This document shows positions 1 through 64,000 of a stretch of DNA of 64,000 nt, piece by piece (positions within the stretch are counted from its first letter, which is position 1; the number at the start of each line of letters is the position of its first letter). The DNA is from an uncultured bacterium. Its GTDB lineage: Bacteria; Omnitrophota; Gorgyraeia; Zapsychrales; Aceulaceae. The stretch is taken from contig CALGLP010000023.1 of assembly GCA_937930175.1 (NCBI GenBank), positions 27,205-91,204 of the forward strand, read 5' to 3'. The translations under genes and the position numbers were made by a program. The notes beneath the pieces were generated by a model. It worked only from the letters and a program-made list of their open reading frames with translations. It was not told where the DNA came from and searched no databases.

Positions 1-1
1 A

Positions 2-3000
2 ACACGAATATCAAAAGAGCCAAGCTTTGCTCAGACGACCATCGCGATCGAGGAGCAATGCAGCAAAGGTCTTCTGACTTCAAGACAAAAAAATGCTGCC
101 TTGGCTTATTTTGAAAAACAAGCGGAAATCAAAAGGCTTTTACGCGCCATTAAAGCCAGCGACGGCAATCACCTGGCCGATCGGATGGCGCTGGCCGCGT
201 TGTATGAAGAGATGTGGATGTTTCCGCAAGCCGTGGAGCAGCTGGAAAAAGTTTGTGCGATCAATAAGAATTCCTGGACCGCGCTAACGCGCTTGGCGAA
301 TCTTTATGTTGAGCGCTATCCTTATCTACAAGGTGATAAAACAAAGTTTCCTAATAAAGCTTTTGCTTGTGCTGTCAAAGCTGTCAAGGTTTTCCCAGGC
401 TTGCTTCAGGGAGATTCATTAAATTGGGAATTGAGGAATTGTGTTAAAAAGGCAAAGGAAACCGGTTGTGCTTTTGATGAGATGCCTCAAAGGTTTGAGC
501 TGACGTGGATCCCTGAGGAGCAAACAGGAGCCTCGGCAATTGAAAATATCTCCTCCGCTCTTGAGTCCGCGCGTGCTTCCTCGCCGGAAAATGTTTCCCG
601 CGCCAGCGCGCCGGATGGACTTAAAATCGCTCAATTATTAGGACTAAAAAGTGAAGAATCCATAAATTATTTAACTAATGAAGAATTACAAGCCATTCAG
701 GAAATTGTCCATCTGGTTCTTTGTTGCGAGGAATACTGCTGTGTCTGCGAAAGAAGAGATGTTTTTGACTTTTTAAAGCGACTAATCGTTCTTGAGGAAA
801 ATAAAAGTAATCCGCCCATTCTTTATATAAGTGGTTGGTGCCAAGACCGCCTAAGTGCTTTCAAGCTCTTGCGAACAATTGTCGTTGGGCATGAACATTC
901 TATATTTGCTATATATCATATTTTGTCTACACTCTATTTTGTCATTTGCGATATGATCAAAAAATGTAATGACGGTAAATCTTTGGACTGCGCGGGGGAA
1001 AAGGCAATAGAGAAAGTCTTATCGGAAGAATATTTAGGAAAGAAAGACTTGTGGTTTAACTGTCAGGGAAGGGGCACTTTTTTAAGCGAATCATATGATA
1101 TAGGATTATTTGTCTTAAGAAATCCAAATTTATTAAAACGCATCCTTGAAGGTTTATTAGACGGACACGGAATTATAAGTAGGGCTTCTCATATTATAGC
1201 GACAGGCGTTCTATCTTTGTTGGATGAAGACATATATCCAATAACATCCGCAGAAAGCCTGCCGGCAAGGGCTCCTGCTGTGCAGGAAAGCGATTTAAAG
1301 CTCCTGCCTGTTTTTTATAAATTATTTCAAGCTGGATTGCCAGAGAGTGAGTTAAAAATAGCTGGTAGAAATATACAGCATTTATCTTGCGCCAAGGGTT
1401 TTTGTATTAAATTGATCAAAAGAGGTGAAGAATTAACAAAAGTTAATGGGGAGCCTTTCTTATATCAAAAGGCGCGTCAAAAAAGTACTATATCTTATAC
1501 AGGCATCATTCCTGAGCCATGTCAACCGATAGGCGCAAAACCAAGGATCTTTTTATTCAGGATCTCCCGTGAATATCTAGAAGGTTTGGTTAATTTTGAT
1601 TTTACCGAGTGGAATAACCCGTTGTTGATTATTAGGGATGACTCAGGAGATGAATTTTATTGTGGCTGGGCTTATCAGGCGGATATCCGATATTTCGAAT
1701 ATTGTGATGATGTAAGTGCCAGCGAAAGTCTGTTTCTATTTAAAAATTGCGCGGCTCTTATTAAAGAATTTGGCATACTTCATACGGAGTTAATTCCGAT
1801 ATTTCATTCCGGGTGTAATTATAATTTAGATTGGTTCCCGGCAGGGGTTATTTGTGATACGTCTTTCGATTTCCCAAATTTAAGATCATCGATTGGAACT
1901 ATAGCGGATTGGTCTTTGGACCATCTTGGGAGAATGTCGGCATATTGCGTCCGTCAGCAGCTTTTCTGCCTGACGATATTTATTGCTCAGCGCCTGATCT
2001 TCAATGGTTCCTCCGTGGAAAACTTAAGCAGGATATTAAAAGAAAGTTTTAACGCCTATTGCCAGGAATTGCTGGGATATGTGCCAGAATCGCTTGGCAG
2101 AATAAGCTATTATTATTACGCCGATGGCTTATTTCAGGCATCTCAAGGTGGAACTAGGGAAGATACTTGGCCTGGCAATCCAAATAGCGCCTTGCCTGTT
2201 GGCGCTCATCGCTTGCTTGATTTGATCGGATTTGTGTCTATGGAGGTTTTACAGGGGTTGATAAACAATGTAACTTCGCCAGCGAGTGCAGGGTGGGATC
2301 AGGAGGGAAGCAGTCCAGAATCCGATCCTTCATCAACGCCGGTGGGAGAAAAAATTTCTTCTAAAGGGATCGAGACTAAAGAATTCGAAAATGTCTCTAC
2401 GTTAATAGACTTGATCAGAGGCAGTCTGGACTTATTATCTTTAAATACGTTGTTTTTGTTGTTATTTTCTGAAGACAAGACGGCATGGAGAAAATTGATA
2501 AAGCAACGCGGTAAAGATGGCGAACTGCTAAAAGGCAAAAAATTAAAGAATGCCATTAAACGCGTTAGTCAAATGTTTGTCTCTGCGCAGAAGAAAAGCA
2601 TCATCTTGGAGGGCTATATACAAGGCAGACACAGAGGCAGAGATCTTCTTCTTATAAAACCCGAAATAGGCAGTATTCTGTTGGCGCTGAGGGATCAAAT
2701 CGCCCAGCAGCAAGGAACCACCGTTGCCGATGCTGGAAAAACATACGGCATTATAGACAGAGCCGGGAGAAAGACGCAAGCAAGAATCGGCGATCCTGTA
2801 TTTCATGTTACAGGCTCACAAAAGATAACAATAAGTATAATTCTCGACATAGACCCTATCGGCGGGTGCCTTAAACTAAACAAAGAAAATCTAAGCTGGG
2901 ATTGGTTTAATGGTGGGTGCGTATTTACGTCTCGAGAGGATGCAGAAAGGTGCATAAGCAGTTCTGTTTTTAAGGATAAATCGCATTGCATCATTTGGTC

Positions 3001-6000
3001 AGCTATGTTTTTACTGTTGAACTCGTGGCTAAACTCGCTCTTTATCTACGACCCGTTGATGACTTCATCAATTCTTCCCGCTATTTTAACCCTTGGGCTG
3101 ATCGGCCCGACAGCGGTAAGCTTGTCGGGTTTATTCCAAGCCAGCACTGTCAATAACGCGGGATTACTGGATGCGGGTGTTTGGCAATGGCTTGCGGGCT
3201 TCTGGCAGGAGCGCGGGGCTTTATCTCTATCCATGTCAGGATCTTTTTCATCGGGAAATTCCTTGGATCAGACTGTTTCGTCATCTTTGATCGACCGCAT
3301 CTCAGGGCCGAACGCAGTCATTCGGGATTTCGAGATCAACGATGACTGCATGACTCTGACGGCGCAACACAAAGGGGTTACTGTTAAGGTCAGGATCGCG
3401 CATAAGTTATGCACGGTTATTTCGCTGGGTGCACGCAACCATAGTAAGCTCAACTCTATTCCGGCAGAAGCTAATCTTTTGAGGATTAAGGATATGGTGT
3501 TCGACAAAGAAGGTTTCGAATCCCAACATCCCTCCTTTTATGTAAACAAGGCCCGGGAAACCCTACAGGACGATCGATGGTGGCATATCGACGGGATTCG
3601 CGAGATTCCCATTGCCTCGATCTTTCGCATGCACAATACCTCCATTTTTAAATATTTCAGTATTTTGAGCCGGATCAACGATGAGGAATCGACTTGGAAT
3701 AAATTCATCCAAGAATTTCCGATCGATATCTTGGATATAGGATATGGGCAATATTTTATCCTTAAAGGAATGCATCGTTTTGACCTGGCTTACCTCTTGG
3801 GTCTTCAGGACGGGGAAATCCCCTGCAAAGTCTACCGGGTTAAAGAAAGTCGTATGAGCGAGAATGTCATGATCGGAAGCCTTTGGCAGTATATCGAAAT
3901 GCTTCAAGATGAGCTGGGCCCGAAGGATTTTAGAGAAAGATTCTTTAAGCATTCGATTGGAAAATTGGTAAGTGCGGTTGATTGCCTGAAGCCCGTTGCA
4001 TCTTACGAATATGAAAAGGCAAGCAATACAGTGACCATGACTTTTCCTTTCGTGGAGCTTTCGAATAAAAAAACGTCCTTAAAGAATCAGAACTCTAAAA
4101 TGCAGTATCTTTTTTGTCTTATTGCGGTTTTGACCGACATTGATCCTGAAGGGTTGCTTCCGTATGTTCTTGAAGAAGGGGCTAGGTCAGGGATTTTCCC
4201 CGCGTTAATAAGCTCTTCGCTCAAAACAGCCGCCCGCGCCAGCGCGCCGGGGAGTTATAAGACTCCGACGTTTATCCGCTCCTTGATCGGCTTACGGCAG
4301 AAATATTTCCCAGACAAACCCGGGCAGGCTGCGAAGCAGGGTCTTCATGAAGGCGTGAATGCGATCTGCGATTTCATTTTTGTGTTTTTTCAGGAGATCA
4401 AATTCAAGGGTTCTGTTGATATCTTCAAACCGCTGTTCTTTCAATACGACTTAAGTGACTTGTTTCAAACCCTTGCGGCTACGCCGGCAGATATCCTGAC
4501 GCCGCGCAACAAAATCGTTCAGAAGATCATTCGAGCCTTTTTAGCGATCGAGACAAAAGATTTCGAAAAGTCCTGGGCAGCGCTCTTGGAGACCGCGCGG
4601 GATTGCGTTAATCAAAAAAACAAAGATTTGGGCACATTTTGTTTCTCGACGATGCTGGATCTTTTTTATTCCTTGGTCCAGACTAAGGATATAAATGACT
4701 TTAGCATCAAGATATCGTGGGTTGTGGAAGGGCTGAAGAACACCAAGGATGTTGTGGCGCTTGCCTTGGGCGTTAACCTTATTGATGTTTTGCGCGCCAC
4801 CCTGGCGAACGAAATGGCCCAGGGGAAGAAAAGACCCTTGGCGGACCATCAGATCTTTGCGATCATACTCGAGAAAGACATCGCCCTGCGCGCAGACGAG
4901 ACGATTAAAAAGACGCTGGAGCAGGATCCAGAGTTTTACAATCAGGTCGCTTATAGCGATGAAAAGCTCGCGGCTTTGTATGATCAACTCGGGCAAGTGT
5001 ACCTGTTCATCGATCGGTATGCGCCGGAGATGGTCCGAAAAGCAGAAAAGGTTACCAACCAAGCGCTTTGGCTTGTGCCGGATCATGAGCCCTATTTGAT
5101 CCATTTGATCGATATTCATCTTCGTCAGGCAGGATTTTCTATCTTGGAAGGGGATTTTGTAAGCGCGTACGCCCGCTGCAGCGAAGCTGTTCGCCTGGAT
5201 GGTTTTGTTATCAAGAATAACGGCCAAAGCCAAGTGCCATTGATCCATTTTTATTCCGTGATCCTGGAAGTTCTCGATCCGGCGGGCGAAGGGGAGCGGG
5301 CGGCCAACACTTTTTGGCAGGAGGTTTTACCGGTGTTCCGGGATGAAGACCTGGTAACGGTGTTTAATCGCGTCGTTCCCCAAGCGCAGGAGGACACATC
5401 GCGTCAGAGGGCGGTGGCATTTTTTGCGGATCATTTTAAACTTTTGGGTCATGATTTAGACGATTATGCCAAGGCAGCTAAGTTTTTAGGTCAAATTGCG
5501 GATAGTCAGACCTGTGCTGCTTTGCAGGAGCACGCCAAAGATTTGTTTGAGCAAATCATCAGTAAAGGGGATTATACGGTGGCGGTTGATCAGGCGGATA
5601 TTCTCGCCAGGTTAGGGGCGCCCCGCAAGCAAGTGGAGGCCTTGAATGCTAAAGCAAAAACTTTATCGCGCCTTTGGACGGATATTCTGAAGGCTGAGAG
5701 CAGCGGTCAGCATGAAGGCGCATTGAAGAAAGCCGAACAGTTGCTTAACCAAAACTCCGGAGATGTTCGCGCTCAGAAAAAATACCAATGGCTGAAAGCT
5801 GAGATTGCAGCAGCCCAGAATCGGCAGAAGATGATCACAGATATTGAAAGCTTTCTGCGTAACGCGAACAATCAGGCGCAAAAACCGGATGAAGACAGCA
5901 AGCAAAAGGCGCGCAAGAATCTATCGAGGGTCGGGGAAATGATCGCCGGGCTTGATCCTGAAAAGGCAAAGACATATGTTGGGCGCATAGCCGCCATCGA

Positions 6001-9000
6001 AGCCCTTTTGATAGCGCAAGAAAGCGAAAGCGACGACCACGCTGAGATCAAAAAGTCTAAAAATGAAGAGCCTGCAAAAAACAAGGCGCCGCCAGCCCAA
6101 ACGACAGAGCCTGCTCCTACCGCAAAAGACCTTCCTCCGTCCAAATCCACTGTTGAAACAAAAAGTATCCGTATATATTTGGCCAGCGATATCTGGACCA
6201 CTTTGCAACAAGGACAACGCTTAGAATTATACAATCGTTTTCTTGGTTCGATCAAGTCATTAGCTAATCGCATCCTTGGCCAGCAACATCATTATAAGAT
6301 TAAAGATATTACCCGTGGATATCCTGTGAATCGTATCCATGTCGGCAAAATCCATCATTTTGCGTACACTGTTTCTATCTCGCAAGAGGATGGGGCGCAA
6401 ATATGGCTATTTTTTGATTACGAGAAAAGCCAAGGGAACAAAGGATATAAAAGGCTAGCTGATAGGCAGGCGCTTGATTATCTTTTTACAAATTTTGATA
6501 AGATTTTAAGAGACGCGGTTCTTGTTTATGAAACATCCTCCAGCGCTTTGGGTTTTGGCGACGCGCGGGTTGCATCGAGGTGCGCTTCGTCTACACCTCA
6601 GAAAAAGGTCTATCCTTTGCTATTAAGCACCGAAGAGCAAGCCTTTTCTACAAAGACTTTTGGAGAGAGCTATTTATCCGAAGCTATTGCGATTGACACA
6701 ACGGCTTTATCAGCCTCTCGCGAACAAGGCGCTGATAGACTGAACAAGATTGCTAACGCAATCTTGACATATCTTACGCAGCGCGGGCCACCAGAATTTG
6801 CCACCGATGTTAAGGCCGCATTGTTGTCCACAAAGATATTTTTTACCAATGATCTCCTCCTGCTTCAAGCAAAAGACTCCTTACCTTATATCGCTATTAC
6901 CGAAATAATCACGAAGCAAATATTTTTCCATACACAGTATCTTCAGTTTCCATTGTATAAGCAAATAGAGATTTTCTATTATGCCCTTGTCGGTTGTATG
7001 ATGAAGACAGCCTTGACTCGAGAAGAGGCAGAGGCAGACACGATTATTTTTATTTTGGAATATTTGTTTAAGACACGTCCTGAGCTGTGGATTGATCTTA
7101 ATCTCCTTGCGCAAAAGCTACAGGAAGGGTTGAAGGTTAACATAATCAAGCATGCTGGCAAGAAATTGATCTTTTATTCGCCAACAAAAAGGTGGATTGT
7201 TAAGATTAACTTAGAGCCAGATTTTGCTTTTGAGAAAGAAAAAGCATTTTTTGAAAAACACAATCCGCTTGAAGGCGCGCACATGGCTTATGCGAACAAT
7301 GAAGCCAAGTTTCTCGTTTTCAGTAATGTGTCTTATGACGGAAGGCTTAAGGATCTTTTTTCCTATTTGCACAGCGGGCAGATCAGCCTTCAAGAGGCAA
7401 AAGACGCTATCTGTGGTTATGCCTTGGTTCTTGCGAAGATACACGATAGCCGGATGGACATTTTGGATGAGGGTATTTATCTTCCGCAAGATTTTGATTC
7501 TCAGCTTGAAAGGGCATTAAATCGGTGTAAGTATTTGGCCGACCAAGGCTATCTCGATCTTCCTTCACGAGAGCAAATTATTGCAGCACATCACGATGTT
7601 CGCGACGATCAACTCGTCATGCATCATGGCGACCCAGGACTTACGAATTTTTTTGTTGACCCCTGGACGAGGGAAATAGGTGCGGTCATTGATGGAGAAG
7701 CCAGCTCACGTGGCGCGCGTAGCAAGGAATTGGCGAAAGTGATTGTCACGCTTATTGACGCTCAGAAAAATAGCCCCTTTCTTATTCAGAATTTTTATTC
7801 TTTGTTTATAGCTTTTCTTGATTCCTACTTTGATGCAAGTAAGGTTAATCCTTCGATTATTATGGCAGCGATACCGTATTATTTGGCGACAGAGCTTCTC
7901 TGGTATGCAGAAGAAACCCAGCGTATCCTTGGGAATAGGACGTGGGTCGCTTGGCGTCTTGAACTATGCCGATGGGCTTTGTCGATTGAGAAATTCACGC
8001 CAACGCGATTGATCGCTTTTTTGAGCGAAGGTCTTTCCTATGTGCGTGTAAACTCAGTTACGACTAAGATTGTCTCTCCTTTATTTTCTGAAGTAATGGC
8101 TTCGGGTTTTGAGATGAACCTGGAGCCTCATGAAACTGCTAAAATTTTTGTGTATGTCGATGTTGAAAACTCCTCGGAAAAAGTGATTTCCCTGATGCGA
8201 ATACCTGCTGAGCTTTGGAGTGATATTGATCAACAGGATGTTTGGAGAGGTGTTGGTCCGCTTGAATTGATTCATTATGGAGATGGAAAAGCTGTGTTTA
8301 TGGCTAAGGCTTTGGCAGAGATTTCCAATAGGCCGGAGTCTTTTTATCAGTTAACTTCGCGCATTGGTCAGGCGTGGGCGGATTTGCCTCGAGGGAACCT
8401 TAAGATAAAAGTTAGTTTAAGCAAGCTAGAGAGGAAGTCATGGGAAGAGTCACTTCAGGTTTTTTGGGGAGCGGTTATGCTGGATTGGGATGGAACAATC
8501 AAGGGGTATGGAAACAAGGCTCCTTCAATTTCTATCTTTGACCACATTGCTAGGCTTAATGCGGCAAAGGTTCCCGTTGCCATCAATACGGGGCGTAGGA
8601 AGGCAGAAGATACTAGAGAAATCTATGACTTTTTTAAAGAGATAGGGGAGCGGCTCGGTGATCATTTTCATCCAGAGCTATGTTATTTTTATTTTAGCAC
8701 AGCTTCCCTCGCCTATGTTTATAACAACTCAGAGGCATTGTATCAGGCACACATCCAGGATGATTATTTGGCGCATGCTATGGACGTTCTAAGGCAGAAA
8801 CATTTTGATCCCTTTGTTAAGGATGTGGATATTGGCCAAGAGGCGATTAGTTTTACCTTTAAAGGTGCCTGCGATCGAGGGTTGTTTGCGGATCGGCTCA
8901 ACAGAAAGCTTTCCCAAAAGCCGGGTCTGGGCGCAACCTATACGGATGATTATTTTCAGGTCGGCATTTGTGATAAGCATATAGGACTACAGGACTTCTC

Positions 9001-12000
9001 GCAGCGCATCGGGGTGCCGATCGATTATATTTTGCGCATTGGAGATCAAGGACAGCCCTTAGGCGTTGATAATCCCATGATCAATACGAGAGGCGGGTTG
9101 AGCGTTAATCATTTTGATGTTTCTTATGTCTGGCCGCTTAGCACGATCAAAATTCTTGGCCTGAAGAGTGTTGATGGCGCCGAATGGCTTTTAAAGAATT
9201 TTAAGTTTAGATCACCGTTTGTTTCTTCAGCGCTCACGCAGAATAGGGCAGAAGCTTGGCCGTTCAGAGCCCCAGCTTCCAGCAATCTTTTGAACACGAT
9301 TGAGAAACGGCAGCGTATTGCGCAACACAACCGTGAGCGTTTTGGGTCGCTTGTACTTCAGGTCCTTGAAAAAATGTTGACGAGGGTTAATGAGGGTATC
9401 GTGCAAGAAGTGGAGAGGCGAAATCCAGAGCCTGGGGTTTTAAACGCTCTTTATGTTTTAAATGCCCGCGTGGCTTATTACTTAAGCTTTTTTGAAAGCA
9501 GCAAGGCAAGAGCGCAACCCTTGGCAAAATATATCCTTGGCGAACCGTATCCTCAGGCGCAGTTGATCGCCCTCCATGCCTTGCTGAATATTAACCCTCA
9601 GGATATGCAGGCACGCGCAGCACTTCATCAATTATACCAAGAGACCAAGGAGCAAGAGGAACAGCTTGAGAAAGATATTGAAAAGATAGATTCAGATTTT
9701 AGCCAGGGCCAGGAAAGCGGAGGCTTAACCTTCTTTGAGCTCAATCCAGACCAGGAGCAATTACTAAGAGATTTTTCTTTCGCCGAGGCCCAATTAAAGC
9801 AGTCTTTAGAAATCTTTGCCAAGCTTCACGATCTGCGTATTGTCTCAGAGATCCTTGAGAAAGTTCATTCGATAAATCCTCAGGAGCGCATACAAGGGGC
9901 GGAATTGATTATTGCTTTTGATGATCCTGCCTTTATTCCCATTTTGAAGAGCGAGGGGATATTGCCTATGGATGACCAAGCGAGCAAGCCGATCGAAGAG
10001 ACTCTTTCAATCTTTAAAACGAATCTTTATTTTTTAGAGGCTATAGGATTCTTAGGAGATCAGAGGTTTGTTGAGCAACAACTGATCGCATGGAAGCCAT
10101 TTTTTATCAAAGTCCGTAGAGCTTGGCTTTTGCATCCACACCCTGGGCTTGATGAGATCGTGGCCAAGAGCCTTTTTAGCCTCGGCCTTAGACAGAGAAG
10201 CGCTGTTGTTAAGAATATTCAGGACATATGGAGCAATCCTCGTTTGGCGCAAAAGGATGCTTTTCTAAGAACGATGATCGATGTTATCGCTAATCTTGGA
10301 TTGGTTGAGTATATGCAGGATATTGACCGGAAGTATCAGGTGATTTGTAAAAAAGAGGCGGTACTTCAGCGTGAGCGCCTGGAGCAAATTCTTTTGAGCC
10401 TGGGGCACCAAAGAGTTTCCGATCATTTTAATTGGCGGTTAAGTCAATACATTGAGAACCAAGGTGAAAGTACTGCGGCGGAGGCCAGGTTGATTCTTGA
10501 CAAGGTCGGCATGGTTATGCAGGCCTGTGGGTTTGCGGTGTCATCGTCGGGTGTGAAGGCAATAGAGCCTCAGGTGGACAGGATGAGCAGCACAGGCATA
10601 AAAAGCCGCAGGTCTAAAGAAGCAAAGAAGGTGGATTACGACCTTATTATGAAATTTCTTAAAGAGAACGATTTGCGAGCCTTAGGGGTATTTTTTGAAA
10701 AACATCGAGAGTCTTTTATAGGGTATCTAACGAACAGCTATTTTGGCTCTATGACTAAGGAAGATGCCGAGGATATTCTTCAGAATGTTTACATTAGAAT
10801 CATTCGTACGCGCGGCAATCTTAAGTCGCAATTTCACGGAAAAGATGATCCCTTGCCTTGGATTTATCCTATTTTGCGTAATGCCTCCTACACATGGCTC
10901 AAGCAGAAGTCTAAGATGAAAACAATTTCTTTAGATGAAGGGGATAGTAGTTTCGAGATTCCTGACGAGCCGGTTATACCTATGGATGAGCGAGCGCGAT
11001 TTGTCGTTCTTGCGCAAGAGATAAAAACATTGTTGAGAGCATTTGTTAAAGAGAAGTTACCTCCTGTGTACAGGCTTGATTTCACTTGGCATTATGATGA
11101 GGGATGGACGGATTTGCAGATTGCTAGTTTGCGAGGTGTTAGCAGAAACACTGTGAAATCCAATCTGCGCAAGGCGCGGCGTTTTTTATGGAAGCTTTTA
11201 GAAGAAGAGCTGCGAACACGTCCGGATCTGCGAGAGTATCTTGAGTCTCTTCCTCAGGGGCGGGGTAGAAAGAGGCATGTCTTTGGCAATATCAGACCCA
11301 AAGCTGTTTCTTGTCCGATTGTTGATCGAGCGTCTTCTATCATTTTGCCCGGCGCGGCGGAGGCAGGCCTTTTTGGGAACACAAAGCGTATTGCACAATT
11401 TGAGGATGAGGCTAATCGAAAGCTGAGAACTCCGATCGGCCTTGAGATAGAACTTAATCTTCCCGAAAGTTTCTGCGACGAAAAGAATCTAAAAAAGATT
11501 ATTCAGAGTCCTCGAGATCTTCGCAGGATGCAATATATTGATTTCCACCCTGACCATGCCTACAAGCTTCCCGAATTTAGTTTTGGTCATTCATGGAGCT
11601 TTAAAACGCAAATGTATTTGTGGGAGAAGATGAAGGATATTTTAAAACTTAGGGATAGCGATGTTAATTCGGTACAAATTAATCTTGGGATTCCTTTTGA
11701 TGTTTGGAAGAAATGTTCTCTGGTGCGGTTTCGCGAGGATGCACGGCTTTTGATGTTGGCGGATGTGGTGGCTTTTGTTAGCGATAAAAGGATCAAGGCT
11801 AAGAAGACTGATAAAGTTGTGAGCTTAGATTGGGCTGAACCTATTAATGGCAGAAAGTATGTCCGTATTGAATATGGTTTTGGCGATATTCAAAACTTAA
11901 GCAAAAGCGGACCTCTTGAGCAGAACGTTCATGGGGCACTGGTGGAATATCATAGTCATTATCAGCCTAAAAAAGATGATATTTCCTTATCTGATCCTAG

Positions 12001-15000
12001 GCTTCCTTTAGCTGCGGTCTGGCAAGAAAAGGGCATTGCAGAGCTTAAGCCGTTTTTGAAGCAATGCGTTATTCCTGAATCACGGATCAAGCTTCCCGAG
12101 GCTCGTACATTTAAAAAACTTATTCCTTGGCGTGATAAGAATCCTAAGCTTGTTGATGAACTGCGGTCGTTGTTGTTATCGATGCTTTCTGATTGCCAGG
12201 AAGTTTGCGCTAGTGCGTCCAAGAAAGCGAAATCTGGGGCAGAAAAACAAGGCGCGCCGGTTGGTATCCTCGCAAGCTCAGTGCTTAGAAATAAGGCTTG
12301 GCTTGAGGGCATCGAGGCCATCCGCTCCTGGATTAGTCGTCGTATCCGTTCGCCGGTAATATCTTTCAAGAAAGTGTTTCCTTCCAAGCCCGTAAGACCT
12401 GTTCCTTCGCAAGAAGACATTTGCCATACCTGGCAGGAGGCTGTTGAAAGATTTTATACTATGAAAAAGGAAGGGAAAAGTACCCTGGCATTGCATCTTC
12501 CCAAGGAAATTATCCCTCCGACATTAAACAAATATTTGAAACGTAAATATAGAAAATATTTCTTTTCGCGTAAAGACAACGTTCCGGCGCTTGTGCCGGC
12601 GGATGTCTTTATGCTTTATCGCACAGCGACTGCCAAGAATTATACCGTGATCTTTCGGTGGATGATTCCGGCGATCACGGAGATTGAAGAGATCGCAAAG
12701 GTTCACAACCAGTCCTGGGCCAAAACTCCCCAGGAAAGGTTCACCACGGAACAGGCCACGGCCATGATCCATAATCATCCGACAGGACATGTGGTGGCGG
12801 AAGTCGTTGACCATACGCAAAATAATCGGCGTTTTATTTATGGGCTGATCTGGAGTAAAAGAGTTTTGCTGACCCTTAAGATCGTTTGGCAGATTCGCCG
12901 GGGCAAACTACGCCATACGATCTTTAAGAATCTGATGACCTTTACAGACAACCTCACGTTAAGCGGAAACCGTTTTGACGGTAATGGGGTATTTAATTAC
13001 GCGGTCGGTATTCCTAATCCCGGGGTCATACCTCCGGAAGAATTCGCGCCTTATCTAGTCGACGGCAAGCGCATCGAAGGAGTTTTTCAGGGCCTTATCT
13101 TAAGCCAGCGTTTTCAGGCCCAGCGCGATGGTCTGGAATTTTTATGCACGTATAGCCCGGAGTCAGCTTATATCCTTCATCGCAACAATAGCGCGATCAA
13201 ATTTAACAAAGGCGTTATCTACAACGGACGGTATGCGGGCATGAACGCGATCTTGATGCGGTATCCGCTTTACAGCATGAGCGAGCTGCGTGAACTTCTC
13301 TGGAGCGGTCAGATGTCTGTCCACAGATTTTGCCGCCATATTCGACAAGAAATGGCTGACCGTACCGGGCTTTATTATCCTGACCTTGTTCGTCGGCACG
13401 AGCCTCCCTACGATATAGTCCCGGAAGCTGTGGCAAAACATGCAGAGGAATATCATTTATGCTCTCTGTTTTTACGTCAGCACTCCCGGCCTTTTCCTTG
13501 GAGTAAAAATTTGACCCGGCGTTTACGTAACGGAGCTTATCAGGTCGTTGATCGCGTGATTGAAGATCCGGCAAGAAAGAGAAAAGCGAAAAAGGTCATC
13601 CGCTTATTTCTGAAACAACGGGCCCTAAAGCCATGGACGCTGTATGGGATCAAGCGCGCCTTAAGAAAGATCAAGAGGATTTATGTTGATCTGCGGCGCA
13701 TAAGAAAATTTTCCGCTTTGAAAACGCTGAAAGCCCTACGGCACATCAGCCGTATTTTTATCCGCCTTTCCGTGCAAGACTATGAAACGCGCTCCCTTAC
13801 TATGCATGAAGCTGTTAGGGCTTTGGGGATCATCATGATGATCGTGGCCGATAACACCGATGATCCGGAAAAAGCCCTTAAAGACCGGGTGAACGAACAG
13901 GCGCTCGAAGACCTTCCGGACGTCGTGGCGCTTTTGGCCAAGCGTGGCAATACGCTTGAGGATGCCTTGTTGGTCTCTGCGCTGGGCAATGCCCTGGATT
14001 TTGCCAATAACGAGATCGCGCACCATCGGACAGGAAATGGGGATTATTCTATTAAGATTGCGATCTTGGAGGCCCTAGCTAAAGAAACAATCCAAGACGG
14101 TTTTTGGAAGAAAAATGATTGTGAAGTTCTTAAGAAAAAGCTTGAAACCAAGAGCCAACATGGTTTTTTTGTTTTTGATAACGCGGGCGAGGCTGTTTAT
14201 GACCTGCCGCTTATCCGTTGGCTTATTGCCCATGGCCATCAAGTGACCCTGGTTGCCAGAAGCCGGCCGATATTTAACGACATCACAATGCGTGAACTCG
14301 CCGAGCTTTTTAAGCAGCCCGCTGTGATTGCTTTGTTTGAAGATGAAAACAAGAAAAGCTTGATCAGCTGGCATAAGGCAATGAAAAAATCTTTTGGTTT
14401 AGGGTCTGGCGAAGCCAAGGATTTTAATTTGAATATCATTGGCACCGGCACGGCTGTCTTGGGCATTGATTATCAGGATCTTTCTAAAGATTTTATTGAA
14501 GCCTTTCAGGCTGCGGATTTTGTTCTCTTCAAAGGCCAGGGAAACTATCACACGAGTCACGTGGTCAGCTTGCAAAAAGACGCTTTTTATCTTTTGTTTG
14601 TGAAATTAGCTGTGGAGGTTGCAGGCAAATATCCCAAGGGAAGCTATGTCTTTGCCTTTGAGGCGGCTGGCAGCAATGATTCACGAGATTTTTTCAAGAA
14701 AAATTCGGGAAGAAAAGGCGCAAGGAAGTCCCAAAGCTCGCCGGTATCGTCCTCAGGGGCGGTTGTGCAGGAAAATAAAAGGGTGTTTAAGTTCAGAAAC
14801 GCTGATTTTTTTGTCTCGTGTTTATCATGCGAAGAAAGTATTGGCCAGGCGCAGTATATTGTTTGGGAGATTGCCTTGACTGATCTCACCGTTTTAGCGG
14901 AGAGAGTAAATCCTACGAGCGTTACCGTTATCCGTGTTGTTAAGAGCCTTGTGGATGCGGTTAAGAAGGCAAAGAAAGCTTTGCCGAAAGATTCTTCCAA

Positions 15001-18000
15001 TAAAGGCATCAGCTTGCTTTCCTTATATAACGGGTGTCAGATTGCCTCACAGGATATGAATGAGGAGGTTTTACAGATCTTTTTTCTTTCGTGCATTACG
15101 CAGGTTTTGAACATCAAGAAAAACGATCCTTTATTTGTTCACCGAGAATATTTTCCTTTGCATAATAAGGCTGAGTATGTTTTTTATGATCCTACGCAGG
15201 TTGACGTCATTAAGACAAGTGACGGATGCAAACCTGTTTTTCCTTACATGAAAGAAGCTTATTTTAATGATATCGTTATGCTGTTGACGGGCCGAAGCCT
15301 TTTGCCGACAAACACAAGGCACACTAAAGACGCGGGAATGTCCTCACCCATGGTGTCGTCAAACCTTGACTGCCTTCCTCAAAATGATGCCACGTGGGGT
15401 AAGGTCCTTAAAGGCCTTGGGGTTTCCTCGCTTGACATCCCACATTCTTTAAGAAACGCGAGGATTGCAAGGTGTCTGGCGAAAACGGAGAGCTTGGATC
15501 CAGAGACAACCTTGGCGTCTGAAGCCGCGATGTGGTTTCATGATGTTTCAAAAAATACTCCGCTTGATCAATATTTCATAGGCAATGAAAAGCTTTCGCA
15601 GACATTTCGTCTGCTCGTGCATCATTTGGAAGGCGCGCAGATTGCTGGAAAACTTCTAAAGCAGTGGGGATGCGAGAAGGATTTTATTAAGCAGGTGCAA
15701 GGCATGATCCTCACGCACATGGGCCCCATCAAGGGGAGCATTCGTTTTGAAGGTGAGACGGTGGGATTTATGGAATATGTGCGGCTTACCCATTTAGACG
15801 AAATCAAAAAAGCTCTTCTTTCTTCTGGTAAAGAGATGAACGCTGTGCGCAGAAAACAGTTGGACGCTTATGTTCGCAGCCTTGAAAAAGGATTTCCTCA
15901 GCCACAGACCATAGAGCAGAAGATCGCTCGAGATGTTGACCTTCTGGACTTGGCCGGCCTTGGGATGCTCAAGACAGTTTTTAATCGTCAACATGAGGCA
16001 CAATTCTTTGAGAATGGCCAACCTGAAGCACTGCTAACATCGTTTCGTTCAGCCAAGCAAAGCGCCCAAGATGTTGGGTACAATTTGTTCACGAAAACGG
16101 CAAAGCAAATATGGTTTCAGCAGATAGCGGTATTAGAGGATTTTGAGGAATTTTTCTTGTGCTTTAAGGAGAAGCGTGTAACGTTTAAGTTTTTTAAGCC
16201 ACTCTTTAGAGGATTTCTTTGTGGGCATAGTCCTGAGGAACCACTGCGCGGATATTTGGCATGCTTGCGCGCATCGTCGCAGATTGATGCTGGCAAGGCA
16301 AGCAGCGCGAGGATTGAGCTTTTGTGGCCCAAGGTTTCTGTTACAAAAAATGGGTATTTTCGCGTGACAAGAAATGCCAAGGAGATTATAGGAATTAAGG
16401 CTAGTGATGTTTCGGCCGTTAGTTATCCACCTATTGGGGGAGTCAATTTTCTTCTGACAAGGCCGCAGATTGATTTGTTGGGTGAGTTTTTAAACAGTAC
16501 CCAAGCCGTGACCCAGGATCGCTCTAATCTCTCTTATTATAGAGGGACAAAGGTAGGAGCTTCTTTCTTCCGTAGGGTTTGGTGTTTTGTGGGATGCACG
16601 ATTGTTGGAGATCAGGTCAGGCCTGATAAGTATATAAAAAAATATCTTCCATGCAATCAAGAAGTTTTTTATGGTTATGGTCTTGGTTTAGTGTTTTTGG
16701 CCCAGAGCTGGGATATCTTTTTTGCGAATCTCAAGAATCTTTCTGAGCTTCAGCGAACTTACGTGAGGGCGGTTATTTTTGATGTGCTAAGACAAGAAAA
16801 CCATGGCTTAACGCCAAAGCAAGTCCAAGACCTTAGGGATGTTTACGCCATGCTTGCGCTTGAGCCTGCGATCCTCAAAGAAGGTTTTTCTTTTGTAAAG
16901 ATTGAAGAGATCTTAGGGCTTCTCGAGGAGAAGGGATTCTTTAAGAAAGCACTGGGGCTGTCGTCATCGAGTATAGGCGTTGGGTATCGAGAGCAGGCTT
17001 CGTCGGCAAGTGCTAATATTTCAACGGATATCGCGTTAGACTTTGAAGATCCTCGCAACGTTTTGTTGACCTCAAGGCCTCAAGATCTCCCGGGCTGTAT
17101 TCGCCAAAGAGTGCTGCCTCAGGGTGAAACGATTTTGGTGCTAGGCCCCAATGCTATGCTTTACGCGGGTCAGACGATCAGGGCCCTTAGCCAGAACAAT
17201 CGCGTTGTTATTGTTCCTGTCTTTGAGAGTTCAGAGGTAGAAAAAGCTTTTGCCCAGCATAATCCAAACATTGTTATCGCGTCCAACAATAGAGTCGCTA
17301 AACAGCTTATTCAAGAATATTGCCATACGACGCAACAAAGACTTTCTATTTTCTTTTATTCTGACCTTGAGGCGATTGTCAGTGCGGGTGATTTAGAAAT
17401 TTCTCAGCGGCCAAATTTGAGCATTGCCGATGATGATATTTCTCTTGTGACACAAGCGATCCAGTGCCATGCGACACAACTTCCACGCAAAGATTTTCCT
17501 CATCGAACAGCTTACGACAAAGCTGTTGTGCCTTTAGCAGAGGTCGCGGCCATGATTGCAAATTATTTAGGGCTTACTTTGGCATCTGGAAAATATGCCA
17601 ACAATTTTGTTGTAACCAAAATAACAAGAAAAGGGGTATTGCTGGCACCAGCACTTTTTAAGAAGTACCAACTTGTTTTCAATGGGGCAAAGCCCTCAAA
17701 AGGTTTTGTCGGCATTGCATTGTATGAAGATCAGCCAGTTTTGTTTAGCTCTCCGCATCCTGATGATCCGGAAATTGGCGCAGGCTTTTTGATTCTCCAA
17801 CTATTGCAAGGGGGAATTGATATTCACAACATTGTTCATTCTTCTGGAAAAAATGGTGTTCAAAGCAGTGACGCTCTCTTATCTGATTTTTCTAAAAGGC
17901 GAAATCTTTCAACAGATGAAGCAATGGCTCATATAAGAGGGTGGGAATCTCAGCATGCCGCAGTGTTTTTGCGATCAGTTTTGCTCGCCATGCAGAGATT

Positions 18001-21000
18001 AAGGGGTGATGGCGATATCACTGTACTAGAAGCCATGTTGGATTATTATTTTGATGATCCGCAAGATCGAGATTTGTATATCTATGAGGAATTTTCAGAT
18101 CTTATTGCAAGGCATCTTCGTTTTCAAGAGAAAACCGGTAAGACATCATTGCCCTTTTTAGCGGTGTTAACGCATCCGGTTGACATGCAACCCACCCATG
18201 TTGAGGTTTACAAGAGAAGCATTGAGGCTCTAAAAAAACTGGCTCAGAAATATGGTATTGAAATCCAAGTTATTTTTTATTCTTCTCCCTGGCAAGGCAA
18301 CCACAACACGTATTTCCAGTATTCTTCCAAGGATGTCTTGGGCCAAAAGGCTGTTTCTCGGGAAGGAAAGATCGCAGGACTTCTTTCTCAGGGCATGGCT
18401 TATTTTACTCCAGAATTAATAAAAGAGACCTTTGGGTTGCATGTGCCTACTTTAGGTGAGGTGGGCGGAGACCGTGTTGAGCGCTTTAGAAGAAGTGTGT
18501 TTGAACCAAAGATATCTTCAACGCTTGCCATAAGCTCATCAACCACATTCTGCTTAGGAATTAACGAGCTCCTTTCAAGGGTTAAGGACATGCCTGCTTT
18601 TGAACTTTTGTCTGCCTTGGATCTTCAAAAGGCCAAGCTTCTTAAGACAATAAAGACGAACCTTTTTGACGTGCAGACTATCAAGATGCCAAAGCGTTGG
18701 AATTTTATGAAGCCTCCCACTGGATGTCAGATTTTTCACAATGAACTAGCTCCAACGCGTTATTTTGATCTTGTCTATAACAACAAAGGACACCTGATCG
18801 CAGTATTTCCTGTTGTTTCTCAAGATGTATTAAGGCGTTTTGGGCGGGATCGCTTATTTTATTTTGATTTTACAGCATATTATTTTGAGCTGCCTAGCAT
18901 GAGCGATCCAGAGGCTAGAAAAAAGTGGAAAGAGTTTGCGGTTGAGAGTTTGCGGGATAAGGCTGTTATCGAAGCCTACAAGAAGCAGAGAAAAGTTTCA
19001 GACCTTGTCAAAGAATTTCCAACCCAAAAACAGCTTCCTTATGTTTATGCTGAATTTATTCCAGAGTTAGGGATGCCGTTGTTGATTCAATTTGATCCAT
19101 TGGAATTGCTTGAGGAAGATTCTGCTTTATGGCAGCAAGAAGTAAAATTTCAAAGGATCTTTTCTGTAGCTTTGAATAATCCAAGAGTTATTTTCCCGAT
19201 TTTTCCAACAGTTTATTCTCCTGCTACCGAGCAAAACCAGATGAGTGATTTTACCTATTTGAGGTATGTTTATGGTCTTGGTAGCAATCTAAAGCTTGGC
19301 GCAGAGGAGATGAGTTTAGTTGTTGGCCCAGGGTCAGGGATTGATGCTTGGCTTGTTTGGCTGGCAACAGGACAAACCGTATACGTCGTCGGTATTAATC
19401 CTTTGGAAATTGCCAATACAGGGGCTCTGGCCAGGCTAGCAGGCTTTAGCGTTGAAGCTAAAATTCATGATAATATTCTTACAAAAAGCGGAAAGTCGAT
19501 TTTTGGCAGCAAGAAATTTGTTTTGGTGTGTGCCAACGCGCCTTTTTCAGAAGACTCACCTCTGCCCCCTCATACCTTGGCTGATTTAGTTGCTAGTTTA
19601 GTGATTAGGTTCTTACTTACCTTTGAGCTTATGAGGCCAGCAAGACTTATGTCGTATTGGGATGGCGATGAAGGTAAATTTATAACAGGCCTTGCCAAGG
19701 GGATCTATAAGGTTTTGGATCGTCAAAAGGGACGCAGCGTTATATGGGAAAGGGTGTCTACATCAAGGATCAACCATGACAAGATATTTCGGTCTGTGGG
19801 CTTGGAGCTTGTTTGGGTGGCATCTGACGATGATGACGAAATCGACATTGTCTATGTTCTTAAGGTGAAGAATCAGGCCTCCTCGTCCATTCCTTTTAAC
19901 AAGCGCCGCGGAAAAGGAAGGTTCCACGAATCTGAGCCGATGCTGCAGGATTATTTTGTGCGGTTGGTTAAAATCAATCTGGAGCTTATTAGCCTGAGTG
20001 CCAAGCGTACAGCGTTGCAGTGGCGGCAAAAAGCGATCCTTGCTGATATAAATGATTTGGCGGAGTCTTCAGATGTAGGGCAGCGCGTTGACTTAACAGA
20101 GAAAGCTGCCAAAACCGCGGCCGATCTCCAGGCGATTGTTGAGCAGCTTGATCGCCTTTGGGTAGATCTTGAGGTGTTTGTCCAAGAGATCGATTCGGCG
20201 CAGGTCGATGCTGCGCCGCAGGATCTTTTTGCCCAGGCTAATATGAAGTTGCAGGAAGCTGTCATCTTTATTCAAGCGCACAATGAGCCGGCAGCCAATG
20301 CCATCTTGGTTTCGGTATTTGAGTCTTTTCGCAAGGAATTGTTGAATGTGATCCAAAAGAGAGCTGACAAGCCTTATGATCAAGAACGCATTACGGTTGA
20401 GCCGGGATCAGGAAAGATATCGATTGTCCGAGGCCGTAACATCAAATACGCACTTAATCAGCGCAAGGGCAAGGGTACGATCTTTAGGATTTATGATGAT
20501 GTTGCGTATGCATCGCTTGGCCAAGCTTTTGGGGCCGTTGACCATGAACTGCAAGGGGAGATCGCTGAATTACTGAGCTTAAGAGATATTTATCGGGAAA
20601 TTCGCGACGTACGAAATCTTTTAGAAACTGCCATCATGCCGCTTTCGGTTGCTGATAAGCGCAAAGGCGCTCAGCCGCAGGTCCCTGATGCTGAGGCCCA
20701 AAGAATTCAGTTGATGCTTGTCGGGATCCAGCAAAAGCTGTCCAGGGTCACCCTGGAAGAGAAGAAGATCATTCTTTATGCGCTGAAGCTTGGCTTGGAT
20801 CTTTTTTCTCTTGATCAATGGCGGGCCATCTATTCTGTCTTAGGGGTTGCTTTGATGTTCATCCAGGCAAGGGGCGAAGCTGTTAAAGGTATTGCGCAGA
20901 GAGTTGTGAGCGGCCGGTTGCAAGACCTTGAAAAGATCGCCGCAGATCGTCAGGGGGAATTATCTTTACTGATCAAGAAGATCAAAGCAGAAATCGCGGA

Positions 21001-24000
21001 GGACAACTTTGACGGTGCTTTGGGCAAATTTGAAGAGATGATCACCTCAGAGAAGATCAAACCATATCTGGCAGAAATTGAATTTAGCCAAATGCCTGCG
21101 CTACTTAAGCTTGCTCGCCGTCTTATTCGCGACCCTGCCAACAAAGAAAAGGTTATCGAAGTGCTATTGCTTTGCGATGCCATCATCGAGGATACGAAGG
21201 ACTTGGCCGAATTTATGAAAGCATTTCGCAGGGTGTATGTTTTTGAGAACATTCGCCAAAAGGGTTTACGCTTAACCATAGCGCAGGCCTTTGAGGGTAC
21301 ATATGCGCAGTTTATTAAGAAAAAAGGCTTAGCCCGGGGGTCTCCGCAAGCGGAGATCTCCTGGACTTTGTTTTATCGTGCTGTGTTTATCCCGCCTCTC
21401 ATCGATAACCCCCAAGACAAAACGACGCGCATCCCGTATCCTGTCTTTTTAGCCGCAGGTGATTTACTCGACATTAAGCGCGTTAGTCATTTTAATCTGC
21501 TTTCCCGCATTTTCCGGTCTTTATTACAAGAGCTCATCAAGGAGGACAAAATCTGCTACGGGGATCTCTCTCAAGAGGAAAGAGACGATCTTGTGAACAG
21601 TTTGGCCGCGCTTCATGATCTTTCTGAGGCTGATCAAGCTCTGCTCGCGGCGGCCCAGCGCGCAAGTTCGGTGAGCAGAACGGAAATCAGAGGTGGCAGT
21701 GATCTGAATGACCCTGATTCTACTAAGCCTTTGGATGATCCTGATCAGAATGCAAAGGTTGAGAATCCTGATGATTTGCTCAAAGAGCCGTCAAAATCAC
21801 CCAGAGAAGTAAAAATTGAACAAGAATTTTCTTGTTCGAATAATTGTAATCCCTGCACGCGGTGCATGTCATCGACTTTGCAGACGCCCATGTTTCTGTC
21901 CGCAGAGAAGATGCTTAGGCGTCAGCGCATGATGTGGCTCATTCGCGTTGCGGCGGATCAGGATGAGGAATTATTTAAAGAAATGGAGCAATTATTTAGC
22001 CAGAATCCGGAAAAAGGTAAGGTTTTTGCAGCCATTCATCATTGTCGTAAAGTTGGCCTTTCCAAGCTTTACATGCACGCAGGGGGGATAGGATCCCCAA
22101 AACAGTTATACAAGGTGTTTGATGCGATTATCGATGATATCTTAGCAAACAATCCAAAGGCCAAAGAACTCTATGAAGAAGCCGATGTGCTTTTTCAGGG
22201 TGAGCAGAAATATGTTTCTCAGCTTACAAAAGACGATTTGTTTAATATTATTTGGGTTTTGCGTCAGATGAGCATAGAGGAAAAGGAGAAACTTGAGCAC
22301 TTGATCATGCTCTTTCCGGCGGCCATGGAGCATGCCCGTTATAGTTACCTGGTTAGAAGTATTTCTGAAGCAGGCGATACGCTGCGAAAGATTGCCGCAG
22401 GCGAATATATATATGACATTGTTGATGAAAGGCAGAAGCAGTACAGCAGTGAGTCTGCCTGTATTCATGGTAAAAAAGTTTTTGCTTATATAAGGCATTT
22501 TGCAGAAATCCCTTATGTGGCTCAAAAGGTTATTGAGTATCGAGATCTGAGAGGGAAAGCTAAAGCGCTTAAGGACGAGAATCCCAAGATCCTGTTTGCT
22601 AGGGTCAGGAGCATTATTCAGGAGGCTTATGTATCAGAAGATCAGGATTTGTGGAATCGCCTGGTCAAAGATTTGCCCTATCTTCCTGGCATGCAAGTCT
22701 TGGCTGAGCTTAGAAGTCGTTTTAGAAAGAAAATAAGCCAGCGATTGGCTGCGTTAACCTACCAAGCACAAGGCCAGGACTGTAGATTTGCGACAGTAAA
22801 ATCAAGGACAGATTTTGAGCCGGAAGACACAACAAAAGTTATTAACAATCTTGTTTCGCATCCAAGCGTATTTTTTCAATTATTAAATGAAGAAAATTAT
22901 CCTTTGATGGGCAAGCGCCGGATGATCCTGAAGAGAGTCGGCCACTTGATTGAGAAGGCGCGTAAGCTTGTGAAAGACTACGAATACAGCCAAGCAGAAA
23001 CTTTGTATAAGGAAGCGCGGGAGGTGTTAAAGGGAATAGGTCCTGATGTGAGGGCATCGGAGTCGTTAAACAAGAGCATTGAGAAAGGTTTGGTAGAGGT
23101 CAGTACGCTTCTCGAGAACGAAAAACACCATGAAGAGATTGTTGCAGAAATACAAGGTGCGGAAAAATGGATAAAAGAGGGTCAGTATGAACAAGCGAAG
23201 GCTTCGTACGATAAGGCTCAAGCGATCTCGAAAGACTTAAGTCCTGATGCAGAGATGTTTTCGCTTTTAAGCAAAAGGATCACGAAAGGCTTAGCGGAGG
23301 TCGAGAGGCTTCAGGGCAGAGAAAAAACAATCACAGAGCTTTACGTGATTATAGAGAAAGCAAGAAAGCTCACGCGAGATGGCCACTATGAAGAAGCGAA
23401 AGGGTTTTATCAAGAAGCTCAAGAGATATTAAGCGCCGCAGGATCGGGTGGCGGGATGGCATTTCGATCTTTAAACCTAATCATCAAGAATGGCTTGGAA
23501 AAAATAAGCAGGCTTCAAGGCATAAGAGCCGCGACCAAAAGACTCAGCGGGATAGTGAGAACAGTAGAAGAGCTTAAGAGAGAAGGTAAATACAAAGAAG
23601 CGGAAGATTCTTACCTGGAGGCTCAAGAGATATTAAACATGGGAGGCTTGGGTAAGAGGGTTGTTCGGTCTTTTAGAAACAGGATCAAGAAAGACTTAGC
23701 CAAGGTAATCAGGCTTCAGGACAGGGAAAAATTCTACATGACAGTAGGGAAAGCAAGAAAGCTCACGCGAGATGGCCACTATGAAGAAGCGAAAGGGTTT
23801 TATCAAGAAGCTCAAGAGATATTGAGTCGCGCAGATTTTAGCAAGAGGGTGTTTAGTTCTTTTAAGAAGCGGATCGCAAAAGGCTTGGCAGAAGTATTCA
23901 GGATGCAGCGGGCATTTGAAATTCAAGAGGCAAAGAAAACTATTAAAAAGATTTCTAAGATGATGGTTGTCATGAAAGACTTTTCAAGAATGAATATTAC

Positions 24001-27000
24001 TTTGAGGGTCAAATCGAATTTTGCATTATTTTCATCCCTTCCATCTCCCGCATGGTTAGGCGAGATCGAGAGAGACATCAAAGGGGGAGTTTTTGGATCT
24101 GTGATCGCTTTAAAAGATGAAGACGATAGATTTCTCGCTCTCATCTATTGCCGTAAAATGACGTATCCTTTTTCTGGGGGAAAGATTTGCGCAGGATCGA
24201 CTAAGCCGCAAGAGAAGAAACAGATGACCAGCATTGCTTTTATTCAGGTTGCGGATAAGCGTGGCGCAGCGCTAGCCTTAGAAACACCCGCCTTTATCAC
24301 ATTTCTGATCAAAGAAGTTGTGAAGCGCAGCGTTGAAGATACGACGCTTTCTGCGGATCTTCGGGGAGCCGTGACTTTTCACTACAAGCATTGTGGAATG
24401 GAAAAGGTTTTGGACCAGACGCTTCCGGAATTCCTGAAAAGCATAGGATTTCAAGAAGTGACTTATACTTTTCAGGCCGGAGGGATTTGGGGAAGCGAGC
24501 AAATCGGAACAGCCGATTATTTAATGTTATCCAAGGCTGCTGCGTTGAAGCTTTTGGCGAAAAATAGTTCGTCCATCGCAGCGTCATCGTCAACCCCAGC
24601 GGTGCAAAACAAAGCATCTTACAAATATATTTTCTTTGGGTTGATTTCATCCGCCTACGCAGGATACCACCCCGTCTTGGGCTGGGGTGAGGACTGCAAA
24701 AATGGCCTTACAGGTGCTTCGGCGGATGTTTGCCTTTTTCTGAAAAAGACGGATGACTTTAGTCGTTGGGCTCCATATTTAACGTTTAAAGCTTTCCGCA
24801 AATGGATGGCGGCGCTTAGGGCAAGGCTGAGCGCTTGCGCGCAAAAAGGAAAAGATTTTGGGGAGCTGTTGCGTTTGGATTTCTTCCGTGGCTGGAGTAC
24901 CAATGTTGTCGCAACGGCTCCCTTGTTTTTTATAGGAGGTTTTCTTCCTGCGGTGCTTATCGTTCAAAGTGAAAGTCCGTTGACAAACAAAGCAAGCAGC
25001 ACTCTTTTTTCTAGGGATGTGCTTACAGATCTTGAACCGCAGCGCATGATGTGGCTCATTCGGATGATCGCTGATAACGATGAGAAATTATTTGGCCACA
25101 TTGAACAATTATTTAGTCAGGATGCAGAGAAAGTCAGGGTTTTTGCCGCGATCAACAAGTACCGTGAAATTAGTTTTAGCAAGATTTTTGAAAAAGTTGA
25201 CGGAATATCCCAAAAGCGGTTTCGTAAGGTCTTTATGGGGATTGTGGGTGATCTTTTGTCGAAAAATGCAAAGGTCCAGAAGCTATATGAAGAAGCTGAC
25301 GCGCTTTTTAAGGGAGATCAGAGATATGTGGCTCAGCTTGTTAAAGACGATTTATATAACATTGTTTGGGTTTTGCGCTGGATGAGCATCCAGGAGAAGA
25401 AAAAGCTTGAGTCGCTGATCAGGTTCTTTCCAGTAGCCATGGATTACCGCCGATATAATTATCACGCAAGGATTATTGCCGAAGCCGGTGCCGTTATAGG
25501 GAAGATAGCGGCCGGCATCTATTTATCCGATATTATTGAGGAAAGGCGAAAAGTTCGTTGCAGGCAAGTTATCTACACACATAATGAACAGGTTTTTGAT
25601 TATGTGTTGTATTTTGCCCACATTCCTTATGTTGCTAAAAAAGTTATCCATTATCGAAAGCAAAAAGAGCTTGTTGACAAGCTTAAAAAAGAAAGCTTAA
25701 AAATTGTGCTTTCCAGGGTTAAAAGCCTTCTTCGGAAGATCTATAACGAAGACAAGGCCTCATGGGACCGTCTCTTGAGAGATTTACCTTATCTTCCTGT
25801 TATGCAAAAGGCAGCGATATTCAAGCGTCATTTCTCTGAAAAGATAGAGCAGCGTCAGGCGGCCTTGGAACATCTGGCCACAGGCGTTGATTTGAGCCAA
25901 AAGGCGTTGAGGTCCCGGAAAGATTTTGATCGGAAGGATCTGCGTACGGCGGTGGAGGCTCTTTCTTCACATCCCAGCATACAGGCGGAGATAGTTAATG
26001 ATAAAAAGTATCCTGCGCGTAAGAAACGTCATTCCCTCGTCGAGGGCATCCGATTGCGTATAAAGCGAGCACAGCAGTATGCAGAAATCGGAAAAAGCAA
26101 AGAAGCGCGCGATCTTTTTCTGGAGGCCAGGGGGATGCTTTCTGAACTGGGCCCGGATGTGAGGGCCTTTGAATCTTTACATCAAAGCATTGCCAAAGGC
26201 TTGGAAGTCGTGGGCTGCTCTTGCGACGCGCAAGCCATTGAAGAACTTCAGCAGATATTTGATGAAGCGGAAGGCTTTGCAAGGGACGGTGCATATAAGG
26301 TCGCGAAACATTTTTATCAGAAAGCCAAGAGAATTTTGGCCGGTTTAGGTGTTGAGCCAAGCGTTGTGCAGCCTTTGGGCGAAAGAATTGAGAAAAGCTT
26401 AGCAGAGGTTGGCAAACTTCAACAGACAAAACGACTCGTTACGAAATTAAATACGGCACGAGCTCTTGAGAGACTCAGCATGCGCGTGCAGAAAGCAGAG
26501 CACTTGGAAAGGGAGGAAGGTCTTTACCTCAAAGCTTTAGCGCAATATCAAGAAGCCTTAAGGATTTATGATGTTCTTTTGCAAAAGAAAATCAATGACG
26601 CCGATTGGCTGACACTCACCGGGTTATATCAGAGAGTCGAGAAGGGAGTGCAAAAGACTCAAGAGACATTGATTGATACACAGCAATCAAATAAGTCCAA
26701 GGGCCGCAGCGGCAAAACAACCCTTTCCTCCGGCATTCTTTTAAAATCTCCTATGACCATCCCGCTGCTTATTGCTGCCGCGCAGCAACATCCTCTCATT
26801 GCTAAGTACTTCTTGCGCATGGCAGGGTATGTCGATGAGATCCGGAAAGAATTAGCGCCAGCCGTAAGCAAGGACGACTTTGGCATTACCTCGCGGCAGG
26901 AAGATCAGGGCGAGAATGTATTTTTGCTTAGCACAAAGAGGATTAGCGAGATTTTGTGGAAAAAATGTCCCAAGGAACCGGATGCCGCTACCTTTTTTAA

Positions 27001-30000
27001 TCGCGCGTTTATTGCTTACAACGATGCCCACAGTGCCGAGGCAGGGATCAATGCGCTCAAGGTGATCTTTTTATATGAAAACTACCGTCGATCAGGTCAA
27101 TTGTGGAAGGGCAGGGAATTTCTGAATATCCTTTGTGTGCCAAATCCGGATAGGATCATTTTTGATTTTCAGAGTGTTGAACATAAGAAATCTTTGCGTC
27201 ATGACAAAGGACTTGTTGTTGACCGCGTGCTCAAGATCTTTAACGATTATTTTACACAGGTGTTGCCTTTTGAACAGCAAAAAGTGTCTCTTGAAAAGCA
27301 AAAAGCAGTCAAGGCCTATTTGCGCAAGCGAGGCGGGCTTGATTTCTTTGAAGCAGTCTTTCAGTTCCAAAAAGAAGAGACCGTGCCGGCAGAGCCCATT
27401 ACTTTTGTTATCCGTCGTATCGAGGCCGGTGGGGAGGTGTTCTGGTGGCCGACGATCGTGATCAACCTGGCTGCCTTGAAGACGCCTGATCAAGTTTTGG
27501 AAGAATCCGTCGGGCGCGCGATGTTTTTGTTCTTGCGTTTTATCGCGCGCAGTTACCGGCTGCCTTTTCCTGAAGAGGGCATCGAAGAAAAGATGCTTTT
27601 AAGCTTAAACCCTGTTGGTTGCATTAAGAGTATGATAGGTCCCTTTATAAAAAGAGTTTATATCCGTGATCCGAACACGAACGAGTCATGGCCGCTTAAT
27701 TTTACAGAAAGCATTTTGGATGGCTTGTTCTTGATGCTGGTTAACTGGACCACCATTGATCCTGATGATAACGCTTTTGAGAAGCTCTCTCATAATACAC
27801 GTCGGCTGGCCTCATTTTATGGCGATAAAAATATGCTTGTGCAGGCCTTGTACCGATTGATGACATTGTATGATCTTTGGGATGCCCCCCTTATCATTAA
27901 TCACAAACTTTTCCAGAAAGAACTGTATCGTCAGATCACGGATCTTGTTGCGATCGGCCATAAATACCTGAATCTGCCGTCCTTATTGACACAAGAACAT
28001 CAGAGAGATTATCAGCGTTATTGTTTTGATGAGGCCCAAAAGGTCTTAGCGCTTGCGTTTGCAAGTTTTCAAAGGATACAGCAGGGCGTATCATTTCAGG
28101 AAACAGCAACGCGACAAGAATTTTTGAAGGAGGCAGGCGATGCTGTTGTGGATCTGACGAAGCATTTTATCCGCACGGTTTCTCATCCTAAGGTTGAGAA
28201 TCCTGATCCGGATTGGATTAAGAAATCAAAAGAATGGAGCAGGGCTTTGTCACATTTTAAGCCCATGGGTTCCTCGGCGATCAGCCAAGGCCCTGCCGCG
28301 GCTTCGAGCGCGATTTTTTGCATGCTGTGTCCTGTTTTTCATTTGGGGGCTGTTATTGTTTTTGATTATGCGTTGATCCAATCTATCATTTTTTTCATTA
28401 TTTTTATCGTGGGTTTTACATTAACGATCAAGGCGTGGATCAAAGAGGTTCAGCAAAACAAGCGCGTCAAGGTATTAAGCGATCCTCAAGCTGAAGATAT
28501 CAGCGTTGCTGTTATCAATCGTCCGACATACGACATCCCTAACGCTTTGGATACAAGCACACTCCTTCGTCTTGGTGAGGTTATTTTGGCCAATGAACAG
28601 AACGACAAAATTACTGCGACGCTCATCATGGGAAAAGGCGATCGCGCCTTTGTGGCCGGCGGTGATTTGATTAAAGTTGGGCTAATGAAGACATTGAAGC
28701 AGGCTGCGGGATACGCAAGGCTCGGTCTTGAGACCATGAATATCATCGCGCGATCCTTAAAGCCTGTTGTGGTCCTTATTAATGGTCCTTGTTCCGGCGG
28801 GGGTTCCCATTTGGCCTTAGCCGGTGATCGCATTATCATGGCCCGGACATTTCAGAAACGCTTCAAGAATTTCCTCCAGCATCCGGAAGTGACCTTGAAT
28901 GTCATGCCGGCCTGGGGTGGCCTGATGCGTCTTTCGCAAAGGATCGGGCCCAAGAATGCCATATGCCTTTTTCTTGAGATGGACGAACAGGGTCGAACCC
29001 GACGGGTTTATTCCGAAGAGGCATTGGCCATGGGGCTTGTTGATGAAGTTGTTGAAGAGGGGGAACTTTTTTCAGCCGGCCTCAAGGCTGTGCGCAAGGG
29101 TATTGCTTTGTCGCAAAACGACCTGCGTTTTACCGATCAAAAAAAGTTTTTGGCACAGCAAGAAGAAGTGCAAGGGTTGTTGGGGGATGAGGAGGTAATA
29201 GACTGGATCGCGGCTCATGAGAAAAAGGGGCGCGGAGATCTTGCCCGCGGCGTTGTGAAGATTGTCCAGATCGGTTACGCGCAAGGGATTTCGGCAGCCG
29301 ATGAGGAAACGATCAAGTTATCCGCCTGGGCCTTTTTCTCTTCAGAAGCCAAGGCTGCGATTGTAGAGAAAGTCAAAGAGCTAAAAGATCGCCGGGAAAA
29401 AGGAGTTGAAAAGAAGGATAGGATTTCCTCATCGCTTAAAAATCAAAAAGAGTGCCAAGCCCTGATAGGCCAGATCGCTGATGTTTTACAGCTAGAAAAA
29501 TCTGATGAATATGATTTTGGTGAGAAACCCTTAGCTTTCGGGGGCAACGAATATATTTTTCAATCTTTATCCAGAAAGTCTGGAAAGCCTGTTGTTCGTC
29601 TGGGCTGGGGCCATAACGGTATGGGGAGATTTCAGCAGGACCAGTATTGGGGCTCTTGCTTGGTGCAAGTTGGCCAGCTTGTGTTCATGGACGCGCAGAT
29701 GTTTAAGGAGCTGAGTCAGTCCTTTCAAGAAGTCTTGAGAAATAACATTATTCTTTGCCGTGATCTGCATGACAGCACGATCGACAATAAAGGCTTACGG
29801 GATTACACCTCAGCCGTTATGGCCGCGATGTTTCAAGTTGATTTTGAGGGGAAATGGGTCATCGACTTTGGTAGCGGGGATGGAATGCTGTCATTGGCCG
29901 CGCAGGTGTTTGACCCCGCATTTATAACACTCTTGGATTGTGATGAGGATGCTCTTAGGCGGGCAGCCGTCCATTCCGGTCTAAATAGTCTCAAGAGATC

Positions 30001-33000
30001 TTTGGGCCCAACTTTTTTAAAGGCAGACTTGCGTAAACCTAAAGAAATGATGTCCATGCTGAAAGCCCAGAACGCTCATCTACCTATTATTATTTTAGCG
30101 AATTTGGGGGAATCAGAATATTGGTATGATGGGATAACGAATCAGACCGTGATCAAACTCCTTCCTGCTATTGAGCACTTCACGGGATGTCAGATTAGCG
30201 ATGTTGCCTTCGGCGGATATATTTCAGCTTATGATATTTATACGCAAGGTCTTCCTGAGAAGGCGATCCGAGATGATCAAGAGTTGCTTAAGCGTACAGC
30301 AGGTTTTACTGTTTGTCCTGAAGTCGGGTCAACTGATCTTACCTTTGGCCCTGGTGCCTGGCGCGCTAAGAGGAATGGTCTTTGTTCCTCTGTGATCATG
30401 GCCGTCGGTATCACAGGGCTCGCTGCGGCACTAGCCGGTTTTGGCGCAGAGCATCTGCACGAGCTTCTTGTCTTTGCTCAACAGATTAACGGGCCTGGCC
30501 TGAGTTTTATCGAAGGGCCGGGGTCGGCCCTGGCCCTGGCCGGGGCGCCCTTGCAGGAGTTTTTGGCCGCGGTCAACCCGACGATTTGCCGGTCCGCCTC
30601 GGAAACAGAGGCTGCGCAGACAAAAAAATGGCTCGATTCCATGGCTGCCGATGAACTTTTAACGGTCATTGGTCTTCAAAAAGGCAACGTTTTCAAAGAG
30701 CCACAAGATACCCTCAATAAGCTAAAAATCGTATCGATCCGAACCCCGCGACGTCGCCAACACAATCTTCCCTCTGTTGATGTTTTGAGCCAGCGCATTT
30801 CTTCGTCGGCAATAATAAAGATCCGCGATGCCAAGGATGTTCTAAATTTTGGCGGTAAAGCCGCAAACTCAAGCAAAGTAATAGAGCTAGGGAAGCGCGT
30901 CCCAGACGGTTTCGTGTTGCCTGATGAAATATTTGACGACTCTGTAATGCCAGAGATCGATGCCATCCTTCATGATTTGGCAGTAGATGTTGAAACGCCA
31001 GAGACCATTTTCGCGATATCCCAAAAAATTTCGGAACTTGTCGTTTCAAGAGACTTTCCTGCCCAGCTTCAAGACGATATCATACAAGCCTATCGCATCT
31101 TTAAGAACGGAAGAAAAGATTTAAGAGTCGCTGTCAGGACCAGTGGTATTAAGGAAGATTCTCGTGCTGCTGCATTCGCCGGACAGTTTAAAACCGTTTT
31201 GAATGTCGCCACAGAGGATGAGCTTATCATGGCCATAAAAGAATGCCGAGCTTCATTATGGAGCCCGCAGGCCATTATTTATAAATGGCACAACAGCATC
31301 GACACTAAAATGTGCATTATCGTCCAGGAGATGATACCTGCAGAAACATCGGGAGTTGCTATGAGTGCTGACCCCTTAACGGCCGACAAACACGAGACGG
31401 TTATTCATGCCGTGTGGGGATTATGTGAAGGGGCGGTCAACGGCTCGGTGCCGGCAGATGAGATACGTTATGACAACAAGGCAAGAAAAGTTAATCCGCA
31501 CAGGTCAACCAAGGCCTACAAAGACCGGATGATCGTAGTCTCGCCGACCTCGGGCGTAGAGGAAGTCTCCGTTCCCAAGAAAAACAGGAATAGATGGGCT
31601 ATTGATGGTGAGCAGCAAAAAGAGGTAGCGCAAACTGTTTTGGAGCTGCAAGACGCCTTTGATGGCCCTGTGGATATGGAGTGGAGCTATTACCAGAGAG
31701 AGCTTTTTATCCTTCAGGTCCGCCTCATAACGGCGATCAATGAGAAGACTGCCTTTCCCATTGAGTGGGATGGAGAAGAGGATAAAGCGTTGCAGTGGAC
31801 CTGGGCCCCGTTTATCTTTAACGGTAACGCCACGTTCCTGGAGATTTCAGGGACCAGGCATACCAATGACGGCAATCTGCGGGCCGGAAAAGCCCTTTCT
31901 TTGCCAACGGATTCTATATTCAAGGTTTTCAACGGTTTTACTTACAGGGCGTTATACAGCAATAAGAAAAGCAAGTATCTTGCTCCGTTCTTATGCAAAC
32001 GCCTTGTGCAGAATATGCTTAATTTTATTTTTCCTTATTATCTTGAATTGATCCGGATCTATCCGCGTTGCGTCGGTTCTTTAGGAAGAATTGGCAAGAT
32101 CTTTGATCTACTCTGGGAAAATCAGTGGGACAATCTTCTGCCGGAGGTCAAGCAGAGATTATCCAGACTAAAAGCGATATATGTCGGTGCCGGAGGGGCG
32201 CCTTACTCGGAACTCCATTCGAATGTTCAAGAAATAGCCGATACTGAGACCAAATTTTGGGAAATTAACCGCAGAAGCATAACTTTCATGCGCTACCTTA
32301 ACATTCACTATTTTAAGAAGGCGGATTACGCATTATTGGCCCAAGGATCCGTAACGGCTATCAGCGAGCTGAGGTCCAAGATTGTGGCAATAGCTGATAT
32401 TGTCAAACAAAACAGTGTTTTACATGACGAATTGGCGAGTCGTTTCAATAACGCGGTAGAGTTGAATACCCCCGTAGACATTTCGGGGCTGGACAAGATA
32501 AAGGGCGGTCCGGAATTCTTGATTATGCTGGATAATTTTCTTGATGAGCATGGGGGAGTATGCTCCAATTTCCTGATACCGACTTGGTCCGAAAACAATG
32601 TCGATGTCATAAGATGGATTTTAGCATCTTGCGATATGGAGGAGAGAGCAGGAGATATTAAGGCCAGGGAGCAAAGGATAAACGACTTATTGGCTGTGGT
32701 AGGTCCTATCCATCGACCTCGAGCTAGGTACGAGTTGGAGCTACCCATAAAGATCGAGAGAATTTTTAACGACCACAATTATTATAATAAACAACTGTTG
32801 GCAGGCGGAGAGCGGTTGTTTTTCCTTAAATTAGGCGAGAGGCTGACGGATGAATTTATCTTGGAGTCTTCCGAGCAGATATTTTTCCTTTCATACGAAG
32901 AGATCTTAGATTTGTTACGCAAGAAGTCAGAGGGAGGCGGCATCGAGATCAGCGCCATAAGGGCAAAAATCCGAGAGAGATTTGCTATATGGAATAGCCG

Positions 33001-36000
33001 CAATGCTATGAGGCCACAAATGCATATCGGCAGTATGCATAGTAGAAATCCCGAGAAAGTAACTGCGGTAATCGGAAGACCTAAAAAATCGATAGCTGGG
33101 TGGGCGTTGCTCAATGATTATGCCGTAGAAACTCAGGATGAGGATAGCAAGATATTAAAAGGCCGGCCTGCGTCCCCAGGGATCTATGTCGGCAAGGTCA
33201 AGGTTGTTCTTTATCCGCATGAAAGTAACAAGATCGCGAAAGGCGACGTTCTGGTCTGCAGAACAACTGATCCGACCTGGACAGCATTATTTTCTACCAT
33301 CGGGGCTGTGGTGGCCGATTTTGGCAATGGAGTAACCCAGCATACTGCGATTACTGCCCGGGAATTCAGGATACCTGCTGTCGTAAACACAGGCTCAGCC
33401 ACTAGGCTGTTAAAAGACGAACAGGTCGTTCGAGTTGATGGTTACGAGGGCACAATCACGATTATTTCCTCGCCGGTCCTTCCCGCCCTCTTAACCCTTG
33501 GCCTGATGGGCACGGCGCTGGCAAGTTTTTCGGGCGTATCTGGGGCGGGTGCCATGACCCAGGCGGGGTTGATGGATGCAGGGGTTTGGGCGTGGCTCGC
33601 GGGTTTTGGCACAGAGCATCTTCACGAGCTTCTTGCCTTTAGCCGGGACACCTTGGGGCCGCCGTTTATTTTACAAGCATTTTTCTTTCTTGTGGCCCCG
33701 TTAGACTTCCTGAAAGTTCTTTACTCTCCGTTCACCCAGATATTCCAACCAAAAAAATTCCTGACAGAAAAGCCTTTGGTAAAGGCGGATGAAAATTCCA
33801 GCGAAAACCCCAAAGAAGCCTCGCAGTCCGATTCCCTTTTAAGAGAGCAGCAGGCTCTTGTTTCTGTCGAGCTTGGTATTTATAAAACAAAGGTTATTTT
33901 TTTAGGGGTCAGCGATAAAGGACGCCCGTTAAAACAAAAATTAATGTTTCGCAGTATCTTGACCAAGGATTTGCTGGAAGATACGCGCGTATCCGCTGAA
34001 AAGTTAGGCCGCTTTATCCTCCGCACGACCAAGGAAGCCCGTACTCAAGCTCAGAAGAAAGGCCGGCGGCTAGTCGTTTTACCGGTCTTTAGCTTGGCCT
34101 ACAATGATCGGTTTGATGCCCACAGTGAACGCTTAAGGCAGGACCTTTCCCTCATGCTGGGCAGCCAAGGCATTGTTAAGCCTGATGCGGTGGCGGTGCT
34201 TTCTTACCATTTAAGAAAAATCCTTCCCACTCTGGGGAAGAAAATCAGGGGCCAAAATCTCATTTTTCTTAAGATGTCCGGAGGATTGGGCGGCGGCTCC
34301 ATTGTCAACGTGCACACCCATGATCTTTATGAGAATGAAATTGTCAACCGGCCGGTGGCTGATATTAAGCTTAAAGGGAAAAGCCATCGCATTAAAGTCG
34401 GTTCAAAGATATTCACGCTCATCTTTAAAGGCTCCCAGCCTTTTTCAGCGGGGAATATTATTTCGGGTAAAGGGATCGAAAGAATTTTAAAGAGTATTGA
34501 TTGTCAATTAATGAAAGAAGGGCGTCGGCCTGTCTTTCAGGGGCTGCTTGCCCGGTATCCCAAGAAAAAGGTCGATGGGTATTTGCTGGAGGGGATCATT
34601 TCCAATGAGGTTCATGCCTCGCGTGAGGTGGTGAGCCTTTCGCGAAAAATTCTGGTCTTGATCGGCGAATATTTGGGTCAGTTGATCGTACTTTTGCACA
34701 AAGGAGAATTTGAGTCGTACAAAAAGAAAGACCGTTGGAGCCAAAAGGACAAGACAGAGGTTTCTCGCACACTGAATTTTATCCTAGAGACAAAAGGCGC
34801 GTGCGGTAAGATCATTAAGCAGTCTGCCGCACGGTATTTGAAAAAACATCTTCCTCAAGAGCAGATCTGTCTTGTTCATTTTTTTGATGAGGGAGAATTG
34901 GCAGCCGCAAAAGGGGCAGCCTATTTTATTCCCAGACAGGCTCTCTATGAAGCCCTGATCAAGGCCAAGTATCTTTTGTCCACGGTGAACGCGGGCATCA
35001 ACCGCCAGCAGCAGGTGGCTGAGCATTTTAAGAGCCGGATCATGAACGGCAAGAATGTCGGGCTCAAGAAATGTATTCGTAAGCTAAAGATCGCTTTCAA
35101 ACAAATTTCCGGTGTTGAGATGTATCGTTACCGTCAAGATTGGATCGCGGTTTTAGGCCAGACGATTTTTGCCAAGGAGAGCAACTCACTGCGGGAGGCC
35201 TTGAGCGAAGTAAGTTGTCTTTTAGGGGAGACAAAGTTTAAGGTTAATGAACATGTCTTAGGGTATCTGACGAGATCTCATGATCTTACGGAGCAAGATG
35301 CCGGCAAGTTAAAACTGGTCTTAGATTCTTTAAAGCCCCGTAAGTTTAAGAATCGCCTTAGATCTGGCTATGTTTCTTTACGTTTGCTTGTCAAGCAGTT
35401 GAGTACTGTTAAAAATATCGCGGTTCTTTTGATCTTGATGGGGGCCACCCTGGAGATCTTTGATCAGCTGGTGAATGTCCTAGACGTGATCTCAACGTTT
35501 TCGGGATATTTCTTTAAGTGGATGGGTAACGGTGTGGTTGTGTTGACCCTTTTGGGTTTGATCGCGTATGCTCTTAAGCCATTGTTTCGTCGGATCGTTT
35601 TTAGAGAATACCAATCGTTTGTTAGCCAGGACACGGTTACAAAAGCCGCGCGCAGGATCCGGGTCGCCCCGCTTGACTTTACTCAGGCGGAAGATAAATC
35701 GAGCTATAGCTATTTGGTGTTTAATTCTGTGCCTTTTTTAAGGCAAATAAGAGATATTGTGCACGGCATTATCCGTTATAGCGGTTTTTCGCATGATGGT
35801 TTTTATGGCGTGGAGGATGTTGGTGAGCACGGCAGGACCAAAGGTGAATTCCTAAATAAGTTAGTCATCGATTATTTAGCAACGGGGGCCAGGCAAAGGC
35901 GATGGAGCCGATGGCTGATGGATAAGGTTTTCCGATTTTCGTTGAGCCCGGCGTATTCTTATCGCAAGGGCCAGCAGATCTTAAGCCAGCTATTTGCGAT

Positions 36001-39000
36001 TCTTAAGGAAAAAGGATATACGCAGCCGGCTATTGACCAGATGATCAAGGAAGCGTATTTCCATGGAAAGACACCGGCATTGATCAAGGCCATGGAAGGG
36101 GCTTTTGAGCCGGGGATCTTTTCGTTCTTGGAGAACCGTCTTAACCTTGGGCAAATGGATCAGACCTCTTTTCTTCTTGAAAAGGGGGTTGCTTTAAGAC
36201 AGAGACAGAAAAAAGAGAATAGCGTGTTGTTAACTAGCCTTGTTTCTGAGTTAGGCTCGGAGAAGGCTAGCAGCAGTTGTGATCTAGAGGGGCATGAGCA
36301 TGGCCATCACCACGACCACGCGCATCATCACGCAGTCAATATGCAGACGTTGAAAAAGGTTTGTGCGATTGTCGCCGGCTATATGGTGATCGAATTATTT
36401 GGAGGAATGTTTTTCCGTTCCTTGGCGCTGACCGCGGATGCCGGGCATATGTTCATGGATGCCATGGGGCTTTTGTCGGTGTTGCTCGCGCAGTGGTCCA
36501 CGCAGCGTTGGGATATGCATAGAAAATATAATGGTGTTTCTTGGGCGGAGCTTCTGGCGACGGGTATTAATACATTGATGATCCTGATTATGGCAGGGTA
36601 CGTTTTTGTTGAGTCCTTTGAGCGCTTCGCTCAGCCTGCTGCTGTTGCGGTGTTGCCGGTGTCGGTGATCGCGCTTGTCGGGTTGGGGGTCAATATTATA
36701 AGCGAGAGGATCGTGCATCCACAAAAGGATAACGGGATGGGTATGAAAAGCGTATATGTGCATATTTTTGGTGATTTGCTGATCTCTGTGGGTGTTCTGG
36801 TCAGTATGCTTTTGATCAATATCACCGGAAACAATGCTTGGGATCTTGGGATCAGTTGTGTCATTACGCTTTGGCTTATTTTTAATTCAGGCCGCTTGGC
36901 TGTGGGGATGGTTAAGGCGGTCAAAGGCAAGCATGACGATGAACATCATTGGTATGATGAAGCTTCCGGATTAGGCGATGATCACTCGCATTATCATGCG
37001 AAGCACGAAAAGGCTTGCTCGTTGATCCGCGAGACTAATCTTAGGGCATATGATCTACCTGGCGCGGTCCAAGCCAAGGCCTTGATTGAGCCCACGACCG
37101 TCGACCTTTATGAAAAGACTGAGAGGCCTCTTAAAGCACCGATCGGATTCGAAGTCGAGTTCAATTTGTGCTCGTTAAAGCGTTTTGGCAGCAAAAAATA
37201 CCGCACCCGCATCCGCTCCTTGCCTTGCAAGCCTTATTGGGTGGCGACCGGCATCTTTGAGGTTAGCCCAAAACCTTCTTGGAGTTATCAGACTCAAGTG
37301 GCTATGGCGCAGGCGTTGCTGAATAAACTGGGGATTTTGGTCGAGGATATTATTTCGGTTCAGGTCAATCTGGGCATGCCTTCTAAGATCTGGAAAATAG
37401 TAAGACAGCTTGAGTTCCTTGAGGAAATGCAGAAGATCATGATGGTAACGGCTTTAGGCTTTGTTTCGGCTGAGCGCATTTTAAATAAGAAAACCAGCAA
37501 GGTCGTCGAGCTTCGTCCCGGCCGATGGTTTTTTAGCGAGGCCATGAGCCTTGAGGGTCAACGCTATGTGCGTTTTGAATGCGGATTTGCGGATTGGCTG
37601 ATGATCAATGAGATCGCAGGCATTTTGCAGCATCTGTTCCCGGCCTTGACCGTTTATTGCCGCAGTGATCTTGAGGCTTTGACCGATGATCAGCAGGAGC
37701 TTGCCGGGATCTGGCAGAAAAGGATCCGGGAGCCTTTGCAGTCCCTGGTTGATGAGGTTTTTTTCGCGGCGGATAAAGATTTTCTGATCGACAATGCCTT
37801 GACCTATGTTGCACTGCTGAAGCTTCGGGATGGGAATGAATATTTTCGGCAGGCCAGTCAGCAGATCTTGCGCGATGTATTTAAGGCCTATCAGCAATGG
37901 CGGGAGCGGGCCAAAGATTTAGGAGTATTGGAAAAGACGATTTCGTCTTGTATCTTTGAAATCCCAGTGGCGTCTTCATTTGTCGCTTGGACACCGGAGG
38001 CCTTTGAGATCTATGGCAATAAGGGTGGGCGCAGTTTTGTAGCATTAGCCTTTGCAGGTCAATTTAATGATAAGACTATAGGAAAAAGAGCTCTTTCAAT
38101 CGGCACAGGCCGTTACAATTATCCGGAGCTGGAATTGGCTCTTCGCGGTTGGGATGTTACGGTGGTGAGCCCGCTCACAAAAGAAGAACTATGGAAAACC
38201 CGCTTAGATCCTTGCAATGAGACATATCAGGGCATCCGGCCTGGCGCACTAGGGGCGGTCATTCGACAATCTGGGGGCCGCTATAGGTATATTAATTCAT
38301 GCTTTGAACTTGAAACTCCAAGCCAATATTTTCAAAATGAAAAATTTGATTTAGTGATCATCGCTAATTTCTTAGATACTGGAGGGGGTTCTGAATTTAT
38401 TAGACATGCTTTTAAATCTTTTGTTTCTATTTTAAGCGATGAAGGCCAGATGGTCATTGTTAGCAATCGAATTTGCTCCAGGAGCGAAAATTTTATCAAG
38501 AAACTTAGAAGAAATAATGTTGAGCTTAAGCGGTATCAAGGTCTTCCGTATTATGATCAACTTTTGCACCAAGTGGTTTATGCTGATTACGACGGTAATT
38601 GTTACTGGGATGTTATCTCCAGAGTTCAGTATTTTTATTTTCGGAAATGTCTTTCTTCTGTCATTTTGGTGGTAGATGATGAGGTCAATAATCTTGACTT
38701 AACAGCAATGATTGCAGAGTCTTTGGGCTATGGCGTGGTGAAGGCCGGTAGCGTCGATGCAGCGCTTGGGATCTTGCGCCGACAGAAGATCGATGCGGTT
38801 GTTTCGGATGTCAATATGCCCGGCTTAAGCGGTATTGATTTGGCACGTATTGTTGCCGAAAAGTTTCCTTTGGTTCCCGTCATCTTGATGACAGGGTGGG
38901 TGGCCGCGGACCAAAAAGAAGAGATCGCGCAATTGAAGTTAAAACTGATTTATAAGCCGATTGACCCCGATGATCTTCAAAAAGCGATTGAGAAGGTATT

Positions 39001-42000
39001 TTTAAGAAAGTCATCAAAAACCTCTTCGCCGGCGGTTGACCCTGAAGGACTAACGATATTTTTATTGGGGAGAGAGGGGGTCTCTTCATCAATCGCCTGG
39101 TCTCTAGAGACGATTGTCGGAGGAGATTTAAATGCTCGTTATTTAAAACGTATCTGCGAAATTATTAACACTCATGATGATGAGGAAGAACCAAGGGACC
39201 ATGGGCGAGAAAAGGTGGCGTTCTTGATTGGGCCGGCCGCTGATTTTTCGACGGCATGGTTAGCGACTCAAGCTTTGAAGTTCATTTTTATTGAGAAATT
39301 GCCATTGCATGTCACGTTGGACACTGTCCTAAAGAGAAATATCCAGGAGTTGATGGAACATGCTTTTATGTTGAGCATGATGTCAGCGCTCGGATCAGGA
39401 GATTTGCCTAATTTCGATCTGTTTCTTTATATGAATGAAAAGAAAATTATTGATTTGTATTGTATGGAAAAAAGTTTTCAGGGCTTCATCACTGATGAGT
39501 TCTTGGGGATCTGTGGAGGCGTGTGGCCATTTCTTAAGAAGGAAATCGAGATTGCCACGCGCGATTCTTCTGATCATATCAGCCCTGCGGCAAGAGAGGA
39601 TGATCCCAGGGTTTTTGATTTGAATTTTAGACTAAACAACAGGGAACACTCCTTGGTTTTTATGGAAAAGACAGATGGATTGGACGTCAGCAATTATGCA
39701 AATTATCTAAGGCTCTTTGGTGGCGTTGATTTTATTATCATTAAGGCCGGCGATGTTTATTTAGAGAATAAGAAATTTTTGCTGCCTGGACAAATCGTTG
39801 AGGAGTTCTTAAGGCCCGGAGGATTTGTCATTCTCGACAGCAAGAGGGCTCTTCAGCAGGGCCAAGCGGTTCGCGATTTACTGATACCTGTGGAAGATGA
39901 CGTACTTTTGAAACTGGAAAGGCAAGGGGCTGTTTTTGGTTACAATGGTCCTCTTTATAATGAATCAAAGAGCGGGGCATATATTTTTAAGAAGAAAGGC
40001 TCCATATCTTCGGCGGTAGCTTCTTCAGTGCTCGATATTCCTTCGGGCCGGGGAACAAGCTTTAAGATTTTATTGCCAGTTGCCAAAGAAAGCCAACAGA
40101 AAGAATCTTTTTGTCTGACGGGTGTCAAAGAGGGCAGGGCAACCAAGTCTAAAAACTCCGGATCACCATTAACTTTGTCTACGATCTTCGTTCTAGGCCT
40201 GGTCAGTTTAATGGGGGCAAGCTTGGCGGGATTGTCTGAGCCGGGCGCGGTTGCTCATGTGGGATTAATGGACGCAGGCGCTTTGCAGTGGTTGGAGGGT
40301 TTTTGGTCAGAGCATGTGGCGGCGGTGTTGTCGGCGGTATTTCCTAATGGGCCGGGGGAAGGGGTTTTGGTTTATGGCGCCTTTGCTTCTTCTCACCTTT
40401 TTGTTCTTGCCCTTCTTTCTCTTCTCATCGGATCTTTAATTTTTATATTTTTATTCCATCGCAAAAATCACGACCAGATTGCTTACCCTGAGATCCAGGG
40501 CATGGATTTTATGTCGGTTGTACGTTATTTTTTGCCTCAGGGCGATCTGACCCTCACTGATGTCGGAGCCGGGAATAACCGTTTTATTGAATCAGTAAGA
40601 GAAGATCTAGATAATGCTTTTTCGCTTTTGGTTGGCTTTGATAACAAGACCCCGGGCTATAAAAAGTATTGCCCCCACTCCCAAGAAGTTATTTCCCTTT
40701 CTCTTCAAGAGGCAGCTGGAGATCCAGACTATCAAGAATATTCTAACGTTGTTACCGTAAATGCGCCAGACGTGCATTTTTACGATGATCTTGTTCCTTG
40801 CGTGATGTGCTTGCTCAAACGGCAAGGCGTTGGCTTGATTTTTGTGAAGTTGGCTCCCAAGGATGGTTGTTATATCAAGAATCTGATGCATCAGATGCGG
40901 ATTTATGGGGCACAGCCGATTTTGCTCAAAAACCTTCAAGGTTATCCCAAGACTTTTTATACTGATGACAGAACTCCGGTCGTTTTGGGTGTAGTTCACT
41001 GGAGGCAGAAAGGATCTTGTTCGGCGAGCGTCACAGAGGATATGACTGTTGCTAACGCAGACGGCCTTTCTGCGCAAAAGAATTGTTTTTTTAAAACGAG
41101 ATGGCTGATCGCGTCTATCACTTGTACAAAAGTTCTATTGATGACTTTTTCTTCATTGATCAAAAAAAATAAAGTTCTTTTGCTCAGTGGTTTATTATTC
41201 TTTTTTCCTAACGCGGCGCTGGCTTTTGTTGGGACCGGCCCTGAGGATTCCTTGGGAAGCCTGCCTGAGGCCAGTTATTGGCTAGTAGAATGGATGTTGA
41301 GCCAACCGCTCTGGCTGGCGCTGGGCAAGATCTTGACGCCCGTTCTCGTGATCGCGCTTTTTTTAGCCAGGGCCAGGCGATGGAGGGTCTCGATCCCTGA
41401 GCCGGTTCAAGAGGCGTTGGGGATTCAGCCGAAATCTCGCGCGTCCGCGTCATCCAGCAGGCACGGATTGTTTTTCTCATCCTTGGGACCTTCCAACGCC
41501 TTTGATGATCAGGCTTACGAGACGCTTGTTAACAAGGGTTTTATCGTTCAAACCATTGCTCAGAGACGGTTTCTTTTTATTCTTCGCGTTTTTGACAAAA
41601 CATCTCTTGTACGCCGGCATCCGCAGAAGGTCTTTATGATCGATATAAGAGATATTGATGACCGAAAGCGTGTTGCACGTTTTGATTTTGTTTTTGATCT
41701 TGCTGCTCAAAGAGCTGTTGCAGATACGGCTTATGTCGAGTATCGCTTTTTAAAAGGATACGAGGAGTCGTTAGATCATCTTCATAGCGAGGGATATCGC
41801 GTTGCCCTTAAGGTTCTTGATAAGGCGCGCGATGTTTTCTTTTCGACTCGAGGATTAAGCTATCCTGTGAGCATCGATATTGCTGACGATTATCGCAGTT
41901 CAAAGAAAAAAGGCAATTATCAGTTTTTCACAATTCTTTTTAAAATATTCTTTTCTTTGGCTCATCAGCAGGGCATACAATCCTTTAAAGCGGTGCCGCT

Positions 42001-45000
42001 CAGAAAATCTCTTTTTGATCGGATCTTCGAGTACATCATTCTTCCTAAAAAGATAAGCCTTTTTCAATTTTATCAGAGAGCGATCCCTTTGCCGTATCAG
42101 AAGAAGTGGTCTTGGGATTTATACCCGTATTTAATTTTTGATCTTTCGGATATGCCTTCTGCGCTTGTCTTTTCTTTAAGTCCTGCCGGCACCAAGACTG
42201 AGGCGTTAACAACGTCTTCGGTGATACACCCAAAGAGCGATTCTGTCTATGCTCTGGAGGTCAGGGATTTCGACGGCGCGCCTGAGGCCCGGAACAAAGC
42301 TGCTAGGCTGCGAAACGCTCTTCTGAAGGCTGATATCCCTTTTGTTCAGAAGAAAAGCTTTGAAGATCTGCCCTGGAAAGCAATCACCAAGTGTATTGGA
42401 GAGCATGAAGGCCCTGTGATGACCTGGATCATTTTCGGGGGACTGTTTCGGGCTTGTTTACGAAAAACGATCAAAAAGATTATAGATCTTTGCTCTAAGC
42501 TATCGGGTCAGACGACGAGGATCGTTTTGCCTTTGTTTGCTATGAATCACCTTTATCGTTATGAATTGACGAGCGAGTCAAGCGAATTTCGTGCTTATAT
42601 GCAAGTTAGTGAAATTCCTCGCTTGATCGAGGCGCATTCCAAGGAAGGCTTGATCACAACAGGGAAAGAACCTTGGCTTAATGCGGATGGATATTATTTT
42701 ATGTTTGACTATGACGCAACCAAACAGCAGGTCGTGATCCGTTGTAATGGACAGATTTTACGTGTTTTAGGAGACGAGGCTTCAACCAAGCATACTGTGA
42801 TTCTTGATTTTGTGATGACATTGGAGGGTTTTAATAAAGTTATGGAACAAACCCAGATTACGGCTGTGAATGTCGATGGTAAAGAGGTAGGCAAGTTAGC
42901 GCAAGAGCAAGAATTCGGATCCCCATTAGTACTTCCAACCATTTTAGTCTTAGGCCTCATCGTCTCTGCGCTGGCAAGTTTGCTGGGCTTCTCGGAGCCC
43001 GGCGCGGTTGCTCACGCGGGATTGGGGGATGCGGGGGTTTTGCAGGGGTTGGCGGGTTTTTGGTCAGAGAATGTGGCGGTAATGTTGTCAGCAATATTTA
43101 CCAATGGGCCGGGGGATTTGGTAGCGATGAGCTTAGGGCTTTCTTCGGTTTCGCCTAGCCTTTTATTATTTAAGGAAGACAATGCTATTGGACCAGGCCA
43201 TTTAGTTAATGAGCACGCGCCTTTGGAATTAACAGACATGATTCAGCCAGGGTTCTTGACTCCTGGACTGGTCGTTGTTCATAGCGATGATATTCTCCAG
43301 GAAGTACTCTATATATACAGCGAATATAATTTTGTGGGGGCTGCAGGAACGCTTGCGGTGTATCTAAAGCGTTCACGCTGGATCAATCTTTATCCGCGGA
43401 TATTCGCCTATCTTGATAGAGTTCTTCCTGAATCTTATGAAAGGATTGTTTTAGTTAGATCCTTTGAAGACCCAGAAAGGGTAAAGCACGAGATCCTTCA
43501 TGATCTTGTTGAGTTATCTTCACAAGTAGACTCCCGTCCTTTTGAAAGTCTTATTGAAGCTTTCAGTAAGATTATGGAAGAGGATAAAAATTTCAATGAA
43601 AAATTTCATGAATTCCTGTGTCCTAATGGAGCATGTGACACAGGGATGAACGTGGAGCATTTTATTTGTTATTTCTTTTCTGGCCAAAGGTCTCACGATT
43701 GCTCCGAGGAATACCTTTCCTTTACTCGTACTTATCATTATGAAGAACTTTATGATTATTTTTTGCATCAAATGCCGCGCGAAATTATTGATTTATTTGA
43801 TCAGCTTGGTTTAGTCTGGCCGGATGGTAGTGATGTTGATCAAAATGCTGGGGACACGCAAGAAACATTTAGCATATCTAGTCCCCGGATTGCTCATCGT
43901 ACGGGTGTGTGGGAGCTTGAAGAGGCGGGCAAGCCCAATGATCCCAGGGAAGATGTTTCTTCGCCGATCTCACGGGAAGACTTCATCGATAACTATCTGA
44001 CATCGCTCGGCAAGCATTGGGCAGACTTAGCGCCGAAGATGAAGCCCCTTCTACTTAAAAGGTTGATAAGTCTAGAAGCCGGGGCTGATTATTATGTGCA
44101 AGACAAAGAGGCTTTTGCCGCGCTTGCCGACCTCGGCATAGCGAGTGCCCATATGTTCATGCTGTTGTTGCGCACTAGGGCGCGTCCTGACGTCGAAAAA
44201 GAGGTCCTTCTTGAGAAAAACATCATCGAGGGTAACTATGAGCCTGTATTTCAATATTTCGTCAATTTATATAAATATCCCAATGAAAGCGACACCTTTT
44301 CTAGGTATCAATCTGCTGTTGTCAGATATGCGATCCTCCTTGAGGGCGATACGGTCGTCAAAGCCCCGCGTGATATTGTTGCCTACATTAAGGACATTGT
44401 CATTAACGAGTTTATAGGCTCAAGGGAAGAAATCTATTGTGGATCAGCTTACGGCCAGTGTGACCTTTATCCTCGGGCTGCTGTTAATGAGGCGCAGCAA
44501 TATTTTGAACGACATTTTCTTGAGTATTATGGAGTGGCTTTTCCGGTATTGCTCGCCGATGTCGTTGTTTTCACGAAAGATGTAAATAAATGTTTTTCGT
44601 CTCAATCAAAGATCGGCGTGGCTTATTCCTCGCACGACTCCTCTAAAATATATCAAAAGGTTGTTCCTTCTCTCATAAGGAAGATCTTCCACGAAGCCCT
44701 GCATTTGGCTTTGCCGTACAGCTTTAATGATTTTTACGCCTTGAGAATTTTTGATGAGGGTCATATAAGATATGAAACGGACGAATTTACCTGGTTCGTC
44801 GATCCGCAGAGTTGCCATGTTGACGATGGCATAGCCGACGATATATATTTTCCTCATCGCCGCTTATTCGTATCTCTGCAGGAAATCGTCGGCAGAAACA
44901 ACATCATTAAGATGAGAATGGAAGGAAAGATCGGCCCGTTGGTCGCCGCCTTGGGCGCTTACGGGAATGAATTGATGATGCTGTTTGAGTATGTTCAGGC

Positions 45001-48000
45001 TACGAAGAAAGAAAGGCTGGGCCTTGAAGTTGGCAGCGGCTACACGGAGACAGCGCCCATCGACGATTCCCAAGAGCTCCTTTTGAATAGGAATTCTCCG
45101 GAGATGCTTCTTCAATTTATCGAAAAGGAGGAAGCGGTCCTAAGTGCTCAACGGCCTGATTGGCAGGAGCGTAATAAAAAAGGAACAATATTCGATCCGT
45201 GCTTTAAAGGTCGGCTAGCGGCTTCCTCGCCAATTCTTCCTTCTGTTCTTATGCTTGGCCTGATCGTCTCTGCGCTGGCAAGTTTGCTGGGATTGTCGGA
45301 AGTCAGAACCACTATTCACGCCGGAATTCTTGATATAGACCCTATGGACTTTGGCTATATTTTGCGGAGTTTAGTCAGAATCGGGTTGTTCACCGCAGGC
45401 GTAAGTTTGTTATTTGAGAATATTATCTTAAACTTCTCTGGAAATGTTTATGAGAAATTCTATAAAAAGACGCGCATGGGCATTCTAAACGCCCGGGATA
45501 TTGTGCATGCCGGTGAACTGGGGGCGCGAGGATTTTTTATCGGGTATCAACGATGGTTTAGACGCATCGGCGCAAAAGATCTCACCAAGAATTTTGTGAT
45601 GTTGTTAGCGACAGGGAAATCCTGGGAGATCGCGTATCAGAAGATCGCGGATAGCTTAGATTCTTGGGAGACTCCGGAAACCCAGCAATGGCTTAAGAAG
45701 CAGGGCATTGACCCCAGGATCAAGCCAGACCCCAGCCGCATGGTTGTTTTTCATTTGGATACGGTGATCCCGCAACAAAGAGAGGACTATTTTTCCTTCT
45801 CAAGGACCCTTGGTATTGTGTGTGATACGTTTCATATCCCACAAGCGAAAGCGAATCGTTTCTTTTGGTATGGGGATTGGACGTTGGATGATCAAGGTAA
45901 TCTCGTACAGATGTCCCCCGAAGAATTTTTTTCTCTTAAAGACGATATTCACTCTCGTGGGTTTAAGATCAAGGATTTTTTATCAGGGCAGATGCCTTGC
46001 GAGGACGCACAATATCGCTTTTTGTCCGCCATGGAACAGCAACGACAGAAGACCTCTGATCAATATCGTGCATTGGGCGGCGCTGATTTTGTGGCATACA
46101 GTTTTGGGCCGTCGTATCAGGGTAAGGGGCATGTGGCCTTTGTGGAATCCATGGATGAGGTACGGGATCAAGCTTTCATGGATTTGGGCGGGTATCATTT
46201 TGCCGCCAGTCAAGCCTCTCAAAATGGAGGTTTCAGCCGCACCGTTGGCAAGCACGGTTTTGTGACTTTTTCGATCGCGGATATAACGTTTAATCCTGAG
46301 GCGTATTTAGTGGGCATTGTGACGGATCATCATAAATCTTCAACGGTGCGTATGGCTGTTGAAGGAGATATCGCAAAGGATTTTCCGCGCTATCCGGCAA
46401 CCGGTTTGCAGAGATCTCAGGGGGTCTTGATCTTGACTGATGAATCCGCGCGTGATCTGCGCGACCGAAGGCATCCCTGGGACTTTCGTGTACTAAAAAA
46501 ACCTGAATGGACTGAAGAAATGCGCCGGACATTTTTGATCCGCTTGTCTCAAGAAGCTGGCAAGCCTTTGACACAAATCATGGATAAAGATTTTATTGAT
46601 CCCGAAAAAGATCTTCCTGGACCCGTCCTAAGGATACGGCGGAAGAATTTAAAAATATTCAAAAGTTTTGGATCCTTAAAGTCGCAGGGTCAGGCGTATA
46701 TTCAGTTTGTCATGGATCATATGACAACCACGGCGCCGCAGGCCTTAGCGGAGAAACTTTGGGGGAGAGAGCGCATTCATTCTCTTGAGTTCATCGCGGC
46801 TTCGCTCGATTTTTTAAGAAATCAATATGAACAATGCCTATGTTATGGTCATGATGGATCCAATATCCAAGAGCTGATCCAGTCAGAAGAGAAATCATTA
46901 GCGTCAAAACAAATTACTATTTTATTGAAAGATCCTCATCCTGATGATAGTTTTCTCGCCCTGCTCATTGGTTTTCTTAGAAATCTTATTGCCAAGGGTT
47001 ATGTTAGAGCCTATGCCATTTGCGCGACCACAGGGGCCGAGGCGGTGAGCGATGTATTGGTTGTGCAATTTCTAGAAACCATGCGCTCCTGGGATCAAGA
47101 AACCATCAACCAAGCCTTTGATCTTGATCGTGGAGAAACAACGAAGCAATTGTTACAAGACGCCATGGCCCAAGAAAAACCCAGTGATGTTTTAAGTTAT
47201 GATGTGCAAAGTAAGATGACCGCAACGGGATGGCATTTACGAACAAAACTTATTTTTAATTATTTGTTCGTTAAGCGATTCGAATATCAACATGCCCCGC
47301 CAAAACAAGAACTTCAAGAATTTTTAGACAAGTTGATCGCCGAGATCGAGGCCAAGCCAGATTGGGGAGCTCGGGATAGTGAAGAGATTGTCTATATGAA
47401 AAGCATTGTTCGCGTGATCGAGAATAAAACTGCTATGATGGCCCTAGGGCTTCCTTATGAAAACATTTTTGATCCGATGAATTTTTCTTGGTATCAGTCT
47501 GGGGTCAAGGATGGGACAGCGCGCGATCAAGACGTAGAAAGGCTGATCAATGTTATTAAGGGCATAGGACGCCTGGATATGATCATTGGTAATGGGGAGG
47601 GTTTTCGGTCTTACGATACGCATGCGACCGTTGAAGCCATGGTGATTGCGGCGTTGTTAAAGTTGTTGGAGCAAAAATGGATCGACCCGAAAACGTTTCG
47701 GTATTTCACTTATGAAGGCGTGTGGAAGAGAAAGTTGCTAGAAGAAGCAAATCTCACTGTTCTTTATTCTCAAGAAGAGATCGAGGAATTTGATCGGATG
47801 TTCTTAAATCTTTATCCATCTCAAGTGCCTGCAGAAATGCTGGATGCTTCTCAGGAAAGAGTGATGCTGTTTTCACAAGCCGTTGTTCAACATGGGAAAA
47901 AAACAATCAAAGAATTGAGAAGAGTTTTAGGGTCTCACAAGGTTGACGAGGTTCTGCCTCGCGCTAAAATGGCGCTTCATTTTAGAGTTTTAAGGTTGTC

Positions 48001-51000
48001 AGACCCAAACGATCTAAACACAATGCCCCAGAAGATCGAAGAACTTGAAAGGGTTCGTGGGCCCTTGGAAAGGGTCAGTCCGTTAAAGCTTTATGGACCG
48101 TTACCAGGTTCTATTTTAGAAAAAGAAATTGGTAAGAAATCTATAAGCTCACCTACACAAATTTCTTATTGTGCTGTCCAAGGTGAATGCGAGGGCCGAA
48201 GTATGTGGTTTAAGATTTTGCATGCCCCTTGGACCATGGTTCACGTTATCGGCAATCTTGCGCAGGCCTTTTTGACAGGGCGACGAGCAGATATAGAAAA
48301 AATAGATCTCTTGGCTGGTATTACCTATAAAAATCACGCACCTCCTTGTTATGGGGGTATGATGGCGAATATCCTTGCATGTGTTGCAGTTCTTTATTTA
48401 AGTTCTTTTTGGTTGCTTAGGTTTTATGCCATTGTGCATTTTGTTTTTGCCGCAGCTGAAATTTATTTTCATTATTTTTCTTTTGATAAGATTTTTTCTG
48501 ATCTTGATTTCGAGATTCATGAAGACCTTGAGCAAGACCCCCAAGCAAAAGAAAATTTAGAAGCATTTGTTCGAACATTGAAGGATCAATACTTCTTTGT
48601 TGTTTATCCATGGGATGGAGACTTCGATAGCGCGAGACGATTTATGATGGAAAACGGTTTTAATGCGCAAGTCATCGAGGATGCGCGTTGGTCGCTTAAA
48701 GAATTGTGGGATAACATTGATCAAATGAACAACCCGCACCATGATCTGCTTGCTCGCTATAGCGTTGATAGCGTATTGGCATTTCGCTTGATCAATATAG
48801 CAGGTGAGTTTTATATTGAATTTTTAGTCGTCGATAATGGCCCTGGTTTTGACGATATTGAACAGGCTGTTATGACAACTTATACATCAAAGATTTTGAC
48901 TGGTCAGCGCGGCTTGGGGCTTCCTGGTTGCGCTCGAAGAGCATTGTTTCATCAAGGCGGGTTATCGATTGCGTCCAGAGGAGAGGAGTTTATTATTGAT
49001 CGGTTAATTGATCTGAGTTCTTTCGTCCACCAAAGACCAAGGCTAACGATCGTTCAAGTCTTTATGCGTGCTCTGCGCGAGCATTTATCATGCGCCATAG
49101 GGCCATTATTATTGATCTTATTTTCTAATCAGATCTTTTTTAATGCTTGGGGTGATGCGCTGGTCCGTAATACCCTGACCGGAGCTGTGACGGGATTTTT
49201 GGGTCAGTTGCTGGCTGGATATGTTGCCAAGAAAGAATGGAATATTTTCAATGCTTTTGGCATGGGTGTTTTAGGTGCGACATTTGGTTTTCAGATTCAT
49301 TATGGTTTTAAGATCATCAATCAAATCGTTCCTTATAGCGCAGATCTTTTAGCGCAGGGGTTAAGGACTTTTTTGATCAGCTGTATGGGATTAGCGACGT
49401 TGTTGCAGACAAGTGTTTGGCGTCATGTGGCTAGGATGATTCAAGAGAGATTTTCTAAGAATATGATGAAGGACCCTCATTATTCTGCTCAAGCCCAAGT
49501 GGCTAAAAATATTGATTCGATCGTGATCCTTTTTGCTTTAGGCGTAGGTACGAATTATTTGTCTCAACTATGGGATAGCCCGCTGTTTTATATGACATCG
49601 GGGATGGCGGTTTTTATTTTGCATCGGTATTTTGATGAGCGCATGAGTCCCGTGTTGAATATGATGTCGCGGGCGTATCGGATAATAGATTTTCTTTATC
49701 AGAAATGGTGCGTTGGTAATCTTTTGGCTGTGCAAGTATCTTTACGAGTGCGTGAAAGATTCCTCTTTTTTTGTAAGCTTTTGTTGTTTTCGAAGAAAGC
49801 GAAACAAGGCCAATATGCCGGTGTTGTTGTGCAGGGAGTTTATGAGAGGGTTTTTGAAGGCACGGAGCGGCCTTTTGAGACTGTTGAATCCTTAAAGGTT
49901 TTCATTCAAGTTTATTATGATGATTTTGTCGGAAACACGCTGAATTATCTATCTGCCTTGGCTGAGCTTAAGACGTTATTAGGAGAGATAGGAAATAAAG
50001 AGGCGCGGCTTATTTGGAAGATCGTTAAGGATGTTGATGAGAGTATTATCAATGATTTTGAAGAGATAAGAGAAAGTAAAACACCTAGGGAGTTTGTTGT
50101 AAAGGCTCTTTCTTATCAGACGTCGCATATTCGCTTAGCAAGATCTTTAGTCAGGAAGATGATCAGAGCGGACCTTGTTTGTCCTGAATTTTTAGGATGC
50201 GCATATCAGTATTTGCACGAATCGCAAAGATTTTATAAGCAGCTTGAGCAAGGCATTAAGGATGTTATTGGCAAAAAGTTTCGAACACCCCGGACAAACA
50301 CCTTGCTTTTGACCGGCGAGCTTCAACGTGAAGAGGAAAGCCGTAGCTTATCGCCATTTCAGTCTTCCACCGCGCAGGGCTCCTCCGTGCTCGGTCATCT
50401 TTCTGAAGAATTTTCTCTTAAATTTCCTTTCTTACGGCATTTTTTAGTGCCTCCGGTTCAAGTACAACCCGTGCTTGAAAGAAATAGTTCAGAACGTCAA
50501 TTCAACCTTAAGGGGCAGATGTCTGCTGCAGCATGGCATCGGGAACGTGGCGAAGAATATGTGGCTTTGGAGCTTGAAGATCTGATCAACGTGATCCGTA
50601 AGATCCCGGGTTGCCCTAAGGAAGGCAGCGATGATGATTTTGTACTTGCTCATCGTAAGCCCGAAGGCAGGATCTGGTGGGATATTGAGGGCGGAGAGCC
50701 AAAAGTTCGTAGGATCTTGGAAGAGATATGCCAGTTGCATCCTTTTGTCATCGACGCATTGATTCAGCAGGTGTACGTTAATCTGACGCAGTCGAATTCT
50801 TATCATGCAGTTGTTAATCAGGGGTGCGTTTTCTTGTTTAAAAAATATCTCAAAGAGAGCACTCAAGAAGATCTGTTGTTTGGCTTGCCCTTGACGGTTG
50901 TATGGCAAAATAAAATGTTTCAGCTGGATCATCAATCGCAGGCCGCAGTTATCGAGCGGGGAATGCAGACGGCTGTTGATAGGGTGATGGCTGCAGTCTG

Positions 51001-52867: not shown

Positions 52868-52883
52868 GGATCGCTACTTCTTT

Positions 52884-52909
52884 TTGTTTTTTTCTTCCTT
52901 TTCCGTTAT
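52884..52909 (+). promoter_or_regulatory. Putative sigma-70-type promoter giving a near-leaderless transcript for the U32 peptidase gene
   Basis: TTGTTT, 17-nt spacer, TATACT (52904-52909), then ATG at 52919. There is no Shine-Dalgarno here, although neighbouring genes carry strong AGGAG sites. Confidence 0.25.
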
Positions 52910-52918
52910 ACTATCTTT

Positions 52919-54151
52919 ATGTCAAAATTAAAATTATTGTTCTGGCCGGAGCTTCTTGCTCCTGCCGGAGACTGGGCGAGCGTGCGCGCAGCTGTAGGCG
53001 CTGGCGCAGACGCAGTTTATTTTGGTGTTAAGACGTTGAATATGCGGCATGAAGCGTCGAATTTTGACCTTTTGGAAATCAAAAAGGTCATGGCGTTCTT
53101 GCATGAACATGGGAAAAAAGGATATTTGACGGTTAACACGATTATTTTGGAAGAGGACCGGGCTCCTTTAAGAAAGATCTTTGAGGCGGCATCGAAAGCT
53201 TCAGCTGATGCCGTTATTTTATGGGATACGGCGGCTCTCACCCTTGCCAAAGAATACGGGCTTGCTGTTCATCTGTCCACGCAGGCTTCGGTGGCTAACA
53301 GCGAGGCCGTTGCCTTTTACGCCGCGCAAGGCGCGGCGCGCATTGTGTTGGCGCGTGAGTGCACACTAAAAGATATTCAGAACATTGTCCAAGAAATTAA
53401 GAAAAGAAAGATCGCCTGCCAGATCGAGACCTTTATTCATGGCGCGATGTGCGTGAGCATTTCGGGCCGATGTTTTATGTCAGAGTTCTCGTTTGACAAA
53501 TCCGCCAATAAGGGAGAGTGTCTTCAGCCGTGTCGACGAGAATTTGCGATCCGCGATGTGGAGGATGAAGCTGAATATATTTTAGGCAACGATTATGTCC
53601 TAAGCCCTAAGGATCTCTGCACGATTGATTTTATTGATGAGCTCATCCTAAGCGGTATTCATGCGTTTAAGATCGAAGGCCGTATGCGTTCTCCGGAATA
53701 TATTCGGGTTGTGGTGGGCGCGTATCGCAAGGCGATCGAGGCTTTTTATCAAGGTATTTTAACTGTGAAGCTAAAAAGAGAGCTCAAGGAAGGTTTGCAA
53801 AAAGTTTATAATAGGGGATTTTCCTCCGGGTTTTACTTTGGCCGGCCAGGGGTGAAGGATATGAGTCGGGGCTTGGGGCATACGCACGAGAAAGTTTATA
53901 TCGGTGAGGTTAAGAAATTTTATGCCAAGATCAGCGTCGCGGATATTCGCGTTCAGAGTGGTGTCTTGAACAAAGGGGACACGGTCCTTTTTATAGGCAA
54001 TAAAACGCCGGCGCTAGAGGCCAAGATTGGCGATATGCAATGCAATCGTGTTTTTATTGAGCAAGCCCCCAAAGGGACTGCGGTTGGCGTTAAGCTCCCC
54101 TTTGCGGTTAAGCCTAAGGATAAGGTTTTTTTGTGGCAGAAGAAAAAATAA
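52919..54151 (+). CDS. Peptidase U32 family protein (collagenase-like / YhbU-PrtC family)
   Basis: N-terminal ELLAPAGDWASVRAAVGAGADAVYFG and IETFIHGAMCVSISGRCFMS are typical U32 signatures. 410 aa. Confidence 0.8.
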   Translation: MSKLKLLFWPELLAPAGDWASVRAAVGAGADAVYFGVKTLNMRHEASNFDLLEIKKVMAFLHEHGKKGYLTVNTIILEEDRAPLRKIFEAASKASADAVILWDTAALTLAKEYGLAVHLSTQASVANSEAVAFYAAQGAARIVLARECTLKDIQNIVQEIKKRKIACQIETFIHGAMCVSISGRCFMSEFSFDKSANKGECLQPCRREFAIRDVEDEAEYILGNDYVLSPKDLCTIDFIDELILSGIHAFKIEGRMRSPEYIRVVVGAYRKAIEAFYQGILTVKLKRELKEGLQKVYNRGFSSGFYFGRPGVKDMSRGLGHTHEKVYIGEVKKFYAKISVADIRVQSGVLNKGDTVLFIGNKTPALEAKIGDMQCNRVFIEQAPKGTAVGVKLPFAVKPKDKVFLWQKKK

Positions 54152-54167
54152 TAGCGCAGGAGAGGCC

Positions 54168-55844
54168 ATGATCAATTTTCTAAAAGGTTTCTTTACCAAA
54201 ATCTTTTCGATGACTAATCGTTTCAATTTGGTGTGCTACGGCCTCATCGCCTTGGGGGTGATCGTGCGCGCTAAGCACTACATGACCAATTGCTCACTCT
54301 GGACTGATGAGGCGTGGGTGGCTGTGAGCGTGAGCAGCCGGTCTTTTTGGCAGATCCTTCAAGGCGTTGATATTTTTCCTGACTTACCCAAACCTCCGTT
54401 AGGTTTTTTGCTTTTGGCCAAGGGTGCGATCATGACGCTTGGTGATCATGAATATGCCCTTCGCCTTTTTTCATTTATTTCTGGCGCTGGAGCATTGTTT
54501 GTGTTTGATCGCTTAGTGCGCGTCTTTAAAGACAAGGCGCTGACCGTGATTACTTTGGGGTTTTTTGCACTTTGTCCGTCTTTGATTTATTTTTCGGCAG
54601 AACTTAAGCAGTACTCGCTTGACCTTCTTTGCGGCCTTGTTCTATATCTTGTCTTTAGCGATACCTTGGGATTTAAGCTTGGCATGCGAAAAGTTATTTT
54701 GTTAGGTTTTTTGGGTTGTTGGGCGATGTGGATGTCCAATGCCGCTGTTTTTATTTTAGCGGCTTTCGGCATAACCTTTTCGCTTTTTGCGCTTTGGGAA
54801 AAGCGCTGGAGCTGTTTCTTGCGTTCACTGTTGATTTATGGATGTTGGATGGCGAGCTTTTGGTTTTTATATAAGAATTTCTTGTCGAACATGGCGTCAA
54901 ATACCACTCTTTTCCAAACTTGGCCAGGAGCGATGCTTGAGGTTTCTTTGTTTTCTAAAGAGGCGATCGTCTGGATGAAGAATATTTTTTTGGCGATGTT
55001 TTCGGATCCTCTTTCTTTCTCTTTTCCCGTGATGGCTTTTGTGTTGTTTTGGATAGGTTTCTTTTCGTTTGTACGTCTTAAGAAGCAGGGTATCGCGTTT
55101 CTTTTTTTGAGTACGATTCTCATAACGTTTTTGGCTGCTATGGTGCAAAAATATCCTTTTCGTGGAAGGCTCCTGTTGTTTCTTTTTCCGGGAGTTCTTC
55201 TTTTGGTCGTACAGGGTGTTTTGGCGATCGCGCGGGGAAGCCGTAAAGAATTTTCGCTAGGGTTTATGATTCTTTTCTGCCTGTTGTTGTTTGCGGGTCC
55301 GCTGACGCAAACTCTTCGCGGGTTTTTAAAAGATTATTGCCGTGAGGATAATCGCGAAGCCATGTCCTTTATCAGGGAGCATGTTCGCAGGGGGGATTTT
55401 GTTTTGCTTAATTCCGCGGCACAGTTTCCTTTTTGGTATTATGGCGGGCAGCGTGGACTCGCGCAGTTTTTTGAGGAAACATGGGCGGGCATGGAGCAGG
55501 GGGTTGCTAGGAAGGGTGTGAAGATTGCGAAGTTTTGGGAAGGCCTCAAGGTTTCTCAGGGAAAACAATTTACTTTTTTTCGTTATGAATACAATTTGTA
55601 CGATAAAGATTATCACTATGTTAAATCGTTGATCCGTTCTGATTTGACAGAAAAAGATATTTATTTTTTATTTGAGGATTTACCGTTTGCTTATCCCGTT
55701 GAGGGTGAGCGCTTGTGGCTTGTTTTAGGGAATCCTTCACCAGATTTTGAACGTATTGCCACAGGGTCTTTGGGTTTGCGATTTCCAAAACTGATGGAGT
55801 GTAAACGAAAAGGCGTGTCGGTTTATTTGTATCAAACCCGTTAG
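54168..55844 (+). CDS. ArnT/PMT-family (GT-C fold, GT83/GT39-like) membrane glycosyltransferase
   Basis: RBS AGGAGAGG precedes the ATG at 54168 (chosen over the upstream in-frame extension that overlaps the U32 gene). LWTDEAWVAVSV and PKPPLGFLLLAKG..DHEYALRLFSFISG motifs are present, with ~11 hydrophobic helices. Confidence 0.7.
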   Translation: MINFLKGFFTKIFSMTNRFNLVCYGLIALGVIVRAKHYMTNCSLWTDEAWVAVSVSSRSFWQILQGVDIFPDLPKPPLGFLLLAKGAIMTLGDHEYALRLFSFISGAGALFVFDRLVRVFKDKALTVITLGFFALCPSLIYFSAELKQYSLDLLCGLVLYLVFSDTLGFKLGMRKVILLGFLGCWAMWMSNAAVFILAAFGITFSLFALWEKRWSCFLRSLLIYGCWMASFWFLYKNFLSNMASNTTLFQTWPGAMLEVSLFSKEAIVWMKNIFLAMFSDPLSFSFPVMAFVLFWIGFFSFVRLKKQGIAFLFLSTILITFLAAMVQKYPFRGRLLLFLFPGVLLLVVQGVLAIARGSRKEFSLGFMILFCLLLFAGPLTQTLRGFLKDYCREDNREAMSFIREHVRRGDFVLLNSAAQFPFWYYGGQRGLAQFFEETWAGMEQGVARKGVKIAKFWEGLKVSQGKQFTFFRYEYNLYDKDYHYVKSLIRSDLTEKDIYFLFEDLPFAYPVEGERLWLVLGNPSPDFERIATGSLGLRFPKLMECKRKGVSVYLYQTR

Positions 55845-55906
55845 CCTTGCGTTTGGCAAGCATGTTTTCTAAAGTCGAAATCTTGAAAAAGAGGAAAGGG
55901 TCACGT

Positions 55907-56929
55907 ATGCTGAGAATAAAATTGGGACGACTCATTTTAGGGGTGGCGGGTTGTTGTTTTATTGCAAGCTGTGCCTCTGTTCATAAGCAGGAAGCGGTTC
56001 CGGAAAGTTTTTTTAAGGATGTAGAAGGTCATTATAAGATTGCTTATGTGCTTCCCAAGGATGCATGCTGGCCGCCAAGCAAGCGAAGTGATATTGTTGT
56101 AAGTAATTTTGATGGTACGGATAAAAAGAATATTACTGAGTGGCTCTATCCAGGGGAGAGGACAATCTCTTTGTATCCCGCATGGTCTCCTGACGGTCAG
56201 TGGTTGTTGTTTCAGGTGATTCGGAATTTAGAAAAGGCAAAAGATTTGGGTGATGAAATCATTGTGGAGTTGTATATTGCGGATGCTGCGAGCTTAAGTT
56301 ATCGAAAGCTTTATTCTTATCAAGAGCAAGGTTTTCAAGGCCAACCTTATAATTCTGCGTTGTTTAAGGGGGCTTGGTGGAGCAAGGATAGCAAGAATAT
56401 TCTTCTTTTTCAAATGGATCAATTTCATCACCAGGCTCTTGATTCTCAGGATGACCACAAGAAGCCGATTTTAATATCCATTGATTCTTTAATCCCTCCA
56501 CAAGACTTCGCAGAGAATCATTATGACGATTTTGTGCAAAGAAGTCTTTTTCCATCATTTAGGAATGGCGCGAAATATTTTTCACCTGACGGGGAATATG
56601 AAGTAAGCTTGGTCCGTAATCAGGATGTTTCACTTGGGCCTAAGGGTGCTTTTATGCCAAGCATTGGGGATATCCTTAATGTTCATCTTAGAGATGGCGG
56701 ATTGTTTTTGTCGAAAAAGAATTCATTAAGCAAGAGAAGAATTTCTGATGGAATAGGAATGTTTTCTTGGACACAAGACAGCAAATACATCATTCTGGAT
56801 CTTGGTTCCGCAGGTGGTATTCATATTGTTGATCTAAAAGGACAATCCAGGGCGGTAGAGGGCATGCATCCGGATGTACAATACGGTATTTCTTATACAA
56901 AAAGTTCTCTGTCTAAACTGCGGTATTGA
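55907..56929 (+). CDS. Lipoprotein with TolB-like (PD40 / beta-propeller) repeats
   Basis: Start moved to ATG 55907 (RBS GAGGAAAGG). Signal peptide with lipobox FIASC; YPAWSPDGQWLLFQ PD40-like repeat. Confidence 0.6.
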   Translation: MLRIKLGRLILGVAGCCFIASCASVHKQEAVPESFFKDVEGHYKIAYVLPKDACWPPSKRSDIVVSNFDGTDKKNITEWLYPGERTISLYPAWSPDGQWLLFQVIRNLEKAKDLGDEIIVELYIADAASLSYRKLYSYQEQGFQGQPYNSALFKGAWWSKDSKNILLFQMDQFHHQALDSQDDHKKPILISIDSLIPPQDFAENHYDDFVQRSLFPSFRNGAKYFSPDGEYEVSLVRNQDVSLGPKGAFMPSIGDILNVHLRDGGLFLSKKNSLSKRRISDGIGMFSWTQDSKYIILDLGSAGGIHIVDLKGQSRAVEGMHPDVQYGISYTKSSLSKLRY

Positions 56930-58425
56930 ATCGCTTCAGAAAGATGCTCTTCGAGGATATCTGCTGCGCCATCCAAGTCTGCAATGGTCCGGGCCACTTT
57001 AAGGATTTTATCATGGGCGCGCGCGGAAAGCCCAAGCTCATCAATCGCCATTTTTAAAAGATTTTTAGCCTGATCGGAAAGGGCACACCATTGCTTGATT
57101 TGGCGATGGCCCATTTGCGCATTAGAAAATAATTTTGTTTTATCAAAACGTTTGAGTTGGATCGTGCGGGCTTGAGATGTTCGTTTTTTAATCAACACCG
57201 AGCTTTCAGCCGGAGTTGAGGATAAAATCTCATGGGACTGAAGCGAAGGAACCTCGAGGTGAATATCGATGCGGTCAAGAAGCGGGCCGGAGATCTTGGA
57301 GAGATATTTTTGAATCTTTTGCGGCGTGCAGTGGCATTCTTTTTTGGGATCTGTATACCATCCGCAGGGGCAGGGGTTCATCGCGCAGACAAGCATAAAT
57401 TTGGCAGGGAATTTGATACTTTTGTACGCGCGCGCCACGTGAACCGTGTGATCTTCGAGGGGCTGGCGCAATGCCTCCAAAACATTACGATTAAATTCTG
57501 GAAGCTCATCTAAGAAGAGGATCCCGTTGTGGGCCAGGCTGACCTCACCTGGTTTTGGCATGGCGCCACCGCCGACCAGAGAAACGTCCGAAGCAGTGTG
57601 ATGAGGCGCGCGAAAAGGTCGCAGGCCGAAACTTGTTAGATTGGGGTCGGTGAGTCCAGCCGCGGAATGGATTTTTAACGTTTCCAGGGCTTCTTCGTGT
57701 GTAAGATCCGGTAAAATGGTGATAAGGCGTTTGGATAGCATGGTTTTTCCGCTGCCAGGCGGTCCGACGAGAAGGACGTTGTGACCTCCGGCCGCGGCGA
57801 CCTCTAGGCCGCGCTTGACATGGGTCTGCCCTTTGATTTCACTAAAGTCAATGTCGTATAAAAAACTTTCTTTGTTTAAGCGGTCAGGACTTATTTTTTG
57901 TGGTGCAATTAACGAAGGATCTTGGATAAATTGGATTGCTTCTGTTAATGTTTGGCATGGAAAAATATCACCTTTTTCCGCCAGTGCAGCTTCTTTGGCA
58001 TTTTCAACGGGTAAAACAAGGCGTAAGGGATTTTTTTTATCCAAGGCGCATGCCATGGAAAAAGCGCCTCGGATAGGCTGAATCTTCCCATCCAAAGAGA
58101 GTTCGCCGACAAAGGCGTAACCATTTAAAGAGCAAGCAGCTATTTTTCCTGAAGACGCCAAGATGCCTAAGGCAATGGGAAGATCAAATAAAGCGCCCTC
58201 TTTTTTGATATTGGCAGGGGAAAGATTGACGGTAATGCGCTGGGAAGGGAACTGGTAGCCGCTGTTGCGGATGGCAGCGCGGACGCGCTCTTTGCTTTCT
58301 TTAATCGCATTATCGGGAAGGCCAACAATGGCTATGGAAGGCAAGCCCCTTGCAATGTCTACCTCAACAGTAATTGCAAAGGCGTCAAGATCAACGAGGC
58401 AGAAACTTTGGACTTTGGTCAGCAT
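56893..58425 (-). CDS. YifB/ComM-family Mg-chelatase-like AAA+ ATPase
   Basis: 510 aa. ChlI-like N-domain, Walker A GPPGSGKT, and a C-terminal Mg-chelatase domain. Its 3' end overlaps the convergent lipoprotein gene by 37 nt. Confidence 0.85.
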   Translation of the reverse strand: MLTKVQSFCLVDLDAFAITVEVDIARGLPSIAIVGLPDNAIKESKERVRAAIRNSGYQFPSQRITVNLSPANIKKEGALFDLPIALGILASSGKIAACSLNGYAFVGELSLDGKIQPIRGAFSMACALDKKNPLRLVLPVENAKEAALAEKGDIFPCQTLTEAIQFIQDPSLIAPQKISPDRLNKESFLYDIDFSEIKGQTHVKRGLEVAAAGGHNVLLVGPPGSGKTMLSKRLITILPDLTHEEALETLKIHSAAGLTDPNLTSFGLRPFRAPHHTASDVSLVGGGAMPKPGEVSLAHNGILFLDELPEFNRNVLEALRQPLEDHTVHVARAYKSIKFPAKFMLVCAMNPCPCGWYTDPKKECHCTPQKIQKYLSKISGPLLDRIDIHLEVPSLQSHEILSSTPAESSVLIKKRTSQARTIQLKRFDKTKLFSNAQMGHRQIKQWCALSDQAKNLLKMAIDELGLSARAHDKILKVARTIADLDGAADILEEHLSEAIQYRSLDRELFV

Positions 58426-58493
58426 GCTTTATACTAATAAGAATATTAGAGCTGTTTTCAAGAATCAAGGCAAGAGTCAAAAGAGAAAACCGC

Positions 58494-58521
58494 TTGCATT
58501 TCTTATCGTCGCTATTATAAT
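58494..58521 (+). promoter_or_regulatory. Putative sigma-70 promoter for the DUF212 gene. The -10 element abuts a perfect palindrome TGATAA-A-TTATCA (58521-58533), a possible operator.
   Basis: TTGCAT, 16-nt spacer, TATAAT. A 6-1-6 inverted repeat overlaps the -10 and the predicted TSS. Confidence 0.4.
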
Positions 58522-58573
58522 GATAAATTATCATAAGGCTGTTTAAGCGTCAAGATATAAACAAGGAGCTCTT

Positions 58574-59029
58574 TTGAACACACTTTTTAGTGAACTTTTT
58601 GCTAATAAGGTTCTTATTATTACCTTGATTGTCTGGATTGTTGCGCAAAGCATCAAGGTTTCTATTGGCGTTATTCAGGAGAAGAAATTTAACTTTAAGT
58701 GGTTTATTGGAACAGGGGGCATGCCCTCCAGCCATGCCGCGGGGGCCACGGCCTTAGCTGTGACTTCGGGGCTTCATCTAGGTTTTGAATCTGTGACTTT
58801 CGCATTAGCGGCTGTTTTTGCTCTGGTTACCATGTTTGACGCTCAAGGCGTGCGACGCTCAACGGGTCAACAAGCGCAGATTTTAAACAGAATTTTAGAG
58901 GATATTTATTGGCGAGGCAAAGTGGAGTCAGAGCAACTCAAGGAGCTCATTGGGCACACGCCCACACAAGTCTTTGCGGGGTCATTTTTAGGGTTTATTA
59001 TCGCTATTTTCTTGTATTATCATTTATAG
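58574..59029 (+). CDS. Divergent PAP2-family membrane protein (DUF212; acid phosphatase / vanadium haloperoxidase-related)
   Basis: TTG start 4 nt after AAGGAG. GTGGMPSSHAA..FDAQGVRRSTGQQAQILN is characteristic of this family. 151 aa. Confidence 0.65.
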   Translation: MNTLFSELFANKVLIITLIVWIVAQSIKVSIGVIQEKKFNFKWFIGTGGMPSSHAAGATALAVTSGLHLGFESVTFALAAVFALVTMFDAQGVRRSTGQQAQILNRILEDIYWRGKVESEQLKELIGHTPTQVFAGSFLGFIIAIFLYYHL

Positions 59030-59063
59030 AGAACGTTGACCATATTGTCATAAGGAGAAGACC

Positions 59064-59882
59064 GTGAATAAGAAAATCATGCTTGTTGTGGGCGCTATCT
59101 TGGTAATCTTTTTGATCGTGAAAGGTGTTGTTTTTTTGAAATCAAGGGCAGGCGCGCAGAAAGATGGCGTTGTTCGCGAAAATGCTGCTAGCCTTTATGA
59201 GCAGGCACTTGCGCATGAAGCTGCCAACGAGCCTCTGGAAGCTAAAGAACTTTATAAAAAGATTCTTGTGGATTCTTCAGATTTTGACAAGATTGAAGAG
59301 GTTCAAAAGAAACTTGAAGCGATCAATACCAAAATAATTTTATCACCCATGGAAAACGCAAGTACGATTATTCATGTGGTGGAAAAGGGTGATTCGTTAG
59401 CTAAGATTGCTAAGAAGTACGCGACGACGGTTGCTTTGATCAAGAAAAGTAATAATCTTAAAAGTGACGTGATTCGCCTGGGTCAAAGGATCCGTATTTG
59501 GAAAGGCGTGTTTAGTGTTTTTGTGGATAAGTCTCAAAATATTTTAATGCTCAAATCTGATGATGAAATCGTGAAGGTTTATTCGGTTTCCACAGGAGTG
59601 AATAATTCCACACCGGTGGGCATATTTAAGATCGTTGTTAAGCAGGTTGATCCTGTTTGGTTTAAGGGTGGTCAGGTCATTCCTCCAGAAAGCGCAGAGA
59701 ATGTTTTAGGAACGCGTTGGATGGGTTTTGATAATCCTCCCGATTATGGAATCCATGGAACGACCGAACCGCAGAATATTGGAAAGCAAGTTACTGCAGG
59801 ATGCGTGCGCATGCGCAATGCGGATGTGGAAGAGCTTTATGATTTCCTCCCCGAAGGAACACAAGTGACCATTGTTGATTAG
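59064..59882 (+). CDS. LysM-domain L,D-transpeptidase (YkuD family)
   Basis: GTG start after AAGGAGA. N-terminal TM anchor, LysM (HVVEKGDSLAKIAKKY) and YkuD catalytic HGT....GCVRM. Confidence 0.8.
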   Translation: MNKKIMLVVGAILVIFLIVKGVVFLKSRAGAQKDGVVRENAASLYEQALAHEAANEPLEAKELYKKILVDSSDFDKIEEVQKKLEAINTKIILSPMENASTIIHVVEKGDSLAKIAKKYATTVALIKKSNNLKSDVIRLGQRIRIWKGVFSVFVDKSQNILMLKSDDEIVKVYSVSTGVNNSTPVGIFKIVVKQVDPVWFKGGQVIPPESAENVLGTRWMGFDNPPDYGIHGTTEPQNIGKQVTAGCVRMRNADVEELYDFLPEGTQVTIVD

Positions 59883-59894
59883 GAAGGTATTTTT

Positions 59895-60878
59895 ATGCCC
59901 GTAAAAAAACAAGCCATCCCTATGAGCCGATTAGATTTTGAGAAACCAATCCTTGAGCTTGAGCATAAGATTATTGAACTTAAGACGATTGATTCTAAGA
60001 AATATGTCAATATTGGGCCCGAGATTAAAAAGCTTGAGGATAAGCTTGTGAAGCTTCGAGCACAAATTTATGGTAATTTGACCGCGTGGCAGCGTATTCA
60101 AATTGCGCGTCATCCAGATCGCCCCTATACGCTTGATTATATCCGCTTGATCGCTGAGGATTTTGTCGAGGTTCACGGGGATCGGCTTTTTGCTGATGAT
60201 TATGCCTTGGTGGCTGGATTTGCAACGATCGACAAGCAAAAAGTATTTGTCATGGGTCATCAAAAAGGCCGTGACGTGAAGGAAAATGTTATGCGTAATT
60301 TTGGCTGTGCGCATCCCGAAGGCTACCGCAAAGCCATGCGCTTGATGAAAATGGCAGAAAAATTTAATCTTCCTGTTGTGATTTTTATTGATACGCCTGG
60401 CGCGTATCCTGGGATTGGCGCAGAAGAGCGCGGCCAGGCCCAGGCGATTGCAACCAATTTAATGGAAATGGCTGATGTGGCGATCCCGATTGTCGCTTTT
60501 GTGATTGGCGAAGGGGGAAGCGGCGGGGCTTTAGGCATTGGTGTGGCGGATCGCGTGGTGATTTTACAGCATGCGTATTATTCGGTGATTTCTCCGGAAG
60601 GATGTGCGTCGATTTTGTGGCGCAATAGCGTGCGCGCTCCTGACGCCGCCAAGGCGTTAAGGATTATGGGAGAAGACCTTCTTGAATTTGGCATTGTTGA
60701 TGAAATGATCGAGGAGCCCTTAGGCGGCGCCCATCGCGATCCTGAAAGTGTTGCTGCGGCTGTTAAAAAGACCGCGCTCAAGCATATCAAAAAGCTCGTC
60801 ACGCTTTCCAAAGAAGATTTGCTGGTAGATCGCTACGAACGTTTTCGTAAGATTGGCAGATTTGACGAAAACAAATAA
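59895..60878 (+). CDS. accA: Acetyl-CoA carboxylase carboxyltransferase subunit alpha
   Basis: 327 aa, RBS AGGAAGG. Typical AccA sequence (LDFEKPI.ELE.KI.EL.. GR.. VVFIDTPGAYPG..AEERGQ). Confidence 0.9.
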   Translation: MPVKKQAIPMSRLDFEKPILELEHKIIELKTIDSKKYVNIGPEIKKLEDKLVKLRAQIYGNLTAWQRIQIARHPDRPYTLDYIRLIAEDFVEVHGDRLFADDYALVAGFATIDKQKVFVMGHQKGRDVKENVMRNFGCAHPEGYRKAMRLMKMAEKFNLPVVIFIDTPGAYPGIGAEERGQAQAIATNLMEMADVAIPIVAFVIGEGGSGGALGIGVADRVVILQHAYYSVISPEGCASILWRNSVRAPDAAKALRIMGEDLLEFGIVDEMIEEPLGGAHRDPESVAAAVKKTALKHIKKLVTLSKEDLLVDRYERFRKIGRFDENK

Positions 60879-60992
60879 AGATATTGGGAATGAAAAATCA
60901 AGATACAAGAAGTAATAATCAATGACGTCTATGCGGTGGCTTGTCATTGGCGCTTGGAATTTGAAATTTTCTTGGTGATTGTATCTTGCCTG

Positions 60993-61025
60993 CCTGCCGG
61001 TAGGCAGGGTAATTTGTTGTTTTAA
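60993..61025 (+). terminator. Probable Rho-independent terminator after accA
   Basis: Stem CCTGCC/GGCAGG with loop GGTA, followed by a T-rich run TAATTTGTTGTTTT. Confidence 0.45.
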
Positions 61026-61043
61026 TCTTTCAATTCATCCGCG

Positions 61044-62084
61044 ATGATGCCTACGACTCCACTCAAGCCTGATCTCAAAGACCTTTCCTTTTCTGACCTC
61101 AAGCAGTATCTCAATGAAAAAAAGATTCCTCTTTTCCGCGCCCAGCAAATCTTTGATTGGATTTATAAAAAGCATGTTTCAAGCTTTGCGGCCATGACCA
61201 ATCTTCCTGCAGGGCTCAAAGAGCAGGTAAGCCGCGATTTTTCATTTTCGTGGCCTGAAGTGACGACCAAAAAGATTTCACAAGACGGAACGATTAAATT
61301 TTTATTTAAGGTGGGGCAAGGCGAGCATATTGAAACAGTTTTTATCCCAACAAAACAACGAGGCACGATTTGTCTTTCTACGCAGGTGGGTTGCAAATTT
61401 CAATGCGCGTTTTGTGCCAGCGGCCTCAATGGCTGGGCCCGTCATTTGTCGTGCGCAGAAATTCTTGATCAAATCCTTTTTGTGAAAAGGGAAGTTTTGC
61501 CGCACAAGCTCACGCATATTGTCTTTATGGGCGTCGGAGAGCCGTTGGATAATTATGACAATGTTGTAAAAGCGATTAGATTAATTAACGCTAAGGAAGC
61601 CTTAGAAATTGCCGCGCGGCGTATCACGGTTTCTACTTGTGGTTTGATTCCACAAATCAACCTTTTTGCCAAAGAGCCTCTGCAGGTAGAGCTCGCGATT
61701 TCCTTGCATGCCGCTCAGGATGCTTTGCGCAGTAAGCTCATGCCTGTTAATCGTACGTATCCTTTGGAAGAATTGATGGCCTGTTGCCGTGCGTATGCGC
61801 AAACGACGAACCGCCAGGTTACCTTTGAATATGTTTTGATGAAGGATGTGAATGCGAGCCTTCAAGACGCCCAAAGTTTAGCAAGACTTCTAAAGGGTTT
61901 TTTATCCAAGGTTAATTTGATTATTTACAACAAAAATGATTTCCTTGGATTTTTTCCTCCTGCCAAAGATGATGTCATGGCCTTTAAGAATTATCTTGAA
62001 GGGCAAGGCGTTCCTGTGACCATTCGCACGCCTCGTGGAAGCGATATCGATGCTGCGTGCGGTCAGTTGCGTTTTAAAAAATAA
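61044..62084 (+). CDS. rlmN: 23S rRNA (adenine2503-C2)/tRNA methyltransferase, radical-SAM enzyme RlmN
   Basis: CKFQCAFCASG radical-SAM cluster motif plus the conserved RlmN N-terminal domain. 346 aa. Confidence 0.9.
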   Translation: MMPTTPLKPDLKDLSFSDLKQYLNEKKIPLFRAQQIFDWIYKKHVSSFAAMTNLPAGLKEQVSRDFSFSWPEVTTKKISQDGTIKFLFKVGQGEHIETVFIPTKQRGTICLSTQVGCKFQCAFCASGLNGWARHLSCAEILDQILFVKREVLPHKLTHIVFMGVGEPLDNYDNVVKAIRLINAKEALEIAARRITVSTCGLIPQINLFAKEPLQVELAISLHAAQDALRSKLMPVNRTYPLEELMACCRAYAQTTNRQVTFEYVLMKDVNASLQDAQSLARLLKGFLSKVNLIIYNKNDFLGFFPPAKDDVMAFKNYLEGQGVPVTIRTPRGSDIDAACGQLRFKK

Positions 62085-62102
62085 TAATGATGGTGTAGAA
62101 AA

Positions 62103-62633
62103 TTATGGCGCGAGGCCGGAGCTTTTAAGCTTGGGGCTCATCGACTGGATGAGCTCAAGGATTTTGGGATTGTTTAAGAGTTCTTTAAATTGGGGATTGG
62201 ATTGAAGGGCGTTTACGTCCTGATTAGCGACAGCCTGCATGATTTCAGGCTGACTTAACGTTTTCATAATGTCTTGGTCTTCCATGATGGTCTTGGCACC
62301 GGAGATAAAATTGGGGTCTGCCATAAGCTGTCCTCGGACTTCTGCAATTTTGTCATCTGTGAGGCCTGTTGGCGGCGAACCTTGAGCAGGGAGCGCGCAA
62401 TTGGGAGGCTCTGTGCTTGGCGCTGAGATCGCAACGATGTCTTGGTCTTTAATTTGAAGCTGGCCCAAAGAGGATTGGACCGTGTAGACATTGTTCTCAA
62501 AAGAAAGAACTTCTCCCATGATCCTTGTTCCGTCTTTGAGCACGATCATGCGTTGTTCTTGCGCAAAAGAGGAAGCCGCGGCAAGACCGAGGATTCCGAA
62601 TGTTAAGATGAGCGTGTAATATTTCTTTATCAT
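62103..62633 (-). CDS. Secreted hypothetical protein (signal peptide; C-terminal STI1-like helical repeat)
   Basis: N-terminal MIKKYYTLILTFGILGLAAASSFAQ signal peptide, 176 aa. Convergent with rlmN. Confidence 0.5.
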   Translation of the reverse strand: MIKKYYTLILTFGILGLAAASSFAQEQRMIVLKDGTRIMGEVLSFENNVYTVQSSLGQLQIKDQDIVAISAPSTEPPNCALPAQGSPPTGLTDDKIAEVRGQLMADPNFISGAKTIMEDQDIMKTLSQPEIMQAVANQDVNALQSNPQFKELLNNPKILELIQSMSPKLKSSGLAP

Positions 62634-62723
62634 AGTTTAAGTGTAAAACACTTTTTCTGGTTTGGCAAGGAGGATATGCGTGGACAGAGAGGATGGATTT
62701 CTTTTAAAAATCCTGAATTTTAA

Positions 62724-62751
62724 TTTCCAAAAATATCTTTAAGAGTATAAT
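62724..62751 (+). promoter_or_regulatory. Putative promoter for the PilZ gene
   Basis: TTTCCA, 16-nt spacer, TATAAT (62746-62751). Confidence 0.25.
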
Positions 62752-62790
62752 AAGCCCTTAGAGCAAGACCTGGAACACGTAAAGGGAAAT

Positions 62791-63207
62791 GTGGCCATGG
62801 GAACCATCGAACACCGAAGGCTTTTTCGATCTGAAGTTTTTACCAAGGTCTCTTACGAAACGATTACGCCTCCCTTTATTAAGGGGAGGGCGGTCACCGT
62901 GGATGTGAGCTCTATCGGTCTTCACATGATCGGTGCGGAGGTTTTGGCTGTTGGGGCAGAGCTTCTGCTTAAGATTTATTTGGAGAGCCGCAAGACCCCG
63001 ATTGCGGCCACGGCCAAGGTGGTTTGGCAAAAGGAGTGTATGCATCAGCCAGATCCCAAAAAGGTCTATTATGCCTCGGGCCTCATGCTCCTCGACATGT
63101 CTCCCCAAGATGCCGTTGTCACCTCGGATTATATCTTTGATGCCGCCACCAAACATCAGCTATCCTGCGAAAAACAGATCATCAAACAGCTTCAAGACAA
63201 GCGCTAA
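62791..63207 (+). CDS. PilZ-domain protein (c-di-GMP-binding type)
   Basis: RRLFRSE (RxxxR) and DVSSIG (D-x-S-x-x-G) motifs. GTG at 62791 or ATG at 62797, after RBS AAAGGGA. Confidence 0.65.
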   Translation: MAMGTIEHRRLFRSEVFTKVSYETITPPFIKGRAVTVDVSSIGLHMIGAEVLAVGAELLLKIYLESRKTPIAATAKVVWQKECMHQPDPKKVYYASGLMLLDMSPQDAVVTSDYIFDAATKHQLSCEKQIIKQLQDKR

Positions 63208-63301
63208 GGTTGTAAATAATCCAAGTGGGCGGAGCCTTTGTTGAATATTGGCTTATAGGGGATTATCTGCTGATGGGGAGAGGCTGTTTGTTTTCTGTTA
63301 A

Positions 63302-63664
63302 CTAAAATGACACAAAAGCTAGCACCACAAGCGCAGGAACGAGTGTCATAAGAAGCCAGCCAGCAAATTTATAGAATTCTTTTGGATAATTGTCGTTCCC
63401 ATTGAGCCATATTTTAAGACTTGATTCGCTGTAAAAAATAAGTAGTAATCCAAGAAAAGCTAATCCATCAGGGGGGAGGGCTCTTCTGAAATGCATAAAC
63501 TGAAGCCCACTTTTTGATCTAAATATAAATTGAAAGAATGCCCAAAAGATGAATAGAACAAATGCAGCAATTCTTTCTTTTCGTCCTTTATCTGAGAGAA
63601 TAAGTGGAATAATAAAGCAAGCCAAGAAAGCTAATAAAAATAATATTGATGGTAAGCTTTCCAT
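63302..63664 (-). CDS. Small hypothetical membrane protein (4 predicted TM helices)
   Basis: Start set at the internal ATG (63664) with a GGAGA RBS. The longer 181-aa track ORF would overlap the tRNA gene. Confidence 0.45.
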   Translation of the reverse strand: MESLPSILFLLAFLACFIIPLILSDKGRKERIAAFVLFIFWAFFQFIFRSKSGLQFMHFRRALPPDGLAFLGLLLIFYSESSLKIWLNGNDNYPKEFYKFAGWLLMTLVPALVVLAFVSF

Positions 63665-63692
63665 GTTCACAATTTTCTCCGATTTTTTGGTC

Positions 63693-63716
63693 GGAAAAAG
63701 TGCCGAAGGTGGAGAG
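63693..63716. repeat. Direct repeat of the tRNA-Leu 3' end (20/20 nt GGAAAAAGTGCCGAAGGTGG, then 23/24) ~120 bp 3' of the tRNA
   Basis: ggaaaaagtgccgaaggtggagag at 63693-63716 versus ggaaaaagtgccgaaggtgggagt at 63815-63838 (overlapping the tRNA acceptor 3' strand). Confidence 0.6.
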
Positions 63717-63822
63717 TCTTTCTCACCCGGACTGACATTCGTCAATCCTCCTTCGAAACGGGCCGCCCTCGCTTGGACCAGTGGCGCTCGGGTCGGCTTT
63801 GACTCCAAGTTCTGGGAAAAAG

Positions 63823-63906
63823 TGCCGAAGGTGGGAGTCGAACCCACATGCCCGTGAAGACGCCGGTTTTTGAGACCGGTGCGTATACCAGTTCCGCCAC
63901 TTCGGC
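63823..63906 (-). tRNA. tRNA-Leu (anticodon CAA), type II with long variable arm, 84 nt, CCA not encoded
   Basis: Reverse complement folds by hand: acceptor GCCGAAG/CTTCGGC, D-stem GCG/CGC, anticodon stem CCGGT/ACCGG with loop CTCAAAA (anticodon CAA), T-arm GTGGG-TTCGACT-CCCAC, discriminator A. Confidence 0.8.
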
Positions 63907-64000
63907 ATTGAAAGAACAGACGAGGTTTTTTAAATTAATCTTTTCTTCAAAAAGGCGTGACCAGAGCCTTCCTTAAGATATTTTTCAAATTTGATTGTGC

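What the first reader, a model, noticed from the sequence alone, without database searches (positions are those of the whole stretch)
36285..37015. Complete CDF-family metal-efflux membrane domain with His-rich flanks inside the giant ORF
TM2 (LTADAGHMFMD) and TM5 (HIFGDLLISVGV) carry the HxxxD/HxxxD tetrahedral site-A residues typical of Zn/Co/Cd CDF transporters (ZitB/CzcD-like). They are flanked by HEHGHHHDHAHHH and DDHSHYHAKHEK. A functional transporter core fused into a >17,000-aa protein is highly unusual. It suggests the giant protein is anchored in the membrane through a real six-helix bundle and might couple metal sensing or transport to its other modules.
Basis: partly seen in the sequence, partly recalled or inferred. 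Interest (0 to 1): 0.7.

Follow-up and report, generated by a model that had tools for sequence, protein, structure and literature searches.

The report
Zinc-exporter membrane module inside giant protein
A real six-helix zinc-exporter (CDF) membrane domain, without the usual cytoplasmic tail domain, sits in the middle of a giant Omnitrophota gene of more than 17,600 codons, and similar embedded copies occur in at least four other long proteins, so it is a recurring building block and not a one-off.

Summary
Window 36290-37012 (+), inside an ORF open from base 2 to the stop at 52867, encodes a CDF transmembrane domain: Pfam PF01545 at 85 bits, TIGR01297 at 115 bits (above its cutoff). AlphaFold gives six confident helices, and the 45 best PDB fold matches are all CDF transporters. 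The HxxxD/HxxxD zinc site aligns to ZnT8 and YiiP site A. The two flanks are the only His-rich clusters in the whole ORF.

The interpretation needs correcting in three ways.
1. Only the membrane domain is present. The cytoplasmic C-terminal domain (CTD) is absent, and the basic residue matching YiiP Lys77 (charge interlock) is replaced.
2. The fusion is not unique. Exhaustive HMMER and a metagenome scan found embedded, CTD-less, HD-HD CDFs in four other long ORFs, one annotated as Omnitrophota. Three tested form a clade with 95% NJ bootstrap.
3. Neighbouring modules differ in every case, so coupling to the nearby response regulator is unsupported. About 26 other hydrophobic segments also anchor the protein.

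Most likely function: a Zn2+/H+ antiporter module with both ends in the cytoplasm, so it does not disturb the topology of its neighbours.

By-product: the relatives' modules are bracketed by an enriched DGG tripeptide, and the window ORF is enriched in [AIVL]SS[SP]. These may be junction or cleavage marks.

The parts
2..52867 (+). Giant ORF. It is open from the first in-frame codon of the window to the stop at 52865-52867, so it is at least 17,621 codons and its 5' end lies outside the window. Residue numbers in this report count from base 101.
   Evidence: Pfam domains along it: Sigma70 r2/r4, ARMT1-like, ECH, methyltransferase, PPDK_N, PEP-utilizers, Cation_efflux, Response_reg. The 3' end is 100% identical in three independent assemblies.
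36266..36277 (+). ASSS (aa 12056-12059), a copy of the enriched [AIVL]SS[SP] junction-like motif. It lies at the point where the N-terminus of a stand-alone CDF would be.
   Evidence: The motif was defined after seeing the data; 20 observed against 2.6 expected in the ORF.
36290..36331 (+). N-terminal His-rich tail GHEHGHHHDHAHHH (aa 12064-12077), predicted to be cytoplasmic.
   Evidence: Stand-alone homologs carry the same kind of His-rich N-terminus, so it is probably inherited.
36341..36412 (+). TM1 (aa 12081-12104), containing the family-invariant E12098.
   Evidence: AF2 helix 42-65; conservation tables.
36422..36508 (+). TM2 (aa 12108-12136) with the SLALTADAGHMFMD motif. Site-A residues are H12116 (nt 36446-36448) and D12120 (nt 36458-36460).
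36542..36628 (+). TM3 (aa 12148-12176). W12148 replaces the Arg/Lys that is 99% conserved in stand-alone CDFs and corresponds to YiiP Lys77 (charge interlock). E12150 is kept.
   Evidence: PMC6465983 for the Lys77-Asp207 interlock.
36650..36724 (+). TM4 (aa 12184-12208) with the conserved GLGVN motif.
36737..36826 (+). TM5 (aa 12213-12242) with VHIFGD. Site-A residues are H12221 (nt 36761-36763) and D12225 (nt 36773-36775).
36836..36925 (+). TM6 (aa 12246-12275), with the conserved D12248.
36929..37012 (+). C-terminal His-rich segment KHDDEHHWYDEASGLGDDHSHYHAKHEK (aa 12277-12304). It occupies the place of the missing CTD. It is modelled with low confidence and does not match the CTD profile.

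Best explanation
Window 36290-37012 encodes the complete transmembrane domain of a Zn-type (HD-HD) cation diffusion facilitator, related to stand-alone ZitB/CzcD-like proteins.

Origin (inferred): a whole stand-alone CDF, including its His-rich N-terminus, was captured into an Omnitrophota giant multi-module gene and lost its cytoplasmic C-terminal domain. This embedded, CTD-less lineage persists in several long proteins.

Proposed mechanism:
1. The six helices insert with both ends in the cytoplasm, so the module can sit between cytoplasmic modules without changing their topology.
2. The TM1-2-4-5 bundle rocks against TM3-TM6 and exchanges H+ for Zn2+ (possibly also Co2+ or Cd2+). The metal is bound tetrahedrally by H12116, D12120, H12221 and D12225 and is moved out of the cytoplasm.
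3. In the window copy, the two cytoplasmic His-rich tails act as metal-collecting or buffering arms. This is what has been proposed for the metal-chelating N-terminal tails of CTD-lacking CDFs, and here they would replace CTD-based sensing.

Shown: domain identity, fold, site-A residues, absence of the CTD, recurrence in other long ORFs.
Inferred: transport activity, substrate, role of the His tails, and whether the module works within the intact giant protein or after being cut out.
For: Identity and fold:
- PF01545 at 85 bits and TIGR01297 above its cutoff.
- AF2 gives six helices with pLDDT above 90, and only CDF structures match the fold.

Site A:
- The residues align to ZnT8 and YiiP site A.
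- An HD-HD site is associated with Zn specificity (PMC6465983).

Constraint:
- The window copy keeps 34 of 48 columns that are at least 85% conserved in 140 stand-alone CDFs, against a 28% match to consensus at other columns. The kept positions include E12098, SLALxxDAxHMxxD, GLxxN, HxxxD, S12229 and D12248.
- The four other embedded copies keep 37-40 of 48, including all four site-A residues, at only 38-42% identity to the window copy.

Recurrence and common origin:
- The top two of 4,876 hits in an exhaustive search are embedded CDFs.
- The top three of 58 metagenome loci are embedded; the rest are stand-alone genes or fragments cut by contig ends.
- The alignment is ungapped from TM1 to TM6.
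- The NJ clade has 190/200 bootstrap support.

Coherent loss of CTD-linked features:
- A CTD HMM hits every complete stand-alone homolog (E 1e-21 to 1e-36) and none of the embedded copies.
- The residue equivalent to YiiP Lys77 is lost in all five.

Topology:
- K+R counts are 12 on the predicted inside against 2 outside.
- The neighbouring modules are cytoplasmic-type, and the predicted TM count between them is even.

Other:
- Codon usage is typical of the host gene.
- CTD-lacking CDFs with metal-chelating N-tails are a recognised class (PMC8341793, PMC6465983).
Against: - There is no functional data of any kind.
- The function of natural CTD-lacking CDFs is itself described as unclear (PMC6465983).
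- CDFs are thought to work as dimers stabilised by the CTD and the charge interlock. Both are missing here, and a module in the middle of a 17,600-aa chain may not be able to dimerise.
- The window copy is the most divergent of the clade. Its 34 of 48 conserved columns equals the minimum seen among stand-alone proteins, and it has non-conservative changes: P12137W, R12148W, N12214G, G12228I, W12244N.
- The other embedded copies lack His-rich tails, so these tails are not essential to the clade.
- The CDF region of this ORF was not seen in a second, independent assembly; only the 3' end was.
- NJ clustering of fast-evolving sequences could be long-branch attraction.
Confidence: 0.6

Rival explanations
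1. Polyprotein release. The giant ORF is a string of concatenated whole proteins that a protease cuts at short junction motifs (DGG in the relatives, possibly [AIVL]SS[SP] here). The CDF would then act as an ordinary small (about 220-250 aa) CTD-less transporter, free to dimerise. This agrees with the best explanation on what the module does and differs on the form in which it acts.
For: - In P0128, P0129, L015 and L017, DGG is 6-16 standard deviations over-represented. It is encoded by varying Gly codons and spaced at domain-sized intervals.
- DGG brackets the CDF on both sides in all four.
- None of the 37 DGG in L017 and P0129 lies inside a Pfam envelope, and several domains start 7-17 aa after a DGG.
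- In the window ORF, [AIVL]SS[SP] occurs 20 times against 2.6 expected. It lies next to the borders of PPDK_N, PEP-utilizers and the CDF.
- West-Roberts et al. 2023 proposed cleavage by C39/S8 peptidase domains but state that the cleavage points are unknown.
Against: - No protease domain was found in the sequences examined.
- There is no proteomic evidence.
- The window motif was defined after seeing the data and is weaker than DGG. No copy of it follows the CDF closely; the next is at aa 12624.
- A conserved junction tripeptide could equally be a flexible linker or a docking motif.
Confidence: 0.25
2. Metal sensor. The module binds metal but no longer transports it. It would pass metal occupancy on to neighbouring signalling modules, such as the response-regulator receiver 580 aa downstream.
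For: - The site-A ligands are intact, and the His-rich tails are unique to this copy.
- A canonical receiver domain (DD, D, T and K residues all present) lies at aa 12855-12964.
- A weak HATPase_c match lies further downstream.
- The CTD and the interlock residue are lost.
Against: - The neighbours of the embedded CDF differ in every carrier: HEAT/GNAT in L017, CheR/UPF0146 in L015, DUF7689 and methyltransferases in P0129, DUF7689/PPDK_N in P0128.
- Outside the CDF, nothing in the window ORF is homologous to P0128 or P0129.
- Residues needed for the transport cycle beyond the ligands (E12098, GLxxN, D12248, R12175) are also conserved.
Confidence: 0.08
3. Decayed relic or plain membrane anchor. 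The six-helix bundle has lost transport activity and is kept only because it threads the chain through the membrane.
For: - The CTD, the interlock Arg and several other conserved residues are lost.
- The window copy is the most divergent member.
- Giant Omnitrophota proteins evolve fast and are poorly conserved (PMC10066038).
Against: - All four metal ligands and most family-invariant polar residues within the membrane survive in five lineages that are only 38-74% identical to each other. Buried His and Asp residues would not be kept in a mere anchor.
- The protein already has many simple hydrophobic segments that could anchor it.
Confidence: 0.1
4. Artefact. A mis-assembly or sequencing error fused a normal CDF gene into a neighbouring long ORF.
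Against: - An open frame of 17,621 codons cannot arise by chance.
- No start or stop codon and no CTD accompany the CDF.
- Codon usage matches the host ORF.
- The same architecture occurs in four unrelated contigs from ENA, NCBI and JGI.
- The 3' end of this ORF is identical in three assemblies.
Confidence: 0.02

Closest known systems
Stand-alone bacterial Zn-CDFs of the ZitB/CzcD type (TIGR01297; 'cobalt-zinc-cadmium efflux system protein')
   Same: - 33-39% identity over the whole membrane domain.
- His-rich N-terminus.
- SLALxADAGHMxxD and HxxGD motifs (HD-HD site A).
- GLxVN motif and the TM6 Asp.
   Different: - These are proteins of about 300 aa with a ZT_dimer CTD (PF16916) and a conserved GYxRxE Arg.
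- The window module has no CTD, has W in place of that Arg, scores 97.9 bits against the 408-bit ZitB equivalog cutoff, and lies about 12,000 residues into a giant ORF.
Embedded CDF modules in other long proteins: P0128 (NCBI MFA6384433.1, Ca. Omnitrophota, partial), P0129 (ENA ERZ25039480, 4,815 aa), L015, L016/L017 (metagenome contigs of 165-702 kb)
   Same: - CTD-less, with an HD-HD site.
- Same loop lengths (ungapped alignment).
- Shared loss of the interlock Arg, of the loop Asn and of the post-TM6 Pro.
- Located between cytoplasmic-type modules.
- NJ clade for the window copy, P0128 and P0129.
   Different: - Only 38-42% identical to the window copy, while 61-74% identical to each other.
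- They lack the His-rich tails.
- They are bracketed by DGG, which is absent from the window ORF.
- Their neighbouring modules are all different.
CTD-lacking CDFs (the class noted by Kolaj-Robin et al. 2015, as cited in PMC6465983 and PMC8341793)
   Same: No cytoplasmic C-terminal domain, and a cytoplasmic N-terminal tail rich in His/Asp/Glu that is proposed to chelate metal.
   Different: Those are small independent proteins. No sequences of that class were compared here, so homology with them was not tested. Their function is also reported as unclear.
Omnitrophota giant multi-enzyme membrane proteins (West-Roberts et al. 2023; Nielsen & Lui 2026 'class 1'; Seymour et al. 2023)
   Same: - An ORF of more than 10,000 aa with many unrelated Pfam domains (PPDK_N, methyltransferase, HATPase_c, response regulator).
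- Numerous TM segments.
- Poor conservation between species.
   Different: The papers mention a 'transport / membrane architecture' module only in general terms. Neither main text mentions cation efflux or CDF, and the one supplementary file held for the 2026 preprint has no occurrence. No supplementary files are held for the 2023 preprint.
YiiP and ZnT8 (solved CDF structures)
   Same: Same six-helix fold (TM-score about 0.5-0.6 over about 200 columns) and equivalent site A.
   Different: - YiiP has a DD-HD site.
- Both have CTD dimerisation, and YiiP has the Lys77-Asp207 interlock. These are absent here.

Membership tests
Cation diffusion facilitator family (Pfam PF01545 / TIGR01297) | Sequence match to the family's membrane-domain profile above the curated threshold | tested here: met
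   PF01545: 85.4 bits against 26.6. TIGR01297: 114.8 bits against 82.35.
Cation diffusion facilitator family (Pfam PF01545 / TIGR01297) | Six transmembrane helices with the CDF fold | tested here: met
   Six hydropathy peaks. Six AF2 helices, mostly pLDDT above 90. The 45 best Foldseek PDB hits are all CDFs.
Cation diffusion facilitator family (Pfam PF01545 / TIGR01297) | Tetrahedral site A: two ligands on TM2 (xxxD spacing) and two on TM5 | tested here: met
   H12116/D12120 and H12221/D12225 align to ZnT8 H106/D110/H220/D224 and to YiiP D45/D49/H153/D157.
Cation diffusion facilitator family (Pfam PF01545 / TIGR01297) | Cytoplasmic C-terminal domain (ZT_dimer, PF16916) with metal site C | tested here: not met
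   No PF16916 hit. The TIGR01297 match ends at profile position 190 of 285. A CTD HMM built from homologs finds nothing in the ORF, yet hits every complete stand-alone control at E 1e-21 to 1e-36. This feature is common but not universal in the family (PMC6465983).
Cation diffusion facilitator family (Pfam PF01545 / TIGR01297) | Basic residue of the TM3 GYxRxE motif (YiiP Lys77, charge interlock) | tested here: not met
   Trp at 12148; Ala or Ser in the other embedded copies; Arg in 99% of 140 stand-alone homologs.
Cation diffusion facilitator family (Pfam PF01545 / TIGR01297) | Homodimeric metal/H+ antiport | not testable with these tools
   Needs expression and transport assays.
ZitB equivalog (NCBIfam NF002923) | Full-length score above the equivalog cutoff | tested here: not met
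   97.9 bits against 408; profile positions 5-203 of 313 only.
CTD-lacking CDFs (Kolaj-Robin 2015 class) | No CTD, plus a metal-chelating cytoplasmic N-terminal tail | tested here: met
   CTD absent. N-tail GHEHGHHHDHAHHH. Class description taken from PMC8341793.
CTD-lacking CDFs (Kolaj-Robin 2015 class) | Independent small protein; sequence relationship to described members | not tested
   The module here is internal to a giant ORF. No reference sequences of that class were available for comparison.
Omnitrophota giant multi-domain membrane proteins | ORF of more than 10,000 aa, many distinct Pfam domains, many TM segments, Omnitrophota genome | tested here: met
   At least 17,621 codons. About 11 distinct domain types. 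31 hydropathy peaks. The adjacent U32 peptidase is 77-78% identical to copies in Omnitrophota MAGs that also have a long ORF upstream. The taxon is inferred from neighbours, not from a marker phylogeny.

The most novel reading that the evidence does not exclude
The giant ORFs that carry embedded CDFs are punctuated polyproteins. Whole ancestral proteins, including a CTD-less zinc exporter, would have been concatenated head to tail and separated by a minimal junction mark selected at the peptide level: D-G-G in P0128, P0129, L015 and L017, and possibly [AIVL]-S-S-[SP] in the window ORF. A protease would recognise these marks and release proteins of normal size. That would supply the missing cleavage-point information for Omnitrophota giant proteins, and it would mean the CDF works as a free, dimerisable, CTD-less transporter.
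Probability: 0.2. Interest if true: 0.85.

Novelty: new variant of a known kind. Interest (0 to 1): 0.5.

Why it matters
For transporter biology:
- A lineage of CDFs has lived without the C-terminal domain and without the charge-interlock residue while keeping the zinc site.
- This is a natural experiment on whether those elements are needed for transport.

For Omnitrophota biology:
- At least some modules of the giant proteins are ordinary housekeeping membrane functions, not adhesion or cell-wall attack.
- A six-helix module with both ends in the cytoplasm can be inserted without disturbing the topology of its neighbours.

The junction motifs seen alongside (DGG, and SS[S/P]) give a concrete, testable handle on the open question of whether giant proteins act whole or are cut into pieces.

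Tried and rejected
1. Cryptic CTD after TM6. MAFFT placed the C-terminal His-rich stretch against the CTD 'HDLHVW' motif, and AF2 drew two short strands there. However, pLDDT is 43-47, and a CTD HMM with strong positive controls scores nothing. Rejected as an alignment artefact caused by His richness.

2. Recent horizontal insertion. GC3 is 0.553 against 0.466 +/- 0.055 for the ORF, and codon log-likelihood is within about 1.3 SD of the ORF mean. There is no compositional signal.

3. DGG as the footprint of internal Shine-Dalgarno (GGAGG) sites. The Gly codons vary freely (GGC most common), so the constraint is on the peptide.

4. Long internal repeats in the window ORF. Self-BLASTP at E<1e-6 found none. 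Only a short linker element of about 55 aa recurs.

5. Finding orthologous giants through the downstream flank.
- The search for homologous proteins and genome contigs returned nothing.
- The word-indexed protein search did not return P0128 or P0129 even when they were part of the query alignment.
- So its lack of long-protein hits is not evidence of absence.
- The exhaustive HMMER search and the metagenome scan were what found the embedded relatives.

6. Synteny route. Omnitrophota relatives have a long ORF upstream of the same U32 peptidase gene, but it shares only three short patches (36-67% identity) with the window ORF, and the contigs end before any CDF region.

7. Literature. No paper in the library mentions cation efflux or CDF domains in giant proteins, or a DGG motif in Omnitrophota.
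Full report
**1. The observation**

The window holds one enormous open frame. The ORF listing reports 101..52867, but there is no stop upstream of base 101. The frame is open from base 2, so the gene starts outside the window and is at least 17,621 codons long. Residue numbers below count from base 101.

In that frame the reported interval reads ...EKASSSCDLE GHEHGHHHDHAHHH AVNMQTLKK ... SLALTADAGHMFMD ... VYVHIFGDLLISVGV ... KHDDEHHWYDEASGLGDDHSHYHAKHEK.

- Pfam Cation_efflux matches aa 12090-12268 with E=6e-24 and 85 bits.
- TIGR01297 (CDF) scores 114.8 bits against a cutoff of 82.35.
- Hydropathy shows six peaks.
- The two His-rich stretches are the only places in the 17,588 residues with at least 7 His in 30 aa, so their position at the two ends of the CDF is not chance.

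**2. Structure and key residues**

An AlphaFold2 model built with 40 homologs has six long helices, mostly with pLDDT above 90. Its 45 best Foldseek matches in the PDB are all CDF transporters: ZnT3, ZnT10, ZnT7, ZnT1, ZnT8, ZnT4 and YiiP. They align over about 200 columns at about 3 A rmsd. The next hits are unrelated and insignificant.

- phmmer against PDB sequences aligns H12116/D12120 with ZnT8 H106/D110, and H12221/D12225 with H220/D224.
- hhalign against E. coli YiiP aligns the same residues with D45/D49 and H153/D157. Its numbering reproduces the published site A, site B and Lys77 positions.
- An HD-HD site is the zinc-type configuration (PMC6465983).
- K+R counts in the loops are 12 on the predicted cytoplasmic side and 2 outside. 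This fits the usual CDF topology with both ends in the cytoplasm.

**3. What is missing**

Both profile matches stop at the end of TM6: TIGR01297 covers positions 3-190 of 285, and ZitB NF002923 covers 5-203 of 313 at 97.9 bits against a 408-bit cutoff.

I built an HMM of the C-terminal domain from the stand-alone homologs. It finds nothing anywhere in the giant ORF. The same HMM detects the CTD in every complete stand-alone CDF recovered from metagenomes, at E 1e-21 to 1e-36.

The apparent alignment of the C-terminal His-rich stretch with the CTD 'HDLHVW' motif, and the two short strands AF2 draws there, lie in a region with pLDDT of 43-47. I reject them as artefacts.

The module is therefore a complete membrane domain and not a complete CDF. 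Also, the Arg of the TM3 'GYxRxE' motif, present in 99% of 140 stand-alone homologs, is Trp here. By hhalign it corresponds to YiiP Lys77. Lys77 forms the (Lys77-Asp207)2 charge interlock that stabilises the dimer (PMC6465983).

**4. Where it comes from**

- The neighbouring genes are ordinary bacterial genes: U32 peptidase, ChlI-like ATPase, DUF212, YkuD, AccA, RlmN.
- They occur, as identical proteins, on other assemblies including NCBI MAG GCA_036722365.1.
- The U32 peptidase is 77-78% identical to copies in Candidatus Omnitrophota MAGs, which also have a long open frame just upstream.
- Giant ORFs with many TM helices and dozens of unrelated Pfam domains are well documented in this phylum (PMC10066038; West-Roberts et al. 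2023; Nielsen & Lui 2026).
- The window ORF fits the 'multi-enzyme' class. It carries Sigma70 r2/r4, ARMT1-like, enoyl-CoA hydratase, methyltransferase, PPDK_N, PEP-utilizers, the CDF, a response-regulator receiver and a weak HATPase_c, plus about 26 hydrophobic segments outside the CDF.
- The relatives' giant ORFs share only three short patches with this one, in line with the reported poor conservation.

**5. Is the fusion unique?**

The word-indexed protein search returned only stand-alone CDFs of about 300 aa and nothing for the downstream flank. That tool also failed to return P0128 and P0129 when they were part of the query, so its negatives for long proteins carry no weight.

The exhaustive HMMER search of 1.84 billion representatives gave a different picture. 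The two best hits of 4,876 are CDF domains inside long proteins:
- P0128: 1,795 aa, a fragment spanning a whole 5.4-kb contig. NCBI MFA6384433.1, already named 'cation diffusion facilitator family transporter, partial [Candidatus Omnitrophota...]'.
- P0129: 4,815 aa, from an ENA metagenome.

A scan of JGI metagenomes with an alignment of the three embedded domains returned 58 loci. The three best (L015, and L016/L017, on contigs of 165-702 kb) have the CDF inside open frames of at least 2,478 to 3,871 aa that run off the fetched locus. The rest are stand-alone genes of 300-470 aa or fragments cut by contig ends.

All embedded copies share these features:
- They lack the CTD.
- They keep HxxxD on both TM2 and TM5.
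- They keep 37-40 of the 48 family-conserved columns.
- They have lost the interlock Arg, the loop Asn (N12214) and the post-TM6 Pro.

The window copy, P0128 and P0129 align without a single gap from TM1 to TM6. In a neighbour-joining tree with 71 stand-alone CDFs they form a clade in 190 of 200 bootstraps.

The window copy is the outlier of the group. It is 38-42% identical to the others, which are 61-74% identical among themselves. It keeps 34 of 48 conserved columns, which equals the lowest value seen among stand-alone proteins.

**6. Context of the module**

The neighbours of the CDF differ in each carrier:
- Window ORF: an unknown ~250-aa domain and then a receiver domain downstream.
- L017: HEAT upstream, GNAT downstream.
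- L015: CheR upstream, UPF0146 downstream.
- P0129: DUF7689 and methyltransferases.
- P0128: DUF7689 and PPDK_N.

Outside the CDF, nothing in the window ORF is homologous to P0128 or P0129. This argues against a dedicated functional partnership such as metal sensing wired to the receiver.

In each case the flanking modules are cytoplasmic-type soluble domains, and the CDF is the only cluster of hydrophobic segments in its neighbourhood. In the window ORF, four predicted TM segments lie between the PEP-utilizers domain and the CDF, and none lie between the CDF and the receiver. The parity is therefore consistent with all of these domains being cytoplasmic. The hydropathy method is crude, so I treat this as consistency, not proof.

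**7. Most likely mechanism**

I read the module as a working Zn2+(Co2+/Cd2+)/H+ antiporter unit of the CTD-less kind.

- The argument for function is the retention, over deep divergence in five lineages, of buried charged and polar residues that have no use in a mere anchor: E12098, H12116, D12120, N12157, R12175, N12198, H12221, D12225, S12229 and D12248.
- The joint loss of the CTD and its interlock partner looks like coherent remodelling, not random decay.
- The N-terminal His tail resembles those of stand-alone homologs and is probably inherited.
- CTD-lacking CDFs have been proposed to use such tails for metal chelation (PMC8341793).
- The C-terminal His-rich stretch is specific to this copy and may replace the metal-binding role of the CTD.

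None of this has been tested experimentally, and the function of natural CTD-lacking CDFs is itself described as unclear (PMC6465983). My confidence is about 0.97 that this is a CDF membrane domain, and about 0.6 for the full statement including transport.

**8. A by-product that may matter more**

In the four relatives the tripeptide D-G-G occurs 7, 22, 8 and 15 times, against 0.8-1.7 expected (z = 6 to 16).
- All Gly codons are used, so selection acts on the peptide and not on a nucleotide motif such as a Shine-Dalgarno site.
- There is no extended consensus, and spacing is domain-sized with a median near 225 aa.
- DGG brackets the CDF on both sides in all four: P0128 919/1144, P0129 3392/3608, L015 1930/2219, L017 1995/2214.
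- None of the 37 DGG in L017 and P0129 lies inside a Pfam envelope, and several domains begin 7-17 residues after one.

The window ORF has no DGG at all. Instead, [AIVL]SS[SP] occurs 20 times against 2.6 expected (z = 11). I defined that motif after seeing the data. The related ORF in L007 gives 4 against 0.5. Copies lie 16 aa before PPDK_N, 5 aa after PEP-utilizers, and 5 aa before the CDF's His tail.

These look like junction marks between concatenated whole proteins. West-Roberts et al. suggested proteolytic processing of giant proteins but note that cleavage points are unknown. If the marks are protease sites, the CDF would be released as a small free transporter. I give that reading about 0.2-0.25.

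**9. Comparison with what is known, and verdict**

The domain is a member of the CDF family by profile, fold and site A. It is not a ZitB equivalog, and it lacks the CTD and the interlock residue.

Its closest functional analogue is the recognised but poorly understood class of CTD-lacking CDFs. Its genomic setting is the known phenomenon of Omnitrophota giant multi-domain proteins, for which a 'transport / membrane' module group has been mentioned only in general terms. No paper in the searchable library reports CDF domains in giant proteins.

Noticed in passing
window 1-101: The giant ORF has no in-frame stop upstream of base 101. It runs off the 5' end of the window, so the TTG 'start' at 101 given by the ORF listing is not the real start, and the protein is longer than 17,621 aa.
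   Followed up: yes
L014:10001-24448 (P0129), L015:1-7434, L017:1-11613, P0128: The tripeptide DGG is 6-16 SD over-represented and spaced at domain-sized intervals. It is encoded by varying Gly codons, never falls inside a Pfam envelope, and brackets every recognisable module including the CDF. It may be a junction or cleavage mark of polyprotein-like giant ORFs.
   Followed up: partly
window ORF, e.g. 30800-30811 (ISSS before PPDK_N), 33467-33478 (ISSP after PEP-utilizers), 36266-36277 (ASSS before the CDF): [AIVL]SS[SP] occurs 20 times against 2.6 expected in the window ORF (z about 11, motif chosen after seeing the data), and 4 against 0.5 in the related ORF of L007. Several copies sit at domain borders. 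DGG is completely absent here.
   Followed up: partly
window 3065-3235, 33470-33640, 42923-43093, 45227-45397: Four copies of a conserved element of about 55 aa: SSP[VI]LPxxLxLGL[IM]G..A[LV]AS...(hydrophobic helix)...AGLxDAGVWxWLAGFW. One copy starts directly after the PEP-utilizers domain. It looks like a recurring membrane-insertion or linker element. No other internal repeats were found by self-BLASTP.
   Followed up: partly
window 37058-37828 and about 11399-12160 (aa 12320-12576 and 3767-4020): A ~250-aa domain with no Pfam match occurs twice in the ORF, once directly after the CDF. Both copies match two repeats (25-31% identity) in a 4,635-aa hypothetical protein of Elusimicrobia MAGs (P0144).
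   Followed up: partly
window 38663-38992: A response-regulator receiver domain with all canonical residues (DD, phospho-acceptor D, T, K) is embedded in the giant ORF about 580 aa downstream of the CDF. A weak HATPase_c match lies at aa ~16236-16297.
   Followed up: no
window about 10757-11188 (aa 3553-3696): Sigma-70 region 2 and region 4 matches lie inside the giant membrane-protein ORF. This is an odd place for a sigma-factor-like module.
   Followed up: no
L006:2-3952, L007:1-9897 compared with window 40900-52867: Omnitrophota relatives with the same downstream synteny (U32 peptidase 77-78% identical) also carry a giant ORF. It shares only three short patches (36-67% identity) with the window ORF, and its end aligns about 1,060 aa before the window ORF's C-terminus. 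This points to extreme mosaicism and turnover.
   Followed up: partly
tool behaviour: The word-indexed protein search did not return P0128 or P0129, although both are in its collection and were part of the query alignment. It appears not to see long proteins, so its negative results for giant-protein homologs should not be trusted.
   Followed up: yes

What the first reader, a model, noticed from the sequence alone, without database searches (positions are those of the whole stretch)
38660..48990. Two-component-like parts (REC receiver and GHKL ATPase) without a recognisable HisKA/H-box
A clean CheY-like receiver (VVDDE..DVNMPG..MTG..YKP) sits at 38.66-39.0 kb, and a HATPase_c (DNGPGF / GQRGLGLPG) at 48.7-49.0 kb, ~10 kb apart. 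I saw no H-box between them. Together with the embedded ECF sigma domain, the GHKL domain could equally be an anti-sigma-factor-type kinase (RsbW/SpoIIAB-like), hinting at an internal partner-switching logic.
Basis: inference. Interest (0 to 1): 0.5.

Follow-up and report, generated by a model that had tools for sequence, protein, structure and literature searches.

The report
Receiver and orphan kinase-like ATPase domains
Inside one 17,588-codon gene of an uncultured Omnitrophota bacterium sit an ordinary phospho-receiver domain and, 10 kb further on, a very divergent histidine-kinase-type ATP-binding domain that has no histidine-phosphotransfer partner; they look like two separately shuffled cassettes of an already described kind of giant mosaic protein, not a hidden signalling circuit.

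Summary
The whole finding lies inside one open reading frame (window 101-52867, 17,588 aa, still open at the window start) of an Omnitrophota MAG. A full receiver domain sits at 38663-38992 (Pfam 67.6 bits, all catalytic residues present). A GHKL-type ATP-binding cassette sits at 48578-49063. It is below Pfam's threshold (17-23 bits against 26.4), but GHKL families are the only ones it hits. Its N, G1 and G2 residues are invariant in three lineages, and it is under purifying selection (dN/dS 0.13). It aligns to histidine-kinase CA domains at 96% hhalign probability, against at most 1.8% for shuffled controls. No HisKA/DHp, HPt, STAS or PP2C domain was found.

The partner-switching idea is not supported. 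The cassette resembles kinase CA domains more than RsbW/SpoIIAB (score 64 against 32). The ECF sigma domain lies 38 kb away. A third lineage carries the cassette with no receiver within the 3,300 aa held upstream or about 1,050 aa downstream, and the flanks differ between lineages.

Best reading: these are independent cassettes of an Omnitrophota "multi-enzyme" giant protein, a class in which both Pfam families are already catalogued. The receiver is probably fed in trans. The cassette is probably an ATP-binding module of unknown target. Interest is modest.

The parts
101..52867 (+). Single giant ORF (17,588 aa from the first TTG). The frame is still open at window base 2, so the gene may start upstream of the window. 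It contains every other part listed here.
   Evidence: The same ORF is 100% identical in ENA ERZ724082 NODE_195 (93 kb) and in NCBI GCA_036722365.1.
38663..38992 (+). CheY-like receiver (REC) domain, giant aa 12855-12964. The acidic pair (VVDDE), phospho-acceptor Asp (SDVNMPG), Thr (LMTGW) and Lys-Pro (YKP) are all present.
   Evidence: Pfam PF00072 at 67.6-69.6 bits; PDB receivers; NCBIfam response regulators; 47% identical ortholog with the same residues in L084/L085.
41153..41374 (+). Hydrophobic (transmembrane) cluster, giant aa 13685-13758, conserved at 54% with the sister lineage, where it directly follows the receiver.
42254..42850 (+). Conserved block of unknown function (giant aa 14052-14250, 36-37% identity to the sister lineage), lying between REC and the GHKL cassette in both species.
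   Evidence: no Pfam hit at E<=5
48347..48475 (+). Hydrophobic stretch of about 42 aa (one or two membrane helices) immediately upstream of the GHKL cassette.
48578..49063 (+). Divergent, DHp-less GHKL (histidine-kinase CA-like) ATP-binding cassette. N-box ELWDN at 48701, G1 DNGPGF at 48833, TYTSK, G2 GQRGLGL at 48902.
   Evidence: Sub-threshold Pfam HATPase_c and HATPase_c_2 are the only hits; TIGR01925 at 19.9 bits; invariant E..xN, VDxGPGF, TSK, R..G..GC and SRG in 3 lineages; hhalign 96.4% to kinase CA domains against shuffles of at most 1.8%; dN/dS 0.127 between L086 and L087.
49085..49700 (+). Polytopic membrane domain following the cassette. It is the most conserved part of the region: long runs are identical to the sister lineage (RNTLTG.VTGFLGQL.AGYVAK, GMGVLGATFGFQIH, LGVGTNYLSQLWDSPLFYM). 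It is absent from the third lineage.
   Evidence: its only database relative is a 115-aa fragment, P0009, at 66%.
10679..11188 (+). Embedded full-length ECF sigma-70 domain (regions 2 and 4), the sigma domain the finding refers to. It lies about 38 kb upstream of the GHKL cassette.
   Evidence: TIGR02937 at 64.6 bits, cutoff 42.9; Pfam Sigma70_r2 and r4_2.

Best explanation
The receiver and the GHKL-like domain are two separate cassettes of one membrane-anchored, mosaic giant protein of an Omnitrophota bacterium (the 'multi-enzyme' class of giant proteins). They are not a disguised two-component pair or a partner-switching module.

Shown:
- The receiver has every residue needed for Asp phosphorylation.
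- The GHKL cassette keeps the Mg-ATP ligands (N-box Asn, G1 Asp/Gly, G2 Gly) and is under purifying selection.
- It has no DHp, HPt or conserved His in cis.
- Its neighbours differ from lineage to lineage.

Inferred:
- The receiver is phosphorylated in trans, by a separately encoded kinase or HPt protein or by a small phosphodonor. It then switches adjacent membrane or glycan-handling segments. In the sister lineage it is followed closely by a membrane cluster and, in one variant, a sugar transferase.
- The GHKL cassette binds ATP and acts as a DHp-independent kinase or ATP-dependent switch on a nearby part of the giant protein. In this lineage the likely target is the strongly conserved polytopic membrane domain that follows it.
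For: - One ORF, Omnitrophota origin. AccA best hits are Omnitrophota MAGs at 82-62% identity.
- REC is intact and its ortholog is conserved.
- GHKL homology and conservation.
- No HisKA, Hpt, STAS or PP2C in cis. The upstream 300 aa compared with a DHp profile give at most 1.9% probability in all three lineages, and no His is invariant.
- Cassette-like behaviour: REC-to-N-box spacing is 650 aa (L084), 970 aa (L085, with an extra Bac_transf domain) and 3,237 aa (window).
- The third lineage (L086/L087) has the cassette with no REC in the 3,300 aa held upstream. Its neighbours are different: M23 peptidase upstream, and WD40/HEAT or RpiB downstream.
- About 9-13 hydrophobic segments separate REC from the cassette in the window.
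- Literature: among 779 Pfam-positive Omnitrophota proteins of at least 10 kAA, PF02518 occurs in 136 and PF00072 in 105. They fall in different co-occurrence modules, with REC grouped with sugar metabolism (bioRxiv 10.64898/2026.06.07.730766). HATPase_c and PPDK_N are among the 20 commonest domains of giant Omnitrophota proteins (bioRxiv 10.1101/2023.11.21.568195).
Against: - REC and the cassette are collinear in the two closest lineages, which could reflect functional linkage rather than shared ancestry alone.
- Only three lineages could be compared.
- No usable structure model was obtained (pLDDT 42.6), so the fold is supported by profiles and motifs only.
- ATP binding, kinase activity, the trans-acting donor and the membrane topology are all untested. 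The parity of the membrane segments between REC and the cassette is unknown.
- The ORF may continue upstream of the window, where a DHp or HPt domain could lie.
- A sigma-like segment co-occurs with the cassette in two giant ORFs.
Confidence: 0.55

Rival explanations
1. Cryptic intramolecular phosphorelay. The CA-like cassette phosphorylates a His on a very divergent or remote phosphotransfer domain, as in CheA where the His sits on a distant HPt domain. The phosphate then passes to the REC domain of the same polypeptide. A possible alternative His carrier is the PEP-utilizers phospho-His swivel domain at 33.2-33.5 kb.
For: - The cassette is closest to genuine histidine-kinase CA domains.
- REC and the cassette are collinear in two lineages.
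- REC is fully competent.
- The ORF also carries PPDK_N plus PEP-utilizers with the TQHTAITARE His motif.
- The ORF may extend upstream of the window.
Against: - No Hpt, HisKA or H-kinase_dim hit in 17,588 aa.
- No invariant His and no DHp-like profile match upstream of the cassette in any lineage.
- The L086 lineage has the cassette without REC.
- The spacing is 3,237 aa, with many membrane segments in between.
- Phosphotransfer from a PEP-utilizers His to a receiver Asp is, to my knowledge, unprecedented.
Confidence: 0.12
2. The GHKL domain is an RsbW/SpoIIAB-type Ser kinase and anti-sigma factor that holds the embedded sigma domain, forming a partner-switching circuit within the giant protein.
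For: - There is no DHp.
- The only NCBIfam GHKL hit is TIGR01925 spoIIAB (E 5e-4).
- Pfam HATPase_c_2 aligns from the pre-N-box helices to G2 (profile 15-104 of 127).
- An invariant Glu sits four residues before the N-box Asn, as in SpoIIAB. By my own knowledge this is also true of NarX/DesK-type kinases.
- A real ECF sigma domain lies in the same ORF.
- A SigB/F/G-like fragment lies in the L086 giant ORF.
Against: - No STAS, STAS_2, SpoIIE or PP2C domain in any of the ORFs examined.
- Scores are far below family cutoffs: 14.2 against 27.4, and 19.9 against 135.
- hhalign to RsbW/SpoIIAB reaches only 41% over 38 columns, against 96.4% over 91 columns for kinase CA domains.
- The sigma domain is 38 kb away and of ECF type. 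By established knowledge, ECF sigmas are normally controlled by ASD-type anti-sigma factors, not by RsbW-type kinases.
- The cassette is flanked by membrane segments.
- The sigma segments of the window and of L086 are not homologous to each other.
Confidence: 0.07
3. The cassette is a decayed relic of a kinase CA domain that no longer binds ATP and serves only as a structural spacer.
For: It falls below the Pfam gathering score in every slice. No homolog was found in 5.8 billion or 1.84 billion protein libraries or in PDB sequences. The single-sequence model has low confidence.
Against: The residues that ligate Mg-ATP in GHKL proteins are exactly the ones that stay invariant at 27-33% overall identity. 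dN/dS is 0.127. The protein libraries appear not to hold this giant protein at all (no self-hit), so the absence of hits is weak evidence.
Confidence: 0.12
4. The GHKL resemblance is a chance motif match and there is no such domain.
For: Single-sequence evidence is weak: E of 1e-4 to 7e-3, and no PDB hit.
Against: The real hhalign score of 64.4 far exceeds the maximum of 18.7 from 40 column shuffles. Three of the four sequences scanned (three lineages) each hit the same two GHKL families and nothing else. The motifs occur in the right order and spacing and are invariant.
Confidence: 0.03

Closest known systems
Catalytic ATP-binding (CA) domain of sensor histidine kinases (Pfam HATPase_c, PF02518)
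   Same: N-box Asn, G1 DxGxG and G2 GxG motifs occur in the canonical order and spacing, with an AFETR[YF]-type stretch where kinases have the F-box. It is the best profile-profile match: 96.4% over 91 columns.
   Different: It is below the Pfam gathering score. There is no adjacent DHp/HisKA helix pair and no conserved His. It lies between membrane segments deep inside a 17,588-aa protein. It is known from only three Omnitrophota lineages.
RsbW / SpoIIAB anti-sigma Ser kinases (Pfam HATPase_c_2, PF13581; TIGR01925)
   Same: It is a DHp-less minimal GHKL domain of about 150 aa with a Glu four residues before the N-box Asn, a TSK/TTK stretch before G2 and a short ATP lid. There are weak hits to both models.
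   Different: It has much weaker profile similarity to these than to kinase CA domains. There is no STAS partner, no PP2C phosphatase and no adjacent group-3 sigma gene. It is not a small soluble protein.
CheY-like receiver domains of response regulators and hybrid kinases (Pfam PF00072)
   Same: Full-length match, all five catalytic residues present, and 30-40 bit matches to FleR, CheY, Spo0F and RcsC receivers.
   Different: No recognisable output domain or cognate kinase in cis. It is embedded at residue 12,855 or later of a giant membrane protein.
Giant multi-domain proteins of Omnitrophota ('Archaeovorin'/multi-enzyme class; West-Roberts et al. 2023 bioRxiv 10.1101/2023.11.21.568195; Seymour et al. 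2023 PMC10066038; bioRxiv 10.64898/2026.06.07.730766)
   Same: Omnitrophota origin, more than 10,000 aa, many hydrophobic segments, a tiling of unrelated enzyme domains (PPDK_N, methyltransferase, ECH, CDF transporter, ARMT1, PIG-L), poor conservation, and large indels between close relatives. HATPase_c and Response_reg are already listed among frequent domains.
   Different: No SecA_DEAD, dockerin, HEAT or glycosyltransferase domains were found in the part seen here. Neither preprint mentions the embedded ECF sigma domain ('sigma' occurs 0 times in each).
CheA-type (class II) histidine kinases
   Same: The GHKL domain is not directly preceded by an H-box. In CheA the phosphorylated His lies on a remote HPt domain (established knowledge).
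   Different: No Hpt, H-kinase_dim or CheW-like domains are detected anywhere in the ORF.

Membership tests
Response regulator receiver (PF00072) | Profile match above the curated threshold over the full domain | tested here: met
   67.6-69.6 bits against a gathering score of 30.2, profile 1-111 of 111
Response regulator receiver (PF00072) | Acidic pair, phospho-acceptor Asp, conserved Thr/Ser and Lys | tested here: met
   VVDDE, SDVNMPG, LMTGW and YKP in the window. The same residues are kept in the L084/L085 ortholog.
Response regulator receiver (PF00072) | Phosphorylation by a cognate histidine kinase or HPt protein | not testable with these tools
   No kinase or HPt in cis. The rest of the genome is not available.
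Canonical sensor histidine kinase (HisKA/DHp + HATPase_c) | DHp dimerisation domain with a phospho-acceptor His (H-box) immediately N-terminal of the CA domain | tested here: not met
   No HisKA, HisKA_2, HisKA_3 or HWE hit at E<=5. Regular expressions find nothing. hhalign of the upstream 300 aa against a DHp profile gives at most 1.9% in 3 lineages, and no His is invariant.
Canonical sensor histidine kinase (HisKA/DHp + HATPase_c) | CA domain with N, G1 and G2 boxes | tested here: met
   Motifs are invariant in 3 lineages. hhalign gives 96.4% to kinase CA domains. However, the Pfam score of 17-23 bits is below the gathering score of 26.4.
Canonical sensor histidine kinase (HisKA/DHp + HATPase_c) | F-box and an ATP lid of kinase length | tested here: inconclusive
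   AFETR[YF]TSK aligns with the kinase F-box region with a 2-residue gap. No structure is available to confirm it.
RsbW/SpoIIAB partner-switching module | HATPase_c_2 / TIGR01924-5 match above threshold | tested here: not met
   PF13581 at 14.2 bits against 27.4. TIGR01925 at 19.9 against 135. hhalign 41% over 38 columns.
RsbW/SpoIIAB partner-switching module | STAS-domain antagonist (RsbV/SpoIIAA) encoded alongside | tested here: not met
   No STAS or STAS_2 hit in the 17,588-aa ORF, in the downstream genes, or in the L085 and L086 ORFs.
RsbW/SpoIIAB partner-switching module | PP2C/SpoIIE-type phosphatase input | tested here: not met
   No SpoIIE or PP2C hit.
RsbW/SpoIIAB partner-switching module | Adjacent cognate group-3 sigma factor bound by the kinase | tested here: not met
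   The only sigma domain is of ECF type and lies about 12,600 aa upstream. Binding was not tested.
Omnitrophota giant proteins (multi-enzyme class) | Encoded by an Omnitrophota genome | tested here: met
   The flanking AccA is 82-62% identical to Omnitrophota MAGs, and other phyla reach at most 59%.
Omnitrophota giant proteins (multi-enzyme class) | Single ORF over 10,000 aa, with many membrane segments and many unrelated Pfam families, none of which dominates | tested here: met
   17,588 aa. 36 hydrophobic windows. At least 12 distinct families. No long internal repeats.
Omnitrophota giant proteins (multi-enzyme class) | Divergent SecA_DEAD domain (reported in most full-length giants by West-Roberts et al.) | tested here: not met
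   No SecA hit at E<=0.01 in the part inside the window. The ORF may extend upstream.

The most novel reading that the evidence does not exclude
The giant polypeptide carries a self-contained, non-canonical signalling circuit. A DHp-less CA-like kinase, and/or the PPDK-type phospho-His swivel domain, would feed the embedded receiver. The output would include control or proteolytic release of the embedded ECF sigma domain. That would place a whole sensory pathway, from kinase to transcription factor, inside one 17,588-aa membrane protein.
Probability: 0.05. Interest if true: 0.75.

Novelty: new member of a known kind. Interest (0 to 1): 0.3.

Why it matters
Giant Omnitrophota proteins are an open problem: nobody knows how megaproteins of 10,000 to 150,000 residues are regulated or what they do. 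This case shows three things.

- At least one of them carries a fully competent phospho-receiver, so the megaprotein is probably wired into the cell's phosphorelay network.
- The 'HATPase_c' domains counted in these proteins can be orphan, DHp-less cassettes that move independently of receivers. They should not be read as histidine kinases.
- The cassette described here, together with the highly conserved membrane domain that follows it in two lineages, is a lineage-restricted GHKL subfamily invisible to standard thresholds.

None of this overturns current views. It mainly refines the annotation and removes a tempting but unsupported partner-switching reading.

Tried and rejected
- **Protein database searches for the cassette.** The word-indexed homolog search with the 206-aa cassette and with the 4-sequence alignment found nothing. 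A 4,619-aa query timed out.
- **Exhaustive phmmer.** A 1,200-aa stretch (47198-50797) was run against 1.84 billion representatives. The 61 hits cover only the upstream PIG-L-associated domain, the hydrophobic stretch, and one 115-aa fragment of the downstream membrane domain. None covers the cassette. The window's own protein was not found, so giant proteins seem to be missing from these libraries and the negative result is weak.
- **Genome collection scan.** A genome-contig scan with the cassette region found no relatives.
- **PDB sequence searches.** The single-sequence search gave no hit. The profile search gave only a spurious Cfr methyltransferase match at E 0.003.
- **Structure prediction.** The single-sequence model had pLDDT 42.6 and was judged unusable, so no fold search was run. 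I did not seed AlphaFold with RsbW sequences because that would be circular.
- **MutL/Hsp90/GyrB-type reading.** The TSK motif suggested it, but it was rejected.
- **Junction motif.** A regular-expression search for it in orthologous loci and in the retrieved proteins found nothing.
- **Supplementary tables.** Those of the two giant-gene preprints are not held or contain no domain tables.

Full report
**Setting.** The finding spans 38660-48990, but the whole interval lies inside one open reading frame, 101-52867 on the + strand. That ORF is 17,588 codons long and its frame is still open at window base 2. So the REC, the GHKL and the 'embedded ECF sigma' are parts of a single giant predicted protein. 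The same sequence occurs 100% identical on ENA assembly ERZ724082 NODE_195 (93 kb) and in NCBI MAG GCA_036722365.1, and at 99.97% in a second ENA assembly. It is therefore not an assembly accident. The genes downstream are ordinary bacterial housekeeping genes: U32 peptidase, ComM-like Mg-chelatase, YkuD transpeptidase, AccA and RlmN. AccA is 82%, 78% and 68-62% identical to Candidatus Omnitrophota MAGs, two of which are labelled Planctomycetales/Planctomycetia by a third-party pipeline. Other phyla reach only 50-59%. The source is an Omnitrophota bacterium.

**Domain content of the ORF (Pfam).**

| Domain | Window position |
|---|---|
| ECF sigma (regions 2 and 4; TIGR02937 64.6 bits against cutoff 42.9) | 10.7-11.2 kb |
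| ARMT1-like | 13.8-14.6 kb |
| PIG-L (weak) | not given |
| Enoyl-CoA hydratase | 28.5-29.1 kb |
| Methyltransferase | not given |
| PPDK_N | 30.8-31.8 kb |
| PEP-utilizers swivel domain | 33.2-33.5 kb |
| Cation-efflux transporter | 36.4-36.9 kb |
| Response_reg | 38663-38992 |
| HATPase_c (weak) | 48806-48991 |

A Kyte-Doolittle scan finds 36 strongly hydrophobic windows. Self-BLAST finds no long internal repeats.

**The receiver.** Pfam Response_reg matches end to end (profile 1-111) at 67.6-69.6 bits, E about 1e-18. phmmer finds 129 solved receivers, including FleR, CheY, Spo0F and RcsC. NCBIfam finds only response-regulator and hybrid-kinase models. The residues that established knowledge of CheY marks as essential are all present: the acidic pair, the phospho-acceptor Asp, Thr, and Lys-Pro (VVDDE, SDVNMPG, LMTGW, YKP). 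They are also retained in the 47%-identical ortholog of the sister lineage.

**The GHKL domain: database evidence.** The quoted motifs exist: ELWDN at 48701, DNGPGF at 48833, GQRGLGL at 48902. Pfam HATPase_c scores 17.2, 20.5 or 23.1 bits depending on the slice, always below the gathering score of 26.4. It covers only profile positions 35-103. NCBIfam gives only TIGR01925 (spoIIAB) at 19.9 bits against a cutoff of 135. Nothing was found in PDB sequences, in the word-indexed protein collection, or over the cassette in an exhaustive phmmer search of 1.84 billion representatives. Those libraries did not return the window's own protein, so giant proteins appear to be absent from them.

**The GHKL domain: orthologs found at the DNA level.** Two other lineages carry the cassette.
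- The locus fetched through AccA synteny (L004), and two JGI metagenome contigs of the same species (L084, L085), carry a 47%-identical stretch at the end of another giant ORF of at least 3,661 aa.
- Two further contigs (L086, L087) carry a 35-38%-identical copy inside a third giant ORF of at least 4,482 aa.

In the four-sequence alignment (A2), overall identity to the window is 27-33%. The invariant positions are nevertheless the ones GHKL proteins use for Mg-ATP: E-x-x-x-N, V-D-x-G-P-G-F, T-x-x-T-S-K, R-x-x-G-x-x-G-C and S-R-G. Scanned one by one at E<=10, three of the four sequences hit HATPase_c and three hit HATPase_c_2, and no other Pfam family appears.

**The GHKL domain: profile comparison and selection.**

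| hhalign of A2 against | Probability | Score | Columns |
|---|---|---|---|
| Six kinase CA domains cut from the fetched loci | 96.4% | 64.4 | 91 (N-box to the strand after G2) |
| 118 Bacillaceae RsbW/SpoIIAB proteins | 41% | 32.1 | 38 (G1-G2 only) |
| 40 column-shuffled versions of A2 | at most 1.8% | at most 20.2 | n/a |
| RsbW set against the kinase set (reference) | not recorded | 88.6 | not recorded |

With single-sequence templates, kinase CA domains reach 72%, 54% and 49%. Between L086 and L087 the cassette has dN/dS of 0.127 (24 synonymous and 13 non-synonymous differences).

I conclude that a real, selected and very divergent GHKL domain is present. Within the superfamily it is nearest to histidine-kinase CA domains. 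The fold is therefore inferred, not modelled.

**No phosphotransfer domain.**
- No HisKA, HisKA_2, HisKA_3, HWE_HK, H-kinase_dim or Hpt hit at E<=0.01 across the ORF.
- None at E<=5 in ten overlapping slices from 38978 to 52864.
- H-box, HisKA_3 and HWE regular expressions find nothing.
- The 300 residues upstream of the N-box, compared with a DHp profile, give at most 1.9% probability in all three lineages.
- No His is invariant in the cassette alignment.

The sequence upstream of the cassette is also not homologous between lineages. It is a hydrophobic pair in the window, soluble sequence in L085, and an M23 peptidase in L086. The cassette is genuinely DHp-less in cis. The caveat is that the ORF may continue upstream of the window.

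**Partner switching.** The defining companions of RsbW/SpoIIAB are a STAS antagonist, a PP2C phosphatase and an adjacent group-3 sigma factor (established knowledge). None is present in the window ORF, the downstream genes, or the L085 and L086 ORFs. The sigma domain in the window is of ECF type and about 12,600 residues away.

- the spoIIAB model is the only NCBIfam GHKL hit;
- the HATPase_c_2 alignment extends from the pre-N-box helices to G2;
- L086 has a weak SigB/F/G-like region-3 fragment (TIGR02980, 26 bits against a cutoff of 234, E 6.5e-6) about 2,300 residues upstream of its cassette.

The Glu four residues before the N-box Asn is shared with SpoIIAB. By my own knowledge it is also shared with NarX/DesK-type kinases, so it does not discriminate.

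**Are REC and the cassette linked?** tblastn of the window protein against L084 and L085 shows collinear blocks:
- REC (aa 12852-12969, 47% identity);
- a hydrophobic cluster (aa 13685-13758, 54%);
- an unknown block (aa 14052-14250, 36-37%);
- the cassette plus membrane domain (aa 16239-16525, 47%).

The distance from REC to the N-box is 650 aa in L084 and 970 aa in L085. L085 has an extra Bac_transf sugar-transferase domain after the REC and the hydrophobic cluster. In the window the distance is 3,237 aa. In L086 no REC occurs in the 3,300 aa upstream, nor in the roughly 1,050 aa downstream, which are occupied by WD40 and HEAT repeats. L087 has RpiB downstream instead. In the window, about 9-13 hydrophobic segments lie between the two domains, so even their sidedness relative to each other is undetermined.

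The membrane domain after the cassette (49085-49700) is the best-conserved element of the region in two lineages but is missing in the third. The only unit common to all three lineages is the cassette itself, about 160-220 aa.

**Literature.**
- Giant ORFs over 20 kb are common in Omnitrophota (PMC10066038).
- West-Roberts et al. list HATPase_c and PPDK_N among the 20 commonest domains of the giant proteins.
- A 2026 preprint finds PF02518 in 136 and PF00072 in 105 of 779 Pfam-positive proteins of at least 10 kAA. It places them in different co-occurrence modules, with the receiver grouped with sugar metabolism, and describes a 'multi-enzyme metabolic cluster' class and a dominant 'TM-only, cytoplasm-facing' topology.
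- Neither preprint mentions HisKA, two-component systems or sigma domains.

**Explanation.** Confidence is about 0.55. REC and the CA-like cassette are independent, separately shuffled cassettes of an Omnitrophota multi-enzyme giant protein.
- The receiver is competent. I infer it is phosphorylated in trans and controls neighbouring membrane or glycan-handling segments.
- The cassette binds ATP (inferred from its invariant ligands and purifying selection). Lacking any His domain in cis, it acts as a DHp-independent kinase or ATP-dependent switch on a nearby target. In this lineage that target is probably the conserved membrane domain.

The rivals are a cryptic intramolecular relay (0.12), an inert relic (0.12), RsbW-like partner switching (0.07) and a chance match (0.03).

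**Verdict.** The object is a new member of a known kind, namely a divergent orphan CA-like domain and a normal receiver inside an already described class of giant protein. Interest is modest (0.3).

Noticed in passing
window 3071, 33476, 40169, 42929, 45233 (each about 180 nt; giant aa 991, 11126, 13357, 14277, 15045): Five copies of a junction motif of about 60 aa occur inside the giant ORF: (S/G)SP-[ILV]LP.[ILV]L.LGL[IMV]...A.AS[LF].G........AGL.DAGVW.WLAGFW.E. It is a Ser-Pro followed by one hydrophobic helix and a Trp/Gly-rich tail. Two copies are 81% identical over 144 nt at the DNA level. One copy directly follows the PEP-utilizers domain. L086 has a similar 'SSSSP plus helix' right after its GHKL cassette. 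There is no Pfam hit. These may be module boundaries or membrane anchors.
   Followed up: partly
window 10679-11188: A complete ECF sigma-70 domain (regions 2 and 4; TIGR02937 64.6 bits, above cutoff) is embedded about 3,500 residues into a membrane-anchored giant protein. It could only act as a sigma factor if released. The two giant-gene preprints do not mention sigma domains. A non-homologous SigB/F/G-like region-3 fragment sits in the L086 giant ORF (L086 about 3000-3320 nt).
   Followed up: partly
window 30848-31756 and 33236-33451: A PPDK_N (ATP-grasp, 229.8 bits) plus PEP-utilizers swivel domain is present, with the phospho-His motif TQHTAITARE intact but no PEP/pyruvate-binding C-terminal domain. 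This is the architecture of PEP-synthase-like or rifampin-phosphotransferase-like kinases. It is the only recognisable phospho-His carrier in the ORF.
   Followed up: no
window 1-4976: The ORF frame is open from window base 2, and the source contig continues about 27 kb beyond the window start, so the gene may be longer than 17,588 codons. The public gene call on the identical contig lists a product of only 15,963 aa, meaning a start near window 4976. That leaves more than 1,600 stop-free in-frame codons uncalled.
   Followed up: partly
L084 6671-9089 compared with L085 6608-10001: Two metagenome contigs with identical GHKL and membrane-domain sequences differ by an insertion of about 0.9 kb between the receiver and the cassette. 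A Pfam scan of L085 finds a Bac_transf sugar-transferase domain in this interval; L084 itself was not scanned. Whole domains come and go in this giant gene between very close relatives.
   Followed up: partly
window 47198-48133 (giant aa 15700-16011): A domain of about 300 aa with no Pfam match has 46 relatives at E<=1e-10 (30-41% identity) in proteins of 300-6,900 aa. Several are roughly 1,000-aa proteins in which it follows a PIG-L deacetylase-like segment. It is an uncharacterised family lying just upstream of the GHKL cassette in the window only.
   Followed up: partly
window 11648-12322 and 37346-37960 (giant aa 3850-4074 and 12416-12620): Two distant segments of the giant protein both match the same stretch of the L084/L085 giant ORF (48% and 33% identity). 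This points to an old internal duplication of an unannotated domain that self-BLAST at E<1e-3 did not report.
   Followed up: no
L085 about 2650-2800 nt (aa 884-934): The sister-lineage giant ORF has a second, degenerate receiver-like segment in which the stretch around the phospho-acceptor Asp is deleted.
   Followed up: no
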